A stretch of DNA of 64,000 nucleotides from a virus. Shown here in pieces: positions 1 to 64,000 of the stretch; the stretch's first letter is position 1; every line of letters starts with the position of its first letter. A program made the position numbers and the translations under genes. The DNA lies in the IMG/VR virus record IMGVR_UViG_3300025108_000016. One strand, written 5' to 3'. The notes under the pieces were generated by a model that did no database searches, was not told the DNA's origin, and saw only the letters and a list, made by a program, of their open reading frames with translations.

Positions 1-2151
1 TATACTGATGGCGTAGTACAGGGTGCAGCAGGAAACCAAATTACAATTACCGCTGCAACACCAAATCCACTTTATTATTATTGCCCGAACCATAATGGAA
101 TGGGTGGCGAACATACAATTGATTTAAACAACCCTAAAGTATTTGGTTCTAATTTAGAAATTCTAGTTTCATCTGTTGATGTTGATGATATTATTAGTGC
201 GGATATTAACTTAGGTATTTTTGATGCTGTTAAGTTAACTTCAGAAACTTCAACCATTGGCGAAGGAACCTTCACGACAAGTGCTACTGCGCCTCTTGGT
301 ACTATCGATACATTAAATTCAACTAATATTATTGCTGTTACTGGAGGAAATTTAAATCTCACTTCTGCAGCAGATCTTATATTGCAAGCTGTTGAAGTTA
401 AATTTGGTACAGGTATTAAATTAAATTCTGCTCTCAATTTAATTGAGACTACTGGAGAAATTAAAACAACTACCAAACTTAATGTTAATGATAGACTCAG
501 TATTGTTAATAACAATATTTCAACAACTTCTCTTGATGATATTGTACTAACTCCTGGTCTTGGTAAAGTTGCAAAAGTTGATACCACAACTGCATTTACA
601 ATTCCTGTTGGTACTACAAATGATCGTCCTGGTGTGCTCTCTGTAGAGAGTGGTCAGATTAGATTTAATACAGATACTAATCAGTATGAGGGTTATAGTT
701 CTACTGCTGGTGCATGGAATTCTCTTGGTGGTGTACGTGACCTAGACGGAAATACCTTTATTCTTGCCGAAGAATTTATCGGTGCTAACGATAATACACT
801 TTATTTCGTTAATGATGCTGTCACAACAATGAAGTTGGACAGAAACTTCCTTGATTTCTTTACAACTAAAGATATTAAATCTACTAGAATTGGGGCACCA
901 GACAATAGAAATTGGAACACAAATACTCCTGTTACTCAAGGAGAATATCTAAAGTTTGGTTTGAATCTATTTGAGGTAGTAACTGCTGGTGTTACTGGAA
1001 CATCAGGTAATGAACCTAGAAATACTACTGGAAATAATTTCAATAATGGTAGTTCTGTTCTTAAATTTGATTCTCTAGCAGTTGCTCCAATTGACTTTAA
1101 TGAAGTTGAGATTGTTAGGATTGGTTCAAGCAATCCAATTCCTCTAGAGATTAATGGCGATTTGAAATTGTTTAACAATACAATTTCTACTAATGTTAGC
1201 GACCTTGAGTTTGTTCCAAATCCAGGACAAAAAGTTAAAATTGATTCCAACACATCTCTTGTAGTTCCAGTTGGAGACTCCAACTCTAGAGGAAATGCCG
1301 AGACAGGTTCTATTCGCTATAACACAAGTGACCTAACATATGAAGGTTATGATGGATCTCAGTGGGGATCTCTCGGTGGTGTTAAAGACGTTGATCAGAA
1401 CACTTACATTATTCCTGAAACTGCTCCTGGCGCAAATGAAAATATTCTATACTTCTATAATAATGGTCTGAACACCCTGCAACTTACTGAAAATGCATTA
1501 GAGTTTCGTGACATTGATACCATCACTTCTTTGGGAGCAGGTGGTATCAAAGATTTGCTTAATATTAATGCAAATAAAGTTACATTTGATAATCTCGCAA
1601 CTACGCTTGATAATACGAGTGCTGACTCTACCTTCTTATTTTGCACAAAACAAAATTTTGATTTAGGTTTATCTGCTGGTTTGACTACAGATACATTGGT
1701 CAGACTTACAGCTGACGGAGATGTATTCTTCAACTTAGGTTTTGGAACAGGAAATTACAATGATCTCAAGATTCTTGATAGCGAACTGAGTGCATTTGAA
1801 CTACAAAAATTTGCAGTTCGCACTGAGCAAAGTAATCTAGTTAAAGATACTATTGATCAAGGTGCCACAGTTCTTTATAATCCTGCAGTAGAAGCATCGG
1901 CAAAGGTAACACTAACAGCACATAATAAAACTTCTGGAAACAAAGAATTTTTAGAGTTTGCTGTTATTGATAACGGCACTGATATTTCATATACTGAATA
2001 TAATAATCTTAAGACTGGACAAGAAATTGTTTCAGTCGAATTCGACTTTGATGCTAATAGTGATGTTCGCATTACATATACATTGGATACGAATTTAAAT
2101 ACAGGTAATGTAGTAGACGTTACAGTCGTCAATCAAGTAACTAAGAGGTAA
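1..2151 (+). CDS. Virion structural / fibre protein (5'-truncated by the window)
   Basis: Frame +1 is open from base 1 (…LYYYCPNHNGMGG…, a motif common in cyanophage structural proteins). It has two internal ~200-aa repeats (IPVG..RP..G.IR(F/Y)NT...YEGY..W.SLGGV.D.D.NT.I..E..GAN.N.LYF). Confidence 0.75.
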   Translation, partial: YTDGVVQGAAGNQITITAATPNPLYYYCPNHNGMGGEHTIDLNNPKVFGSNLEILVSSVDVDDIISADINLGIFDAVKLTSETSTIGEGTFTTSATAPLGTIDTLNSTNIIAVTGGNLNLTSAADLILQAVEVKFGTGIKLNSALNLIETTGEIKTTTKLNVNDRLSIVNNNISTTSLDDIVLTPGLGKVAKVDTTTAFTIPVGTTNDRPGVLSVESGQIRFNTDTNQYEGYSSTAGAWNSLGGVRDLDGNTFILAEEFIGANDNTLYFVNDAVTTMKLDRNFLDFFTTKDIKSTRIGAPDNRNWNTNTPVTQGEYLKFGLNLFEVVTAGVTGTSGNEPRNTTGNNFNNGSSVLKFDSLAVAPIDFNEVEIVRIGSSNPIPLEINGDLKLFNNTISTNVSDLEFVPNPGQKVKIDSNTSLVVPVGDSNSRGNAETGSIRYNTSDLTYEGYDGSQWGSLGGVKDVDQNTYIIPETAPGANENILYFYNNGLNTLQLTENALEFRDIDTITSLGAGGIKDLLNINANKVTFDNLATTLDNTSADSTFLFCTKQNFDLGLSAGLTTDTLVRLTADGDVFFNLGFGTGNYNDLKILDSELSAFELQKFAVRTEQSNLVKDTIDQGATVLYNPAVEASAKVTLTAHNKTSGNKEFLEFAVIDNGTDISYTEYNNLKTGQEIVSVEFDFDANSDVRITYTLDTNLNTGNVVDVTVVNQVTKR

Positions 2152-2153
2152 AA

Positions 2154-2663
2154 ATGGCATCTAATTTACAAAATTTAGATTCGCTAGGAGGTTTTTCTGT
2201 TGACAATACCACTATTGTTAACGAAACTTTTGATATCAAAAATGTTAATAGTCTGCAGGTAAAAAATTCTTTTTTTGCAGATAGTTATACAGAGCATTAT
2301 ATTATGAGAGGACTTAACACGTCTATTCTTGAAATTAATGATACTGGTGGTCAAATTTTTCTACCAGACAATACTATTAATTTTATTGAATCTACTATTG
2401 TTGGAGTGAATGATTCTGGTGGAGGAAATTTACTACAGAAAATGGAAAGTGCTATTTCTGTAAATTCTGCTGGTAGTTTAGCAGAAATGTCAACAATGAC
2501 CACTATCATAAAAGATACTGTTCCGCAAGGTCAAACTTGGACTATTAATCCTTTTGTTGGTGGTTCTTCAAATTCATTTAGTTATACAACTTCTAGAGCA
2601 GGTACAACCATTTCTATCAAGTGGATTGCATACGCTAGAGTTGTTAGCATTCAATGGACTTGA
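2154..2663 (+). CDS. Virion structural protein
   Basis: 169-aa beta-rich ORF, tightly coupled to the upstream fibre gene in the tail cluster. Confidence 0.6.
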   Translation: MASNLQNLDSLGGFSVDNTTIVNETFDIKNVNSLQVKNSFFADSYTEHYIMRGLNTSILEINDTGGQIFLPDNTINFIESTIVGVNDSGGGNLLQKMESAISVNSAGSLAEMSTMTTIIKDTVPQGQTWTINPFVGGSSNSFSYTTSRAGTTISIKWIAYARVVSIQWT

Positions 2664-2665
2664 TG

Positions 2666-2672
2666 CTAAATA
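2666..2672 (+). promoter_or_regulatory. T4-like late promoter (CTAAATA)
   Basis: Variant of the gp55 consensus TATAAATA, 40 nt upstream of the giant fibre gene. Confidence 0.65.
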
Positions 2673-2711
2673 GATAAGAGAATAAAACCTACGGCAAAGG
2701 CTGAGTAAGAA

Positions 2712-5700
2712 ATGAGTTTTCAGTTAAATTCCGACAGAGAAACTATTAGAGCCATTGCTCCTACTCTAATTGGATCTCAAGAATTATCCATTAGGGCAGG
2801 TTCTGGTTCTGACGAAAAGGAAGTACTCAGAACTCTACTTGATCCAGGGACAGACTTGCCGCGAGTCGGTATCAATAGGACTGGAAATAGAATTGACAGA
2901 GTTGTAGTAAATTTAGGTGGTACTGGATACACTATTCAACCAACTGTTAATATTGCTCCACCACCAGCTGGTGGTACTCAAGCAGTAGGTTCTGCAATTA
3001 TTGATGAAGGTTTTGTTACTGCCGTTCTTATTGACAATCCTGGTAAAGGATACATCACTGCTCCTGCCGTAACAATTACTGGTGGTAATGGTACAGGTGC
3101 TCAAGTCGAGGCATTCCTTGATACTGTTGATTTTGAACTTGACATTAATGGTGCTATTAGAACATCTACGTCGATCATTTCAGACACGGCGAGAATTCTA
3201 AACCTAGATATTGATAACTTTATCACTCCAGATGCTAAGTTTAGAGCACCTGATCTGAAAACTTATATGAACAACACGGGCATCCCATGGACTGCCCAAA
3301 CTATTGTTCAGAAAGATGCTTATAGGTATAGGGGTCCAAACGTTTATCAAGCACTGAATGCTGGTGAAACGGGAACTGTACCACCTCTACATAAAGATGG
3401 TATTGAAACCAACAATGAAGTTCAATTCAAGCATATTGGTTTTAGAGTAACTGATCCTTCAGCGTTCCAGTATAATGAGACTGGAGAATCTGGAGAGTTC
3501 CCTCGTTCTATCACACCTCTACTTGGTGATAGATCTACTAAAATTGCAACCACAGAATACGTCCTCAACCTAGCAACGAATGACGTTGGTGGTCGTATTT
3601 ACGTTTCAGCACAGATTGGTTCTGACCTAAACGATGGTCGTTCTGCTGTTGCTCCTGTTAGAACAATCAAGAAGGCAGCACAACTTGCATGGGCAACTCC
3701 TGGTGTCAAGGAGACTCTTATTGTTTCTGGTGGTGATTACGTAGAAGATAATCCAATTTCACTACCACCTGATGCATCAGTTGTTGGTGATAACCTACGT
3801 TTGGTTATCATTCGTCCTGCTAACCCAAGGAAGCACATCTTCAAGTTCGGTGACAAGAACTATGTCATTGGTGTTACGTATCGCGACCAAGTTGACTCTA
3901 CTGGAGATGCAGTAGCAACTTGGGACTTTGCGATGGTCTTTGACGACAAGCAAAGAATCAATTATGACTATACAGCAAATGGAGATTTCGGAACCTCTTT
4001 CCCAATTGGTACACAAATCTTTGGACCAGAAAAATTCCGTGCAGACTTCCAAACAAACACAGGTCTTGCAAATCTTACATCAAATTTAGCAGTCAAAGGT
4101 ATCAACACTGGTGCTGAAGGTATTATTAATGAAGTAAACTTCGGATCTATCGTTGGACCACAAGCTTACATTTCTGGTAAACTTGATTTTTCTGTTACCA
4201 GTGGCGCATTTACAGCGGGTGAAACTTTCTTGTTTGGTGGTACAGGGTCTATCAAATGGACTCCAAATACATCATATACAATTGGACAACTAGTTTGGGC
4301 AACTGATAATGTTTATCAAGTAGCTGTTGCTGGTACTTCTGCTGCATCATCTCCTATTCATACTACGGGAACAGTTGCTACTGGTCCCGATACACTAGAA
4401 CTTACGTTCCTTAGAGATGCATACGAATTTGTATCTACTGATATTAGATCAATTAGAGCAGAAGGCGAAGTTGTTTTTGAAGATACCAACATTACTGATG
4501 CTCTACCTCTCGTAAGAATTGATTTCTCCAAGCAAGGCACTGCAGAAGTTTCAACTGGTGGTTTTCAAGACCCTAATGTTGTAGAAGATAATGGTGGTAT
4601 TATATTCTACACCAATGCTTTGGTTGGTAGGCAGAACACTCATGATTTTAAGGAAGGAGATGAAATCGTTATTGAGGGAATGCCTACCAGTTCTCCTGAT
4701 CTATCTTTCCTGAATGGAAAGCAAAGAATTTACAAAGTTCTGGAAGATGCTGATGGTCGTTCAAGACGTTTTGTAATCCCCAAGAAAACTACGATTACTA
4801 CAACTGATAATTTTGATCCAGGTCAATTTTCATCTGTAAAACGTTATGGTAAGTCAATTACCATCTCCTTGCTGAACTCTCCTAATAGATTCCCAATGGC
4901 AACACCTGTTGCCAGAAGATTTCAAGATGCTTGTTTGCAAATTAGAAACAACGTAGAATTTATTGCAGATGAAGTTGTTGGAAAAGTTAATGATCAATTT
5001 AAGAAAGAATATTATTCTGTCTACGAAATTGGTGGCACTCCAGATTCTACACTTACTCCAACTGATGTAGACTATGATCCTGCTACTGGCATCGCTACAT
5101 TTACAGTAACTAGTCATGGACTTAGTATTGGAGATGGCGTTAGAATTACGGATGATTCTATCACACAAACCTGTGCGATGGATGGAAATAGAACAGAACA
5201 TACTTCACCTAATTCTCATCATTATTCTAGCGGAAAGACTCTACCAATTCGTTCTTCAGGATTTACAACTGATCAGTTTGAACTTTTTGTTGGCATCTCT
5301 GGTCCTGACCAGCAATTTACACCTACTGATGTAACTTACGATCCTGCAACTGGAAATGTAAATCTAACAATTGGTGCTCATACATTATCTGTTGGAGAAG
5401 GTATTGTTATTGATGACAATTCATTGTCCTTTACGTGTGACATGGATGGCGATCAGTCAGTTAAGAGTTATCCACGTCCTGGTATCGATCCTTTTGCTAG
5501 TAGATCTATTCCTATTACGGAAGTTTCTGAAACTAGTATTACTATCAATGCAGGAATTTCTGGTCCCAATAAGTATTTCCAACCATCTGCTGTAAACTAT
5601 AACGCTGCGACTGGTGACATGACTGTCACAGTTGGTCAGCATGGACTCGGAGTTGGACGCAATGTTGTTCTTGAAGATAACTCATTCACATTTACTTGTG

Positions 5701-8700
5701 ATCAAAATGGATATGCAACCGAGCATACTTATCCACGTCCTGGATCAGATCCTTATGCAGGTCAGTCAATTGCTATTACTGATGTAGGAACCAATTCCCT
5801 AACAGTATCTGGAGCAACTTACACCGCTTCAAATGGTCAAGTTGATATTACTACTTCCGCACCACACGGAATGCAAGAAGGTGATTATATCTTGTTTGAA
5901 GATAACTCACTAACCTTTACGTGTAACCTGGATGGAAATGTAGTCAGTAAAAATTATCCACGTCCTGGTTATGACTATCCTAGTGGAAGATGGTTGCCAA
6001 TTAGCAACATTTCAGCAAGTGGTTTTAGAGTTAATATTGGATCTTCTAGTTATGTTGGAGTACATTCTTTTGTTTCCGCAACAAATAATGGTCTAAAGCA
6101 TCAAGATGGAACATTCACAATTAATGTTGGTAATGCAGGTACTGCGTCAGGATCAAATCATCAGTTTGTAAGTGCAACTGCTCAAGCAATTAAGCATGAA
6201 CCGCAATCTGTTCATACGTTTACTGGTTCAACATCGAATTCAGTAAAACATCTACCTCAATCTGCACATACGTTTGTAAGATCTGCGCCAAACTCTCTAT
6301 CTATTGGTGGTTCTACTCTCAAAATTTATCTCGGAACATCTACTTTCGTACACACGTATGTAAGTGGTGGTGTTGTAACTTACAATTCTCAAAATTATAA
6401 TATTACTAATTTTGTTTACGATAATATTTCTACTGGTGAAGCAACTATTACCCTAGCAAGTCCAGTTGCTGCTTTGTCTGAAGATGCTACCGTTAGAATT
6501 TCAGATTTAGTTGTAGAGTGTGTAGTAGATGGTGTTACTACCCAAAAAACTTATCCAAGTTTCAGCATCCCTGTAAACGATAACAAGTGTCGTAGAGATG
6601 TTGGACATTTCATTAGTGCAATTACTAGAGACCTTGAGTTTGGTAGCAACTATAATGTTATTGATGCAGCGAAAAAATATATTGATGGTACTAACACCCA
6701 GATTGATTTTGTCAATAACGAAATTATTCAGACAGTACGTGCTCTAGAATATGCAAGAGAACTGATCACTTTTGCTATGAGAAAGTGGCGTACTGGAACT
6801 GGAGCTCCTGGTCAAGCAATTTATGTTCCTCAGTATTCTCAACTTGATAGATATTTTGACCCAACAATTATTGATGATATTTCAACTCCTGCTTGTGCTA
6901 ACGTAGCATCTGCTATTGATACACTATCATATCTGTTTATTGATGTTCTTGCTAATAATACCAATGGAACTTATCTAGATGGTGCTTATTTAATTGCTAG
7001 AAATAGAGATTTGATTGCTGATGAAGCATACAAACTAGCAATGATCCAATACCCTTCTCTTGGATTAGGTAACATTGATGAGCGTAAGTGTCGTAGAGAC
7101 ATCAACCATATCATTAGTGCAATTATTAGAGATCTATCACTGGGAGGAAATTTTGGTATTGTCAATGCAGCAGAATTCTATTTCACAGGAAATGCTCTAA
7201 CTGGAATACCTGCATCTGAACTTGCTCCTACAAGGTTTGCATTCGAGAAAGCAAGAGATTTGTGTATCGCAGCAATGCGTAATTGGACAGATGCAGCTGG
7301 TGCTGCAATTGCCACACCTAATTCAGATATTCCTCAATTCACTGATAGTTCAATTCTTGTAGATCCTACTGGTGTACCTTTATGTGCAAACGTTGAAGCA
7401 TCTATCACAACTGCATTCCAACTACTAGATGACATCTTGAGTGGCACTACTTCTCCTGGTGCTACAGTAAGAGATACAGGAACTTTATTTGATACTTCAA
7501 CTATTGCTACTTTCCCTGATAGCATCATTTACGATAGTAAAGGTACAAAACTAACTCCACGTTCTGATTTTGCTGATAATCCTATCATTGAAGCATCTCC
7601 ATACACCCAGAACGCATCTGTTATCTCCTTCCTAGGTGGTGGCGGTGCTGAGGTTGATGGAGACAAGGTTAAGCAACCTAACTGCCCCTTCCCTGGTCTT
7701 GAGTTAGACGGATCAGCATCCTTCCCCAATCAGGGTAAGTCGATGGTTGCATCAGCCTTTACTATCGTTTCTTTCGGTGGTACAGGTTACAAAATTACTA
7801 ATGATGGTTATGTTCAGTTAGTTTCTGTATTCGTTATCTTCTGTGCCGATGGCGTCCTTGCTGAGTCTGGTGGTTATTGTTCAATTACAAACTCTGCTAC
7901 TAACTTTGGTATCTTTGCTCTCCGTGGCATTGGATTTAGAAAAGATGCATATGAATTTGATGTTGGTACAATTAGTAATGTATCTTCCACTCCTACAGGC
8001 AGAACAATCTTCACAGTTTCTGGTTTAGGAAGAGAACCACTTGAGCACTATATTGTTAAAGTTGATGGATTCTCGAACGTAGATCCAGATATTGAATACT
8101 TTATTGATACCGTAGAAGGAGTAACAGTTGGTCCTCCTTTCACTGCTCAACTAACACTTGAGTCTGGTTCTGGTGGTGGCGCGGCTTTGAAAAATGACGC
8201 TACTGATAATGCAGTTTCTGTTGGTACTTTGGTTGGTGAAACAGTAAGACTTCACAGACCATCTATTGTTAACTCGTCTTCACATACGTGGGAATTTGCA
8301 GGATCAGGAACCAACTATAATGCACTGCCAGAGAACGGCGGTACTAAAATTGAAGCATACGAACAAGTTTCTGAAAATTATGGTCGTGTTTATGTTTCTG
8401 GTACTGACGAACTAGGAGACTTTAAAGTTGGTACATTTGCGAGAATTGAAAACAGAACTGGTAATATTACCTTCACGGGTACTGTTACAATTTCGGAAGT
8501 TGAATTCTTGAAACTAAAAGGTGGCGACGTTGTTGTTACTGGTTTCGACGCATCCAATACACTTGGTGGTGCAAATACTACTAACTCTAAACTGCCAACA
8601 CAGAAAGCAGTTAAAGATTACATCACCAATAACCTCGGTCCATATCTAAACAAACCATATTCAACTAACCCTGTTCCTAGAGCACTGGTTGAACTTACTG

Positions 8701-11700
8701 ATTCTGGTAAGATCTCAGAAGATCAGATCCCACCTCTTCGTCCTTTCCAAGTATTTACAGTTGCAAACCAATCAGAAAGAGTTGCTATTGAAGGAGCACT
8801 TGCTGGTGACATCGCAATCCAACAGGATACTAACTCTTCATTCATTCTAAACAATGATAATGATAGTTTGTTTGTATCGTTCCCAATTGATTCCAGTCTT
8901 CAGTTCACCATTGGTGACATCTTTACTGGTAGTAATTCAGGCGGTAAAATTCAATCAACTGAATATAGAGAAGGTGTTGTTTATCAAATCAGTATTACTG
9001 ATAATGGTTCTGGTTACGTTACTCCTCCTGTTGTAACTATCTCTGGTGGTAATCCTCAAGCAGGTGCTGTTTCAGCATTTGCTACTTGTTCGATTGCAAA
9101 TGGTCAAGTTGTCCTAGTTGAGATTCAACTATTCAATAACTTTATTGGTGGTAAAGGATACACTACTCCTCCTACAGTTACGTTCTCTCCTCCAGCAGGT
9201 TCTGGAACGCAAGCAGCTGGTTCTGCTATAATTGAGTCCAGACTCTATGGTGATATCGTCAACAATATCAAGATAGAAGATACAGATGATATTGAATCTA
9301 GTGATGTTCCTTCCGAGACTATTGCTATTACCCGTGTTATTAATACTTCTGCGAGTGATAGTAATAACTGGGTATCTCTATCTTCCAATCAAATTGCTGC
9401 TAATGACATTACATCTGGTGTTATTTCTACAGCAAGACTAGCATTTACTTCAGATGCTGCAAACTCCTTCACATTCCTTAGAGGAGATCAGTCATATAAT
9501 CCTGTTATTCAATCACTTAAAGGTGCTGAGACTAGATATTTTGCTAAGATTACTTCACAAGCAAACAGCAGTTCTTCGCAATTAGTTTTTGCTACTAATG
9601 CTGATGTACTTCTTGGTCATGAAGTTGTAGCAAACATTAATGGTATTCAACCTAATACTAATATCTCTGGTATTCTTACTGCTGCTGGAACAACTACAGT
9701 TTCAATTGATAATCCACTAACAGCTACAATTCCAGTCAACACAGTTATTGAATTTGAGCGTGGTTCATCTCCACTAACATTTGAATCATCACTTACTCAA
9801 GGAGACTTTATCGAATCCGTTGTTATTGCAGCGGGTGGATCTGGATTTACTGATGGTCAATACTTTGATATAGAACTAGATGGTGGATCTGGTACAGGAC
9901 TCAAAGCAAATATTATTGTAAGTGGTGGTACAGTTTCAGATCTAACACTTACTTCTACTGGTGTTGGATTCCTAAATGACTTCACAGTCAGTTCTGCTCC
10001 AGGAGCTATTGGTTCTGGTACTGGTTTAGTTCTACTTGCAAAACTCAGTACAGTTAATAAGCAATTTGCAAACGTTGCTGTTGATATCTCTAGAGTTTCT
10101 GATCTAACTATTTCTGCTGACGAATACGGAACAATTGGTGTTGCTAGATTCTATAAAGATCAATTTAAAATTGGTCTTGCTGGTAATGGTTCTATTCAAC
10201 TTAAGACTGGAGCAGACTCTGGTCTTGATGCTGACCTTCTCGATGGTGTTCAAGGATCTTTCTACCTTAATGCAGGTAATCTAAACGCAGGTGTTCTGCC
10301 CGTTGATAGATTATCTGGTACTTATAATATTAATATTGCTAACCAGTCTGGTAGTACATTAAGACTCAAGTCTTCTACAAGTAACCCAGCATCGAATCCA
10401 AATCCTGATTCGTTTAACGTTGGTATTATTGCAGATACTAGAAATAATGCTGCTGATGGTCTAGCAGATGGTGGCACACGCCACGTTACATTGACTATCA
10501 GAAATGGTGGATCTGGTTTTGATGCAACATTTGGTGGTGTAAGACAACTTGCATTCACTGATAACGATAATATGTATCTTAGAGGTTCTGGTTCTACACT
10601 AGCAACCTTTAGTACATGGGCAAAGATCTGGTCTTCTCAGAATGATGGCGTCAACTCTGGACTTGATGCTGATAAACTTGATGGTCGTCAAGGAACTTTC
10701 TATCAGAATGCTATCAATACAAATGAAGGTATATTCAGTGATCTTAGAATGCCTTCTCACCAAACACAGAAGGACTTCCAAGATAGAGTTAGAATTCTTG
10801 ATTGGACAGGTCAACCAAGATATAAAATTCTTGTTAGAGATGAACTACTAACTGCATCCCCATTCTTAGTTGGTTTGCCAGTTAACTTGTATGATGCTCA
10901 AGGTCTTGCTCCTGGTCGTATTTCAATTACTGATATTGCCATCAACCAAGATGCCAATGATCCTTCTAATAATTTCACTCTAATTACAGGTACACTAACA
11001 ACAGGTAACTTTATTGGAGCGATTGCAATTGGTGATACCGCAATCAACTATCCTTTCCAAGATTTTAGTATTGCGGACCTAGACGCTAATGCAGATGGAC
11101 TACCCGATGGTACATTTGAAGTTGGAGGACTTGAAAGTACTGGTGGTAATGCCAGATTGAAACTTGGTAGAAACGATGGTATCTCTGCTTCAGATCCTTC
11201 CGTCTACTTCAGATCTTCTCTCCAACCATCAACTAACTACAGCTCCGCAATCATTGCTACTGGTGGTAATTCTACTGATGGTTCTGGTTCTCTGGAATTC
11301 AAAGTAGCAAATGTAAATCAGTTAACTATACTAGGTAACATTCTTTGGAATGAAGGTAACGTAGTATTCAACTCCTCTAATGTATTATCAACAACATCAC
11401 TGAAGTCTGCAGTATCAAGAGACACCAGTGGAAACTTTAGTGCTGGAACAATCACTGCTTCTCTAACTGGTGCTGCTTCGCTTAACGTTCTTAAGGCAGG
11501 CGATACAATGTCAGGTCTGCTCACCATCGGTGGAGTAGCGGCAGGAAGTCAAGCATTGAGCGTATCTGGCAGAGGAGATTTCTTAAGCAATATTACAGTT
11601 GCTGCTGACCTAACAGTCAACACTAACACATTGCACGTTGATGCTACAGATGATACAGTAAGCATTGGTACAACTACTTCTGATTCTGCAGTAAAACTTC

Positions 11701-12734
11701 TGATTGTAGAAGATGGAGATCAAGATGTTGTCCTGAGAATGTACTCATCCTACAACGTTGGTGGTGGTCCAAATCAACGCGATTCAATAATTCAATTGCT
11801 GGGTCAGGATGGCACTACTGATGAAGGTCTTGAACTGAAGTATGACAACTCTGTTGGTGATGTATACTTTAAACAACTATACAATTCGCTGACAACACAA
11901 GTTGCAATGCATTTCAGCACTGGTGCATTTACTGACGCTCTAACGATTACTGGTAACGGCAATCTGGGTGTACAGATGACTGCCAACGATGCCTATGAGT
12001 TGGATGTAAATGGATCAGCAAGAGTTAAGACAGCAGTTCAAGTTGGTCGTGCAGATAGTAATGCTGGTGCTCCTGTAATTTACGCAGGTGCAACTGGTGC
12101 ATCTTCTGGAACTCCTGGTAACTATCTAAGTAACTTCCGTGTTGGTAATCAACTACTACAATCAGATACTTTTGAAATCACACCTAGTGATGGTGCCGTT
12201 GCAGGAGGTTTAACTTGGAAGAGTACACCAGCACTTGCAATCCAAGGTTCTGAGAACAGAGTTGCAATCAACACTCTCCTATTTGGTGGTACTGATACTA
12301 CAGTAGATCCACAGGTCCAGAGAGAATATCAACTGAACATCCAAGGCGATATCAACATCAATGGTCTGGTCTTCCAGAACAACGCTGAGTTCGTTACTTC
12401 CAGATGGACAGAATCTGCAAATGAACTGGATATCTACAGAGAGTCTAAGGTATGGATTAACCCAGATTCCTCTGTTAATGGATTTACTGGTGACCCAGAT
12501 TATGATCTACAAATTGGTGGTGGTGGTAATGATGGACACCTTGGACTAAATGGTGTCATGTATATTAGAGACACCCCCCAATGGATTGACACCACAGGCA
12601 TCATCAAAAACTCTGCTAACACATTGGCAGAAGATGTAACTATTCCTGCAAATGCTAACGCAATGTCCATTGGTCCGATTACAATTCAACCAGGCGTTGT
12701 AGTTGATGTCGTAGGTAACTGGGTAATTATGTGA
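2712..12734 (+). CDS. Giant tail fibre / virion structural protein (3340 aa)
   Basis: Contains GxGY-T beta repeats, KCRRD helical repeats, YDPATG/YPRPG domains, two GLDAD(L/K)LDG fibre motifs and RV(G/A)IN..L(D/N)I(N/Q)G fibre repeats; lies upstream of gp13. Confidence 0.8.
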   Translation: MSFQLNSDRETIRAIAPTLIGSQELSIRAGSGSDEKEVLRTLLDPGTDLPRVGINRTGNRIDRVVVNLGGTGYTIQPTVNIAPPPAGGTQAVGSAIIDEGFVTAVLIDNPGKGYITAPAVTITGGNGTGAQVEAFLDTVDFELDINGAIRTSTSIISDTARILNLDIDNFITPDAKFRAPDLKTYMNNTGIPWTAQTIVQKDAYRYRGPNVYQALNAGETGTVPPLHKDGIETNNEVQFKHIGFRVTDPSAFQYNETGESGEFPRSITPLLGDRSTKIATTEYVLNLATNDVGGRIYVSAQIGSDLNDGRSAVAPVRTIKKAAQLAWATPGVKETLIVSGGDYVEDNPISLPPDASVVGDNLRLVIIRPANPRKHIFKFGDKNYVIGVTYRDQVDSTGDAVATWDFAMVFDDKQRINYDYTANGDFGTSFPIGTQIFGPEKFRADFQTNTGLANLTSNLAVKGINTGAEGIINEVNFGSIVGPQAYISGKLDFSVTSGAFTAGETFLFGGTGSIKWTPNTSYTIGQLVWATDNVYQVAVAGTSAASSPIHTTGTVATGPDTLELTFLRDAYEFVSTDIRSIRAEGEVVFEDTNITDALPLVRIDFSKQGTAEVSTGGFQDPNVVEDNGGIIFYTNALVGRQNTHDFKEGDEIVIEGMPTSSPDLSFLNGKQRIYKVLEDADGRSRRFVIPKKTTITTTDNFDPGQFSSVKRYGKSITISLLNSPNRFPMATPVARRFQDACLQIRNNVEFIADEVVGKVNDQFKKEYYSVYEIGGTPDSTLTPTDVDYDPATGIATFTVTSHGLSIGDGVRITDDSITQTCAMDGNRTEHTSPNSHHYSSGKTLPIRSSGFTTDQFELFVGISGPDQQFTPTDVTYDPATGNVNLTIGAHTLSVGEGIVIDDNSLSFTCDMDGDQSVKSYPRPGIDPFASRSIPITEVSETSITINAGISGPNKYFQPSAVNYNAATGDMTVTVGQHGLGVGRNVVLEDNSFTFTCDQNGYATEHTYPRPGSDPYAGQSIAITDVGTNSLTVSGATYTASNGQVDITTSAPHGMQEGDYILFEDNSLTFTCNLDGNVVSKNYPRPGYDYPSGRWLPISNISASGFRVNIGSSSYVGVHSFVSATNNGLKHQDGTFTINVGNAGTASGSNHQFVSATAQAIKHEPQSVHTFTGSTSNSVKHLPQSAHTFVRSAPNSLSIGGSTLKIYLGTSTFVHTYVSGGVVTYNSQNYNITNFVYDNISTGEATITLASPVAALSEDATVRISDLVVECVVDGVTTQKTYPSFSIPVNDNKCRRDVGHFISAITRDLEFGSNYNVIDAAKKYIDGTNTQIDFVNNEIIQTVRALEYARELITFAMRKWRTGTGAPGQAIYVPQYSQLDRYFDPTIIDDISTPACANVASAIDTLSYLFIDVLANNTNGTYLDGAYLIARNRDLIADEAYKLAMIQYPSLGLGNIDERKCRRDINHIISAIIRDLSLGGNFGIVNAAEFYFTGNALTGIPASELAPTRFAFEKARDLCIAAMRNWTDAAGAAIATPNSDIPQFTDSSILVDPTGVPLCANVEASITTAFQLLDDILSGTTSPGATVRDTGTLFDTSTIATFPDSIIYDSKGTKLTPRSDFADNPIIEASPYTQNASVISFLGGGGAEVDGDKVKQPNCPFPGLELDGSASFPNQGKSMVASAFTIVSFGGTGYKITNDGYVQLVSVFVIFCADGVLAESGGYCSITNSATNFGIFALRGIGFRKDAYEFDVGTISNVSSTPTGRTIFTVSGLGREPLEHYIVKVDGFSNVDPDIEYFIDTVEGVTVGPPFTAQLTLESGSGGGAALKNDATDNAVSVGTLVGETVRLHRPSIVNSSSHTWEFAGSGTNYNALPENGGTKIEAYEQVSENYGRVYVSGTDELGDFKVGTFARIENRTGNITFTGTVTISEVEFLKLKGGDVVVTGFDASNTLGGANTTNSKLPTQKAVKDYITNNLGPYLNKPYSTNPVPRALVELTDSGKISEDQIPPLRPFQVFTVANQSERVAIEGALAGDIAIQQDTNSSFILNNDNDSLFVSFPIDSSLQFTIGDIFTGSNSGGKIQSTEYREGVVYQISITDNGSGYVTPPVVTISGGNPQAGAVSAFATCSIANGQVVLVEIQLFNNFIGGKGYTTPPTVTFSPPAGSGTQAAGSAIIESRLYGDIVNNIKIEDTDDIESSDVPSETIAITRVINTSASDSNNWVSLSSNQIAANDITSGVISTARLAFTSDAANSFTFLRGDQSYNPVIQSLKGAETRYFAKITSQANSSSSQLVFATNADVLLGHEVVANINGIQPNTNISGILTAAGTTTVSIDNPLTATIPVNTVIEFERGSSPLTFESSLTQGDFIESVVIAAGGSGFTDGQYFDIELDGGSGTGLKANIIVSGGTVSDLTLTSTGVGFLNDFTVSSAPGAIGSGTGLVLLAKLSTVNKQFANVAVDISRVSDLTISADEYGTIGVARFYKDQFKIGLAGNGSIQLKTGADSGLDADLLDGVQGSFYLNAGNLNAGVLPVDRLSGTYNINIANQSGSTLRLKSSTSNPASNPNPDSFNVGIIADTRNNAADGLADGGTRHVTLTIRNGGSGFDATFGGVRQLAFTDNDNMYLRGSGSTLATFSTWAKIWSSQNDGVNSGLDADKLDGRQGTFYQNAINTNEGIFSDLRMPSHQTQKDFQDRVRILDWTGQPRYKILVRDELLTASPFLVGLPVNLYDAQGLAPGRISITDIAINQDANDPSNNFTLITGTLTTGNFIGAIAIGDTAINYPFQDFSIADLDANADGLPDGTFEVGGLESTGGNARLKLGRNDGISASDPSVYFRSSLQPSTNYSSAIIATGGNSTDGSGSLEFKVANVNQLTILGNILWNEGNVVFNSSNVLSTTSLKSAVSRDTSGNFSAGTITASLTGAASLNVLKAGDTMSGLLTIGGVAAGSQALSVSGRGDFLSNITVAADLTVNTNTLHVDATDDTVSIGTTTSDSAVKLLIVEDGDQDVVLRMYSSYNVGGGPNQRDSIIQLLGQDGTTDEGLELKYDNSVGDVYFKQLYNSLTTQVAMHFSTGAFTDALTITGNGNLGVQMTANDAYELDVNGSARVKTAVQVGRADSNAGAPVIYAGATGASSGTPGNYLSNFRVGNQLLQSDTFEITPSDGAVAGGLTWKSTPALAIQGSENRVAINTLLFGGTDTTVDPQVQREYQLNIQGDININGLVFQNNAEFVTSRWTESANELDIYRESKVWINPDSSVNGFTGDPDYDLQIGGGGNDGHLGLNGVMYIRDTPQWIDTTGIIKNSANTLAEDVTIPANANAMSIGPITIQPGVVVDVVGNWVIM

Positions 12735-12740
12735 TAAATA
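12734..12740 (+). promoter_or_regulatory. Late promoter (ATAAATA)
   Basis: Motif overlaps the fibre stop codon, 34 nt upstream of the Gly-rich gene. Confidence 0.65.
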
Positions 12741-12773
12741 GATAAAGCAAAGAACTTATAAGCAGATTGAAAT

Positions 12774-13832
12774 ATGTCTAGTCTAAACGTAGGAACTGTA
12801 ACTCTGTCTAACGGACTGACACTTCCTTCATATACATCAAGTCCAGATAACCGACCATCACATAGTGCTGGCAGGACTATCTATGATTCGACTTCGGATA
12901 CTATTCAAATATCCGATGGATCACAATGGATTAGTGCGGGTTCTGCAGGTAGTGGTTTGATTACTGCTACTGGTGGTGAGATTACATTCTCTGGTGGATA
13001 TAAAGTTCACACATGGTACAATGTTGGAGAGTATAATTTTAATGTAACGGGAGCTGCTGGTGGTGCTACTGCCGAAGTTCTTGTGGCAGCAGGTGGTGGT
13101 TGTGGCGGAACTATTGGTGGAGGAGGCGGCGGCGGTGGCGTTTGCTACCACGGATCTTATCCAATCACAGTTGGTTCTTATGATGTAAAAGTGGGAGCAG
13201 GTGGACAGACACCTCTAGCTGGACATCCTGCCAACAAAGGAACTAGTGGATCTCCTTCTAAGTTTGGAACGCATACTGCATTTGGTGGTGGTTCTGCTGG
13301 ATCATGGGGTCCTAATGCTAGAGAAACTGGAGAACCAGGTGGTTCTGGTGGCGGCGCATCTGGTCCTGGTCCTAGACAACCACAAAGAGGAGAAGCAACT
13401 CAAGGTACTGCTCCTGGTGGTGGTGTTACTCACGGAAATCCTGGTTATAGAAACGGCAATAATGTTTCTGGAACACACTCTGGTACTCATACTGGCGGTG
13501 GCGGCGGTGGTGCTAACCCCAACAACACAGTTAATGGAAGAGTTGGAGGTGATGGAATCACTTATATGGGACTAACTGTTGGTGGTGGAGGTGGCGGAGG
13601 AAGTCACGAAAACTATGGTAATGCTCCAATCACAACTCCTGCTGCTCCTGGTGGCGGTGGTCGTGGTGGATCTAGATCATCGCAATATGCAGGTGGCGGT
13701 GGACAAGGTTGGGGTGAACCAGGACAAGTTAACACTGGTGGTGGCGGCGGAGGCGGCTGGTATAATGGTGGTGGTAATGGTCAAGGAGCTGCTGGTGGTC
13801 CTGGCATCGTTCGTGTTCGTCATACAATCTAA
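12774..13832 (+). CDS. Glycine-rich fibre tip / adhesin-like protein
   Basis: N-terminal RP..G..IYD..W motif, LVAAGGGxGG poly-Gly tracts and C-terminal GGPGIVRVR; directly follows the fibre gene. Confidence 0.7.
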   Translation: MSSLNVGTVTLSNGLTLPSYTSSPDNRPSHSAGRTIYDSTSDTIQISDGSQWISAGSAGSGLITATGGEITFSGGYKVHTWYNVGEYNFNVTGAAGGATAEVLVAAGGGCGGTIGGGGGGGGVCYHGSYPITVGSYDVKVGAGGQTPLAGHPANKGTSGSPSKFGTHTAFGGGSAGSWGPNARETGEPGGSGGGASGPGPRQPQRGEATQGTAPGGGVTHGNPGYRNGNNVSGTHSGTHTGGGGGGANPNNTVNGRVGGDGITYMGLTVGGGGGGGSHENYGNAPITTPAAPGGGGRGGSRSSQYAGGGGQGWGEPGQVNTGGGGGGGWYNGGGNGQGAAGGPGIVRVRHTI

Positions 13833-13835
13833 TAT

Positions 13836-14333
13836 ATGTTTTACAATGTAGAGGAAAATTTCCTCAATAGTGAAGAGTTTGAACAACTAACTAAACAAAC
13901 AATAAACAATCCTTATTTCCCGTTGTATTTGAAGCACCGAGTAGCGTCGGCGTCTTCAGACGACGGGATTTATTTTACTCACAATTTTTTCTTTGCTGGT
14001 GAGGTGTGCAGTGATTACTACGAGCATCTTTCTCCTATTATAGAAAAAATTAAAACTGAAAAATTGTTAAGAGTTCAATTAAATTTATTTCCCAAAACTA
14101 CTGAGATCGTGCGCCACGACTGGCATACAGATATGCTCTGGGATCATAGAGGTTGTATAGTCTACCTAAATACTAATGATGGGTCAACGTTATTAAAAGA
14201 AGATGATGAGAATGCTGTAGGCATTCGTTCTATATCAAACAGAGCATTATTTTTCAATCCAGCAAAACCTCATTGTAGTACGACATGCACTGATTCTGAA
14301 TTCAGAAGCAACATTATTTTTAACTATGAGTGA
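13836..14333 (+). CDS. 2OG-Fe(II) oxygenase-like protein
   Basis: HxD (WHTD), IVYLNTNDG, distal His (KPHCST) and terminal R..I.FNY. Confidence 0.7.
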   Translation: MFYNVEENFLNSEEFEQLTKQTINNPYFPLYLKHRVASASSDDGIYFTHNFFFAGEVCSDYYEHLSPIIEKIKTEKLLRVQLNLFPKTTEIVRHDWHTDMLWDHRGCIVYLNTNDGSTLLKEDDENAVGIRSISNRALFFNPAKPHCSTTCTDSEFRSNIIFNYE

Positions 14334-14997
14334 ATTATATAATGTGTTTTCTATACCAGTATGGAAAACAAAAATAACTAAAAATGATTATGATAAAGAT
14401 CTCATTCTTAATGAGATGTTGTACAATTTTAATGTAGATCCCAAAAGAAATACTTGGGATAAGGTGATGCCAACTACTATGAAGAGTAACTGGCATCACT
14501 CCAATAATGATGAGGCAGACAAAAAATTTAAATCTATCAGTTACGAAGACTCTGGATTGACTTCTGTTATAGACTCGAAGGTTAGAGAATTTGTTTCTCA
14601 CCTTGGATTAAATTCCAGCATCAATTATTTTTTTCAAATAACTAATTACACAGTATCTACAGAAGGTTACTTCCTCACCAGTCATGGTCATGGTTGCGAC
14701 TCTTTTAGTTCTGTGTTATTTGTACAATTTGATAAATTTAATCACCCTTCTACGTGCTTTAACAATCCATTTAGTTCATCAGATCAAACTAGGTGGTTAC
14801 AGAAAGATCTATATAATTCGTTTGATAATAAGAATCCATTTTTTAGTTACATGCAAGATACATGGTCAATTGATACCGAAGAAGATGATTATATGATTTT
14901 TCCAGGACACGTCAAACACGAAGTTCCTACCGTAGGAAAATCAAACAAAGAACGAGTAACTATTTCATGCAATATTAAGGTGTACAAAAATGTCTAA
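14326..14997 (+). CDS. Putative 2OG-Fe(II) oxygenase (TIGR02466-like)
   Basis: HxH (HGH), FSSVLFV, IFPGHVKHEV and RVTISCNI motifs. Confidence 0.75.
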   Translation: MSELYNVFSIPVWKTKITKNDYDKDLILNEMLYNFNVDPKRNTWDKVMPTTMKSNWHHSNNDEADKKFKSISYEDSGLTSVIDSKVREFVSHLGLNSSINYFFQITNYTVSTEGYFLTSHGHGCDSFSSVLFVQFDKFNHPSTCFNNPFSSSDQTRWLQKDLYNSFDNKNPFFSYMQDTWSIDTEEDDYMIFPGHVKHEVPTVGKSNKERVTISCNIKVYKNV

Positions 14998-16546
14998 TGA
15001 AATTAATTCAATTACTATAGTTGGTGGCGGTAGTGCTGGATGGATGTCTGCCGCTACAATGATTAGGTTTTTCCCTAACAGAAAAATTACTATCATAGAA
15101 AGTCCAGACTACCCAATCGTAGGAGTTGGTGAAAGTACACTAGGACATATCAATCAGTGGTTAGCTCTGCTAGGAATTCGTGAAGATGATTTTATGAAGG
15201 AGTGTGATGCTTCTTATAAACTAAGTATTAAATTTACAGATTTTTATGCGAAGGGAGATGGTGGTTATCATTACCCATTTGGACCGCCAATGCTAGATGG
15301 AACTGACCTTGGGTTTAATGATTGGCAAGTATTAAAACATTTTTCTCCTGGTATTCCTGTACAAGATTTTGCTAGATGTTATAATCCTATAACCCTTTTA
15401 GCAGAGCAAAATAAAATTGATAAAAATGAGAGTGGTCACTTAGATAATTTTAATTTTGCAAAAGATGCTGCTTATCATTTTGATGCTGTTAAATTTGGGC
15501 AATGGTTGAAAAATAACTATTGCCTTCCTAGAGGTGTAGAACTTATTTCATCTTCTGTAAAGAATGCTATCGTAGGTGCAGATGGAGTAGAATCATTAAT
15601 TCTTGAAGATGGTACAGAGCATTCTGCTGACATGTATCTTGATTGCACAGGATTTAAAAGTATGCTCTTAGCAGGTGCTTTAAATGAGGAGTTTGTTTCT
15701 TATAGAGATGTTGTTCCCAACAACAGAGCATGGGCAACTAGATTACCTTATACAGATAAAGAAAAACAATTAGAACCATTTACTAATGGAACTGCTTTAT
15801 CATCTGGTTGGGTGTGGAATATTCCTTTGTGGAGTAGAATTGGTACAGGTTATGTGTATAGTGATGATCACATCACACCAGAAGATGCGTTAAAAGAATT
15901 TCAAGAACACATAGGAAGAGATGATCTTGAGTTTAGAGATATCAAAATGCGTATTGGAATCCATAAAAATGTATGGAGTAAAAATGTAGTTGGTATTGGT
16001 TTAGCAGGAGGTTTTATTGAACCTTTAGAAAGCAATGGATTATTTACTGTACATGAGTTTCTACTCAAACTAACAAAATCTATTTCTAAACCTTTTGTAA
16101 ACCAATTAGACAGAGACATTTTTAACATGTCTGTGCGTGATATATTTGATACATTTGCTACTTTTGTGGGTCTTCACTATAAACTTAGTTCTAGAAACGA
16201 TAGTCCTTATTGGAGAGATATTACAGAGAGATCTAATCTACGTGAAGAAATTTTAAGAATTCCTCAGATGCAAACAGATTTTAGACATCTAGCAGTAGCA
16301 AAAATGATTGATGATAAATTTTGTAATGGAGGGCAACCTTATATTGCTACAGGTATGCATTACCCAATTGCAGATGAATCAACAATTTGTGCATGGACAT
16401 ATCAAAATGATGTGGACTATAAAAAAGTAGCACAAGAAGCTGCGTTACGATTCTCCAGAAGAAAACAATGGTGGCAACATATTACAGATATTGCTCCGAC
16501 ATTGTATGAACACCTAGCAGATAAATATGGATATGAGGTTAATTAA
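14990..16546 (+). CDS. Flavin-dependent (tryptophan-halogenase family) halogenase
   Basis: GGGSAG FAD motif, VGVGEST, catalytic Lys context ASYKLSIKF, WxWxIP (WVWNIP) and FIEPLESNG. Confidence 0.9.
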   Translation: MSNEINSITIVGGGSAGWMSAATMIRFFPNRKITIIESPDYPIVGVGESTLGHINQWLALLGIREDDFMKECDASYKLSIKFTDFYAKGDGGYHYPFGPPMLDGTDLGFNDWQVLKHFSPGIPVQDFARCYNPITLLAEQNKIDKNESGHLDNFNFAKDAAYHFDAVKFGQWLKNNYCLPRGVELISSSVKNAIVGADGVESLILEDGTEHSADMYLDCTGFKSMLLAGALNEEFVSYRDVVPNNRAWATRLPYTDKEKQLEPFTNGTALSSGWVWNIPLWSRIGTGYVYSDDHITPEDALKEFQEHIGRDDLEFRDIKMRIGIHKNVWSKNVVGIGLAGGFIEPLESNGLFTVHEFLLKLTKSISKPFVNQLDRDIFNMSVRDIFDTFATFVGLHYKLSSRNDSPYWRDITERSNLREEILRIPQMQTDFRHLAVAKMIDDKFCNGGQPYIATGMHYPIADESTICAWTYQNDVDYKKVAQEAALRFSRRKQWWQHITDIAPTLYEHLADKYGYEVN

Positions 16547-16548
16547 TT

Positions 16549-17145
16549 ATGGCATATGAAGCGATGTGGTATCAATCACATTTACCAGATGAGTTAATTG
16601 ATCCACTAGTATTAACTTTAGAAAGATCTGATAATTTTATTGACTCAGAAACTAAAGGTGGATTAGCATTAGCAGTTAGAGATAGTTCAAATCAATGGAT
16701 TCCTGATACCCATTGGATTGGTGGATTGTTGTGGCATTATGTTACTCTAGCAAACGATAGCAATTTTGGTTACGACATTAAAGAATTTGATCATAATTCA
16801 ATACAATATACTAGATACAAAACTGGTCAATATTATGGATGGCATAAAGACGATGGAGTAGGAAGTATAGTTTCTCCTGATCCTAAGCATCCAGTTGATT
16901 CTTTTATTGATAGAAATACTAAACAGATTAGAAAATTGTCTGTGGTTGTCCAGTTATCTTCACATGAAGATTATACTGGTGGAGAATTTCAAATGATGGA
17001 AGATCAAAACAGAACTTTTTTTGCACCAAAAACAAAAGGAACTATTATTATTTTTGATAGTAGACTTCCCCATAGAGCTAAAAAAGTATTGTCTGGCGAA
17101 AGACGATCTTTAGTTGCTTGGGTAACTGGACCTCAGTGGAGATGA
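16549..17145 (+). CDS. 2OG-Fe(II) oxygenase (prolyl-4-hydroxylase/PKHD-like)
   Basis: YGWHKD, RKLSVVVQLS..DYTGGEF and FDSRLPH..V..GERRSLVAW. Confidence 0.85.
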   Translation: MAYEAMWYQSHLPDELIDPLVLTLERSDNFIDSETKGGLALAVRDSSNQWIPDTHWIGGLLWHYVTLANDSNFGYDIKEFDHNSIQYTRYKTGQYYGWHKDDGVGSIVSPDPKHPVDSFIDRNTKQIRKLSVVVQLSSHEDYTGGEFQMMEDQNRTFFAPKTKGTIIIFDSRLPHRAKKVLSGERRSLVAWVTGPQWR

Positions 17146-17726
17146 GTATGAATTGGAATGATTGGTCTGTTATTGTAGTAAAAAATATTATAAATCCTGT
17201 ATTTTTATTTGAACCTATTCCTTGGGAACGAGGACAATATACTTACGAGTCCAGAGGAAATGTTATCCATATCCCTGACGAAGGGCAAGTTAGTGGTAGT
17301 TTGTCTAGATATAATCACCCAAAATTTAGACAATTGCATTTTGATGTAAAATCTAAAATAGAAAATGTAATTAATGATCCTCTGTATCCAACATATTTTT
17401 ACGACAGATTTTATTTTAAAAAACAATTACTAGAAAAACATGTAGATAGACCTGCATGCGAGGTGAGCATCTCTATTAATTGCTCGCATAATTTAGATTA
17501 TGATTGGCCAATATGGTTTACAACTCCAGATGGAGATGATATCCCATTGATTACAAATCCTGGTGATGGGGTAATTTACAAAGGATGCGAACGACCTCAT
17601 TGGAGAGAACCAATGGAAGGAAATTCAAAATCATACTATCATCAAATGTTCATGCACTACGTGCGTAGAGATGGTCCTCATCTAGAACATGCACATGATA
17701 GATGTAATACTATAAATAGAGTATAG
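17142..17726 (+). CDS. 2OG-Fe(II) oxygenase-like protein
   Basis: HVDRPACEVS and PGDGVIYKGCERPHWR motifs; ATG overlaps the upstream TGA (ATGA). Confidence 0.7.
   Translation: MSMNWNDWSVIVVKNIINPVFLFEPIPWERGQYTYESRGNVIHIPDEGQVSGSLSRYNHPKFRQLHFDVKSKIENVINDPLYPTYFYDRFYFKKQLLEKHVDRPACEVSISINCSHNLDYDWPIWFTTPDGDDIPLITNPGDGVIYKGCERPHWREPMEGNSKSYYHQMFMHYVRRDGPHLEHAHDRCNTINRV
17711..17718 (+). promoter_or_regulatory. Late promoter (TATAAATA)
   Basis: Perfect T4 late consensus upstream of the second Gly-rich gene. Confidence 0.75.
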
Positions 17727-17745
17727 CAAAAAGTCTTGACAGAAC

Positions 17746-18960
17746 ATGTCCGAAATTAATGTTGGTGATTTAAACGTATCTACGGAATTTAACTTACCCC
17801 TTTATAATAGTTCTAACAGACCCGTGAATCCTGCCACAGGATTCATGATATTTAATAGTACCGAAAATAAATTACAGGTATGGACTGGATCTCAATGGAA
17901 GAGTTTTGGTCAACAGAATTATGATATTAGTGCAACTGGTAGCGTAGTTACTTCTGATTTAACTGGTGACTATAGTGGTTACAGAGTTTATAGATTCACT
18001 GGAGATGGAACTCTAACAGTCAACCAAAGTAATCAAGATGGTGGTGTAGAATTCCTACTAATCGCTGGAGGAGGCGGTGGTGGTGGCGTCATCGGTGGTG
18101 GTGGTGGTGCTGGTGGTGTAATTTACAGAAGAGAACTTTATCTAGCACCAGGTACTTATAATATTTCTATCGGTGGTGGTGGAGCAGGAGGAACTGGGTG
18201 GAATAGTTCACAGCAAGAAGGTCGCGCAGGAACTCCATCTACATTTACTGATAATGCTGGATTTAGTTATGAAGCAGTAGGTGGTGGTGGAGGTTGTGCT
18301 CATGGCGGAAGTTCTCCAAATAGAATTGCTGGTCAAGGTGGTTCTGGAGGTGGATCTGCTAGCGTCTCTAGAAGAGGTGGAAACGCAATTGGTAAAAACT
18401 TTGGACCTCAAGCAACAGATAAAGCACATAATATTAGGGATGTATACCTTAGTAATAACGAGGCCATGGCTGATGGTGACGCACTTGCTAGAGGTGCTCA
18501 AAGTTGGGAGGCAATTGAAACATCAACTAATGAATGCCAAGGAGTTCAAGGAAACGCTGGCGGCAATCGTGGTGATGGAGACACAGGAGCAGGTGGTGGT
18601 GGATTTGGTACTAATGGCGGCACTGGTGGAGCTCCCAGAGATACTGGGGGTGAAGGTGGTCACGGAGGATACTTTGATATCACTGGATCAATGGTTGGTT
18701 ATGCTGGCGGTGGTGGTGGCGGTGTCCGAGGCACAGGTCGCCGTCGTGGCACAAAAGCAGGTGACTATGGTGGGGGAGATGGTGGACGAGCAACAGGTGC
18801 TCCAGTCAATTTCGGTAGTCCCACACCTAATAGTGCTGAAGCTGGCGCAACTAATCGCGGTGGCGGTGGCGGTGGTGGCGGTTATAACGCCCCACGTAGC
18901 GGTGCTGTAGGTGCTCCAGGTGGATCTGGAGTTTGTATTATTCGATATAGGAAATCATAA
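17746..18960 (+). CDS. Glycine-rich fibre tip / adhesin-like protein (paralogue of 12774-13832)
   Basis: Same architecture: MS.(I/L)NVG, RP..G..IFN..W, LLIAGGGGGG, C-terminal GGSGVCIIRY. Confidence 0.7.
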   Translation: MSEINVGDLNVSTEFNLPLYNSSNRPVNPATGFMIFNSTENKLQVWTGSQWKSFGQQNYDISATGSVVTSDLTGDYSGYRVYRFTGDGTLTVNQSNQDGGVEFLLIAGGGGGGGVIGGGGGAGGVIYRRELYLAPGTYNISIGGGGAGGTGWNSSQQEGRAGTPSTFTDNAGFSYEAVGGGGGCAHGGSSPNRIAGQGGSGGGSASVSRRGGNAIGKNFGPQATDKAHNIRDVYLSNNEAMADGDALARGAQSWEAIETSTNECQGVQGNAGGNRGDGDTGAGGGGFGTNGGTGGAPRDTGGEGGHGGYFDITGSMVGYAGGGGGGVRGTGRRRGTKAGDYGGGDGGRATGAPVNFGSPTPNSAEAGATNRGGGGGGGGYNAPRSGAVGAPGGSGVCIIRYRKS

Positions 18961-18961
18961 A

Positions 18962-19285
18962 ATGGCATTAGATTTAACGTACATGGCTTCATTATCTGAA
19001 GCACAAAGAGAAGTTTTTGTAACACTCATCAATGATATTGAAAGTGAGGAACCTTTTGGTCCTGGTGTAACTTCTGATTGGGTTGACGAGATGAGAGAAA
19101 ATCTCAGACTATCTGCACCACGTCAAGAAGATATTGACAAATGCGAAACTTTAAAAAAAATTGCTGCAAGCGATTTAACTTACTCTATCAATAGACTTGC
19201 TGATAGTCAGGGATTGCCTGTTATTAGTATTACAGGTAATTCTTTGGAATTGGATAAAATTTTCTGTTCTGAAAAAGAAAACTAA
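18962..19285 (+). CDS. Hypothetical protein
   Basis: ATG 1 nt after the upstream stop (MALDLTY…), 107 aa. Confidence 0.55.
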   Translation: MALDLTYMASLSEAQREVFVTLINDIESEEPFGPGVTSDWVDEMRENLRLSAPRQEDIDKCETLKKIAASDLTYSINRLADSQGLPVISITGNSLELDKIFCSEKEN

Positions 19286-19316
19286 ATAATAAAGTACATC
19301 ATTTTATATTACTACA

Positions 19317-19502
19317 ATGGACACTGAACAACTGAGAAAGAATTTTGATGAGCAAATTGCTAGTACAGATAAGCAAATTTCTGAACTAGAAGCAAACCTT
19401 GCCAAAGCAAAAGAATACAAATTGAAACTAATTGGTGGTATTGAAACTCTAGATTTGCTCAACCCCAAAGAGGAAACTCCTTCCGAAGAAGAATCTGAGT
19501 AA
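19317..19502 (+). CDS. Small coiled-coil hypothetical protein
   Basis: 61 aa; preceded by CTAAATA (19282-19288) and followed by a terminator. Confidence 0.65.
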   Translation: MDTEQLRKNFDEQIASTDKQISELEANLAKAKEYKLKLIGGIETLDLLNPKEETPSEEESE

Positions 19503-19505
19503 CAC

Positions 19506-19541
19506 AAATCCCTGCTTCCTAAATAGAAGTAGGGATTTTTT
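19506..19541 (+). terminator. Intrinsic terminator with late promoter CTAAATA as its loop
   Basis: AAATCCCTGCTTC-CTAAATA-GAAGTAGGGATTT then a T tract. Confidence 0.7.
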
Positions 19542-19553
19542 GTATCTAGGTGC

Positions 19554-20384
19554 ATGGCTACACCAACAACTAAAGCAGAACTAATTGCATATTGTGAACG
19601 CCAATTAGGTGCGCCTGTCCTGCAAATCAATATGGATGCCACCCAAAAGGATGACATCATAGATCAGGCGTTGCAATATTATCACGAATACCATTTTGAT
19701 GGTGTCGAAAGGATGTATCTAAAGCATCAGTTTACTGCTGCGGAGGTAACTCGTTTCACTGAGACTGATGCTGCGTCCTCATCACCTGATGGAACTGGAT
19801 GGGAGAACAGGAGTAACTACATTGAGGTTCCTGAACTTGTTATAGGTATTCAAAAAGTTTTTGGAGTCTCTTCAAATTTCTTGAGGAATAACCTTTTTGG
19901 TATGAGCAATCAATACTATTTGATGGACCTGTTCTCATTCTCTTCAGGTTCGGCATTTAGTTTTGGTAATTTTGATCTGACAAATTACTATATGATCAAG
20001 CAACACTTTGAGACCATTGATATGGTTATCAATACAGGTGCGTTTGTTGAATATAGATTTAATAAAAGACAAGATAGGTTGTACGTAGATATTGATAAAT
20101 CTAGAATTATAGAAGATCAATATTTACTTATTGATTGCTATAGATACCTGGATCCAGATGTACATACTCAAGTTTATAATGATAGTTTTGTAAAGAGATA
20201 TGCTACTGCTCTCATGAAGAGGCAGTGGGGTCAAAACTTGATTAAATATAACAACGTTTCACTTCCTGGTGGCATTAATCTTAATGGTCGCCAACTATGG
20301 GAAGACGGAAACAGAGAAGTTCGTGAGTTGGAATCTAGAATGATGACAGATTATTCACTACCACCAATGGATATGATCGGATAA
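19554..20384 (+). CDS. gp13: Neck protein gp13
   Basis: YCERQLGAPV..IN and QWGQNLIKY..LPGG motifs; synteny. Confidence 0.92.
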   Translation: MATPTTKAELIAYCERQLGAPVLQINMDATQKDDIIDQALQYYHEYHFDGVERMYLKHQFTAAEVTRFTETDAASSSPDGTGWENRSNYIEVPELVIGIQKVFGVSSNFLRNNLFGMSNQYYLMDLFSFSSGSAFSFGNFDLTNYYMIKQHFETIDMVINTGAFVEYRFNKRQDRLYVDIDKSRIIEDQYLLIDCYRYLDPDVHTQVYNDSFVKRYATALMKRQWGQNLIKYNNVSLPGGINLNGRQLWEDGNREVRELESRMMTDYSLPPMDMIG

Positions 20385-20385
20385 A

Positions 20386-21270
20386 ATGCCTACCAGTTCC
20401 TATTTTCCAAGTTACTACGGCGGTACTAGTGGCGAGCAAGGTCTCGTCCAGGATCTTGTGGACGAACAAATTAAATTGTTCGGCACGGATATCTATTACA
20501 TGCCTAGAACTATTCTTAGAGATAACACTCTAGATGATATTATCTACAACAAATATACAGAGCAGTTTCAAATTGAAATGATGCTGCAAAACGTAGAAGG
20601 TTTTGGATCTCCATCAGAATTTATTAGTAAATTTGGACTTCGTATTACAGACGAAGTTAGATTTTCTGTGTCACAAAGAAGATGGGATGAAGAAGTAACT
20701 GAACATAATCCAACACTAACTGTTGATGGAAGACCTAATGAAGGAGATCTCCTTTACTTCCCATTGACTAAAGATCTCTACGAAATTAAATTTGTAGAAA
20801 GAGAAGATCCTTTTTACCAGTTAGGTAAGGTTTACTACTATACAATGACTGCTGAAATTTATGAGTATGGTAGTGATGACATCTCCACTGGAGTTGCTGA
20901 GATTGACGTAATTGAAACACTACTAAGTAATGCAATTGCCCTTACTATGGCAGTAGGCGGTTCTGGTGATTTCACTATCGGTGAAACAATCACAGGATCA
21001 ACTACAAGTACAGAAGGAGAAGTGAAATCGTGGGATGACGCCACAAGGATTTTACAAGTCATCAACAGAACGGGGACATTTGCTACAGGCGAAGCTATGG
21101 TTGGAAATGATAGTGGTGCTGTTCATGTAGTAGGAACGTTTGATACTCTAAATAATACCAACAGCGAATATGATCAGAATAGAGTCATTGAGACCGCTGC
21201 TGATGACATAATTGATTGGACTGAGGGTAACCCTTTCGGTGAATCAGGTAACTTTACAGGTAGTATCTAA
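20386..21270 (+). CDS. gp14: Neck protein gp14
   Basis: SKFGL, RPNEGDLLYFP, PFYQLGK and NPFG motifs. Confidence 0.92.
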   Translation: MPTSSYFPSYYGGTSGEQGLVQDLVDEQIKLFGTDIYYMPRTILRDNTLDDIIYNKYTEQFQIEMMLQNVEGFGSPSEFISKFGLRITDEVRFSVSQRRWDEEVTEHNPTLTVDGRPNEGDLLYFPLTKDLYEIKFVEREDPFYQLGKVYYYTMTAEIYEYGSDDISTGVAEIDVIETLLSNAIALTMAVGGSGDFTIGETITGSTTSTEGEVKSWDDATRILQVINRTGTFATGEAMVGNDSGAVHVVGTFDTLNNTNSEYDQNRVIETAADDIIDWTEGNPFGESGNFTGSI

Positions 21271-22073
21271 TGTTTGGGTCACATTTTTACAACGAAATTA
21301 TTCGTAGAAATATTGTTGGGTTTGGAACACTATTCAACAACATCACATTAAAAAAAGTTGATCCTTCCGATGGTACTACTGTGCTTGAGGAAGAAAAAGT
21401 TCCACTTGCTTATGGACCTAAGCAGAAATTTTTGACACGTCTAGAACAGAATCCAGATGTTGATAGAAAAATTGCTATCACGCTACCACGTCTTTATTTT
21501 GAAATGACTGGTATTGATTATGATTCTCCTCGTAAAACATCTCCTATTCAAAAATATAGAACCATCATTCAAAGTGATGGCACAGAAGTAAAAGAACAAT
21601 ATGTTCCTGTTCCTTATAACATTGATTTTGAACTTGGTATCATTGCTAAGTCTCAGGATGATGGACTACAAATTCTTGAGCAAATTCTTCCCTACTTCCA
21701 ACCATCGTTTAATATCACTCTCAACATGATTCCAGACATGGATGAGAAAAGAGATGTTGCTATTACATTAAACAATGTCAGTTATGATGATGAATGGGAT
21801 GACAATTTTCTTGAGCGTAGATATATCACATGGTCTTTATCGTTTACTGCTAAGTCTTATATCTACGGACCATTCGATCAAGCAAGTGTTATTAAGAAAG
21901 CAATTGTATATGAAGGACTTGGAACTTCTGTACCAAATAGAACTACCAAAGTTACTTACACACCTAGAGCACTAGAAGATAAGAACAGCGATGGAAACAT
22001 TGATGCTCTGGATGATGCACTACTAACATCTTCAGATGACTTTGGATTTAATGAAGGCATTGAACTACTATGA
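21270..22073 (+). CDS. gp15: Tail sheath stabiliser / terminator gp15
   Basis: FGTLFNNI, VPLAYGPKQKF and QILEQILPYFQP. Confidence 0.92.
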   Translation: MFGSHFYNEIIRRNIVGFGTLFNNITLKKVDPSDGTTVLEEEKVPLAYGPKQKFLTRLEQNPDVDRKIAITLPRLYFEMTGIDYDSPRKTSPIQKYRTIIQSDGTEVKEQYVPVPYNIDFELGIIAKSQDDGLQILEQILPYFQPSFNITLNMIPDMDEKRDVAITLNNVSYDDEWDDNFLERRYITWSLSFTAKSYIYGPFDQASVIKKAIVYEGLGTSVPNRTTKVTYTPRALEDKNSDGNIDALDDALLTSSDDFGFNEGIELL

Positions 22074-22489
22074 GCAAACTTGAGGATAATATGGAAGATC
22101 TATTTGACATTGAAATTGAATCTACTGCTATCGAACCATCTAAACCAGTACCACCGACATCAGATAAAGACGACCAGACAAAAGATTATGAATATACCAG
22201 AGGGTCTTTATACTCACTCATAGACAAGGGTAGAGAGGCGCTAGACGGGGCGTTAGAGGTTGCTCAGGAGTCAGGGCACCCTAGAGCGTATGAAGTCGCT
22301 GTGAACGCCATGAAGCAGGTAGCAGACGCCACTGATAAACTCCTAGATCTACAGAAGAAGATGAAGGATCTCGAAGCACCTACAAAAAATTCTGTAAATA
22401 GTAAGACCACAAACAATTTATTTGTTGGTAGTACAGCAGACCTTCAAAAAATGCTTAAGCAAATAAATAAACAAGACGAGTCGGAATAA
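22070..22489 (+). CDS. gp16: Terminase small subunit gp16
   Basis: DYEYTR, HPRAYEV and FVGSTADL. Confidence 0.9.
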   Translation: MSKLEDNMEDLFDIEIESTAIEPSKPVPPTSDKDDQTKDYEYTRGSLYSLIDKGREALDGALEVAQESGHPRAYEVAVNAMKQVADATDKLLDLQKKMKDLEAPTKNSVNSKTTNNLFVGSTADLQKMLKQINKQDESE

Positions 22490-22491
22490 AT

Positions 22492-22770
22492 ATGAAGTCT
22501 TTTAAACAACTACGTATTGACATCACCGAAGCAGCAGCCTGGACCAAAAAGTCAGGAAAGAAAAAGTCTGGAGGACTCAACGAAAAAGGACGAAAGTCTT
22601 ATGAAAAAGAAAATCCAGGATCTGACCTCAAAGCACCAAGCAAAAAAGTTGGAAACCCCCGTAGGGCATCATTCTGTGCTCGAATGAAAGGCATGAGGAA
22701 GAGGCAGAAAAAATCTAATAACACAGGTGATGATCGCCTGTCAAAATCATTGAGAGCTTGGAATTGTTAA
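22492..22770 (+). CDS. Basic hypothetical protein, candidate internal head protein
   Basis: Lys-rich 92 aa; N-terminus MKSFKQL..ITE resembles a capsid-targeting sequence. Confidence 0.6.
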   Translation: MKSFKQLRIDITEAAAWTKKSGKKKSGGLNEKGRKSYEKENPGSDLKAPSKKVGNPRRASFCARMKGMRKRQKKSNNTGDDRLSKSLRAWNC

Positions 22771-22772
22771 TC

Positions 22773-22886
22773 ATGACTGAGAAGAAACCTATCAAAAAAG
22801 ATTACGATGGACCATTGTATGCTCCGTGGTCTAAAGTAGTTGCTGGAAAGAAAGCATTTCAAGATAAGGACACAAATCGTAACTAA
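22773..22886 (+). CDS. Small hypothetical protein (37 aa, MTEKKPIKKDYDGPLYAPW…)
   Basis: Manually translated ORF starting 2 nt after the upstream stop; below the ORF-track cutoff. Confidence 0.5.
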   Translation: MTEKKPIKKDYDGPLYAPWSKVVAGKKAFQDKDTNRN

Positions 22887-22940
22887 CTGATACAATATTT
22901 TTCACTACATACACTATAATGTTTGTAGTGGAATATTATC

Positions 22941-23165
22941 ATGCTTGGCATATATGTAATTATCACTCTCATTGTCCTCATGGTAGCGTATGCTGGCATG
23001 GAAGAAACTATGCGCTTATTCGCTTATGTTGATCTTGTGATCAGATATCAGTGGATTAAATTCAGAATGTTTTTGATGAGACGTAAATTAGAACAACAAC
23101 TTATAAAGGATCTACCTGATTACAACAAACTCATAAAGGAATTAAAGAAAGATGACCAACGATAA
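22941..23165 (+). CDS. Small membrane-anchored hypothetical protein
   Basis: N-terminal hydrophobic helix. Confidence 0.6.
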   Translation: MLGIYVIITLIVLMVAYAGMEETMRLFAYVDLVIRYQWIKFRMFLMRRKLEQQLIKDLPDYNKLIKELKKDDQR

Positions 23166-23409
23166 GGAACTGTCGGATCTCAAAATCGAGAGAAAAGAAT
23201 GTCCTAAATGTGGTGCTACTTGGATCAACGGTCAGCATCGTTGGAGTACAGGTGCTGTAGGTAATGAAGCAGATCTAGCAGGTCTTGTTTGTAACAAACT
23301 AGGAGATAATACTTGTATCAATCCTGTAAAAGGAATGGAAGGTGGTGATACTTGGGAAGATAGACTTTCTTTCCTAGACAAAATGGATAAAGAGAAGGAA
23401 GATAAATAG
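23152..23409 (+). CDS. Hypothetical zinc-ribbon protein
   Basis: CPKC motif and LAGLVC..CINP. Confidence 0.65.
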   Translation: MTNDKELSDLKIERKECPKCGATWINGQHRWSTGAVGNEADLAGLVCNKLGDNTCINPVKGMEGGDTWEDRLSFLDKMDKEKEDK

Positions 23410-23429
23410 TAGTGGTGAACTAGTTTCTT

Positions 23430-25079
23430 ATGGCATCCGATCAGATTTATCTTGGCAATCCGCTACTAAAAAAAGCAAACGTCAAGATTGACTTCACACC
23501 TGAACAGGTTAAAGAATTTATTAAGTGTAAGAACGATCCGATATATTTCACCAAGACTTATGTCCAGATCGTTTCACTTGATGAAGGTCTGGTGCCATTT
23601 AAAATGTGGGACTTCCAAGAAGAGTTGATTAGGAAGTTTCATAAAAGCAGATTCAACATTGCAAAACTACCAAGACAAACAGGTAAGTCTACTACTGTTG
23701 TGTCTTATCTTTTGCACTACCTAATTTTTAATGATAGTGTTAACGTAGGCATTCTAGCAAACAAAGCATCTACTGCGAGAGATCTTTTAGCAAGATTAGC
23801 TACAGCATATGAGAACCTACCTAAGTGGATTCAACAGGGTGTGGTAGTATGGAACAAAGGTAACATCGAGTTAGAAAATGGCAGTAAAATATTGGCAGCT
23901 TCTACATCTGCATCTGCTGTCCGAGGCATGTCGTTTAACATCATCTTTCTCGACGAGTTCGCTTTCGTCCCGAATCACATTGCTGACTCGTTCTTTGCCT
24001 CTGTTTATCCTACTATCACTTCTGGTAAATCAACGAAAGTAATTATCATCTCTACCCCACAGGGTATGAACCACTTCTATAAGATGTGGCAGGATGCTGT
24101 TAATGGTAGAAACGATTACACATATCATGAAGTCCACTGGTCGCAGGTTCCTGGAAGGGACGCCAAGTGGAAAGAAGAAACTATTAAGAACACATCTCAA
24201 CGTCAGTTCACACAAGAATTCGAGTGCGAGTTTCTGGGATCTGTTGATACGTTAATTTCTGCTTCTAAGTTGAAAGCATTAGCATTTGACGATCCTATTT
24301 CACAAAGTAAAGGACTTGACATATATGAGAAACCAAAGGACAAGTCTGAATACCTTCTTACTGTTGATGTTAGTAGGGGTATTGGTGGAGATTATAGTGC
24401 TTTTATTGTTTTTGACATTACAACAGTTCCCTACAGGGTAGTAGGAAAGTATAGAAATAATGAAATCAAACCCATGTTGTTCCCTAACGTTATTAATGAC
24501 GTTGCCAGAGCATATAATAATGCATGGGTTCTATGTGAAGTGAATGACGTTGGAGATTCGGTAGCATCTGTTCTTAACTATGATCTAGAATATCCAAACG
24601 TCCTTATGTGTGCTATGAGAGGACGTGCTGGTCAGATTGTTGGACAGGGATTCTCTGGTAACAAGACACAACTAGGTGTTAAGATGAGTGTTACTGTAAA
24701 GAAAGTTGGATGTGCTAACCTCAAACAGATTATTGAAGATGACAAACTCACTTTCAATGACTATGAAATTATTAATGAACTTACCACGTTCATTCAGAAG
24801 AAACAATCCTTTGAAGCTGATGAAGGATTCCATGATGACTTGGTAATGTGTATGGTTATCTTTGCGTGGTTAGTACAGCAAGATTATTTTAAAGAACTAA
24901 CAGACAATGATGTTCGTCAACGCATTTATCAAGAACAGAAAAATCAAATTGAACAGGACATGGCACCATTCGGATTTATTACAACAGGATTAGAAGGAGA
25001 TGAAGGATTCGTTACTGATGGTGCCGTGTGGTATGGTGATACACAAGAAGATGTTGGTTACATGTGGGATTACAGATAA
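23430..25079 (+). CDS. gp17: Terminase large subunit gp17
   Basis: PRQTGKST Walker A, IFLDEFAF Walker B, nuclease motifs VDVSRG and HDDLVM. Confidence 0.97.
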   Translation: MASDQIYLGNPLLKKANVKIDFTPEQVKEFIKCKNDPIYFTKTYVQIVSLDEGLVPFKMWDFQEELIRKFHKSRFNIAKLPRQTGKSTTVVSYLLHYLIFNDSVNVGILANKASTARDLLARLATAYENLPKWIQQGVVVWNKGNIELENGSKILAASTSASAVRGMSFNIIFLDEFAFVPNHIADSFFASVYPTITSGKSTKVIIISTPQGMNHFYKMWQDAVNGRNDYTYHEVHWSQVPGRDAKWKEETIKNTSQRQFTQEFECEFLGSVDTLISASKLKALAFDDPISQSKGLDIYEKPKDKSEYLLTVDVSRGIGGDYSAFIVFDITTVPYRVVGKYRNNEIKPMLFPNVINDVARAYNNAWVLCEVNDVGDSVASVLNYDLEYPNVLMCAMRGRAGQIVGQGFSGNKTQLGVKMSVTVKKVGCANLKQIIEDDKLTFNDYEIINELTTFIQKKQSFEADEGFHDDLVMCMVIFAWLVQQDYFKELTDNDVRQRIYQEQKNQIEQDMAPFGFITTGLEGDEGFVTDGAVWYGDTQEDVGYMWDYR

Positions 25080-25306
25080 TGAATTTAGATGATCAATTTA
25101 AACTTGAACATCTACTCCTGAAAGAAAGGAAATGTAGGACATGCAATAAAACTAAAAGTTTGTTAGATGATTACTATTTGATAAGGAGAGTAAGGGGAGA
25201 TCTTCCTTCATCATACTCATATGAATGTAAAAATTGCACGATAGATCGTGTACTGAAGACAAGACAAAAAGGTAGACCTGTAACAGATCTATATCCAGAC
25301 TGGTAG
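25079..25306 (+). CDS. Small zinc-finger protein
   Basis: CRTC…SYECKNC; ATG overlaps the gp17 stop. Confidence 0.6.
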   Translation: MNLDDQFKLEHLLLKERKCRTCNKTKSLLDDYYLIRRVRGDLPSSYSYECKNCTIDRVLKTRQKGRPVTDLYPDW

Positions 25307-25391
25307 TGTGTTCATGCATTGTTTCCCCACTCAAGACATTCAAAAATCTAAATAGTTTTAGATTAAATTTGGACATACCAAGGAGAAAAAT

Positions 25392-27326
25392 ATGGCAAGT
25401 CAAGTCTCGCCTGGAGTAATGATCAAAGAGCGTGACCTTACCAATGCTGTTGTGACGGGTGTTCTGCAGATTCGTGCTGCTCACGCCTCATCTTTTACTA
25501 AGGGACCGATCGGTGATATCGTAAATATCAATTCACAAAAAGAACTAATTTCTGTATTCGGAACGCCAAACGAAGACAATTCAGAAGATTGGTTGGTTGC
25601 TAACGAGTTTCTGAACTATGGCGGTAGACTCGCTGTTGTTCGTGCTGCTAGCACTGGACTTCTAAACGCAACTACTGGCAGTGGTGTACTGATCGCCAAT
25701 GACTTGCAATGGCAAGCTGGTGCTGGCACCTCAGAAACTTTTGCTGCACGTACAGCAGGAGTACACGGAAACTCTTTGATGGGAGTTTTGGTTGACGCAG
25801 GTCCCGATTACATTTTGGATCTCGCAACTGCACCTGCTAATGTAACAATCGCTGTTGGTGATTCCCTAGCATTCAGTAACGGAACAACTGCTACAGTTGT
25901 AGCAGGAACACAAAATGCACTAGTTGTCAAGGCAAGCGCAGCATTGACATCCGCAGCAACACTAACTGATGGTGGAGCAACAGTTGCTCTGACATCTGTA
26001 AAAGACTGGTATCTAAACACCGAAGTTGGTTCTACTGGAGTCAGACTTAGTGACATCGGTCCTCGTCCTGTATCCACACAACATGCTTTGGATAATGGCA
26101 TTTCTGGTGATGCTCTACACTTTGCAGTTATTGATACCACTGGTGCAGTTACTGGTACTGCAAATACTATCGTAGAGAAGTTCACCTTCCTCAGTAAACT
26201 GACTGATGCTACTAGCGAAGAGAACGCTAACATCTATTATAAGTCAGTTATCAACAGCATCTCAACTCAGTTGTTCCATGGAACATCGGTTTCCACAAAT
26301 GCTAACATGACTGGCGAAGCGTGGGATCAAGCAACTGCTTCAGTATCTGGAGCAATGGCAAGAGTAGGTGCTGAATCTGGTCAACTACAAAATGGTGCTG
26401 ATGGCAGTGGTTATACCTCTGGTCAGTTTGCAGCTGCAATGGATCTCTTCGTTGACACAGAAGAAACTGATATCGACTTCGTTCTCATGGGTGGATCCAT
26501 GTCAACTAAGAGCGATACTCAAGCAAAAGCAACAAAAGTAATTGCAATTGCTGCAGGAAGAAAAGATTGCATCGCATTTGTTTCTCCTTTCAAAGGAGAC
26601 CAAATTGCAAGCACTGGTGGTAATTCACTAACATCAATTCAGCAGAAAGAAAATACTCTGGACTTCTTCAGTGGTTTGACTTCTACTTCTTATGCTGTAT
26701 TTGATAGCGGTTACAAGTATGTCTATGATCGTTTCAGCGACAAGTATCGTTACATCCCTTGCAATGGAGACACTGCAGGTCTATGTGTAGCTACTTCTAA
26801 CGTACAAGAAGACTGGTACTCACCTGCTGGTTTGAATCGTGGTGGCATTCTTAACGCTGTTAAACTTGCTTACAACCCTAACAAGGCAGACAGAGACGAG
26901 TTGTATCAGAATCGCATCAACCCAATCACATCACTCAAAGGACAAGGTATTACTTTGTTCGGTGACAAGACTGCACTCTCAGCACCTTCTGCATTCGATC
27001 GTATCAACGTTCGCCGTCTCTTCCTCAATCTTGAGAAGAGAGCTCGCAGACTTGCTGAAGGAGTATTGTTCGAGCAGAACGATGCCACCACAAGAGCAGG
27101 TTTCGCTAGTGCATTAAACTCCTACCTAGCAGAAGTTCAGGCACGTAGAGGTGTTACCGATTTCCTAGTTGTTTGTGATGAGTCAAACAATACTGCTGAC
27201 GTTATCGATCGTAACGAATTTGTTGCTGAAATTTATGTAAAACCAACTCGTTCTATCAACTTCATCACAGTCACATTTACTGCAACGAAGACTGGAGTTT
27301 CCTTCAGTGAAGTTGTAGGTCGCTGA
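25392..27326 (+). CDS. gp18: Tail sheath protein gp18
   Basis: SPGV..KERD, WYSPAG..RG, FDRINVRRLF and KPTRSINFI; AGGAG RBS. Confidence 0.97.
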   Translation: MASQVSPGVMIKERDLTNAVVTGVLQIRAAHASSFTKGPIGDIVNINSQKELISVFGTPNEDNSEDWLVANEFLNYGGRLAVVRAASTGLLNATTGSGVLIANDLQWQAGAGTSETFAARTAGVHGNSLMGVLVDAGPDYILDLATAPANVTIAVGDSLAFSNGTTATVVAGTQNALVVKASAALTSAATLTDGGATVALTSVKDWYLNTEVGSTGVRLSDIGPRPVSTQHALDNGISGDALHFAVIDTTGAVTGTANTIVEKFTFLSKLTDATSEENANIYYKSVINSISTQLFHGTSVSTNANMTGEAWDQATASVSGAMARVGAESGQLQNGADGSGYTSGQFAAAMDLFVDTEETDIDFVLMGGSMSTKSDTQAKATKVIAIAAGRKDCIAFVSPFKGDQIASTGGNSLTSIQQKENTLDFFSGLTSTSYAVFDSGYKYVYDRFSDKYRYIPCNGDTAGLCVATSNVQEDWYSPAGLNRGGILNAVKLAYNPNKADRDELYQNRINPITSLKGQGITLFGDKTALSAPSAFDRINVRRLFLNLEKRARRLAEGVLFEQNDATTRAGFASALNSYLAEVQARRGVTDFLVVCDESNNTADVIDRNEFVAEIYVKPTRSINFITVTFTATKTGVSFSEVVGR

Positions 27327-27373
27327 TATAAAGTTCCATATACATAACAATCAATAGAGGTTAAAAGAAACAA

Positions 27374-27991
27374 ATGGCAACTAAGTTAAGCAATTTTATC
27401 ACTGACATTGGACAAGGCGTTAAGCCTAATATGTTCATTGTTGATATCGCATTCCCTGGAGAAGTCTCTGGGGCAGATGGCGATGCTGACATGATTAACT
27501 TGCTCTGCAAATCAGCAGCACTTCCTGCATCCAACTTGGGTGTAATCGAAGTTCCTTTCCGTGGCAGAACAGTTAAGATCGCAGGTGACCGCACCTTCGA
27601 CACATGGACCGCAACCTTTGTCAATGACAAAGAAATGAAGATTCGTTCATACTTCGAGCAATGGTTGGCAACAATCAACTCACACGAATCTAACAACGCT
27701 CCACTCTTCACACCTGGTATGACCGATGGTGGTTATTCCAGAATGCTTAAAGTTAAGCAACTTGAAAAGAATGCATCCGAGTCTGGCGAAATCCTTCGTC
27801 AGTATGATCTCCACTATGCATTCCCAACCAATGTTTCCCAGATTGATCTTGCTTATGACAGCAATGATCAGATCGAAGAGTTCACAGTTGAGTTCCAGTA
27901 TTCTTACTGGAAAGCAGTTGCTGGCGAAACTCAGAACGGAGCATCTGGTAACAAGGATGGAGTTGGCGATCAGCGCCTAGTTCAAGGTTGA
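27374..27991 (+). CDS. gp19: Tail tube protein gp19
   Basis: VPFRGR..KIAGDRTF and IEEFTVEFQY. Confidence 0.95.
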   Translation: MATKLSNFITDIGQGVKPNMFIVDIAFPGEVSGADGDADMINLLCKSAALPASNLGVIEVPFRGRTVKIAGDRTFDTWTATFVNDKEMKIRSYFEQWLATINSHESNNAPLFTPGMTDGGYSRMLKVKQLEKNASESGEILRQYDLHYAFPTNVSQIDLAYDSNDQIEEFTVEFQYSYWKAVAGETQNGASGNKDGVGDQRLVQG

Positions 27992-28025
27992 TAAATAGAT
28001 ATAGCAATAGATCTGTTTTCATCTG

Positions 28026-29705
28026 ATGAGTCAACTATTTGGTTTTATTATTAATAAGAAGGAGGGTCAGCAAGGTCAGTCCCCTGTCCCTCCTAACAAT
28101 GAAGCAAACGTCAGCACTGTTGCTGGTGGATATTTTGGTACGTATGTTGATCAGTCTGGTGGTCAAAATTCAAGAAACGAATTTGAACTCATTCGCAGAT
28201 ATCGCGACATGTCCCTTCACCCAGAAGTGGATACTGCCGTCGATGAAATTGTGAATGAGTTTGTCGTTAATGATAGTGATGATAAACCCGTAGAGGTTGA
28301 TCTACAAAATTTACAAGTTGGTGCTGGAGTAAAGAAAAAAATTCGTGACGAGTTTAATCATATTTTGCGTATGATGGACTTCAACACAAACGCACACGAA
28401 ATTATTCGTAATTGGTATGTTGATGGTAAGTGTCATTACCACAAAGTTATTGACCTAGACAAACCTAGAAAGGGGATCTTGGAGTTACGCTACATGGACT
28501 CCTTGAAAGTAAGAAAGGTCAGACAGAAATTAAAAGGAACCGATCAGAACAGAACAGAACAAGAGAAAGGTTCTGCTTTGCAGTATGACTACGGCGACTA
28601 CATTGAATTTTATTTGTACAACCCCAAAGGGTTTGCTGGTTCAGCTCCTTCTGTTACTGGAGCAATGGATTGGACCAACCAAGAAGGTATTAAAATTGCT
28701 GCTGATGCTATCGCGCAATCTACCTCTGGGTTAATGGATCTCAATAAAAAAATGTCATTGAGTTTCCTACACAAAGCGATCAAGTCTCTCAATCAACTAC
28801 GAATGATTGAAGACTCTCTTGTTATCTACAGACTATCACGCGCACCAGAACGTAGAATCTTTTACATTGACGTTGGCAATCTTCCCAAGGTAAAAGCAGA
28901 GCAGTATCTACGTGATGTCATGGCACGTTATCGTAACAAACTTGTGTACGATGGACAGACTGGTGAGATCCGTGATGATAAAAAGCATATGAGTATGCTA
29001 GAAGATTTTTGGTTGCCTCGTAGAGAGGGTGGACGTGGAACTGAGATCACTACTCTTCCTGGCGGACAAAATCTTGGCGAACTCAAAGATGTTGAGTATT
29101 TTAAAAAGAAACTCTACAACTCTCTCAATCTCCCTCCTTCTCGTCTTACTGACGACAATAAAGCTTTTAATCTTGGTAAGTCTACTGAGATTTTGCGTGA
29201 TGAACTAAAATTTACTAAGTTTATTGGTCGTCTCCGCAAGCGTTTTGCTCAGTTGTTTCATGATATTCTTAAGACTCAACTAATCCTTAAGGGTATTATT
29301 ACCCCTGAGGATTGGGATGATATGGAAGAGCATATTCAATATGACTTCCTGTTTGATAACCATTTCAATGAACTGAAAGAACAAGAGATGATGATGCAAC
29401 GCATCACTCTTGCCACTCAGATGGATCCTTTTGTTGGAAAATATTTCTCCACGGAATACATCCGTCGTAAAATTCTTATGCAAACTGAGAATGAATATAA
29501 GGAAATTGATAAGCAAATGAAGGTTGATATTGACACAGGACTCGCTATCGATCCTGTTCAAGTCAACATGCTTTCAGACTTGGAGCAACAGAACAAAGCG
29601 TTTGAACCAGAGTTGCAATCTGCGGAAGCTGATGCTGCAACAGAAAGAGAAATGAAGAAGTTAGCAGCTGCTCCAAAACCTTCCGCATCTAAAAGTGATA
29701 AATAA
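28026..29705 (+). CDS. gp20: Portal protein gp20
   Basis: IYRLSRAPERRIFYIDVGNLP and EDFWLPRREGGRGTEI. Confidence 0.98.
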   Translation: MSQLFGFIINKKEGQQGQSPVPPNNEANVSTVAGGYFGTYVDQSGGQNSRNEFELIRRYRDMSLHPEVDTAVDEIVNEFVVNDSDDKPVEVDLQNLQVGAGVKKKIRDEFNHILRMMDFNTNAHEIIRNWYVDGKCHYHKVIDLDKPRKGILELRYMDSLKVRKVRQKLKGTDQNRTEQEKGSALQYDYGDYIEFYLYNPKGFAGSAPSVTGAMDWTNQEGIKIAADAIAQSTSGLMDLNKKMSLSFLHKAIKSLNQLRMIEDSLVIYRLSRAPERRIFYIDVGNLPKVKAEQYLRDVMARYRNKLVYDGQTGEIRDDKKHMSMLEDFWLPRREGGRGTEITTLPGGQNLGELKDVEYFKKKLYNSLNLPPSRLTDDNKAFNLGKSTEILRDELKFTKFIGRLRKRFAQLFHDILKTQLILKGIITPEDWDDMEEHIQYDFLFDNHFNELKEQEMMMQRITLATQMDPFVGKYFSTEYIRRKILMQTENEYKEIDKQMKVDIDTGLAIDPVQVNMLSDLEQQNKAFEPELQSAEADAATEREMKKLAAAPKPSASKSDK

Positions 29706-29725
29706 TTAGACTTCAACACATTAAT

Positions 29726-29911
29726 ATGAGTGATCAACCACTAGAGTCTGAAGTATTGGACATCGTAAATTTAATTGGAGATAAGAAAAGAGCAAATGCT
29801 CTAGACAAAATCTCCGATATTTTGTACGCGAAAGCGTCACAAAACATGGACGACTATAAAAAAGTTGTCGCAAACACTTTCTTTGACGAACCATCACCAG
29901 AAGAAGAATGA
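29726..29911 (+). CDS. Small prohead core-associated protein (gp67/gp68 position)
   Basis: 61-aa acidic ORF between portal and protease; late promoter ATAAATA at 29698. Confidence 0.55.
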   Translation: MSDQPLESEVLDIVNLIGDKKRANALDKISDILYAKASQNMDDYKKVVANTFFDEPSPEEE

Positions 29912-30552
29912 GACTAATAACAGAAAACATCGAAGATATCCAGATTCTCACTGAGGAGCAGGATGGTAAGCAACACCTATATATCGAAGGTGTTTTCTTG
30001 CAGTCTGAAATCAAGAATCGCAACGGACGCATTTATCCTTTCTCTGTACTAGAGAAAGAAGTAGGTCGTTACAATGAAGAGTACGTAACAAAGGGACGTG
30101 CGCTTGGCGAACTTGGTCACCCTGATGGTCCTACTGTAAACCTTGATCGTGTTTCTCATAGAATCACATCATTGAAAGCAGAGGGTAAAAACTTCATGGG
30201 CAAGGCAAGAATCCTTGAGACACCCATGGGTAACATCGCCAAATCCTTGCTTGGTGAAGGAGTCAAGTTGGGTGTGTCATCTAGAGGCATGGGAAGTATT
30301 GACCGACAGGAAAGTGCTTCTTATGTTATGGATGATTTTATGCTTGCTACAGCGGCAGATATCGTTGCTGATCCTTCCGCGCCTGATGCATTTGTCAATG
30401 GCATCATGGAAGGTAAGGAGTGGGTATGGGATAATGGACTTCTTAAAGAGAAACATATTGCTGAAATGAAAGCAGAAATTGATAACTCTTCTCGTTTCGA
30501 GTTGGAAGAAAAAACCCTCCAAGCATTTAAGCGTTTAATTTCCGCGCTCTAA
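29908..30552 (+). CDS. gp21: Prohead protease gp21
   Basis: NRNGRIY, ALGELGHP, GVSSRGMGS and DIVADPSAPDA. Confidence 0.96.
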   Translation: MRLITENIEDIQILTEEQDGKQHLYIEGVFLQSEIKNRNGRIYPFSVLEKEVGRYNEEYVTKGRALGELGHPDGPTVNLDRVSHRITSLKAEGKNFMGKARILETPMGNIAKSLLGEGVKLGVSSRGMGSIDRQESASYVMDDFMLATAADIVADPSAPDAFVNGIMEGKEWVWDNGLLKEKHIAEMKAEIDNSSRFELEEKTLQAFKRLISAL

Positions 30553-30611
30553 TTTCAGAAATTCCTAAATAAACTATAGATTAAATCAACAACGAACACG
30601 GGGAAACTCAA

Positions 30612-31796
30612 ATGTCAGATATGCTTAAAGAAAAATTTGAGGAGTTTGCCAGTGAGCACGCCGCTGTCCTCGCTGAGGCGGGTCAAGACCCAATGCCTAC
30701 AGTGACTGCCGCTGTGCTCCCTGGTGATTCTGCTGCTACTGGACAATCCCAAACTGCTGTAAATGCTAAAGCAGCATCAGGCGAAAGTGCAACTGGACAT
30801 GCTGCACCAATCCAACCTGGCGTTGCCATTGGACAAGCAGCACCACAAGAAGTTAATAGTGTAACCACAACTCCTCATGAGCATGATGAGGATGGCGATG
30901 AGAATCCTGGTGCTAAGGCAGCAGCTCCTATCGGTGGTGGTATTTCTGGCGAACCCAATCGTGGCGCTAGCAACACCGATCTTCCTAATGGAACTGCTCC
31001 TTCATTCGGTGCAGAAATTGCTTACGGAACCAAGATGGGTGGCAGTGTAACCTATCCAATCAAACCTAAGTTTGAATCTGTAGACATGAGTGCAGACGTT
31101 GCTGCTCTAACTGAGGGCACCGAACTCACCGAAGATTTTGCTGCTAAAGCAAAAACAATCTTTGAAGCTGCTGTAACTTCTCGTCTTAACGAAGAGTGGG
31201 CGAAACTAGAAGAAGGTTTTGCAGCACAAGTTAACGAAGCAATTGAAGTTTCTAAAAAGGAACTCGCTGAAGAAGTTAACGGCACTATGAACTATGCGGT
31301 CACCAAGTGGCTTGAAGAAAATCAAGTCTCTGTTGATCGTGGCATCAGAAATGAGATTACTGAAGACTTCATCGTTGGTCTGAAGAATCTCTTTGAAGAG
31401 CATTATATCGCAGTACCTGACGAGAAAGTAGATGTTCTCGAAGGTCTGTCTGAAGATCTTTGTAAAATGGAAGCGCGTCTTGACGAACAGGTTAAGCGCA
31501 ATATTGAACTTCAAAATCGTCTTAATGAGTCTGCTAAGACCGTAATTGTTAGCGCAATTGCTGAAGGTCTTGCCGACACTCAGAAAGAAAAATTGGCATC
31601 TCTTGCTGATGGTGTAGAGTTTACAACCGAGGAGGAATTCTCCAAGAAACTCACCACTATCAAGGAGTCCTATTTCACTAAGGATTCTGTCATTAAGGCA
31701 GAAGTTGCTGATGAAACCCCAGTAGAAGGTAGCGCAGATGATGTTTCGCCTGCAATGGCGCAATACATTAACGCTATGAACCGCTGGAATCAGTGA
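30612..31796 (+). CDS. gp22: Prohead core scaffold gp22
   Basis: Acidic coiled coil, KAKTIFEAAV and LKNLFEEHY; lies between gp21 and gp23. Confidence 0.9.
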   Translation: MSDMLKEKFEEFASEHAAVLAEAGQDPMPTVTAAVLPGDSAATGQSQTAVNAKAASGESATGHAAPIQPGVAIGQAAPQEVNSVTTTPHEHDEDGDENPGAKAAAPIGGGISGEPNRGASNTDLPNGTAPSFGAEIAYGTKMGGSVTYPIKPKFESVDMSADVAALTEGTELTEDFAAKAKTIFEAAVTSRLNEEWAKLEEGFAAQVNEAIEVSKKELAEEVNGTMNYAVTKWLEENQVSVDRGIRNEITEDFIVGLKNLFEEHYIAVPDEKVDVLEGLSEDLCKMEARLDEQVKRNIELQNRLNESAKTVIVSAIAEGLADTQKEKLASLADGVEFTTEEEFSKKLTTIKESYFTKDSVIKAEVADETPVEGSADDVSPAMAQYINAMNRWNQ

Positions 31797-31846
31797 TTCA
31801 CTAAATAATTCTATCCACAATTCTCAATAAAAATTTCGGAGACACA

Positions 31847-33253
31847 ATGTTTAACGCAGAACATCTCCAGGAGAAGTGGTCACCTGTTCTCAACAACGAA
31901 GCAGCAAGTCCTATTGCTGATCGTTACAAGAAAGCAGTGACCTCGGTCCTTCTGGAAAATCAAGAACGCTTCCTACGCGAAGAGCGTGGAATGCTTAACG
32001 AAGTAGCAGTCAACAGCCTTGGTGCTAGTACTGTTTCTCCTGCTGGATCCGCTCTCGGATCTGCTAACACGGGTGGTCTTGCAGGTTTCGATCCTGTACT
32101 GATCAGTCTTGTTCGCCGCGCAATGCCTAACTTGATGGCATATGACGTTTGTGGCGTTCAACCCATGAGCGGTCCTACTGGACTTATCTTCGCAATGCGT
32201 TCACGCTACGAGAACCAAGGCGGCGAAGAAGCATTGTTCAACGAGCCTGATGCAGGATTCACTGCAGGTCTCGATGCAACTACTGGTGCTTACACCCCTA
32301 GAACTGGCGCTGGCGTTGGTGGCGATGCAGAAGGTAACAACCCTGCACTGCTTAACGATTCCTCACCTGGCACCTACGAGGTTCCCCAAGGATTCTCTCG
32401 CGAGAACCTAGAGCAAGCTGGCGATGCTGGCAAACTCTTCCGCGAGATGTCATTCAGCATTGAGAAGACTTCTGTGACTGCAAAGTCCAGAGCACTCAAA
32501 GCAGAATACACCTTGGAACTGGCACAAGACCTTAAGGCAATTCATGGTCTTGATGCTGAGCAGGAACTTGCTAACATCTTGTCTAGCGAAGTCCTTGCAG
32601 AAATCAACCGCGAAGTCGTCCGTCGCGTATACAGCGTTGCTAAGCCTGGTGCTGCAAACAACGTTGCTAACGCTGGTATCTTTGACCTCGACGTTGACAG
32701 CAATGGTCGTTGGTCCGTTGAGAAGTTCAAAGGACTTCTGTTCCAAATCGAGCGCGATTGCAATGCGATTGCACAAGACACTCGTCGTGGCAAAGGCAAC
32801 TTCCTCATCTGTTCTGCAGACGTTGCAAGTGCTTTGGCAATGGCAGGCGTTCTTGACTACAGCAGCGGTCTAACTGGCGCTGGCGGTCCTGCAATCGGTA
32901 CCGTAGATGACACTGGCAACCTTAGCGTTGGTACGATCAATGGTCGCATCAAGGTTTACGTTGATCCTTATGCTGCTAACCTTAGCGATAAGCACTACTA
33001 CGTAGTTGGTTATAAGGGCACTTCCCCTTATGACGCAGGACTATTCTACTGCCCCTACGTTCCCCTCCAAATGGTTCGTTCCATCGACCCTAACAACTTC
33101 CAACCAAAAATTGGTTTCAAGACTCGTTACGGCATGGTTTCCAACCCATTCGTCACCACCAACGGCGCTTACAACGGCACCCCTGATGGCGAAACGCTTT
33201 CTGCGAACGCTAACATGTACTACAGACGTGTACAAGTTACCAACCTTATGTGA
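31847..33253 (+). CDS. gp23: Major capsid protein gp23
   Basis: GVQPMSGPTGLIFAMR, SRALKAEYT.ELAQDLKAIHGLDAE and FQPKIGFKTRYG. Confidence 0.99.
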   Translation: MFNAEHLQEKWSPVLNNEAASPIADRYKKAVTSVLLENQERFLREERGMLNEVAVNSLGASTVSPAGSALGSANTGGLAGFDPVLISLVRRAMPNLMAYDVCGVQPMSGPTGLIFAMRSRYENQGGEEALFNEPDAGFTAGLDATTGAYTPRTGAGVGGDAEGNNPALLNDSSPGTYEVPQGFSRENLEQAGDAGKLFREMSFSIEKTSVTAKSRALKAEYTLELAQDLKAIHGLDAEQELANILSSEVLAEINREVVRRVYSVAKPGAANNVANAGIFDLDVDSNGRWSVEKFKGLLFQIERDCNAIAQDTRRGKGNFLICSADVASALAMAGVLDYSSGLTGAGGPAIGTVDDTGNLSVGTINGRIKVYVDPYAANLSDKHYYVVGYKGTSPYDAGLFYCPYVPLQMVRSIDPNNFQPKIGFKTRYGMVSNPFVTTNGAYNGTPDGETLSANANMYYRRVQVTNLM

Positions 33254-33274
33254 TCCATCACTTCAGGTTTCTTC

Positions 33275-33302
33275 AGACCTCCCGAAAGGGGGGTCTTTTT
33301 TT
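33275..33302 (+). terminator. Intrinsic terminator after gp23
   Basis: AGACCTCCC-GAAA-GGGGGGTCT followed by a T tract. Confidence 0.85.
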
Positions 33303-33318
33303 ATCTTTACAATTATTG

Positions 33319-33334
33319 TGTAGTAATATATACA
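33319..33334. promoter_or_regulatory. Candidate NtcA box (TGTA-N8-TACA)
   Basis: TGTAGTAATATATACA matches the cyanobacterial NtcA consensus GTA-N8-TAC. Confidence 0.45.
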
Positions 33335-33423
33335 GAAAATAATAATTGTTATCTGTTGATACACTTTAACTAAATGTTTTAGTTTCCTGACATAATTAGT
33401 TAAAGAATTATGCGAGGTGCCTT

Positions 33424-33597
33424 ATGCACAATCTTTTGTCAAGAGCTCAGTTAGATGAGTGGCGACATTTTGAAGATACTATTAACCAAGCAACCTCGGA
33501 GCAAGAAAAACTTAATGATTATTATGAATGTTTGATAGAATGCGATTCATTAAAGCAATCAGAATGTAAAAAAATCTGTAGGAGAATGTTTATGTGA
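33424..33597 (+). CDS. Small twin-CX3C protein (57 aa)
   Basis: Manually translated MHNLLSRAQLDEW…DYYECLIECDSLKQSECKKICRRMFM; GAGGTG RBS. Confidence 0.65.
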   Translation: MHNLLSRAQLDEWRHFEDTINQATSEQEKLNDYYECLIECDSLKQSECKKICRRMFM

Positions 33598-33622
33598 TAG
33601 CATCCACACATAAAGTGTTACT

Positions 33623-33647
33623 AGGAATCCTAAGGGGTTCCTTTTTT
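33623..33647 (+). terminator. Intrinsic terminator
   Basis: AGGAATCC-TAAG-GGGTTCCT followed by a T tract. Confidence 0.7.
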
Positions 33648-33676
33648 ATTAAATATGTGTATGATGGAGTATTAAA

Positions 33677-33847
33677 GTGCCTAGAGGACGTATGCATAAA
33701 CATGAAATGCTAGCAAGAGTTTATAAATTGAAGACTGCACTATACGATGAGACAAATACATTTGATTGTTCCTCAGAAGAAAAGAAAGAAGGAGCACATA
33801 ATGCTCTCAACCAAGTCCTAGACATCCTACAGGAGTTCCGAGAGTGA
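33677..33847 (+). CDS. Small hypothetical protein (56 aa, MPRGRMHK…)
   Basis: GTG start with GGAG RBS; manual translation. Confidence 0.55.
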   Translation: MPRGRMHKHEMLARVYKLKTALYDETNTFDCSSEEKKEGAHNALNQVLDILQEFRE

Positions 33848-33984
33848 AAGACCTAGACTTTATTGATGATGTTCTAGAAGACGATATAGAGGGTCTGAGA
33901 GCACGTATAGCGAAGGCAAAAAATGAAGTGTTAATGGAAGAACCCTGTCCATTTTACGAAATTGAGGATTGGACCTACGACTAA
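33844..33984 (+). CDS. Small acidic hypothetical protein (46 aa)
   Basis: GTGA overlap with the upstream stop; AGGAG RBS. Confidence 0.5.
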   Translation: MKDLDFIDDVLEDDIEGLRARIAKAKNEVLMEEPCPFYEIEDWTYD

Positions 33985-34012
33985 ATAGTAGTGCTTGGGA
34001 TGCTGACATACA

Positions 34013-34504
34013 ATGCCTGCTAATTGGTATAAAGAACAACCGAAAAATAGAAACTATCTATCTCCTTTAGGTTTCCAACTTAAGTTGGAACTTTTTGAGG
34101 GGGTAGATTTTTTCTGCCAAAGCGCAGGCATCCCTGAGATTAACATGCCTTTCACAGAGGTTCCTACCCGCTTTAGAAACTTCCCTGTCACTCCTGGTGG
34201 TGGAGTTACCTATGGTGATCTACTTGTTCAATTTATAGTTGATGAAGATCTTGTAAACTACAAGAGTATACATGAATGGATTAAAAAGAATGGAGGATCT
34301 GAGGAGCACAGCAGTGATGAGATAGAATTTTCTCAGGGTCAATTGCACATCACCACTTCACATTTTAATATAAATCACATTGTTGATTTTAATCGTTTGT
34401 TCCCAATCAGTTTGACGGGTCTCACGATGGACGCTACACAAACTGACACACAATACTTCACAGCACAAGTCGCTTTCAAGTATACTGATTTTATAATCCG
34501 TTAA
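34013..34504 (+). CDS. gp3: Tail tube terminator / tail completion gp3
   Basis: FFCQSAGIP and FIVDEDLVNY..IHEW; late promoter CTAAATA at 33981. Confidence 0.88.
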   Translation: MPANWYKEQPKNRNYLSPLGFQLKLELFEGVDFFCQSAGIPEINMPFTEVPTRFRNFPVTPGGGVTYGDLLVQFIVDEDLVNYKSIHEWIKKNGGSEEHSSDEIEFSQGQLHITTSHFNINHIVDFNRLFPISLTGLTMDATQTDTQYFTAQVAFKYTDFIIR

Positions 34505-34515
34505 GGATCTAATGT

Positions 34516-34989
34516 ATGAATTTTGACAAACTACATCATCTCTTTGAAAAAATTAAATCTGACTGGAAGACTGATAGTTACGTAGAACATGAGTTCCGCA
34601 ACAAATCATACTCAGCAGACCTAGGAAAAATCTCATTAGAGATCCCTTTCTTACATAATAAATACTTAAACCATTACACAGATCTTTCACAGGTAAAGAC
34701 TAGTCTAGAATTTGAATTAAGAAAAATCATAAAAGAAAAACGAGAGTATTACGGCGGTGAAGCAGATGCTAAAACGTATGCCGAAAAACCTTTTGGGTCT
34801 AGTATTAAAACAAGTGAAAAGATGAGAGTCTATCTTGATGCTGATGAGGAAGTCATCAACATTGAAGCAAAGGTTAAGTACATTGAGATGATGTTAAATT
34901 ATCTTGATCATGTGCTAAAGCAAATTTCTGCTCGCAACTACCATGTGAAAAACGCGATTGAATGGGAAAGATTTATTAATGGAACCTAA
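34516..34989 (+). CDS. uvsY: Recombination mediator UvsY
   Basis: IP.LHNKY, EYYGG and IKNAIEW-like C-terminus (VKNAIEW). Confidence 0.85.
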   Translation: MNFDKLHHLFEKIKSDWKTDSYVEHEFRNKSYSADLGKISLEIPFLHNKYLNHYTDLSQVKTSLEFELRKIIKEKREYYGGEADAKTYAEKPFGSSIKTSEKMRVYLDADEEVINIEAKVKYIEMMLNYLDHVLKQISARNYHVKNAIEWERFINGT

Positions 34990-36455
34990 TGTCCGACATT
35001 GTTATTAAAAAGAAGAATGAGGTTTATCTGACTCTTCAATCAGAACCTCACATTCATCATGAACTATCAGATTATTTTTCTTTTGAACTACCTGAAGCAA
35101 AGTTTCTGAAGAGACAACCTAGGTTCAAATACTGGGATGGAATGATTCGTCTGTACTCTCCAGGTACAGGCGAGTTGTATACTGGGTTGTTAAATCACCT
35201 CAAGCTTTGGGCAAACGAAAGACGTTACACAATTGAGTATGAAGAAAATGAATGGTATGGAGACGCAGAGGAGTCTAATGACTTTGTATCCCCTGGTGGC
35301 GTAAAAGTTTTTATGGATAAGATCTCTAAGTATGAACCTAGAGACTATCAATATGGCACAGTTTATCAAGCACTTAAAAACAATAGAGGATTATTTGTAT
35401 CCCCCACAGGATCTGGCAAGTCATTGATGATCTATAGTATCGTTAGATACTATGTTGCTACAAAGAAAAAAATACTATTGATTGTTCCTACTACATCTCT
35501 AGTAGAACAGATGGTAAAAGACTTTAAAGACTATGGATGGAATGCAGAGGAATATTGCCACACCATTTATTCAGGCAAAGATAAGAATACTGATAAACCA
35601 GTTGTCATATCTACCTGGCAATCAATCTATAAATTTCCCAAAAGATACTTCGATGACATTGACTGTGTTATCGGTGATGAAGCACATCTATTTAAGTCAA
35701 AGAGTCTGACAGGCATCATGACCAAGCTACACAACGCTAAGTACCGCTTTGGGTTCACAGGTACACTAGATGGTAGCAAGACTCATAAGTGGGTATTAGA
35801 GGGTCTCTTTGGTTCTTGTGAGAAAGTTACTAAGACTGATGATCTAATCAAGAAAGGATATCTATCTAACTTACGTATCAAAATTCTTATGTGTAAGCAT
35901 GAGTATCAATACTTTGAGGACTACCATGCAGAGATGGAGTATCTTGTTACATGTAAAAAAAGAAACAACCTCATCAAGAATCTAGTTAAAGATATAGATG
36001 GCAATACATTGGTTCTATTCAACTATGTCGAGAAACATGGTGAACCATTGTATGAGATGATAAATAATGTGGTAGCGGACGATAGAAAAGTATTCTTCGT
36101 CCATGGTTCAGTTGACGTTGACTCAAGAGAAGAAGTGCGTCAGATTGCTGAAACAGAAAACAACGCAGTGATTATTGCTTCTTACGGAACTTTCTCCACA
36201 GGCATTAACATTAAACGTTTACACAATATTATCTTCGCATCACCTTCTAAATCTAGAGTTCGTAATCTACAATCAATTGGTAGAGTCTTGAGGAAGGGAG
36301 AAGGAAAAACCATAGCAACACTTTATGATATTGCTGATGACATCTCTAACGAAACAAGATCTAATTACACTTTAAGACATCTATACGAAAGAGTGAAGAT
36401 CTATCAAGAAGAGAATTTCAAATATGAAAAAGTAAAAATAGATCTAAGAAAATAA
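34989..36455 (+). CDS. uvsW: DNA helicase UvsW
   Basis: WDG.IRL, SPTGSGKS, DEAH and QSIGRVLR. Confidence 0.95.
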   Translation: MSDIVIKKKNEVYLTLQSEPHIHHELSDYFSFELPEAKFLKRQPRFKYWDGMIRLYSPGTGELYTGLLNHLKLWANERRYTIEYEENEWYGDAEESNDFVSPGGVKVFMDKISKYEPRDYQYGTVYQALKNNRGLFVSPTGSGKSLMIYSIVRYYVATKKKILLIVPTTSLVEQMVKDFKDYGWNAEEYCHTIYSGKDKNTDKPVVISTWQSIYKFPKRYFDDIDCVIGDEAHLFKSKSLTGIMTKLHNAKYRFGFTGTLDGSKTHKWVLEGLFGSCEKVTKTDDLIKKGYLSNLRIKILMCKHEYQYFEDYHAEMEYLVTCKKRNNLIKNLVKDIDGNTLVLFNYVEKHGEPLYEMINNVVADDRKVFFVHGSVDVDSREEVRQIAETENNAVIIASYGTFSTGINIKRLHNIIFASPSKSRVRNLQSIGRVLRKGEGKTIATLYDIADDISNETRSNYTLRHLYERVKIYQEENFKYEKVKIDLRK

Positions 36456-36456
36456 T

Positions 36457-36846
36457 ATGGAAGAAGAATTCTATTCAACTATAAAATTATCTACTGGTGA
36501 AGAACTTATTGCAAAGGTATGTTATTTACCTGAAGAAGATTCTTTACTAGTAGAAAATCCAATGATAGTTGAAACTCATACTTCAAAAAAGAATGGTAAA
36601 CGTGTAGAAGGATTTGTCTTAAAGGAATGGTTACATTCATCTTATGATGACATGTTTGTATTAAAGATGAATCAAATAGTTACTATGAGTGAATTGGATG
36701 AAAGAATCAAAAAATTCTATCTAGGTAATCTAGAAGATGATAAAGGTGAAGTTAGTGTAGAACCTAATAAACTTAAAAACAATGGTTACGTAGGTTCAGT
36801 AGAGGAAGTCAAGAAGAATCTTGAATCTCTATTCAAGAGAAGCTAA
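36457..36846 (+). CDS. Conserved hypothetical protein (Sm-like KL.TGEE..A fold)
   Basis: IKLSTGEELIA…ENPM motif. Confidence 0.65.
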   Translation: MEEEFYSTIKLSTGEELIAKVCYLPEEDSLLVENPMIVETHTSKKNGKRVEGFVLKEWLHSSYDDMFVLKMNQIVTMSELDERIKKFYLGNLEDDKGEVSVEPNKLKNNGYVGSVEEVKKNLESLFKRS

Positions 36847-36916
36847 TAGATACAGTTATCTTTTGAACCCTTAACAGAGTCATCCTACTGAGGTTCTGAG
36901 GATTTGTCAAGCCCCC

Positions 36917-36945
36917 TTGACAGATTGTTTGCAATCACCTATAAT
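36917..36945 (+). promoter_or_regulatory. Sigma70-type promoter for gp55
   Basis: Perfect TTGACA-N17-TATAAT. Confidence 0.85.
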
Positions 36946-36969
36946 AGATGCAAGGAAACAAGTAAAAGC

Positions 36970-37464
36970 ATGACCAGAACTAAGAACAAAGAATACTACG
37001 TCAACAACAAAGAGTTTCTGGCTGCTATCACTGAGTACCGTAGACTGGTACATAAAGCACTAGAGGATGGTAAAGACCGACCGCGTGTTACCAACTACAT
37101 TGGAGAGTGCTTTCTTAAGATCGCTACACACCTCTCGTACAAACCAAATTTTGTTAACTACATGTTTCGTGAGGACATGATCTGCGATGGTATCGAGAAC
37201 TGCCTACAGTACATCGATAACTTCGACCCAGAGAAGAGTTCTAATCCTTTTGCATACTTCACCCAGATTATCTACTACGCCTTCCTGAGACGCATACAGA
37301 AGGAGAAGAAGCAACTGGAGATTAAGCAGCGTGTTCTTGAGAAGTCAGGTTATCAGGAAGTCATGTATACCGAACGCTATGAGGGTGATATGGCAGGTAT
37401 GAACGCATCGTATTCTGACATGGGTAGCATCAAAGAAAATATTGAAACAAGAATGAATCGATGA
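36970..37464 (+). CDS. gp55: Late-transcription sigma factor gp55
   Basis: YVNNKEF, YIGECFLKIA and NPFAYFTQI..AFLRRI; start placed downstream of the promoter. Confidence 0.95.
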   Translation: MTRTKNKEYYVNNKEFLAAITEYRRLVHKALEDGKDRPRVTNYIGECFLKIATHLSYKPNFVNYMFREDMICDGIENCLQYIDNFDPEKSSNPFAYFTQIIYYAFLRRIQKEKKQLEIKQRVLEKSGYQEVMYTERYEGDMAGMNASYSDMGSIKENIETRMNR

Positions 37465-37739
37465 AATCTACATTAGCAACTAGTCTAGGTCCTAATCCTA
37501 CAATTGAAAAAAATATTCCTGATGATCAAGTCTGGATTGATGACGTTTTCTATGTCAAGAAAACTATGTTTGGTCTTTACACTAGTGTATTGAAAAATCC
37601 TCTTGGTGCTAATTTTATTACTGGTGCTACTGAGGAAGGAGTTATTAAGATGACTAGATGGCATCTTAAGTGTCTGCAAGATGGCACACTTGATGATTAT
37701 ACGTATGTTACTTCTGTTGCTATGGGTGTCAAACTTTGA
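37461..37739 (+). CDS. Hypothetical protein
   Basis: 92-aa ORF overlapping both neighbours by 4 nt. Confidence 0.65.
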   Translation: MKSTLATSLGPNPTIEKNIPDDQVWIDDVFYVKKTMFGLYTSVLKNPLGANFITGATEEGVIKMTRWHLKCLQDGTLDDYTYVTSVAMGVKL

Positions 37740-38779
37740 AAATTGCATTAATTACTGACCAGCATCTAGACGGACGCAAGGGTTCTTTGGCATTCTGGAC
37801 TTACTTTCAGAAGTTCTATGACGATGTATTTTTTCCAACGCTTGAGAAAGAGGGTATCACCACGATCATTGATCTTGGCGACACATTTGATAACAGAAAG
37901 TCTATGGATTATAATGTATGTAATCGAGTTACGACTAATTATTTCGATAGACTAAAGAACTATAAAGTACACATGTTGCTTGGCAATCATTGTGTTTACT
38001 ATAAAAATACAAACAAAATTAACTCACCTGAGTTGCTGCTCAAGCAATACGATAACATTACCATCTATTCTGAACCCAAGCATCTAAAACTTGGCAGTAA
38101 GAAATTCTTGATGCTTCCTTGGATTAATAAAGAAAATCAAGATAAAGTCTTTAAACTTCTAAAAACTAGTGAGGCAGACGTATGTTGTGGTCACCTAGAA
38201 CTCTCTGGATTTGAGATGAATGCAGGTATGGTGATGGATCATGGTATGGACCACAAATTGTTTCATCGTTTTAAACGTGTTTGGTCTGGACACTATCACC
38301 ACCAATCAAAAAAAGGTAACGTTCAGTACCTTGGCAACCCTTATCAGATGTTCTGGAATGATTATAAAGACTCTCGCGGTTTCCATATCTACGATACTGA
38401 AAGTGATAAACTTAAGTTTGTCGCGAATCCCTATGAGATCTTTGACAAAATCTTCTATGACGACACCAGTGTGGACTACAACAAACAAGATGTGTCATGT
38501 TATAAAGACAAGTACATCAAAATCATTGTTGAACAAAAAACAGATTACCACATGTTCGAGACATTGGTTGATCGTCTTTACAACGTAGGAGTTCATGATG
38601 TAAAGATTGCTGAGACACTTCTAGAAGATGATCTAAATGATTCTGATGCAGACGTTGAGGTGAAAGATACCATGACATTGCTGAGTGAGTATATTGATGA
38701 AGTAGAAATGTCCGTAAACAAAAATGATTTAAAAAATCTTATGAAATCTCTATATATTGAAAGTTGCGAAATCGCCTAA
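37736..38779 (+). CDS. gp47: Recombination endonuclease subunit gp47 (Mre11/SbcD-like)
   Basis: TDQH, LGDTFD, GNH, GHLE and SGHYH metallophosphoesterase motifs. Confidence 0.95.
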   Translation: MKIALITDQHLDGRKGSLAFWTYFQKFYDDVFFPTLEKEGITTIIDLGDTFDNRKSMDYNVCNRVTTNYFDRLKNYKVHMLLGNHCVYYKNTNKINSPELLLKQYDNITIYSEPKHLKLGSKKFLMLPWINKENQDKVFKLLKTSEADVCCGHLELSGFEMNAGMVMDHGMDHKLFHRFKRVWSGHYHHQSKKGNVQYLGNPYQMFWNDYKDSRGFHIYDTESDKLKFVANPYEIFDKIFYDDTSVDYNKQDVSCYKDKYIKIIVEQKTDYHMFETLVDRLYNVGVHDVKIAETLLEDDLNDSDADVEVKDTMTLLSEYIDEVEMSVNKNDLKNLMKSLYIESCEIA

Positions 38780-39048
38780 TGTTTATCTTAACTCTGGAGG
38801 GCAAAGAGACTGGAGTATTTTCTCTTCTGAATGATGTAGGTGAACAGGTGATTCCTTTGTTTATAGAGTTTGATGATGCAAACAGGTACAACATTATGAT
38901 GCATGACCTGACTGAAAAGAAAATACCACTGAGCATTACCGAGGTTGACAAGGAAATTATTGTGAACGCATGTGTTGAAAGAGATCAAAAGTATGCTATA
39001 ATAACCCCTGATGACCTATTGATTCCTCCTGAAGACGTTCTTGCATGA
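38779..39048 (+). CDS. Hypothetical protein
   Basis: Coupled between gp47 and gp46; C-terminal IITPDDLLIPP. Confidence 0.65.
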   Translation: MFILTLEGKETGVFSLLNDVGEQVIPLFIEFDDANRYNIMMHDLTEKKIPLSITEVDKEIIVNACVERDQKYAIITPDDLLIPPEDVLA

Positions 39049-40772
39049 TAACCTTTAAAAAGATTCGATGGAAGAATTTCCTTTCCACAGGGAACGTCTT
39101 CACCGAAGTTGATATTTGTAAAAACAAAACTAATCTAATCGTTGGTGACAACGGAGCAGGTAAGAGTACTATTCTAGATGCTCTTACCTTTTCTTTGTTT
39201 GGGAAACCATTTCGTAAGATCAACAAACCAATGTTGATCAATAGTATCAACGAGAAAGATTGCATTACTGAAATTGAGTTTAGTATTGGGAACAATGATT
39301 ATAAAGTTGTTCGTGGTATTAAACCAAATATTTTTGAGATCTACTGCAATGACCAGTTGTGGAATCAAGAAAGCACTACAGTAGATCAACAGAAAAATCT
39401 TGAGCAAAACATACTTAAGATGAACTATAAGTCATTCACGCAAATCGTGGTGCTTGGTTCTTCTACGTTTGTTCCATTCATGCGTTTGCCTGTTGCTCAA
39501 CGTCGTGAGATCATCGAAGACATCTTGGATATTCAAATCTTCTCTACGATGAATGTCTTATTGCGAGATAAGATTCGTGAGAATAATGATGAACTTAAGG
39601 AGTTTGATTATCAAATTGATCTCCTTAAAGAAAAAGTTAGTCTTCAAAAATCATACTTGTTAGAACTCGACAAGAAAAACAAGGCAGATATTTCTAATAA
39701 AGAAAATAAAATTGCTGAGTTACTGGATGAGGAAAACAAACATCACTTGGTTATCAAAGAAACTAATGATGTTATAGAACAACTCAACACTCAAATTGGG
39801 GACTATTCTGAATCTTCCAAAAAACTTAAGAAACTTAATACGTTTCTTATTAAAGTTAGTTCTAAATTGACTGCCTGTAAAAAAGAACATGAATTCTTTG
39901 AACAAAATCATGTGTGTCCTACCTGTACACAAGAATTGACTGAAGAGTTTAGATCTAACAAAATTGAATCTGGTAAAACAAAACTAGATGAAATGTCTCT
40001 AGGTTATAATGAAATCCTGCAAGCAATTGGTGAGGAAGAAAAACGTTTCTATAAATGGAATGAAATTTCTACAGAAATCACTGATAAAAATAATGCAATT
40101 TCACAATCAAACTTTGCGATCACTCAGATTCGTAAGTCTATTGTGAATGTAGAGAGCGACATTAAAAACCTAGAGTCTGGTGGCGGGGATAAAAAAGAAG
40201 CATTCACTAGACTAGAAAGTTTAGTTGAAGAGAAAAAACAACTAGCACTTCGCATGTCTGAGTCTAAACAAGATAAAGATGTGTTAAGTGTTGCTTCTCA
40301 GTTGTTGAAAGATAACGGAATTAAGACTAGAATTATAAAGAAGTATCTCCCCACAATGAATAAACTGATTAATCAGTATCTTCAGGGGATGGAATTCTAC
40401 GTTAACTTTAGTCTTGATGAAAATTTTGAGGAAACTATTAAGTCGCGTTACAGAGATCAGTTTTCCTACGCATCTTTCAGTGAAGGAGAGAAAGCTCGTA
40501 TTGATATTGCTCTTCTGCTTACTTGGCGTAGCATTGCTAAACTTAAGAATAGTGTGGATACTAATCTCCTTATCTTAGATGAGATCTTTGATGGTTCATT
40601 GGATCATCAAGGTGGTAGCGATCTTGGTTGGATCCTCAGAAACTTTGATGATAGTGTTTCTATCTACGTTATCTCTCACAAAGAACAAATGACTGACAAG
40701 TATGATAGAACATTGAACGTAGAAAAAATCAAGAACTATTCTGTGGTGAGAGAAACCATTAACGAAGAATGA
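39045..40772 (+). CDS. gp46: Recombination ATPase gp46 (Rad50/SbcC-like)
   Basis: GDNGAGKS, CPTC zinc hook, FSEGE signature and LILDE. Confidence 0.96.
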   Translation: MITFKKIRWKNFLSTGNVFTEVDICKNKTNLIVGDNGAGKSTILDALTFSLFGKPFRKINKPMLINSINEKDCITEIEFSIGNNDYKVVRGIKPNIFEIYCNDQLWNQESTTVDQQKNLEQNILKMNYKSFTQIVVLGSSTFVPFMRLPVAQRREIIEDILDIQIFSTMNVLLRDKIRENNDELKEFDYQIDLLKEKVSLQKSYLLELDKKNKADISNKENKIAELLDEENKHHLVIKETNDVIEQLNTQIGDYSESSKKLKKLNTFLIKVSSKLTACKKEHEFFEQNHVCPTCTQELTEEFRSNKIESGKTKLDEMSLGYNEILQAIGEEEKRFYKWNEISTEITDKNNAISQSNFAITQIRKSIVNVESDIKNLESGGGDKKEAFTRLESLVEEKKQLALRMSESKQDKDVLSVASQLLKDNGIKTRIIKKYLPTMNKLINQYLQGMEFYVNFSLDENFEETIKSRYRDQFSYASFSEGEKARIDIALLLTWRSIAKLKNSVDTNLLILDEIFDGSLDHQGGSDLGWILRNFDDSVSIYVISHKEQMTDKYDRTLNVEKIKNYSVVRETINEE

Positions 40773-41401
40773 CTTACCCAACTCTAAAAACAGATGACGG
40801 GTGGGAACTATTTCCTTTGTTTGCTAAAGCAGTTTCTATTCACCATGTAGATGAAACTATATGTAAGGAACTTCAAGATCTTGAAGTGAAATGCAATTGG
40901 AATGAAGACGATGGAACTGATGGTTGTAAAGGAGCAGTTAGTACAGAAAAAAATGTTCTTGATCTAAACTCGGTTCTCAAGCAAAAACTCCATAGTATTG
41001 TTCATGACTATGTACAGAGAACTATGGGATACATTTGTGATGTTCAGTTTACAACTTCATGGTTTGCTAGAACATACGAAGATGGATTCTGTGAAGAACA
41101 TATGCATAGCAATTCTTGGTTCAGTGGTATTATATACTATGGTGAGTACGAAAAAGATACTGCGCCAATTCAATTTACAGATTCTAATCCACATAGCGTT
41201 TGTGTAAAAGTATCTGAATTTAATTTCTTTAATTCATTTGCTTGGAACATTCAACCTGAACATGCATTAATTGTTATGTTTCCTAGTGAGCTACGACATA
41301 AAGTATTAAGAAACAAATCCCAGTGGACACGTAATGCTTTGGCATTTAACGTTATGCCTAAGGGTGATGTCGGTATTCAGGACAGCGTGTTCCAATACTA
41401 G
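40769..41401 (+). CDS. Putative 2OG-Fe(II) oxygenase
   Basis: HMHSNSWFSGIIY, MFPSELRHKV and RNALAFN. Confidence 0.8.
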   Translation: MTYPTLKTDDGWELFPLFAKAVSIHHVDETICKELQDLEVKCNWNEDDGTDGCKGAVSTEKNVLDLNSVLKQKLHSIVHDYVQRTMGYICDVQFTTSWFARTYEDGFCEEHMHSNSWFSGIIYYGEYEKDTAPIQFTDSNPHSVCVKVSEFNFFNSFAWNIQPEHALIVMFPSELRHKVLRNKSQWTRNALAFNVMPKGDVGIQDSVFQY

Positions 41402-41410
41402 AAGTGGCAT

Positions 41411-41437
41411 AGGGGGGTCTGACGACCCCCTTTTTTT
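41411..41437 (+). terminator. Intrinsic terminator (followed by TATACT at 41441)
   Basis: GGGGGTC-TGAC-GACCCCC followed by T7. Confidence 0.8.
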
Positions 41438-41469
41438 GTGTATACTAGTTGCATAGAGAGAAAGAAACC

Positions 41470-43611
41470 ATGCAAACACAAGAGATCAAAGGCAAACTTG
41501 CTAAGTTACTTGCCACTGAAAACCTTTTGGTTGAGCATCGTTCTGTGAATACAGCATCTTTCGATGTAGATAATCGTATATTGACTTTACCAAAATGGGA
41601 TAAAGCATCTAGTACAGTCTATGATCTTTTGGTGGGTCATGAAGTTGGGCATGCTTTATATACTCCTATGTGGGATGGATTTGATTGCCCTAAAGATTAT
41701 GTGAACGTGACTGAAGATGCGCGTATTGAAAAACTTATGAAGCGTCGTTATCCTGGTCTTCGCAAGTGTTTCTTCAATGGATACCGCGAACTCAATGACG
41801 ATGATTTTTTTGGTATTGCTGAAGAAAATATTGATAGTTTAAAATTGATTGATCGTATCAATCTATATTTCAAAATTGGTGTTGCTGAAGTTGTTATTCC
41901 TTTCAATGCAGAAGAAAAAATTCTGGTAGACAAAACTGCAAACACAGAGACTTTTGATGAAGCAGTAAAAGTTGCTGAAGAGATCTGGGAATATTCTAAA
42001 GAACAGCAGCAAGAGCTTGAGAACCTTGCAGATATTCCTCAGTCTGGTGGTGATGGTAGTTCTGGATCATCCGAAAGTCAAAGTGTCAATGACGAAGAAT
42101 CTGGCGAGGAAGGTGGTGAAGAAGTCATGACACACGAAGAGATGTTGGAAGAAGCACAGCGTAGAGAAAACGAGAATGGTGCTGCACCAGCAGGTGGTGA
42201 TATTTCTTCTTCTGATACTCAAAATAATTTTGACCAGCAATCACAGAGTCTTAGTAGAATTTCTTATTCAAGAAATGTTTATGTTGACATTCCTACCTTG
42301 GATGCTTCTGATTATGTTGTTGATTGGAATGTAATTCATAATTGGATTGACAATCAGAAAGAGGGTCTTGACCCAGATGGTTTTTCGTGGGTTGATTTAG
42401 AGTATAGAAAATTTAAAAAGTCTGTTCAGAAAGAAGTAAACTATCTTGTAAAAGAATTTGAATGTAAGAAAGCAGCTGCAGCATATGCCCGTCAGCAAAC
42501 CTCACGTACTGGAGTTCTCAATACCAGTATCTTACATACGTACAAACACAATGACGACTTGTTCAAGAAAGTAACAATTATTCCTGAAGGTAAAAATCAT
42601 GGTCTTCTTTTTATTCTTGATTGGTCTGGTTCCATGAACACCACGTTGCTTTCTACTTTAAAGCAACTGATGACTCTCTGTATGTTCTGTAAAAAAGTAC
42701 AGATCCCTTTTGAAGTTTATGCATTTACTAATGAGTGGATTGGTGCTGAACGTGCAATGGAAAATCAAGTCGGAAAATTTTTTCCAAAACTAATTACCGA
42801 AAGACTTATCAAAAATGAAGTCTATGTAAGCAAGCAGTACTTTCGCATGATGAATATTTTTTCATCTCGCACTAACAGCAAAAATTGGGAACGTCAATGC
42901 CTTAACATATGGCGTGAAGTATATTCACTACAATATTATGTTGGTTATCCATCAACAATTGGTATGAGTCTTTCTGGAACTCCACTCAATGAATCTATCC
43001 TTGTTATGAAGTCAATCATTCCTGGGTTTAAGAAGACTACTGGAGTCAGTAATGTTAATGTTTGTATTTTGACTGATGGAGAATCTTGTGGTTCTATGTA
43101 TGGTCACGAGTCTACATATGATGATGATAAACAAATGATTTTTGCACGACGTTTAGATTCTACTAGTGTTACTCTTCGCGATCGTAACTTGGGTTGTACA
43201 TACAACAAACTAGAGTCTTGGGACGAGCAAACAAATGTCTTCATTGAAAACTTAAAAGAGACGCATCCATCTGTTAACATAATTGGTATCCGTCTTCTTG
43301 AAGGTGGTAGTGGTCTTGCCAGTTTCTATCGCCGCTATTGCAATGATTCTGTTGATGGACTTGATAAATTGTATAGAGATTGGAAAAAAACTAAATCAGT
43401 TGTTCTTCCAAATCCTATTTCTTATGATGCTTTGTATGTTATTGCTGGTAAATCTAGTGCGCGATCGTTTACTGAATTAGATGAAGAGTCAACACTAGAT
43501 ATTGATGCTGGTTCTTCTAAAACTCAAGTACGTGCTGCTTTCAAAAAACTACTGAAGCAAAAGCAAAACAACAAAGCTATCTTGAACCACTTCATCAGTC
43601 AGATTGCATAG
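41470..43611 (+). CDS. HEXXH metallopeptidase-like / VWA protein (CobT-like partner of the AAA+ ATPase)
   Basis: HEVGH…EDARIE, acidic linker, MIDAS DWSGS, LSGTPL and ILTDGE. Confidence 0.8.
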   Translation: MQTQEIKGKLAKLLATENLLVEHRSVNTASFDVDNRILTLPKWDKASSTVYDLLVGHEVGHALYTPMWDGFDCPKDYVNVTEDARIEKLMKRRYPGLRKCFFNGYRELNDDDFFGIAEENIDSLKLIDRINLYFKIGVAEVVIPFNAEEKILVDKTANTETFDEAVKVAEEIWEYSKEQQQELENLADIPQSGGDGSSGSSESQSVNDEESGEEGGEEVMTHEEMLEEAQRRENENGAAPAGGDISSSDTQNNFDQQSQSLSRISYSRNVYVDIPTLDASDYVVDWNVIHNWIDNQKEGLDPDGFSWVDLEYRKFKKSVQKEVNYLVKEFECKKAAAAYARQQTSRTGVLNTSILHTYKHNDDLFKKVTIIPEGKNHGLLFILDWSGSMNTTLLSTLKQLMTLCMFCKKVQIPFEVYAFTNEWIGAERAMENQVGKFFPKLITERLIKNEVYVSKQYFRMMNIFSSRTNSKNWERQCLNIWREVYSLQYYVGYPSTIGMSLSGTPLNESILVMKSIIPGFKKTTGVSNVNVCILTDGESCGSMYGHESTYDDDKQMIFARRLDSTSVTLRDRNLGCTYNKLESWDEQTNVFIENLKETHPSVNIIGIRLLEGGSGLASFYRRYCNDSVDGLDKLYRDWKKTKSVVLPNPISYDALYVIAGKSSARSFTELDEESTLDIDAGSSKTQVRAAFKKLLKQKQNNKAILNHFISQIA

Positions 43612-43616
43612 TGTCC

Positions 43617-43653
43617 ACTCTGCCCCTGACTCTGCCCCACTCTGCCCTATACT
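43617..43653 (+). repeat. Three ACTCTGCCC direct repeats ending at a TATACT -10 box
   Basis: ACTCTGCCC at 43617, 43629 and 43639; TATACT at 43648. Confidence 0.7.
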
Positions 43654-43674
43654 TACTCCATACGAAACAAACCG

Positions 43675-44769
43675 ATGCCTGCCAAGTCTGATTTAACCAC
43701 GTCTCAAATTACTTCTTATCTTGCCGAGACCTTTGGTTCTGACATTAATACGGATCACGTTCGTGCTGCAGCAACATATTTCTCTATATCATATCCTACT
43801 GCTGTTAAGCGTCTTCGTGATTGCCATGTCGGCCGCGGCAAATGGAACCTGACCATTGAAGAAACACGTGACCAGTTGGAAACTCAGTTTCCTGATCAGG
43901 AAGAAATGAACATCATCCCACTTAAAGATAATAGTTTTGTCCCGTTCGGTAACTTTACTGATCTGAAGAAAATTATTTCTTCTCGTCTGTTCTATCCTAC
44001 ATTCATTACTGGTATGTCTGGTAATGGTAAAACTTTCTCTGTAGAGCAAGCGTGTGCTGCTCTAGGACGTGAGTTGATTCGTGTAAACATTACAATCGAA
44101 ACTGATGAAGATGATCTTATTGGTGGTTTCCGTCTTGTCGATGGGTCAACTGTTTGGCATAACGGACCTGTCATTGAAGCACTCGAACGTGGAGCAATCC
44201 TGCTACTCGATGAAGTTGACCTTGCTTCCAACAAAATTCTATGCCTTCAGTCCATCCTTGAAGGTAAAGGTGTGTTCCTGAAGAAGACAGGTCGCTATGT
44301 GAGACCTGCTGCTGGATTCAATGTCATCGCTACCGCCAACACTAAGGGTAAGGGTTCTGATGATGGTCGCTTTATTGGTACTAACGTATTGAATGAAGCA
44401 TTCCTAGAACGTTTTGCTCTCACCTTTGAGCAAGAGTATCCCACTCCCAAAATTGAGACTAAAATTCTTGAAAAAATTGGTGCGAATATTGGGGTGACAG
44501 ATCTTGAATTCTGTGCTAAACTTGCTGACTGGGCTGACGTTATTCGCAAGACGTTTGCTGATGGTGGCGTGGATGAAATTATTTCTACTCGCCGCTTGTC
44601 TCATATCATTCGTGCCTACTCCATTTGGGGTGACCGATACAAGGCAATCAAAGTTTGTGTCAATAGATTTGATGAAGAAACAAAAACTCTCTTCCTTGAT
44701 GTCTATACCAAACTTGATGAGAAAGTAGAAATGGAGGAAAGCGATGAGAGACCATACTATGACCAGTGA
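43675..44769 (+). CDS. cobS: CobS/MoxR-like AAA+ ATPase
   Basis: GMSGNGKT, LLLDEVD, ATANTKG and NEAFLERF. Confidence 0.88.
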   Translation: MPAKSDLTTSQITSYLAETFGSDINTDHVRAAATYFSISYPTAVKRLRDCHVGRGKWNLTIEETRDQLETQFPDQEEMNIIPLKDNSFVPFGNFTDLKKIISSRLFYPTFITGMSGNGKTFSVEQACAALGRELIRVNITIETDEDDLIGGFRLVDGSTVWHNGPVIEALERGAILLLDEVDLASNKILCLQSILEGKGVFLKKTGRYVRPAAGFNVIATANTKGKGSDDGRFIGTNVLNEAFLERFALTFEQEYPTPKIETKILEKIGANIGVTDLEFCAKLADWADVIRKTFADGGVDEIISTRRLSHIIRAYSIWGDRYKAIKVCVNRFDEETKTLFLDVYTKLDEKVEMEESDERPYYDQ

Positions 44770-44932
44770 AAACTTTCATGGATACATTGGGCGAGTAGCA
44801 ATCCTTAAGGATTGTGACCATCGCTCTGGAAAAATAATCAAAGGTGAGGGATTTAAACTTACTATGAAATCTATTGACGGCACGATATTTGAGTGCTATC
44901 ATGACAACATCGAGTACATTTGGGGTATATGA
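44759..44932 (+). CDS. Small hypothetical protein
   Basis: 57-aa ORF coupled to its neighbours. Confidence 0.5.
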   Translation: MTSENFHGYIGRVAILKDCDHRSGKIIKGEGFKLTMKSIDGTIFECYHDNIEYIWGI

Positions 44933-45213
44933 ACAAATATAATGAAGACGCTCTAATCAAAGAGCTACGTGACTACATCTCTGGAACCTATGGACAACAC
45001 TATTCTGCTGGTAACGACAGCATTCAAACGCTAGATTTGATTGAAGCATGTGGAGATGCTGAGGCATTCTGCCGTAGCAACATCCTAAAGTATGCTTCTC
45101 GATATGATCGTAAAGGTACTGCCCGTCGCGACATTATCAAAATTCTACACTATGCACTTCTACTACTCCACTTTAGTGACAAGTCTGCTAACACTGAACC
45201 TTACCCTCAATGA
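44929..45213 (+). CDS. DUF3310-like hypothetical protein
   Basis: HY…FC..NILKY.SRY..KG…DI.K..HY pattern. Confidence 0.7.
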   Translation: MNKYNEDALIKELRDYISGTYGQHYSAGNDSIQTLDLIEACGDAEAFCRSNILKYASRYDRKGTARRDIIKILHYALLLLHFSDKSANTEPYPQ

Positions 45214-45881
45214 ATAAAGTTATTCTTTCTGAACAGACTCTTCAGGTTCTTAAAAACTATTCCACAATCAATGGTTCTATCCTTATTCGCAAGGGTAATC
45301 AACTGAAGACAATCAGCGTTGGGGAGAATGCTCTTGCACAATATTCATGTGAAGAGAGTTTTCCTCAAACGTTCGGTATCTATGATCTCAACCAGTTTCT
45401 TGCTGGGTTGACTTTATTCCAGGATCCGATCTTGGAATTCGATAACGAGAACTATGTGACTATTCGTAGTCGTGGTCGCTCTGCAAAGTATTTCTTCTCA
45501 GATCCTGAGATTACTTTGAAGTCTGCTCCCGAAAAAAATATTAAATTTCCTGGTGGAGACATCGCTTTTAATATCACATGGGAAGACATCACGTCACTAC
45601 AAAAAGCAGCAGCAGTTTACAATCTAACTGATCTTGTTTTTAAATCCGTAGACAATCAAATTAGTTTGTATCTTCGTGATTCTGAAAACGAAACTAGTAA
45701 CGATTATTGTCAAACCATTGCTGGTGATACAACTGGTGATTACGAACTGGTTCTCAAAGTGGAACACCTCCGTCTCCAACCAGGAGACTATCATGTTAAA
45801 GTGTCTGAGCATCTAGTATCCGAGTGGCGTCACACTCGCTTGGATCTTGTCTATTATATTGCATTGGAATTTGATGACTAA
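45210..45881 (+). CDS. gp45: Sliding clamp gp45
   Basis: LKNYSTIN, FGIYDLNQFL and YYIALE. Confidence 0.93.
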   Translation: MNKVILSEQTLQVLKNYSTINGSILIRKGNQLKTISVGENALAQYSCEESFPQTFGIYDLNQFLAGLTLFQDPILEFDNENYVTIRSRGRSAKYFFSDPEITLKSAPEKNIKFPGGDIAFNITWEDITSLQKAAAVYNLTDLVFKSVDNQISLYLRDSENETSNDYCQTIAGDTTGDYELVLKVEHLRLQPGDYHVKVSEHLVSEWRHTRLDLVYYIALEFDD

Positions 45882-46818
45882 AAAGTTTCTATGGGTTGAG
45901 CAGTATCGTCCCCAAAAAATTGATGACTGCATTCTGCCTGACAATCTTAAGAAACCATTTCAAGGATTTGTAGAGCAGGGAGAGATCCCTAATCTGCTCC
46001 TCCTGGGGTCTGCAGGCGTTGGTAAGACCACTGTTGCTAAAGCGTTGTGTGAGGAGATTGGTGCCTCTTACATCGTCATTAACGGGTCAGACGAGGGGCG
46101 TTTCTTGGACACCGTTCGTAACCGAGTCAAGCAGTTTGCTTCCACAGTCTCCCTAACCTCAGGAGCGCCTCACAAGGTGGTCATCATCGATGAGGCAGAC
46201 AACACCACCCATGACGTGCAACTCTCCTTACGTGCCTTTGTGGAGGCGTTTCACAGCAACTGCCGTTTCATCTTTACTTGTAACTTCCAAAACAAAATCA
46301 TTGAACCACTGCACTCACGATGCACAGTTGTAGACTTTCGTATCAATAAGAGTCAGCAACAAAAGTTGCAAGCGCAGTTCTTTGGTCGCTTGAAAGAAAT
46401 CCTTGACGAGAATGAGATTGAGTATCAAGATAAGATTCTTGTTAAACTCATTGGTCGTTACTTTCCTGACTGGCGTCGTTTGATCAATGAGACTCAACGT
46501 CATTCAGCATCAGGAAAGATTAACACTGATATCTTAGTTGATATTGCAGACATCAATCTTGATTCTCTATTGGCAGCATTAAAGAATAAAGAGTTTACTA
46601 CAGTACGTAAGTGGGTCATTGAGAATATTGACAATGATCCAAACATCGTCATGCGTAAAATCTATAATCTTCTATACGAACAAATTAAACCCAAGTACAT
46701 TCCTGAAGCAGTTTTGATTCTTGCTAGGTATCAATACCAGATTGCTTTTGTTGCTGATCAGGAAGTCAATCTTCTTGCTTGCTTGACTGAAGTAATGATG
46801 GGATGTGAATTCAAATAA
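45874..46818 (+). CDS. gp44: Clamp loader ATPase gp44
   Basis: WVEQYRPQ, GVGKTT, IIDEAD and PLHSRC. Confidence 0.96.
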   Translation: MTKKFLWVEQYRPQKIDDCILPDNLKKPFQGFVEQGEIPNLLLLGSAGVGKTTVAKALCEEIGASYIVINGSDEGRFLDTVRNRVKQFASTVSLTSGAPHKVVIIDEADNTTHDVQLSLRAFVEAFHSNCRFIFTCNFQNKIIEPLHSRCTVVDFRINKSQQQKLQAQFFGRLKEILDENEIEYQDKILVKLIGRYFPDWRRLINETQRHSASGKINTDILVDIADINLDSLLAALKNKEFTTVRKWVIENIDNDPNIVMRKIYNLLYEQIKPKYIPEAVLILARYQYQIAFVADQEVNLLACLTEVMMGCEFK

Positions 46819-46827
46819 TTTATAATT

Positions 46828-47028
46828 ATGGAAATCAGTAAAAACGATCTCATTCATCACAAAATCCAAGCAGCAATTCGCGAGAATGTTTTTCAAGATG
46901 ATGATCTTAAATACTTAGGATTCAATGAAGACAAAGGAGAGCATGAGTACAAAATCAATGGGCAACACATCGTCCTTGCATCACAAATCGAAGACTTTGA
47001 ACAAGTCGAAAGTGAAGACGACACCTGA
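46828..47028 (+). CDS. Hypothetical protein
   Basis: 66-aa ORF within the operon. Confidence 0.55.
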   Translation: MEISKNDLIHHKIQAAIRENVFQDDDLKYLGFNEDKGEHEYKINGQHIVLASQIEDFEQVESEDDT

Positions 47029-47188
47029 AAATGTGAAGGAAGCAAATGAAGCATTGTTTCATGCTACAATGAACCTTCCACATGCTGCAGACCATTGTGG
47101 TATGACTCAGCGTGAAATGAAAATGATCTTTCGTGAATACCTTAAATATCATGACAAAAACTTTGAAGTCACTGAAGACGCCACTTAG
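47012..47188 (+). CDS. Small HTH-like hypothetical protein
   Basis: MNLPHAADHCGMT motif; start uncertain (GTG 47012). Confidence 0.55.
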   Translation: MKTTPENVKEANEALFHATMNLPHAADHCGMTQREMKMIFREYLKYHDKNFEVTEDAT

Positions 47189-47993
47189 ATACCCTGGTGG
47201 TAAGAGTCGTGCCTTGAGTAAACTCTTTCAGTACATCCCTAACCTCACAGAATATACTCACTATCGCGAACCATTCTTAGGTGGTGGTTCTGTCGCATTG
47301 GAAATTGGTAAGCGATACCCACACCTAGACATCTGGGTCAATGATCTTTATGATCCACTTTATAATTTCTGGCGTGTTCTTCAAGATCAAGGTGACGAAC
47401 TTTCTTCCTTGCTGAAGGATCTTAAGAACGATCATCCAGATCAAACATCAGCAAAAACTTTATTTCTAGATTCTAAGGACCAATTAAATGATGCCTCTAC
47501 GTCCGATCTACTACGTGCTGTGTGTTTTTATATTGTCAATAAGTGCTCTTTCTCTGGTCTCACTGAATCCAGTTCCTTCAGCAAGCAAGCGTCAGATAGC
47601 AATTTCTCGATGCGAGGCATTTGTAAACTCCCTGAATATTCAGGAATGATTTCTAAGTGGAAAATTACTAAACTTTCATATGAAGAACTCTTTTGCGATA
47701 GCAAGTCAACCTTCGTCTATCTCGATCCCCCCTATGAGATCGGATCTAATCTTTATGGTAAGCGAGGAAACATGCACAAAGGATTCGACCACGACAAGTT
47801 TGCTTCTGATTGTGATCGCTTTATCTCTCATCAACTTGTTAGTTACAATTCGTCGCAACTGATTCGAGACCGCTTCAAGCAGGGGTGGACAGCTGCTGAA
47901 TTTGCACACACTTACACCATGAGGAGCGTGGGGAGTTATAATACAGATCAAGCGTCTCGCAAGGAACTCGTCCTTACCAACTATGAAATGTGA
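47151..47993 (+). CDS. dam: DNA adenine methyltransferase (Dam/D12 class)
   Basis: LRYPGGKS, EPFLGGGSV and YLDPPY. Confidence 0.9.
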   Translation: MTKTLKSLKTPLRYPGGKSRALSKLFQYIPNLTEYTHYREPFLGGGSVALEIGKRYPHLDIWVNDLYDPLYNFWRVLQDQGDELSSLLKDLKNDHPDQTSAKTLFLDSKDQLNDASTSDLLRAVCFYIVNKCSFSGLTESSSFSKQASDSNFSMRGICKLPEYSGMISKWKITKLSYEELFCDSKSTFVYLDPPYEIGSNLYGKRGNMHKGFDHDKFASDCDRFISHQLVSYNSSQLIRDRFKQGWTAAEFAHTYTMRSVGSYNTDQASRKELVLTNYEM

Positions 47994-48123
47994 AGTCAGA
48001 CTCTACGTAGCAGGTCGCCTCTTTGCTGAGGAAGTCTATGCTCGCAACTATGAGGAAGCAAAGGAAGTTGCTCTTGCTCGCAACCCCAATGCTAAGGTAG
48101 TTGGTGTCACTGCTAAATTCTGA
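47983..48123 (+). CDS. Small hypothetical protein (46 aa, MKCEVRLYVAG…ARNPNAKV)
   Basis: Manual translation; fills the gap with overlapping start and stop. Confidence 0.6.
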   Translation: MKCEVRLYVAGRLFAEEVYARNYEEAKEVALARNPNAKVVGVTAKF

Positions 48124-48323
48124 TGATACCTAAAGAATATCAGCATGGTGGTAGGGAAGTATCCCCCACCAATATTTTATTGCTTATCAGTGATCTTGAA
48201 GGTACGTATCAATATCTCAAGTGGATGGGATTTGATGAAGATATGAAAGTCCTTGAGGAAATGAAAGGACGATATTATAAATTGTATTTCAAAACAAAAA
48301 AAGAATGGAAAGTTACCAACTGA
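48123..48323 (+). CDS. Hypothetical protein
   Basis: 66 aa; TGATG coupling. Confidence 0.55.
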   Translation: MIPKEYQHGGREVSPTNILLLISDLEGTYQYLKWMGFDEDMKVLEEMKGRYYKLYFKTKKEWKVTN

Positions 48324-48694
48324 AAGATTATTTGTATACAATTAATCAATCTAAACATAATTTACTGAGACAAGATTCTGAAGCTGTTAAAGGTTATCCG
48401 CCATTCATTATAAACAAGTGTCTATCTGGATTTACTGATAGCATTTTATTTGCCAATGAGATGAATATCCATAATCATTTGGACAAACAGATGCAATATG
48501 ATTTTTATCTAAATAGTTTGAAGCCGAGGAAACGATTTTCTCCCTGGTTGCGTAAAGGTGAATTAGAGAACCTTGAATTGGTGAAGCAATATTATGGATA
48601 CAACCATAGTAAAGCAGTTGCCGCCCTTAGAATTCTTACTAATTCTGAACTTGAGCAGATTAAAAAATTATTAGATAAAGGCGGTAACAGATGA
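48305..48694 (+). CDS. gp62: Clamp loader small subunit gp62
   Basis: YPPFIINKCLS, ANEMN and KRFSPW. Confidence 0.9.
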   Translation: MESYQLKDYLYTINQSKHNLLRQDSEAVKGYPPFIINKCLSGFTDSILFANEMNIHNHLDKQMQYDFYLNSLKPRKRFSPWLRKGELENLELVKQYYGYNHSKAVAALRILTNSELEQIKKLLDKGGNR

Positions 48695-49110
48695 ATGAAA
48701 TTGAAATTCAGTGGCAACCATCGGATATGGTTGAGGTGTTGTTAAATGAACCAGATGATTTTCTGAAGGTTCGTGAAACACTCACTCGTATTGGTGTTGC
48801 TTCTAGACGAGATAGAAAACTATATCAGTCTTGTCATATCCTACACAAGCAAGGTAAGTATTATATTGTTCACTTTAAAGAGTTGTTTGCTCTTGATGGT
48901 AAAAATACTAACTTGTCTTTGAATGATGTGCAGCGTCGTAATCGTATTGCACAACTTCTATCGGACTGGGGACTGATTGGTATTGTTGATAAAACTCAAA
49001 TTGAAGACGTAGCAGCACTCAACCAAATTAAAGTTCTCTCCTATAAAGATAAAGGGGAGTGGACACTGGAGTCCAAATATAATATTGGTCGTAAAAAACC
49101 AGAAGCATAA
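48691..49110 (+). CDS. regA: Translational repressor RegA
   Basis: DFLKVRETLTRIG and LYQSCHILHKQGKYYIVHFKELF. Confidence 0.97.
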   Translation: MNEIEIQWQPSDMVEVLLNEPDDFLKVRETLTRIGVASRRDRKLYQSCHILHKQGKYYIVHFKELFALDGKNTNLSLNDVQRRNRIAQLLSDWGLIGIVDKTQIEDVAALNQIKVLSYKDKGEWTLESKYNIGRKKPEA

Positions 49111-49117
49111 ATAAATT

Positions 49118-49194
49118 TGAGACCTTTCGTGCGGTCTCTACAAAAGTCGGAAACCCTTATAAAGTGATGCGGTGAACACTACATCACTTTTTTT
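49118..49194 (+). ncRNA. Candidate late small RNA between regA and hsp20
   Basis: ATAAATA at 49107, hairpin GAGACC-N8-GGTCTC and terminator AAAGTGATG…CATCACTTT-TTTT. Confidence 0.4.
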
Positions 49195-49214
49195 GTGTCT
49201 TGATTAAATAGTGT

Positions 49215-49260
49215 TGGATGCCTTCGGGGTCCATACAAACATCTCGCTTATCTAAGGAGA
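49215..49260 (+). promoter_or_regulatory. Structured hsp20 5'UTR, ROSE-like thermometer candidate
   Basis: cUUCGg hairpin, then TCTC-G-CTTA/TAAG-GAGA pairing that occludes the SD. Confidence 0.5.
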
Positions 49261-49266
49261 ACACTA

Positions 49267-49674
49267 ATGACACATACATGGGATCTATACCTACCTCATG
49301 CCGTAGGTTTAAATGATATGTTTCATCGATTAGATTCGATGACCAATCATAATAAAAACTACCCCCCGTATAATTTAATCAAACATGACGCCAGTAATTA
49401 CGAAATTCAAATTGCTCTCGCAGGATTTAAAAGAGAGGAGATTGAAGTATCTACTGAATCAAACATTCTCAAGGTTACCAGCAACACTACAAGACAGGAT
49501 CCTGAAACAGAATACTTACACAAAGGAGTCTCGCGAAGATCATTTGCGAATACTTGGCAACTCGGTGACGATGTTAGAGTTGTGGACGTGACGTTTGAGG
49601 ATGGTATGCTGGTCGTGAGTTTAGAAAAAATTATACCAGACCACATGAGACGAACGACTTACGAAGTCAAATAA
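49267..49674 (+). CDS. hsp20: Small heat-shock protein Hsp20
   Basis: YPPYNL, IALAGF, YLHKG.SRRSF and DGML alpha-crystallin motifs. Confidence 0.93.
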   Translation: MTHTWDLYLPHAVGLNDMFHRLDSMTNHNKNYPPYNLIKHDASNYEIQIALAGFKREEIEVSTESNILKVTSNTTRQDPETEYLHKGVSRRSFANTWQLGDDVRVVDVTFEDGMLVVSLEKIIPDHMRRTTYEVK

Positions 49675-49685
49675 ATATCTGTCAC

Positions 49686-49723
49686 AGGGGGCGGTTGCCC
49701 CCTTTGCAATTTCGTGCTATACT
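49686..49723 (+). promoter_or_regulatory. Hairpin (terminator-like) overlapping a sigma70-type promoter
   Basis: AGGGGGC-GGTT-GCCCCCT hairpin; TTGCCC-N17-TATACT. Confidence 0.6.
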
Positions 49724-49743
49724 ACTAAAAAGATTGGAGAACT

Positions 49744-50247
49744 ATGTCTGAGTCTGATAAGATTATCGTTTTTAAAAATGGCGAACGTGTCATCTGTGAA
49801 CTACAAGAAGCATTTGAAGGAGAAGGCGAGGAGCGCCGTGGCATCTGCCTCATCATGCGAAACCCTTATATTCTAGAATTGGTTCCTGCCGAGAACCCTA
49901 CTGCTGAGAATGACCTTCAAGTGAAGTTCAGCAAGTGGTGTCCTTACTCTATCGATTATCAATTCCGTGTGCCCTATGACAGCATTCTAGCAATCGGTAT
50001 TCCTGATCAAGGTCTAGATGGTGCATACCGCCAGAAGATTGCTTCTCTGGTTGCTCAACAGGATAATGAACTTCCTAAGTGGGAAGAGGGTCAAACAAAC
50101 CCTAACATGGAAGCACAACTAGCAGAGATCACTGAAGTTGTTGGTGTTGATGCTCCTACTGCTGGAGTTGCAGGAAATACTGATCAGCATCCTATTGCTA
50201 CCCCGCTTGCACAGGAGGAATCGGATGCTGAAACTCCTGAAAATTGA
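49744..50247 (+). CDS. Hypothetical protein (Sm-like fold)
   Basis: FKNGERVIC…NPY…W.PYS. Confidence 0.65.
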   Translation: MSESDKIIVFKNGERVICELQEAFEGEGEERRGICLIMRNPYILELVPAENPTAENDLQVKFSKWCPYSIDYQFRVPYDSILAIGIPDQGLDGAYRQKIASLVAQQDNELPKWEEGQTNPNMEAQLAEITEVVGVDAPTAGVAGNTDQHPIATPLAQEESDAETPEN

Positions 50248-50476
50248 TGGTCACTGGATCGTAGCAGAGGTTGATGAGATTCCTGATACAGAATTTGGTA
50301 ATCCAGATTGTGTTCTGAAACATGCATGTGAGATTAATGAGGATGGGGCAGTGCCCTTCCCTCCTTACAGCGAAGATAGAGAACTGGTTATTCGTTCAGA
50401 AAATATTACATTTATTGCTGAACCATCACCAATGTTCTCTTCACTATACTATGATTTAAAAGCAAAAGAGGAATGA
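50225..50476 (+). CDS. Hypothetical protein
   Basis: ATG with GGAGG RBS; G.PDC.L motif. Confidence 0.6.
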   Translation: MLKLLKIDGHWIVAEVDEIPDTEFGNPDCVLKHACEINEDGAVPFPPYSEDRELVIRSENITFIAEPSPMFSSLYYDLKAKEE

Positions 50477-52962
50477 AGTTTTACACCAGCGTTCAGCAAG
50501 CAGGTAATAATATCCAGGTTCGTGGATACCAAAACGGAAACCAGTTCAGCGATAAGGTCCCTTTTAACCCTACGTTGTATCTGCCCACCCAACAACCTTC
50601 TCGCTGGAAGACTCTGGATGGTAAGAATGTTCGTCCTGTACAGCAGGGAACTATTCGTGACGCAAGAAAGTTTGTGGATGATCATAAAGACATTCCTGAC
50701 TTTGAGATCTGTGGTCAAACTCGCTACCTGAATCAATACATTGCAGAACAATATCCTGCAGATCAGATTGAGTTTGACTCTAGTCAGATTCGTGTGTTCA
50801 CACTTGACATCGAGACAGCAGCAGAGAATGGGTTCCCTGATATCGAAACTGCCGACCAAGAAATTCTTCTTATCTCTTTGAAGGATAGTCGCACAAGACG
50901 CATCCAGGTCTTCGGACGTTATGCGTTTGACAACACCCACAAAGACGTGGACTACATGCACTTCAGTACCGAGGTTGGTATGCTGCAGGCATTCATCCAT
51001 TACTGGATGAGCAACTATCCTGATGTTATCACTGGGTGGAACGTGCAGTTGTTCGACATGACTTACATAAGTAAGCGTATCGAACGTGTTATTGGTGAGC
51101 GTGACGCTAAGTTATTGTCACCATGGAAGTCTACTTATTGTCGTGAGATTTATATCAAAGGTCGTAAGCAAATTGCATATGACATCTCAGGTATTGCAAC
51201 GCTTGACTATCTTGAGTTGTATCGTAAATTCACATACACAAATCAATCATCTTATCGTCTAGATCATATTGCTAGTGTAGAACTAGATACAAAGAAACTA
51301 GATCATAGTGAGTATGACACCTTCAAAGAGTTCTACACCAAGGACTGGCAGAAGTTTGTAGAATACAATATCATTGACGTTCGTCTGGTTGACCAGTTGG
51401 ATGATAAGATGAAGTTGCTTGAACTTGCCTTCACTATGGCATATGATGCTAAGGTAAACTTTGAGGATGTATTTTCTCAGGTTCGTATGTGGGATAATTA
51501 TATCTACGTCGAGTTGCTAAAGAGACACATTGCAATACCCCCCAAGAAGGAAGCAAGAAAAGACGCTAAGTATGCTGGTGCATATGTTAAAGAACCTAAA
51601 CCAGGTTTTTATGACTGGGTTGTCAGCTTTGACCTTAATAGTCTGTACCCTCATCTTATCATGCAGTATAACCTCTCACCAGAGACCCTGCTCCCAAACA
51701 GACACCCTACAGCAACTATTGATAAGTTGCTTGAGAAAGAGATAGACACATCTGGTATTACCGATTGTCTTGCTGCTAATGGTACTCTGTACAAGAAGGA
51801 TGAGATGGGTTTCCTTCCTATGATGATGCAGAAGATGTATGACTCTCGCGTTATCTACAAGAAGAAGATGCTTGAAGCAAAGCAGCAGTATGAGAAGACT
51901 CCTACTATTGAATTGAAGAAAGAGATTGCTCGCTGTAATAACATTCAGATGGCAAAGAAGATCTCCCTCAACTCTGCTTATGGTGCTATTGGTAATGAAC
52001 ACTTTCGATACTTCCGACTAGAGATTGCTGAGGCAATCACTTGTTCTGGACAACTTTCCATTCGCTGGATCAGCAATAAAACAAACGCATACTTAAACAA
52101 AATTTTAAAAACAGATGATGTTGATTATGTTATTGCTTGTGATACCGATTCTATGTACCTCAACCTGGGTCCTTTGGTTGAAACTGTATTCGCCAACAGA
52201 GAGAAAACTGATGCGGGAGTTGTTTCTTTCCTTGACAAGGTGTGTAAGGTGGAATTTGAAAAGTATATTGAAAGTTCTTACCAAGAGCTCGCCACTTATA
52301 TGAATGCATATGACCAGAAGATGGTCATGAAGAGAGAGAACATTGCTAATCGTGGTTTCTGGACTGCAAAGAAACGCTATGTTCTTAACGTATGGGATAG
52401 TGAAGGAGTTCGATATAAAGAACCTAAGATGAAAATCTGTGGTATGGAGACTGCTAGATCTTCTACACCACAATACTATCGTGATAAACTATATCATGCA
52501 TTCAAATTAATCTTGACACAAACCAATGAAGACTTGATTGAGTTTATTGAGTTTGTGAAAAAAGATACTAGAAACCAGGACTATGTAAATATTGCTTTCC
52601 CCCGTGGATGCAATGGCATGACCAAATACAAATGTTCCCATGACATTTATCGTAAGGGAACACCTATCCATGTGAGAGGATCTTTACTTTATAATTACTA
52701 TGTTCGCAAGAACAAGATAACTAATAAGTATCCTATTATTCAGGAAGGAGAAAAAATTAAATTTATTTATCTGAAGACACCAAATCCAATGATGCAAAAC
52801 TGCATTAGTTTCTTCAGTGACATCCCTAAAGAATTTAATTTAGACAAGTACATTGATTATCAATTACAATTTGAGAAGTCATTCCTAGAACCTTTGAAGA
52901 ATGTGCTAGGATGTATTGATTGGGATTACGAAAAAAAAGTTTCACTATTATCATTTTTATAA
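50473..52962 (+). CDS. gp43: DNA polymerase gp43 (family B)
   Basis: DIET exonuclease, FDLNSLYP, KISLNSAYG and DTDS; C-terminal clamp-binding SLLSFL. Confidence 0.98.
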   Translation: MKFYTSVQQAGNNIQVRGYQNGNQFSDKVPFNPTLYLPTQQPSRWKTLDGKNVRPVQQGTIRDARKFVDDHKDIPDFEICGQTRYLNQYIAEQYPADQIEFDSSQIRVFTLDIETAAENGFPDIETADQEILLISLKDSRTRRIQVFGRYAFDNTHKDVDYMHFSTEVGMLQAFIHYWMSNYPDVITGWNVQLFDMTYISKRIERVIGERDAKLLSPWKSTYCREIYIKGRKQIAYDISGIATLDYLELYRKFTYTNQSSYRLDHIASVELDTKKLDHSEYDTFKEFYTKDWQKFVEYNIIDVRLVDQLDDKMKLLELAFTMAYDAKVNFEDVFSQVRMWDNYIYVELLKRHIAIPPKKEARKDAKYAGAYVKEPKPGFYDWVVSFDLNSLYPHLIMQYNLSPETLLPNRHPTATIDKLLEKEIDTSGITDCLAANGTLYKKDEMGFLPMMMQKMYDSRVIYKKKMLEAKQQYEKTPTIELKKEIARCNNIQMAKKISLNSAYGAIGNEHFRYFRLEIAEAITCSGQLSIRWISNKTNAYLNKILKTDDVDYVIACDTDSMYLNLGPLVETVFANREKTDAGVVSFLDKVCKVEFEKYIESSYQELATYMNAYDQKMVMKRENIANRGFWTAKKRYVLNVWDSEGVRYKEPKMKICGMETARSSTPQYYRDKLYHAFKLILTQTNEDLIEFIEFVKKDTRNQDYVNIAFPRGCNGMTKYKCSHDIYRKGTPIHVRGSLLYNYYVRKNKITNKYPIIQEGEKIKFIYLKTPNPMMQNCISFFSDIPKEFNLDKYIDYQLQFEKSFLEPLKNVLGCIDWDYEKKVSLLSFL

Positions 52963-52964
52963 CC

Positions 52965-53987
52965 ATGGGATTTCTAGATACAGTCATTAAGGACAGCAAG
53001 AATGAGTATGCTAGTCTTGTTAGCGAAGGGGTTGCTGCTGGCGATATTGAATCTTTTGTTGATACTGGGAGTTACGTTGTTAACGCCCTGGTTAGTGGTT
53101 CGATTTTTGGAGGTTTTCCTTCCAATAAGATTACTGCCGTGGCAGGAGAATCAGGCACGGGTAAGACTTTCTTTTGTCTTTCTGTCGTTAAGCATTTCCT
53201 CGATACTGATCCTGGCGCTGGAGTTATCTATTTTGAAACTGAGTCTGCCATTTCTAAAGACATGATCGAGAGTCGTAACATTGACTCCGATCGCATGGTA
53301 ATTTTTCCAATCAATACCATTGAAGAGTTCCGTACACAAGCAGTAAGAATTGTAGACAAATTCATGGAACAACCTGAAGAAGACCGCAAACCACTCATGT
53401 TTGTGCTAGACTCTTTGGGTAACCTTGCCACCAACAAAGAGGTTCAGGATGCAGCAGACGACAAGAACGTCCGCGATATGACAAAAGCACAACTGGTCAA
53501 ATCTGCCTTTCGCATCTTGACACTGAAGCTTGGCAAGGCTAATATACCAATGATCGTTACCAACCACACCTATGATGTCATCGGCGCTTATCATCCTGCA
53601 AAAGAAATGGGGGGAGGCAGTGGACTCAAGTATTCTGCTAGCACAATCGTTTATCTCGGAAAGAAAAAAGAGAAAGATGGAACAGATCTCATCGGAAACA
53701 TTATCAAATGCGAGGCTAAGAAGTCTCGTTTGACACGTGAGGGTTCCAAAGTAGAGACTAGACTTTACTTTGATGCTAGAGGTTTGGAGAAGCACTATGG
53801 ATTACTTGAGATTGGCGAGCGAGCAGGGTTGTGGAAAAATGTTGCTGGACGCTATGAAATTAATGGAAAGAAGATCTATGCGAAAGCAATCCTCAAAGAC
53901 CCAGAACAATACTTCACCCCCGAAATCCTAGAAGCAATAGATAAGCAGGCACAAAAAGAATTTTTATATGGTACAGAAGATGAGTGA
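52965..53987 (+). CDS. uvsX: RecA-like recombinase UvsX
   Basis: GESGTGKT, LDSLG and MGGGSGLKY. Confidence 0.95.
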   Translation: MGFLDTVIKDSKNEYASLVSEGVAAGDIESFVDTGSYVVNALVSGSIFGGFPSNKITAVAGESGTGKTFFCLSVVKHFLDTDPGAGVIYFETESAISKDMIESRNIDSDRMVIFPINTIEEFRTQAVRIVDKFMEQPEEDRKPLMFVLDSLGNLATNKEVQDAADDKNVRDMTKAQLVKSAFRILTLKLGKANIPMIVTNHTYDVIGAYHPAKEMGGGSGLKYSASTIVYLGKKKEKDGTDLIGNIIKCEAKKSRLTREGSKVETRLYFDARGLEKHYGLLEIGERAGLWKNVAGRYEINGKKIYAKAILKDPEQYFTPEILEAIDKQAQKEFLYGTEDE

Positions 53988-55368
53988 GAAAATGGAAACA
54001 ACTATTTTGCGTAACCTCCTTTCCACGGAGGAATTTTATCGCAAAGTAGTTCCCTTTCTCAAAGCAGAATACTTTGAAGATATTTCTGAACGTATTATTT
54101 TTGAAGAGATTAATGACTTCTCGTCTAAGTATGATAAGATGCCAACTGCTGAAATTGTCATACTTCAACTACAACAACGCAATGATCTCAACGAAGACAC
54201 GTATCAAACATCTGTTAAGCATATTAAGGAATTTCCCCAAGAGTTTACAGACACAGCATGGCTCGTTGACCGAACTGAAAAGTGGTGTCAAGAGCGAGCA
54301 ATCTACAATGCCCTCCTACATTCGATCAAGATCGCAGACGGAGGCGATAAAGAGATTTCGAGAGATGCGATACCCTCCATTCTCCAAGAAGCCTTGGCAG
54401 TATCGTTTGATGAATATATCGGACACGACTACGTAGATAACGCTAGCGAGAGATATGATTTCTATCACAGAGATGAAGAGAAACTTCCTTTTGATCTTGA
54501 TAAATTCAATGCTATCACTAAAGGTGGTCTCCCCAATAAGACACTATCTATTGCCCTTGCTGGTACAGGTGTTGGTAAGTCTCTATTCATGTGTCATTGT
54601 GCCACTGCTGCTCTACAGCAAGGTAAGAATGTCTTGTACATCACTGCTGAGATGTCCGAAGAAAAAATTGCAGAGAGAATTGATGCCAATCTTTTAAACA
54701 TAAACATTCGAGACATTTCTACATTACCCGAACAACTCTTTATATCTAGAGTTGCTGAGATTGGTAGAAAGACAGAAGGTAAACTTATTATCAAAGAGTA
54801 TCCTACTGCTAGCGCACATGCTGGTCACTTTAAGTCTTTATTAAATGAACTATCTTTGAAGAAATCATTCAAACCAGATATCATTTTTATTGATTACCTA
54901 AATATTTGTGCTTCTTCTAGATACAGAGGACACATTGTCAACTCATACACTTATGTAAAATCTATTGCTGAAGAGTTGCGTGGATTGGCGTGTGAGCATG
55001 ATGTTCCTATTGTGTCAGCAACACAAACTACTCGTAGTGGATTTGGTTCTACTGATGTAGAAATCACTGATACTTCTGAGTCATTTGGTTTACCTGCTAC
55101 TGCTGATCTTATGTTTGCTCTAATCTCTACTGAGGAGTTAGAACAATCAGGTCGCATCATGGTAAAACAATTAAAGAATCGCTATGGCGATCCAACAATG
55201 CATCGACGCTTTACCGTAGGGGTTGACAGAGCGAAGATGAAATTGTATAATGTGGACGATGATCCAGCAGAACTTGCAATCACCGATCACGAAGAACCAT
55301 CCGATGTGTTTGAAGACGTATCAAATCGTCAAAAACGCATCGATAAATTTAGTAACTTTATTATTTGA
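53980..55368 (+). CDS. gp41: Replicative helicase gp41
   Basis: AGTGVGKS, IDYLNI, SESFGLPATAD and QLKNRY. Confidence 0.96.
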   Translation: MSEKMETTILRNLLSTEEFYRKVVPFLKAEYFEDISERIIFEEINDFSSKYDKMPTAEIVILQLQQRNDLNEDTYQTSVKHIKEFPQEFTDTAWLVDRTEKWCQERAIYNALLHSIKIADGGDKEISRDAIPSILQEALAVSFDEYIGHDYVDNASERYDFYHRDEEKLPFDLDKFNAITKGGLPNKTLSIALAGTGVGKSLFMCHCATAALQQGKNVLYITAEMSEEKIAERIDANLLNINIRDISTLPEQLFISRVAEIGRKTEGKLIIKEYPTASAHAGHFKSLLNELSLKKSFKPDIIFIDYLNICASSRYRGHIVNSYTYVKSIAEELRGLACEHDVPIVSATQTTRSGFGSTDVEITDTSESFGLPATADLMFALISTEELEQSGRIMVKQLKNRYGDPTMHRRFTVGVDRAKMKLYNVDDDPAELAITDHEEPSDVFEDVSNRQKRIDKFSNFII

Positions 55369-55371
55369 AAC

Positions 55372-55779
55372 ATGTCAAAGGTTAATTTTGAACGCTATCA
55401 AGAATTTGTGGCAGAAGTCACTTCAGATTGTTCTACAAACTTTGTTGATTTCGCTGACCGTATTGGTGAGCTTGATAGACAAGGTGCCAATATTGAGAGA
55501 CTGCTTACTGCTGGTGTTGGAATTAATGCTGAGGGTGGTGAGTTCCTTGAGATCATTAAGAAGATGGTCTTCCAAGGAAAACCATGGAACGAAGATAATC
55601 GTGAGCATCTTATCATTGAGTTGGGTGATATTATGTGGTACGTTGCTCAAGCAACAATGGCACTTGATATATCCTTCGATGAGGTAGTTGAGATTAATGT
55701 CAACAAACTGAAGAAGCGTTATCCAGGAGGAGAATTTGATGTATTCAAATCAGAAAACAGAGCAACAGGCGACAGATAA
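55372..55779 (+). CDS. mazG: MazG nucleoside triphosphate pyrophosphohydrolase
   Basis: AEGGEFLEIIKK, ELGDIMWY and KLKKRYP. Confidence 0.92.
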   Translation: MSKVNFERYQEFVAEVTSDCSTNFVDFADRIGELDRQGANIERLLTAGVGINAEGGEFLEIIKKMVFQGKPWNEDNREHLIIELGDIMWYVAQATMALDISFDEVVEINVNKLKKRYPGGEFDVFKSENRATGDR

Positions 55780-55780
55780 G

Positions 55781-55918
55781 ATGTATCATATTTACGATCA
55801 TAACGGAGTGGTAACCCACTCTTTATCTGAAGAAGATTTTGATCGTCTTTATGATGCAACTAATCAAGACTATGAAGAATGTATACTAGATAAATCTAGT
55901 GAGGAGCACTCTTACTAA
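55781..55918 (+). CDS. Small hypothetical protein
   Basis: 45-aa ORF directly after mazG. Confidence 0.45.
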   Translation: MYHIYDHNGVVTHSLSEEDFDRLYDATNQDYEECILDKSSEEHSY

Positions 55919-56115
55919 TGTTCAGTCTCTGGATCCATCTACGAGCATTCTTTTCTGTTGTAGTGGTGAGTTGTGCTCACCCTGTCAATTGGGAGCAGTG
56001 TGTTCGTGTGGACCAGTGGCTCTTGCCAGAAGTCAAGCAAGGATATGAATTATGGACAGGACAAACACATCCCTATCAAAGTGAAAAAGATTATCTTAAC
56101 CTCCCTTCTAAATAG
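55918..56115 (+). CDS. Small hypothetical protein
   Basis: 65 aa; TAATG coupling; hydrophobic N-terminus. Confidence 0.55.
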   Translation: MFSLWIHLRAFFSVVVVSCAHPVNWEQCVRVDQWLLPEVKQGYELWTGQTHPYQSEKDYLNLPSK

Positions 56116-56133
56116 TTAGACGGGGGGTTTTTT
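56098..56133 (+). terminator. Terminator hairpin containing late promoter CTAAATA
   Basis: AACCTCCC.TCTA-AATAGT-TAGA.GGGGGGTT followed by a T tract. Confidence 0.6.
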
Positions 56134-56134
56134 A

Positions 56135-57916
56135 ATGGCAGATATAAAAACTATATACGAAGCTTTTGCAAAAGATATTGCCGAAGAATATGATATTGCG
56201 GGAATAATTCAAAGACATAATTCTTCATTAACAGCAGAGAGTCCTGCCTATACTGAACCTGTAGATAATGCAGCCTCTTTTGGTGTTCTTAAAGTTGTTG
56301 CCGATACCTCTAAATCTGGATACGGCACAATGATAACAGTGCAGAACACAAGTGAAAGAGATAACATACTTAATAAAATATATACTGCTCTAGACCCTGA
56401 AGCGATAAGAGATAAACTTGTCTTGAAATTATTGGAAAATGAAATCATGGCAGATGTTGAAGATCTAGTATTTACTAGAAGTACTAATTTTTCTAGTGGG
56501 TCTAAGACAATTTACATGAATGTTGTTGAGATGAAAAAAGATGGCAAACCAAAAGCGTCTCCAACTCCTGCATTTGTAATTTTTGCTAAGGGACTTAAAG
56601 GCACAAAAGCTGACCCACATGAGTTAATGACTGGCACTCTTATTGCTATGGAAAGGATTGTTAATTATGCTCAGATTAATAGGATGAGTACAATTGAGCG
56701 AAATACTGCTCTTGAAAATTTGACCAATGAAGTACATTCAAATCACAGAATGGTTGATGGTCATAGCAGTAAGGATGCTTCTGTTATGCAAGGTGACATA
56801 GTTAACTTAGCAAAAGCAATATCCGTTTCTAATTATGTTGTTGGACTATGCAAAAGAAATGGAGCAACAATTGAAAAAGTTTATCAAACTGGTGCTGCTT
56901 GGAGTAAAGATATAAGAAAAATTAAAGGTAAAGACCAACTTAAAGATCAATTAATTAAAGATTACAATTCATCAGATTTAATTGTCAAAATTAAACATAA
57001 CAAAATTATACATTATTGGGCACTATCACTAAAGAAAAAATCTGGTATTAATGATGACCCAACTCTATTGAATAAACCATTGGTTGGTGAAGGATCTGAT
57101 AATGGAAAGAAAAAAGCAGGATACTTATATCTTAGGGGCAATGCTGCACAAAAAACTGCGATGGCATCTGCCGAGGATAATTTTTGGAAACAAGTTTACA
57201 TGGTAAAATTTGGTCCAGACGCACCTGTTTTTCCATCAGGTAAAAAACTTGGAGACAATGTTTCTCCTACAAATTGGACTGACGTTAACAATTGGAAAAA
57301 AACTTTAAATGATTCTTTGTCTGATGCTGATAAGAATGCAGCGTTAACTGGAAAAGAATATCGTAATGTAAAATATCCCAAAAACTTTTTCTTTGAAACA
57401 CTAGATGAAGTCTTCAGAGACATCATGGAAGAACCAAGAAACTTTAGAGAGTTTTTGGATTTGGCATTTAGATTTGATATTGAAGACTATGTGAAACAAG
57501 AGCATTTTCATTTCAGTTTGATTACTGGGTCTGGGAGAGTAAATCCAAATGGCACTCTAACTGTTAGACCTGCAGAAGATAAAAGTTCTGCGTTATTGAA
57601 AGAAGTATTTACTGCATTACTTAGTGGTGGCGTTAGGTCATTCAATCCTTCTAGGGCAACTAGAGCACCAAATTTAATTTTGGAAACCACAAGCGGGAAA
57701 ATGCAAGCATTCCAAAACGGAGCGACAGCTGCCAAACTGTACTACACGATGAAAATTGATACGCTTCCTGTGGTAAACTTAGAAGTAAGATACAAAGGTT
57801 CCATCACTGCCTCTCCTCAGTTTCAAGTTTTTATTACAGTGAATTTTAAAAGGTATTTACATACCATTAAAAGAAAACTTAGTACTAAAGGAATTCGCGC
57901 TTTCTTAACCCGATGA
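56135..57916 (+). CDS. Hypothetical protein, possible PD-(D/E)xK nuclease-like fold
   Basis: 593 aa; DPHELM…NSSDLIV…LSLKK pattern. Confidence 0.55.
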   Translation: MADIKTIYEAFAKDIAEEYDIAGIIQRHNSSLTAESPAYTEPVDNAASFGVLKVVADTSKSGYGTMITVQNTSERDNILNKIYTALDPEAIRDKLVLKLLENEIMADVEDLVFTRSTNFSSGSKTIYMNVVEMKKDGKPKASPTPAFVIFAKGLKGTKADPHELMTGTLIAMERIVNYAQINRMSTIERNTALENLTNEVHSNHRMVDGHSSKDASVMQGDIVNLAKAISVSNYVVGLCKRNGATIEKVYQTGAAWSKDIRKIKGKDQLKDQLIKDYNSSDLIVKIKHNKIIHYWALSLKKKSGINDDPTLLNKPLVGEGSDNGKKKAGYLYLRGNAAQKTAMASAEDNFWKQVYMVKFGPDAPVFPSGKKLGDNVSPTNWTDVNNWKKTLNDSLSDADKNAALTGKEYRNVKYPKNFFFETLDEVFRDIMEEPRNFREFLDLAFRFDIEDYVKQEHFHFSLITGSGRVNPNGTLTVRPAEDKSSALLKEVFTALLSGGVRSFNPSRATRAPNLILETTSGKMQAFQNGATAAKLYYTMKIDTLPVVNLEVRYKGSITASPQFQVFITVNFKRYLHTIKRKLSTKGIRAFLTR

Positions 57917-59127
57917 GCAAAAACACTCACTTAGAGCACCTTGAAGATAGTATTTTATTTGATGGCAAGCAAGGTGCAGTTGATGCATTTAAGTTTTTAG
58001 ATTTACTTGCTCAAACTTTTTCTGGAAAATCATCCAGTAATTTTAAGATTACTACTAAATGGGATGGAGCACCTGCTATCTTCTGTGGTCAGTATCCTGG
58101 CACGGGTACATTTTTTGTGGGTACAAAATCTGTCTTCAATAAAGAAGCAAAGGTTAATACCACACCTGAAGAGATTGATGTAAACCACGGACATGCTCCT
58201 GGTCTGGTTGCCAAGTTAAAAGATGCTTTAACTTATTTCCCTAAACTTAATATTAAGGGTGTAGCACAAGGAGACTTGCTTTTTACTGATGATAAAAAAT
58301 TTGAGGTTATTGATGGCAAGAGATGCATCACCTTCAAACCTAATACAATTACATATGCTATCCCAGAAGATAGTGACTTATATGAAAAAGCAAAACGTGC
58401 GAAGATTGGTGTAGTATTTCATACAACTTATAAAGGACAATCAATTGCAGGACTCTCTGCAACTTTTGGATATGATATTAGTAAATTAAAAACTAGTCCT
58501 GATGTATTGGTTTTGTCTGCAGAAACAGAGTCATTAGGGAAAGATGTTCTGTTGACTCAAGCAGAGCACTTACAACTTAAGAGAATGAAAAATGCTGGTT
58601 CTGCTTTAGTAAGAGCAACTGGTGGATTCCTTGACAAGGTTGCTGTACAGATTGCAGAAAACGACCAGTTGACTGTCGGTCCCAGATTAAAAATCTATTT
58701 CAATACTTATGTCAGACAGGGACGCAAGGTCAATAATGCTAAGAAGTTTGTTGAAAACTTCAAGAAATACTTTGAAGGTGAAGTGCAGAAAGCAGTTGCT
58801 AAGGTGAAGACACCTAAGGCAAAGGCATCCAAACTTGCAAAACTATATGCTGGTCTGGATTTTATCGAAGCAAACGAAGCAGAGATGATTAAGGCAGTTG
58901 GACTATATACAACGTTGCAGAATGCCAAAACATTTTTTGTCCGTAAACTAGAAAAGGGCGAGAAGATTGGTACATATCTACAAACAGAAAATGGTTATGA
59001 GATAACAGCGCCAGAGGGATATGTTGCTATCAGTAAAGATAGTACTGCAGTCAAGTTGGTGGACAGATTGTCATTCAGTGTTGCAAACTTCAATGTATCT
59101 AAAGACTGGGTAGCAGGAGATAAATGA
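57913..59127 (+). CDS. Conserved protein with ligase-type nucleotidyltransferase motifs (DUF6267-like)
   Basis: HLEHLED, TKWDG (KxDG), QGDLLF, PEGYV and VKLVDR. Confidence 0.65.
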   Translation: MSKNTHLEHLEDSILFDGKQGAVDAFKFLDLLAQTFSGKSSSNFKITTKWDGAPAIFCGQYPGTGTFFVGTKSVFNKEAKVNTTPEEIDVNHGHAPGLVAKLKDALTYFPKLNIKGVAQGDLLFTDDKKFEVIDGKRCITFKPNTITYAIPEDSDLYEKAKRAKIGVVFHTTYKGQSIAGLSATFGYDISKLKTSPDVLVLSAETESLGKDVLLTQAEHLQLKRMKNAGSALVRATGGFLDKVAVQIAENDQLTVGPRLKIYFNTYVRQGRKVNNAKKFVENFKKYFEGEVQKAVAKVKTPKAKASKLAKLYAGLDFIEANEAEMIKAVGLYTTLQNAKTFFVRKLEKGEKIGTYLQTENGYEITAPEGYVAISKDSTAVKLVDRLSFSVANFNVSKDWVAGDK

Positions 59128-59672
59128 GTAGAGTAGTAGTAGCGTGGGGTAGATTCAATCCTCCAACAATCGGACACCAGAAACTTATCGATGCAGTTGC
59201 TAAGATTGCCGATGGAGATGACTACTTCATCTACCCTACTCATACTCAAAAGAAACCAAAGGACCCACTACCATCTGACAGGAAGGTGGAGTATATGAAA
59301 AAAATGTTTCCATCTCACGCATCACATATTATTCATAACAGGGATGTAAACACCATTATTAAATTGTTACAAGAGTATCAGGGAACCTATTCTGATTTGA
59401 CATTAGTTGCTGGATCTGATAGAATCTCTAGTTATAAAGTACTATTGGATAAGTATAATGGTGTAGAATATACATATAGGAATTTAGATGTAGTCTCTGC
59501 TGGCGAGAGGGATCCAGATGCAGATGGTGCTTCTGGTATGTCTGCAAGTAAAATGAGAGCTGCTGCTAAAGAGTTAGATACTGTTACCTTTAGAAAAGGT
59601 ATTTCAGAAAATTTAAGTAATCAGGATACATCAAAATTAATGATAGAAGTGAGAAAAGGTATGGGGTTATGA
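59124..59672 (+). CDS. Cytidylyltransferase-like (HIGH-superfamily) nucleotidyltransferase
   Basis: GRFNPPTIGH, VAGSDR and MSASKMR. Confidence 0.85.
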   Translation: MSRVVVAWGRFNPPTIGHQKLIDAVAKIADGDDYFIYPTHTQKKPKDPLPSDRKVEYMKKMFPSHASHIIHNRDVNTIIKLLQEYQGTYSDLTLVAGSDRISSYKVLLDKYNGVEYTYRNLDVVSAGERDPDADGASGMSASKMRAAAKELDTVTFRKGISENLSNQDTSKLMIEVRKGMGL

Positions 59673-59947
59673 GAAATTTTAAACATCTTAGAGAGCAAGC
59701 ACTGCGTCAGCAACAAAGACATGAAGAATTTTTTCAAGAAGGTGACGCGGTTATGTCTGCATTAACTGGAGAAAAAGGAACAATTAAACGTGTAGGTGGT
59801 AACTATGCTATAGTAATTTCCGAATCAGGTCAGATGTTTCGTTCGTGGATAAAAGATATCCGTCATGTCAATGTTATAGATTCTATAAATAAAGAGAGGA
59901 AAAGAAGTATCTTCGACAATAATGGAACGTCAAAAACCAACGACTAG
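59669..59947 (+). CDS. Hypothetical protein (SH3/KOW-like)
   Basis: F.EGD.V…G.I.R.G.NY…SWIKD. Confidence 0.6.
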   Translation: MRNFKHLREQALRQQQRHEEFFQEGDAVMSALTGEKGTIKRVGGNYAIVISESGQMFRSWIKDIRHVNVIDSINKERKRSIFDNNGTSKTND

Positions 59948-60830
59948 TGTTCAGCATAATGACGAGTTCTCTAGAGCTCTAATTGAATCTTATGGTAAAT
60001 GGACTCAGGGTGCAGGATTCGGATGGCATCTTCATGAAGAAGGTATTCCTGCCGAGCAGAAGCAAGGCGAGGAACAACCTACCCGTGAAGGCGGTGCTGA
60101 TGCTTCCACATCAATCCCTGATCTTGCTGGTAGTGAAGAGAAGAGTGATGAAGGTGAAAAAGATATCAAAGCAAATGCAGGTGCTCCTGATCCTGCTACC
60201 GATTTACGTGTTGGTGCAGGCGTCAAACAATCTCACGGAGCAGAAATTCGCGACACCACGAAGGTGGTTGCGAAGGAGTCGTGTGATACCTGCTCTAATT
60301 GCGGAGGGAAAGGGTGCTCCAAGTGCCAGAAGGAAGATAAGAATAGTATGAAGAAAGAAAAAGCAGTGACTGAAGGCAAAGGTCTCTATGCAAATATTCA
60401 TGCTAAGAGAAAAAGAGGTGGCACTCCTGCTAAACCAGGCAGCGATGCTTACCCCGCTAAGGATGCATTCAAGAAGTCTGCTAAGACTGCTAAGAAAGAA
60501 GCAGTATCGTTTGAACTTGATGGTGTTGAGTATGTCTTTGAAGAAGAAGTAATCGAAGAAGGCATGAAGACCGCACGTAAAAATGTCGGTGCTTCTACAT
60601 GCTGGAAGGGATACAAAGCATCTGGCACCAAGAAAAAAGGTGGCAAAGAAGTTCCTAATTGTGTCAAGGAAGGAAAGAAACTTGATGCAGTAGGTAAGGA
60701 AGACAAGGACATCGACAACGATGGTGATCACGATAAGTCTGACAAGTATCTCCTAGCACGTCGTAAGAAAGTATCCAAGATCATTGGTGCTAAGAAAAAA
60801 GGCATGAAGGAAGAAACCGAAAAAAAGTAA
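59922..60830 (+). CDS. Lys/Glu-rich modular protein, candidate internal head protein
   Basis: Late promoter TATAAATA at 59884; modules GLYANIHAKR, CWKGY…VPNCV and DIDNDGD. Confidence 0.7.
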   Translation: MERQKPTTSVQHNDEFSRALIESYGKWTQGAGFGWHLHEEGIPAEQKQGEEQPTREGGADASTSIPDLAGSEEKSDEGEKDIKANAGAPDPATDLRVGAGVKQSHGAEIRDTTKVVAKESCDTCSNCGGKGCSKCQKEDKNSMKKEKAVTEGKGLYANIHAKRKRGGTPAKPGSDAYPAKDAFKKSAKTAKKEAVSFELDGVEYVFEEEVIEEGMKTARKNVGASTCWKGYKASGTKKKGGKEVPNCVKEGKKLDAVGKEDKDIDNDGDHDKSDKYLLARRKKVSKIIGAKKKGMKEETEKK

Positions 60831-60925
60831 AAAAGCCAGTGGTTGAGATCATGCCTGAACTAGATGACGGCGAACCAGATCCTAAACCAATGAAACCTGG
60901 CAAAAAAGATAAAAAGGATAAATAA
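60821..60925 (+). other. Candidate -1 ribosomal frameshift site (A AAA AAG) and 32-codon extension
   Basis: GAA AAA AAG TAA; the -1 frame reads VKKPVVEIMPELDDGEPDPKPMKPGKKDKKDK* to 60925. Confidence 0.55.
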
Positions 60926-60948
60926 TTCATGCCCTATGACATGAAACA

Positions 60949-61149
60949 ATGTTGTCTTTTCTACTCCCACTAGCATCAAAAATTATCAAAGATGCTGTCG
61001 ATAAAATTCCTGACAATGAAGAACTTGGTGAGAAGATGGTTGAGATCTGTCTTGTTATTCTTGCTAAAGCAGTTAAGTTGACCAAGACTGATATGGACGA
61101 TCAACTTCTTGAGGTTGTATCTGCCGCAATTAAGAACCGAGAAGAGTGA
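60949..61149 (+). CDS. Hypothetical protein
   Basis: 66 aa; AVKLTKTDMDDQLL motif; ATAAATA at 60918. Confidence 0.65.
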   Translation: MLSFLLPLASKIIKDAVDKIPDNEELGEKMVEICLVILAKAVKLTKTDMDDQLLEVVSAAIKNREE

Positions 61150-61156
61150 TAATACG

Positions 61157-61190
61157 GGGAGAGGTTGTGCCTCTCCTTTTTTTATAAATA
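61157..61190 (+). terminator. Terminator followed by late promoter TATAAATA
   Basis: GGAGAGG-TTGTG-CCTCTCC then a T tract; TATAAATA at 61183. Confidence 0.75.
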
Positions 61191-61222
61191 ATATGAGAAT
61201 CGAATAGTCTACTGGAGATCCA

Positions 61223-61801
61223 ATGTCCCTATACGGAAGAACGGACAGCAACGTTAACAAAGCCAAAGCAGGCATTGGAGTTGCTGCATCCGCACAAGCA
61301 AAGCAAACAATTTTTCTTGACGACACAGAAGCAGCACTTGCTGAGAACAAAGCACGTGGTCTGAATGCTCCTGGTTGGTGGTCCTACTATACCTACACTG
61401 ATTGTGAAGGTAACACCCGTCATAAGGCAGAGATGCTGGTAACCATTGCTGGTCCTGATCTTAATGCTAATGAGACTCAGGCAGATGATGCTGCTGCAGC
61501 AGACGTAAGTGTATTGATTGACATCCAGACACAACCAGCAGATACTGCTGTTGCTGTTGGTGCTGCTCTACAACTTGTTCTTGCCGCTACCGCTACTCCT
61601 CCTGGTGATGCCTCTGTTCTCACCTTCCAATGGCAGAAGAAGTCTGGTAAGAAATGGGCAGATGTTTCTGGTGCTACCAATACAACGTTTGATGTTGCTT
61701 CTTATGCGGCAACTGATGCTGGTTCCTATCGTGTCAAGATTAACTCCACTAATGGTGCTACCGAGAAAATCTCTGCTGTTGCTGTTGTAACTACTGCCTG
61801 A
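61223..61801 (+). CDS. Virion protein with C-terminal Ig-like domain
   Basis: IQTQP…LTFQWQK…GAT…DAGSYRV Ig signature. Confidence 0.75.
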   Translation: MSLYGRTDSNVNKAKAGIGVAASAQAKQTIFLDDTEAALAENKARGLNAPGWWSYYTYTDCEGNTRHKAEMLVTIAGPDLNANETQADDAAAADVSVLIDIQTQPADTAVAVGAALQLVLAATATPPGDASVLTFQWQKKSGKKWADVSGATNTTFDVASYAATDAGSYRVKINSTNGATEKISAVAVVTTA

Positions 61802-61807
61802 TAAGGA

Positions 61808-62164
61808 ATGATCTTCGATGAATTGACACCAGATAACTGGTTATTTTTTACTATCAAACATTATGATAATCCTCAATCAGTTACCTATGGTGATTTTGAA
61901 GAAGATCTAAATAGGATTAGGTATATTAAACGTTTATTCAAACGATATGAGACCACAGGTGAATTAAAAACTCACCTGATTTTAAATCATATTATCGTGA
62001 TGTATAATGTATTTGATGACGCTGCTACGCCTCTACTTTTTTATAAAATAGAGGCTACGCATTGGGCATATTTAAAAGCATTCATGCTTTTTCTAAATAG
62101 ATTACCACAAACTCTTAACACTAAAGTAGACCAAGAATGTCTGAAGCAATTGAATCTAATTTAA
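61808..62164 (+). CDS. Conserved hypothetical protein
   Basis: F.EDL.R.RYIKRL…LILNHII..YNVF. Confidence 0.7.
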   Translation: MIFDELTPDNWLFFTIKHYDNPQSVTYGDFEEDLNRIRYIKRLFKRYETTGELKTHLILNHIIVMYNVFDDAATPLLFYKIEATHWAYLKAFMLFLNRLPQTLNTKVDQECLKQLNLI

Positions 62165-62853
62165 ATGAAATGATGCTAGGTAATGGTAGTGGTCTTGCTA
62201 TGCCTCCTGCATTTGTGTTTGTAAACACAAAAGGTCAACGTAAGTATAAAAAAAATAATCAAGACAAAGTAGATGGTCGCACTGCAGGTGCGAAAAATAT
62301 GCTCTCTCGTATCAATACCCGTAAAAAAATGAAAGAACAAGTAGAAGAAACAATTATTTCTGAAGCAGTGCCCTCAGAAACTGAGAGAGCACAGAAGCAA
62401 ATCCAGCAAGGCAAAAAACTTGGACGCCAGAAGGATATGCAGAAGAAGAAAAAGGAAGCAAAAGAAAAAATGCAGTCCAAGACATCAGAAATGGACACCC
62501 TGATGAAAGCACGTTTGTCTGACTTTAAAAAGAAAGCAAGCGATCAACAGAAAAAAGTCCAGAAAAACTCTTTTGAAATGACAGGTGATACTATGATTCA
62601 TGAAAATACTGATGCACTAGAAGTTGCTCTACAGGTTGCAACTCAGGAACTTAATCCTGCAGGCGAGACATCATTCGCTAAGATTGATTTTTCTGATGGC
62701 ACTACGCAGAACCTAGATAGTTTCTCTGCCAAGCGTATTGCTGCTTGCTATGCACAACTAGATGAACCAAAGCAGCAACAGTTTAGATTCATGCTGAACA
62801 AAGATGCGTCTTCGTATCAGTCGGCATTGGATTTCGCTGTAAGAAATGTATAA
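62137..62853 (+). CDS. Lys-rich hypothetical protein (candidate head protein)
   Basis: CTAAATA at 62093; basic coiled-coil middle region. Confidence 0.65.
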   Translation: MSEAIESNLNEMMLGNGSGLAMPPAFVFVNTKGQRKYKKNNQDKVDGRTAGAKNMLSRINTRKKMKEQVEETIISEAVPSETERAQKQIQQGKKLGRQKDMQKKKKEAKEKMQSKTSEMDTLMKARLSDFKKKASDQQKKVQKNSFEMTGDTMIHENTDALEVALQVATQELNPAGETSFAKIDFSDGTTQNLDSFSAKRIAACYAQLDEPKQQQFRFMLNKDASSYQSALDFAVRNV

Positions 62854-62891
62854 ATAATAAGTATAATTACGCACACTGGCATGTAGCATAT

Positions 62892-63326
62892 ATGGCGTTT
62901 GGTCTTGGTAGATTAGCAGTTTTAGAATCAAAGCTTGACATTTATGAAGATCTCTCCAAAGAGATGCTTGACAAACTCGAAAGAGCAGTGGGAACAATCT
63001 CAGAAAACAGCAACAGAGTTGCTGTAATCTTGGAGCGCCATGAAAATCGTTTGGATGAATCCGAACGTGCCGATAAACTCATCATTAGTATGCTTGATGA
63101 GATGAAGGAAAGGCATGAGAAGGATCATCAACTGGTTCAAGAAAGGATCAGTAAGATCCAAAGGAAAGTGGATGTCAATGCAAAGTTTGTGATAGGTGCT
63201 GGTGCTGTGCTTGCTACCCTTGTGGCAGTGTTACAAGTGGTCCCACCTATCATTAAAATCTTGACACCTGGTTCCAACACTGCTATGATGGAAGGACCAA
63301 GACCTTTAGTACGTGAGTTATCTTGA
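62892..63326 (+). CDS. Coiled-coil protein with C-terminal transmembrane helix
   Basis: TATAAATA at 62849; hydrophobic segment FVIGAGAVLATLVAVL. Confidence 0.65.
   Translation: MAFGLGRLAVLESKLDIYEDLSKEMLDKLERAVGTISENSNRVAVILERHENRLDESERADKLIISMLDEMKERHEKDHQLVQERISKIQRKVDVNAKFVIGAGAVLATLVAVLQVVPPIIKILTPGSNTAMMEGPRPLVRELS
63261..63289 (+). promoter_or_regulatory. Sigma70-type promoter for the primase gene
   Basis: TTGACA-N17-TATGAT. Confidence 0.75.
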
Positions 63327-64000
63327 TAGCAAGTATGTCAGTCTGATTTCTTCGCAACTTGATAAGTTCGTAAAGAAGAACGACAAGACATATAATTTTC
63401 GTTGTCCATATTGTGGCGACTCTCAAAAACATAAAAACAAAGCTCGTGGGTATCTTTTCAAAGTCAAGAATGACTTTGTGTTTAAGTGTCACAATTGTGG
63501 CATGGGCAGAACGTTTACTAATTTCTTAAAAGATCACTCATCTCATCTCCATGATCAGTATGTCATGGAAAGATATAGAGAGGGATTGACTGGCAGAAAT
63601 AGTCAGACTGCAAAACCAAAACTTGATTTCAAGAAACCAGTCTTTAAAAAAACGAAAGAGACAGGATTACAACCAATCTCTGCGCTAAATAGTTCTCACC
63701 CAGCAAGAGAATATTTACAGAATCGAAAAATTGAAGACTTAAATAGTTTTTACTATTGCCCCAAGTTTAAAGCATGGACTAACGAACAGAAGAGAACGTT
63801 TGATACGTTACGTCAGGATAGTCCAAGAATTATCATCCCATTGAGGGATAAAGATGGAACCATGTTTGGTTTCCAGGGAAGATCTCTTGCCCCTAAAGCT
63901 AAGATCAGATACATTACAATTATGCTAGATGAGTCCATGCCTAAAGTGTATGGATTAGATCGTGTTGACTCCACCAAGGAAGTATATGTCACAGAAGGAC
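63313..64000 (+). CDS. gp61: DNA primase gp61 (3'-truncated by the window)
   Basis: GTG start; NFRCPYCGDS…KARG…KCHNCG zinc domain, RIIIP..GFQGRSL and TOPRIM VYVTEG. Confidence 0.93.
   Translation, partial: MSYLDSKYVSLISSQLDKFVKKNDKTYNFRCPYCGDSQKHKNKARGYLFKVKNDFVFKCHNCGMGRTFTNFLKDHSSHLHDQYVMERYREGLTGRNSQTAKPKLDFKKPVFKKTKETGLQPISALNSSHPAREYLQNRKIEDLNSFYYCPKFKAWTNEQKRTFDTLRQDSPRIIIPLRDKDGTMFGFQGRSLAPKAKIRYITIMLDESMPKVYGLDRVDSTKEVYVTEG

Follow-up and report, generated by a model that had tools for sequence, protein, structure and literature searches.

Why would a virus keep a flavin-dependent halogenase and four 2OG/Fe(II) dioxygenases packed between two Gly-rich fibre-type genes, and on what might these five enzymes act? 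We addressed this question in a window of 64,000 nucleotides, which is the whole stretch of DNA analysed, from a marine T4-like cyanophage (IMG/VR record IMGVR_UViG_3300025108_000016). A preliminary description of this DNA had proposed a late-expressed tailoring cassette that may modify the receptor-binding proteins of the virion. The cassette lies on the plus strand and spans 12774-18960; together with its surroundings it comprises the following features:

2712..12734, plus strand: giant structural/fibre protein, 3340 aa, the ORF directly 5′ of the cassette
12733..12740, plus strand: late-promoter-like motif GATAAATA, 33 nt 5′ of the Gly-rich gene 1 start
12774..13832, plus strand: Gly-rich fibre-type protein 1, 352 aa; PF21722 (Gly_rich_2), conserved N-terminal module
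13836..14333, plus strand: 2OG/Fe(II) dioxygenase 1, 165 aa; profile match to a PF13640-type family, match to phrog_274
14326..14997, plus strand: 2OG/Fe(II) dioxygenase 2, 223 aa; PF13759 (2OG-FeII_Oxy_5) by Pfam
14990..16546, plus strand: flavin-dependent halogenase of the VirX1 family, 518 aa; PF04820 (1.5e-101), 6QGM (1.8e-108)
16520..16527, plus strand: internal late-promoter-like motif GATAAATA in the halogenase 3′ end, 21 nt 5′ of the dioxygenase 3 start
16549..17145, plus strand: 2OG/Fe(II) dioxygenase 3, 198 aa, prolyl-4-hydroxylase-like; PF13640 by Pfam
17142..17726, plus strand: 2OG/Fe(II) dioxygenase 4, 194 aa; HxD...H triad and AF2 model
17711..17718, plus strand: perfect T4-type late promoter motif TATAAATA, 27 nt 5′ of the Gly-rich gene 2 start
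17746..18960, plus strand: Gly-rich fibre-type protein 2, 404 aa; PF21722, N-terminal half paralogous to gene 1
18962..19285, plus strand: acidic helical ORF after Gly-rich gene 2, 107 aa, conserved, function unassigned
19317..19502, plus strand: coiled-coil ORF, 61 aa, conserved, phrog_580 (unknown function)
19506..19538, plus strand: strong intrinsic-terminator-like hairpin before gp13, 13 pairs and a T run

The ORF layout confirms that the enzyme genes overlap or abut one another, with junctions between successive cassette genes of +3, -8, -8, +2, -4 and +19 nt, the extremes being an overlap of 8 nt and a gap of 19 nt. For dioxygenase 4 the start is most likely the ATG at 17142, which creates an ATGA overlap and gives 194 aa as in the cultured relative Sf-CH11; the alternative TTG at 17118 is probably not used. 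No strong terminator was found inside the cassette, as the preliminary description had stated for the enzyme genes, and weak terminator-like hairpins within it showed no excess over what shuffling predicts. A canonical terminator first occurs at 19506-19538, a hairpin that likely ends the transcription unit 5′ of gp13. The AT-richness claimed for the enzyme genes is real but modest (GC 0.338 versus 0.390 for the window), all five being among the 11 lowest-GC of 47 genes, and the higher GC of the Gly-rich genes (0.47-0.50) is due to GGN codons. In relatives, a giant structural/fibre ORF likewise lies 5′ of the cassette (the window's is syntenic with SfCH11_90, annotated 'structural protein'), the 107-aa ORF, which had no match in a PHROG search, has a syntenic counterpart of about 105 aa in all sandwich-type relatives, and ORFs of 61-63 aa syntenic with 19317-19502 are found 5′ of gp13.

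When would such a unit be expressed? A late promoter had been placed at 12734, and a site is indeed present there, overlapping the stop codon of the giant ORF and matching the T4 consensus at 7/8 positions, but it is not single, since the cassette has three ATAAATA-type sites. All three are conserved among relatives as far as 68% halogenase identity. The first is kept in relatives L001, L012, L016, L019 and L021; the second is kept in five relatives, although its conservation is ambiguous because the same bases encode a conserved (D/N)-K-Y; and the third is kept in five relatives although its flanks have diverged. Motifs of this class also predict gene starts, the distance from the ATAAATA end to a gene start being 8-60 nt in 11/16 plus-strand cases against 5.5% expected (P=5e-11), and the window carries a gp55 gene at 36904-37464. 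Judged from these sequences, gp55-dependent late promoters probably precede Gly-rich gene 1, dioxygenase 3 and Gly-rich gene 2. Given these promoters, the abutting genes and a first strong terminator beyond the cassette, the enzymes would then be made alongside the fibre proteins late in infection.

The enzymes themselves look catalytically intact from their residues. All halogenase motifs named in the preliminary description were found (GGGSAG, ASYK, GWVWNIP and FIEPLESNG). The best solved relative is VirX1 of cyanophage Syn10 (PDB 6QGM; E 1.8e-108 over residues 4-434), with which the protein has in common the FAD motif, WxWxIP, the catalytic Lys and the FxEPLES Glu, the Lys and Glu lining up in the alignment; the C-terminal ~85 residues of the window halogenase are unaligned, and its identity to the Syn9 and Syn10 halogenases is ~39% (tblastn). 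That the other four enzymes are 2OG-Fe(II) oxygenases was likewise borne out, for two by Pfam (dioxygenases 2 and 3), for one by triad and AF2 model, and for one by profile alignment. The latter, dioxygenase 1, matched the PF13640-type family in hhalign profile-profile comparison (E 5e-5), with H97, D99, H146 and R157, each conserved in at least 90% of sequences, falling on the PF13640 triad; the phrog_274 label 'DNA endonuclease V' is therefore wrong. The top PDB sequence match of dioxygenase 3 is the PKHD-type hydroxylase 3dkq. In dioxygenase 4, the HxD...H triad is invariant across an alignment of 25 sequences (invariant H100, D102, R103, H153 and R155), and the AF2 model (pLDDT 90.3) matches P4H and other DSBH structures, with P. 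putida P4H (4iw3/4j25), AsqJ and FtmOx1 as top Foldseek matches; its public label 'ferrochelatase' is wrong in view of the triad and the P4H-like predicted fold. The four dioxygenases belong to mutually distant families, and inspection of the translations revealed no secretion signals or membrane segments in the cassette enzymes.

The flanking genes were described as paralogues, and so they proved: both match PF21722, and the proteins share 37% identity across their first 177 residues. For protein 2, the AF2 model (pLDDT 78) gave Foldseek matches that were all weak (E about 1e-3, TM 0.3-0.5), to the Bxb1 tail tip, Pam3 gp24 and the ALK/LTK Gly-rich domain. The family match and the predicted resemblance to Pam3 gp24 support an assignment of both proteins as fibre or receptor-binding-type, and we report their genes as paralogous TNF-like/glycine-rich fibre-tip genes.

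Is the proximity of enzymes and fibre genes more than local? Gene neighbourhoods supported this in part. Among informative loci, a Gly-rich gene lay within 1.5 kb in 47 but not in 15, and in isolate genomes PF21722 genes were directly 5′ of the halogenase array in 6/9. The positive loci belong to about ten sub-clades of the halogenase and show three orientations, namely same strand, sandwich and convergent; the sandwich occurs only in the window's own clade, where the frame remains even as Gly-rich protein 2 drops to ~50% identity, with gain and loss of 2OG genes inside it. Conversely, some halogenases lie elsewhere: homologues are found in replication or AMG regions of S-B64, S-MbCM6 and P-SSM2, and in HTVC008M one also lies away from fibre genes. 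Sf-CH11 has about 13-15 2OG genes scattered genome-wide, only four of them in the cassette, and Gly_rich_2 fibres occur without such enzymes nearby in unrelated phages and some cyanophage-like contigs. Linkage of the arrays to Gly-rich fibre genes is thus recurrent but non-obligatory. Moreover, the arrays all share one slot, with the fibre module on one side and gp13-15 on the other, so that a module boundary, and not function, could account for the adjacency.

As to the substrate, we tentatively suggest that the cassette enzymes modify newly made virion fibre proteins, a plausible guess to which a small-molecule substrate is about equally likely. The enzymes would act in the cytoplasm on freshly made fibre proteins, with both Gly-rich receptor-binding proteins, and perhaps also the fibre of 3340 aa, as candidate substrates. 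The dioxygenases might hydroxylate side chains, e.g. of Pro, Lys, Asn or Asp, and the halogenase, using host reduced flavin, might halogenate exposed Trp or Tyr, and either modification would make the fibre tip chemically different or shift its stability. The packing, late-type promoters, virion-module setting and intact motifs of the proposed tailoring cassette stand; fibre proteins are its putative substrates. Points counted in favor of protein substrates were the P4H family (PF13640) of dioxygenase 3, the EF-Tu prolyl hydroxylase as nearest structural match to dioxygenase 4, and the unusually large, accessible active site of VirX1, a trimer with no known natural substrate (PMC8407142). Counted against fibre proteins were the off-fibre halogenases, scattered 2OG genes, enzyme-free Gly_rich_2 fibres and shared slot, as well as small-molecule enzymes among the structural matches of dioxygenase 4 and the carbamoyltransferase and methyltransferase genes carried by related arrays, genes met more typically where small molecules or glycans are tailored. 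No flavin-dependent halogenase is known to act on a folded protein, which was also counted against this reading.

A possible alternative is that a host-derived aromatic or amino-acid-derived metabolite, or a free peptide, is halogenated and hydroxylated in turn to give a toxin, signal or metabolic sink, its enzymes lying near fibre genes incidentally. Secondary-metabolite synthesis was proposed for such arrays by Iyer et al. 2010 (PMC2938197), and many small aromatic compounds are substrates for halogenation by VirX1 in vitro (PMC8407142). The transferases of related arrays resemble natural-product clusters, the S-MbCM6 and P-SSM2 halogenase paralogues sit within AMG regions, and AsqJ, FtmOx1 and OkaE are among the structural neighbours of dioxygenase 4. 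However, no NRPS, PKS, ATP-grasp or precursor-like gene was found within 12.7-19.5 kb, and a scaffold-forming enzyme, carrier protein, transporter and precursor peptide are absent from the cassette and its relatives. The late-type promoters, the position inside the virion module and an adjacency to Gly-rich genes that recurs through rearrangements also speak against it, as does the absence of tryptophan halogenase from known cyanomyovirus hosts, according to a review.

It is unlikely that the fibre/neck slot merely gathers a halogenase and independently acting 2OG enzymes with no common substrate, the Gly-rich link being inherited synteny and the roles 2-oxoglutarate drawdown or succinate production, nitrogen-status signalling or nucleic-acid repair. 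The number and scatter of 2OG genes (24 in S-SCSM1), the fibre/neck position of the array in every architecture and the turnover of 2OG genes within a fixed frame would fit, and Sullivan et al. 2010 proposed 2OG/NtcA modulation and cited a DNA-repair role. Yet the slot's cargo is almost wholly dioxygenases, halogenases and a few transferases, whereas that of a general hot spot would be mixed; the four dioxygenases, of distant families, have stayed together, with overlapping frames and catalytic residues that are conserved; and a review places the cyanomyovirus hyperplastic region at another site, between g15 and g18. Quite improbable is another macromolecule as target (host translation factors, ribosomal proteins or envelope glycans), for despite the precedents of bacterial P4H on EF-Tu and JmjC ribosomal oxygenases, the EF-Tu prolyl hydroxylase as best structural match of dioxygenase 4, the JmjC protein of the Syn9 array and carbamoyltransferases that could target sugars, late expression as suggested by the promoters would leave little time for useful host reprogramming, a JmjC member was not detected in the window cassette, and the enzymes are without export signals.

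How, then, does the locus compare with known systems? [quoted passage not shown] Pam3 gp24 is a receptor-binding fibre with a Gly-rich domain (PMC9608196), and the predicted window protein resembles it in a beta-sandwich followed by Gly-rich stretches, the Pam3 fibre being among the top fold matches. The N-terminal module is unlike the helical shaft of Pam3 gp24, no Tfa-like chaperone was recognised beside the window Gly-rich genes, and the Pam3 fibre gene, on our reading of PMC9608196, has no adjoining tailoring enzymes. A second parallel is offered by bacterial operons in which beta-hydroxylase/PhyH-type dioxygenases lie beside collagen-like/tail-collar proteins, as dioxygenases adjoin Gly-rich proteins here; adjoining Gly-rich/phage-fibre-like non-enzymatic proteins were proposed, as a proposal only, to be the dioxygenase substrates (Iyer et al. 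2010). Unlike the window, those operons have sulfotransferases, PAPS synthetases and bacterial hosts, and no halogenase.

The closest system is that of Syn9 and Syn10, and the window cassette is almost certainly a compact member of the T4-like cyanophage dioxygenase/halogenase array in the slot between fibre module and neck (Syn9 gp41-gp54 type). This kind of array is not new, the tandem gp41-gp54 array of Syn9 having been described by Iyer, Abhiman, de Souza and Aravind in 2010 (PMC2938197). In both cases a T4-like cyanomyovirus carries a Trp-halogenase-family gene and several distant Fe/2OG dioxygenases, tightly packed on one strand right after Gly-rich fibre genes and before neck genes. The window has one halogenase and four dioxygenases against two and ten in Syn9, and is without a gp40-type small ORF and a JmjC member, the latter being of the MINA/NO66 clade in Syn9 (Iyer et al. 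2010, PMC2938197). Unlike Syn9, the window has a second Gly-rich fibre gene 3′ of the enzymes, and its array is thereby sandwiched.

The window has a T4-like cyanomyovirus backbone (neck proteins gp13, gp14 and gp15, terminase, sheath, tube, portal and gp55), and the public records nearest to it are the Synechococcus phages Sf-CH11 and Sf-CH1a, obtained from sponge cells and isolated on WH8102, which have identical gene order and 80.5% DNA identity to window positions 12700-19300. Both cultured phages, grown on Synechococcus WH8102, hold all seven cassette genes in unchanged order, and near-identical copies of the cassette are present in marine metagenome contigs; the 20 sequencing runs listed for 12700-19300 are all marine metagenome DNA, none of them RNA. 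In line with the preliminary description, five enzyme genes overlap or abut one another between two Gly-rich genes, a layout that needed only minor corrections:

12774-13832, + strand: Gly-rich gene 1, separated by a 3-nt gap from the first enzyme gene
13836-17726, + strand: five enzyme genes, with successive junctions of -8, -8, +2 and -4 nt
17746-18960, + strand: Gly-rich gene 2, 19 nt after the last enzyme gene
18962-19285, + strand: conserved ORF for a 107-aa acidic helical protein, between the array with Gly-rich gene 2 and gp13
19317-19502, + strand: conserved ORF for a 61-aa coiled-coil protein (phrog_580), likewise between the array with Gly-rich gene 2 and gp13

The most likely start of the last enzyme gene is the ATG at 17142, which gives an ATGA overlap and a protein of 194 aa, as in Sf-CH11. 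The enzyme genes are also AT-rich, as had been noted, albeit modestly (GC 0.338 vs 0.390 for the window; when 47 genes are ordered by GC, each of the five falls within the lowest 11), and the cassette interior is free of strong terminators: the first canonical one lies at 19506-19538, beyond the two small conserved ORFs, and terminator-like hairpins within the cassette do not exceed shuffle expectation (7 seen vs 4.0 +/- 2.3 expected across 12000-20000). At 17823-17847, in the 5' coding part (the N-terminal module) of Gly-rich gene 2, 11 bp pair perfectly around a 3-nt loop; this hairpin is not a terminator because no T run follows it. The 107-aa and 61-aa ORFs always keep the same place before gp13, in the window phage and its relatives, and a fibre-chaperone role is possible for them.

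By its sequence, the halogenase (14990-16546) is a member of the flavin-dependent (Trp-type) halogenase family, matching PF04820 at 1.5e-101, and among proteins of solved structure VirX1 of cyanophage Syn10 matches it best (E 1.8e-108). All motifs named at first reading are present, namely GGGSAG (residues 12-17), GWVWNIP, ASYK and FIEPLESNG. The catalytic Lys (K79 in PrnA/VirX1) falls where window ASYKLSIKF aligns with VirX1 ATYKNSIRF, and the Glu of the FxEPLESxG motif where FIEPLESNG aligns with VirX1 FIEPLESTG. As regards the C-terminal module with which a true tryptophan halogenase binds free tryptophan, matches to VirX1 and Trp-halogenase sequences stop near residues 410-434 of the 518-residue protein, the last ~85 residues having no alignment to VirX1. 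VirX1 is trimeric, with a large, accessible active site, and was reported without a natural substrate (PMC8407142).

The other four enzyme genes (dioxygenases 1-4: 13836-14333, 14326-14997, 16549-17145 and 17142-17726) were described from the start as 2OG oxygenases, and four such enzymes plus a halogenase is correct, because Pfam, conserved triads, a fold model and profile alignment all bear it out. An HxD/E...H iron triad is found in all four small proteins, in variant form in dioxygenase 2. Dioxygenases 2 and 3 are verified by Pfam (PF13759 and PF13640), the former with an H-x-H-type iron site, as in PF13759, and the latter with H-K-D...H; the Pfam matches also support a double-stranded beta-helix (DSBH) fold for these two. 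Dioxygenases 1 and 4 were unconfirmed by Pfam alone; profile alignment decided the case of the first, and a fold model that of the second. In profile-profile alignment, H97, D99, H146 and R157 of dioxygenase 1, each at least 90% conserved, lie on catalytic positions of the PF13640-type family, this alignment (E 5e-5) being the one line of support for a DSBH fold. In dioxygenase 4, H100, D102 and H153 (HxD...H) are invariant in 25 diverse relatives, and the model (pLDDT 90.3) matches DSBH dioxygenases, namely prolyl-4-hydroxylase (P4H), AsqJ, FtmOx1 and ABH8, with E 6e-8 to 4e-6. Candidates for the basic residue that binds 2-oxoglutarate are a conserved Arg after the distal His in dioxygenases 1-3 and the invariant R103 and R155 in dioxygenase 4. 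The four families have no common members at E 1e-10, and PDB sequence searches with dioxygenases 1, 2 and 4 gave no match.

Two misleading public labels are corrected here to dioxygenases: "ferrochelatase" (phrog_2954/3531) on dioxygenase 4, which is wrong given the HxD...H triad and the P4H-like model, and "DNA endonuclease V" (phrog_274) on dioxygenase 1, wrong given the alignment onto PF13640-type catalytic residues. Both mislabels come back in the records of S-RIM44, Syn9, P-TIM40, S-SM1 and Sf-CH11 (comparison records L004, L005, L006 and L011). As for the Syn9 gp40-type small ORF, dioxygenase 1 was rejected as its counterpart, the families being unrelated (hhalign probability 0.1%), and the window holds no gp40-type gene. 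That ORF (L005:6487-6981 and homologues, 15 loci), which the window's lineage lacks, trails the last Gly-rich gene in Syn9-type and convergent architectures and is therefore a member of the fibre module.

Both Gly-rich proteins carry PF21722, have a common N-terminal module (37% identity over 177 residues) and offer few tryptic sites. The model of the second (404 aa; pLDDT 78) has as its top fold matches the tail tip of mycobacteriophage Bxb1, the fibre gp24 of cyanophage Pam3 and the glycine-rich domain of ALK/LTK, matches that are weak but coherent (E 1e-3 to 4e-3). It is reasonable to regard the Gly-rich genes as putative fibre-tip or adhesin-type genes. In Pam3 the receptor-binding fibre is gp24, which combines a TNF-like with a glycine-rich domain (PMC9608196). 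Receptor-binding fibre proteins of the Pam3 gp24/S16 gp38 kind have their glycine-rich domain behind a beta-sandwich, distally on a fibre; the window proteins, which have PF21722 and the weak fold matches, may be of this kind. The module that opens both Gly-rich proteins further occurs as two internal copies in a 683-aa virion protein (window 100-2151), with phrog_1325 at residues 154-203 and related families at about 380-425.

T4 late-type sites, one perfect and two with 7/8 matches, occur at three places in the cassette:

12733-12740, + strand: late-promoter-like site GATAAATA, matching the T4 late consensus at 7 of 8 positions
16520-16527, + strand: late-promoter-like site GATAAATA, 21 nt upstream of dioxygenase 3
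17711-17718, + strand: perfect late-promoter-like site TATAAATA, 27 nt upstream of Gly-rich gene 2

The late promoter originally placed at 12734 corresponds to a 7/8 site and is one of three such sites in the cassette; from the three, late transcript starts are predicted at about 12747, 16534 and 17725. In total the heptamer occurs about as often as expected by chance, but the coding strand has 16 of the 17 copies, and among these 16 on the + strand, 11 have their end 8-60 nt 5' of a gene start (expected 5.5%, P=5e-11). Relatives with as little as 68% halogenase identity still have all three cassette sites, despite diverged flanks; for the middle site (16520-16527) this conservation is ambiguous, because the site also codes for conserved residues. 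Syn9-type phages have the motif upstream of their Gly-rich genes and of the small gene that immediately precedes the halogenases. With the gp55 late sigma factor gene at 36904-37464, the window has the features of T4-type late transcription units, that is, a TATAAATA-type -10 element upstream of starts together with gp55. Given the enrichment of the motif at gene starts and the conservation of the sites in relatives, we infer on good grounds that the enzymes are co-expressed late with the fibre genes.

To place the array relative to Gly-rich genes elsewhere, nine isolate genomes were scanned with HMMs for PF21722 genes, tblastn with Gly-rich protein 2 having returned its own clade and N-terminal-module matches only. 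In Sf-CH11, Sf-FP1, S-RIM44, Syn9, P-TIM40 and S-WAM1, PF21722 genes immediately precede the halogenase array. S-B64 and P-SSM2 do not show this placement, and PF21722 is absent from S-MbCM6; in these three phages the halogenase sits in replication or AMG regions. In S-SM1, a 2OG array without a halogenase follows a fibre-like gene that shares the N-terminal module. In S-B64 (L092 150921-151843, 135211-138430), where the halogenase is in the replication module, the only Gly-rich fibre gene has 2OG genes 1.7-2.4 kb downstream of it and, some 5 kb upstream, an array of four 2OG genes.

We also annotated 80 viral contigs with halogenase relatives, using profiles from the window proteins. Among the informative loci on the halogenase tree, a Gly-rich gene lies within 1.5 kb of the array in 47 and not within that distance in 15, which needs at least nine state changes. 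The linkage of enzyme and fibre genes noted earlier holds as a recurrent one, but not as a strict coupling: the positive loci belong to some ten sub-clades and show three arrangements, with the Gly-rich gene upstream on the same strand, on both sides (sandwich) or convergent. The sandwich, with the array between two Gly-rich genes, is found only in the window's clade; its frame persists to about 50% Gly-rich protein 2 identity, with 2OG genes gained and lost inside. In every architecture the array occupies one slot, between the fibre module and gp13-15. In related viral contigs (L067:13838-15676, L029:5490-7172 and L054:3297-3743), a NodU/CmcH-type carbamoyltransferase or a methyltransferase occurs in the halogenase/2OG arrays, and a NUDIX gene adjoins gp15 at the array border.

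As to what the enzymes act on, four points favour a protein substrate: the late promoters together with the place in the virion module, the survival of Gly-rich gene adjacency through rearrangement, the P4H-type enzymes in the cassette, and the lack of a scaffold or precursor gene there. The co-expressed fibre proteins are the obvious candidates, and modification of these by the enzymes is a possibility we take seriously while holding it short of probable. Still more tentatively, the cassette may be a virion-maturation system that covalently modifies the tail fibres of the phage itself at their receptor-binding tips, in which the halogenase would yield halogenated Trp or Tyr, and the dioxygenases hydroxylated Pro, Lys, Asn or Asp, on those tips. 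Virion modification, as first proposed, is partly supported: it draws strength from the late-type promoters, the virion module and the recurrent adjacency, and loses some to scattered paralogues and enzyme-free fibres.

About as likely as fibre modification, and equally doubtful, is the tailoring of a small molecule or peptide, since 2OG paralogues are scattered (about 13-15 such genes spread across the Sf-CH11 genome), Gly_rich_2 fibres exist without enzymes in unrelated phages and some related contigs, carbamoyltransferase and methyltransferase genes turn up in some related arrays, and we know of no precedent for halogenation of a folded protein. What tells against small-molecule tailoring is the absence of its starting material from the cassette: neither a precursor peptide nor a scaffold-forming enzyme (NRPS, PKS, ATP-grasp) was found in 12.7-19.5 kb, and a RiPP or non-ribosomal natural-product cluster was rejected on this count. 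The 107-aa and 61-aa ORFs were rejected as RiPP-like precursors, being acidic helical and coiled-coil with no aromatic-rich core. An accretion of enzymes without a common substrate seems rather unlikely, and other macromolecular targets seem less likely again.

Viral halogenases and cyanophage 2OG oxygenases are commonly classed as host-reprogramming genes, and to our knowledge VirX1-like viral halogenases and many cyanophage 2OG oxygenases have gone some 20 years without a known natural substrate. Were the virion-maturation reading true, a folded protein would for the first time be known to be halogenated by an enzyme, the virion would be the first halogenated one, and VirX1-type viral halogenases would gain a natural substrate. 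Modification of the virion by these enzymes would mean a new kind of receptor-binding chemistry for phages, in a virus group that is among the most abundant in the ocean. If the virion is not modified, the focus would shift to infection-specific halogenated metabolites. The window cassette is the smallest and cleanest fibre-linked array, with five enzymes between two candidate substrate genes and late-type promoters. It is most useful for its simplicity as a test case: with the seven-gene layout shared by a cultured phage, virion modification is directly testable by mass spectrometry and gene deletion.

In the literature searched, whose coverage is incomplete and mostly lacks subscription journals, we found no earlier statement of phage virion hydroxylation or halogenation. 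The Syn9 neighbourhood, in which ten dioxygenases in tandem are accompanied by two halogenases, was termed unprecedented and proposed to make halogenated, hydroxylated secondary metabolites, while for separate bacterial operons collagen-like or tail-collar proteins were proposed as dioxygenase substrates (Iyer et al. 2010, PMC2938197). Further published readings invoke 2OG and nitrogen signalling, DNA repair or antibiotic production, and according to a 2022 paper the viral functions of such enzymes had not been investigated. The Syn9 array has a JmjC/MINA-clade member, gp49, whereas no JmjC/cupin family match was obtained among the cassette proteins at E up to 5; this member is a feature of the Syn9 example rather than a requirement of the class. 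Like Syn9-type arrays, the cassette belongs to a T4-like cyanophage and combines a tandem set of mutually distant dioxygenases with a Trp-type halogenase; it is a compact, sandwiched variant of the published gene array.
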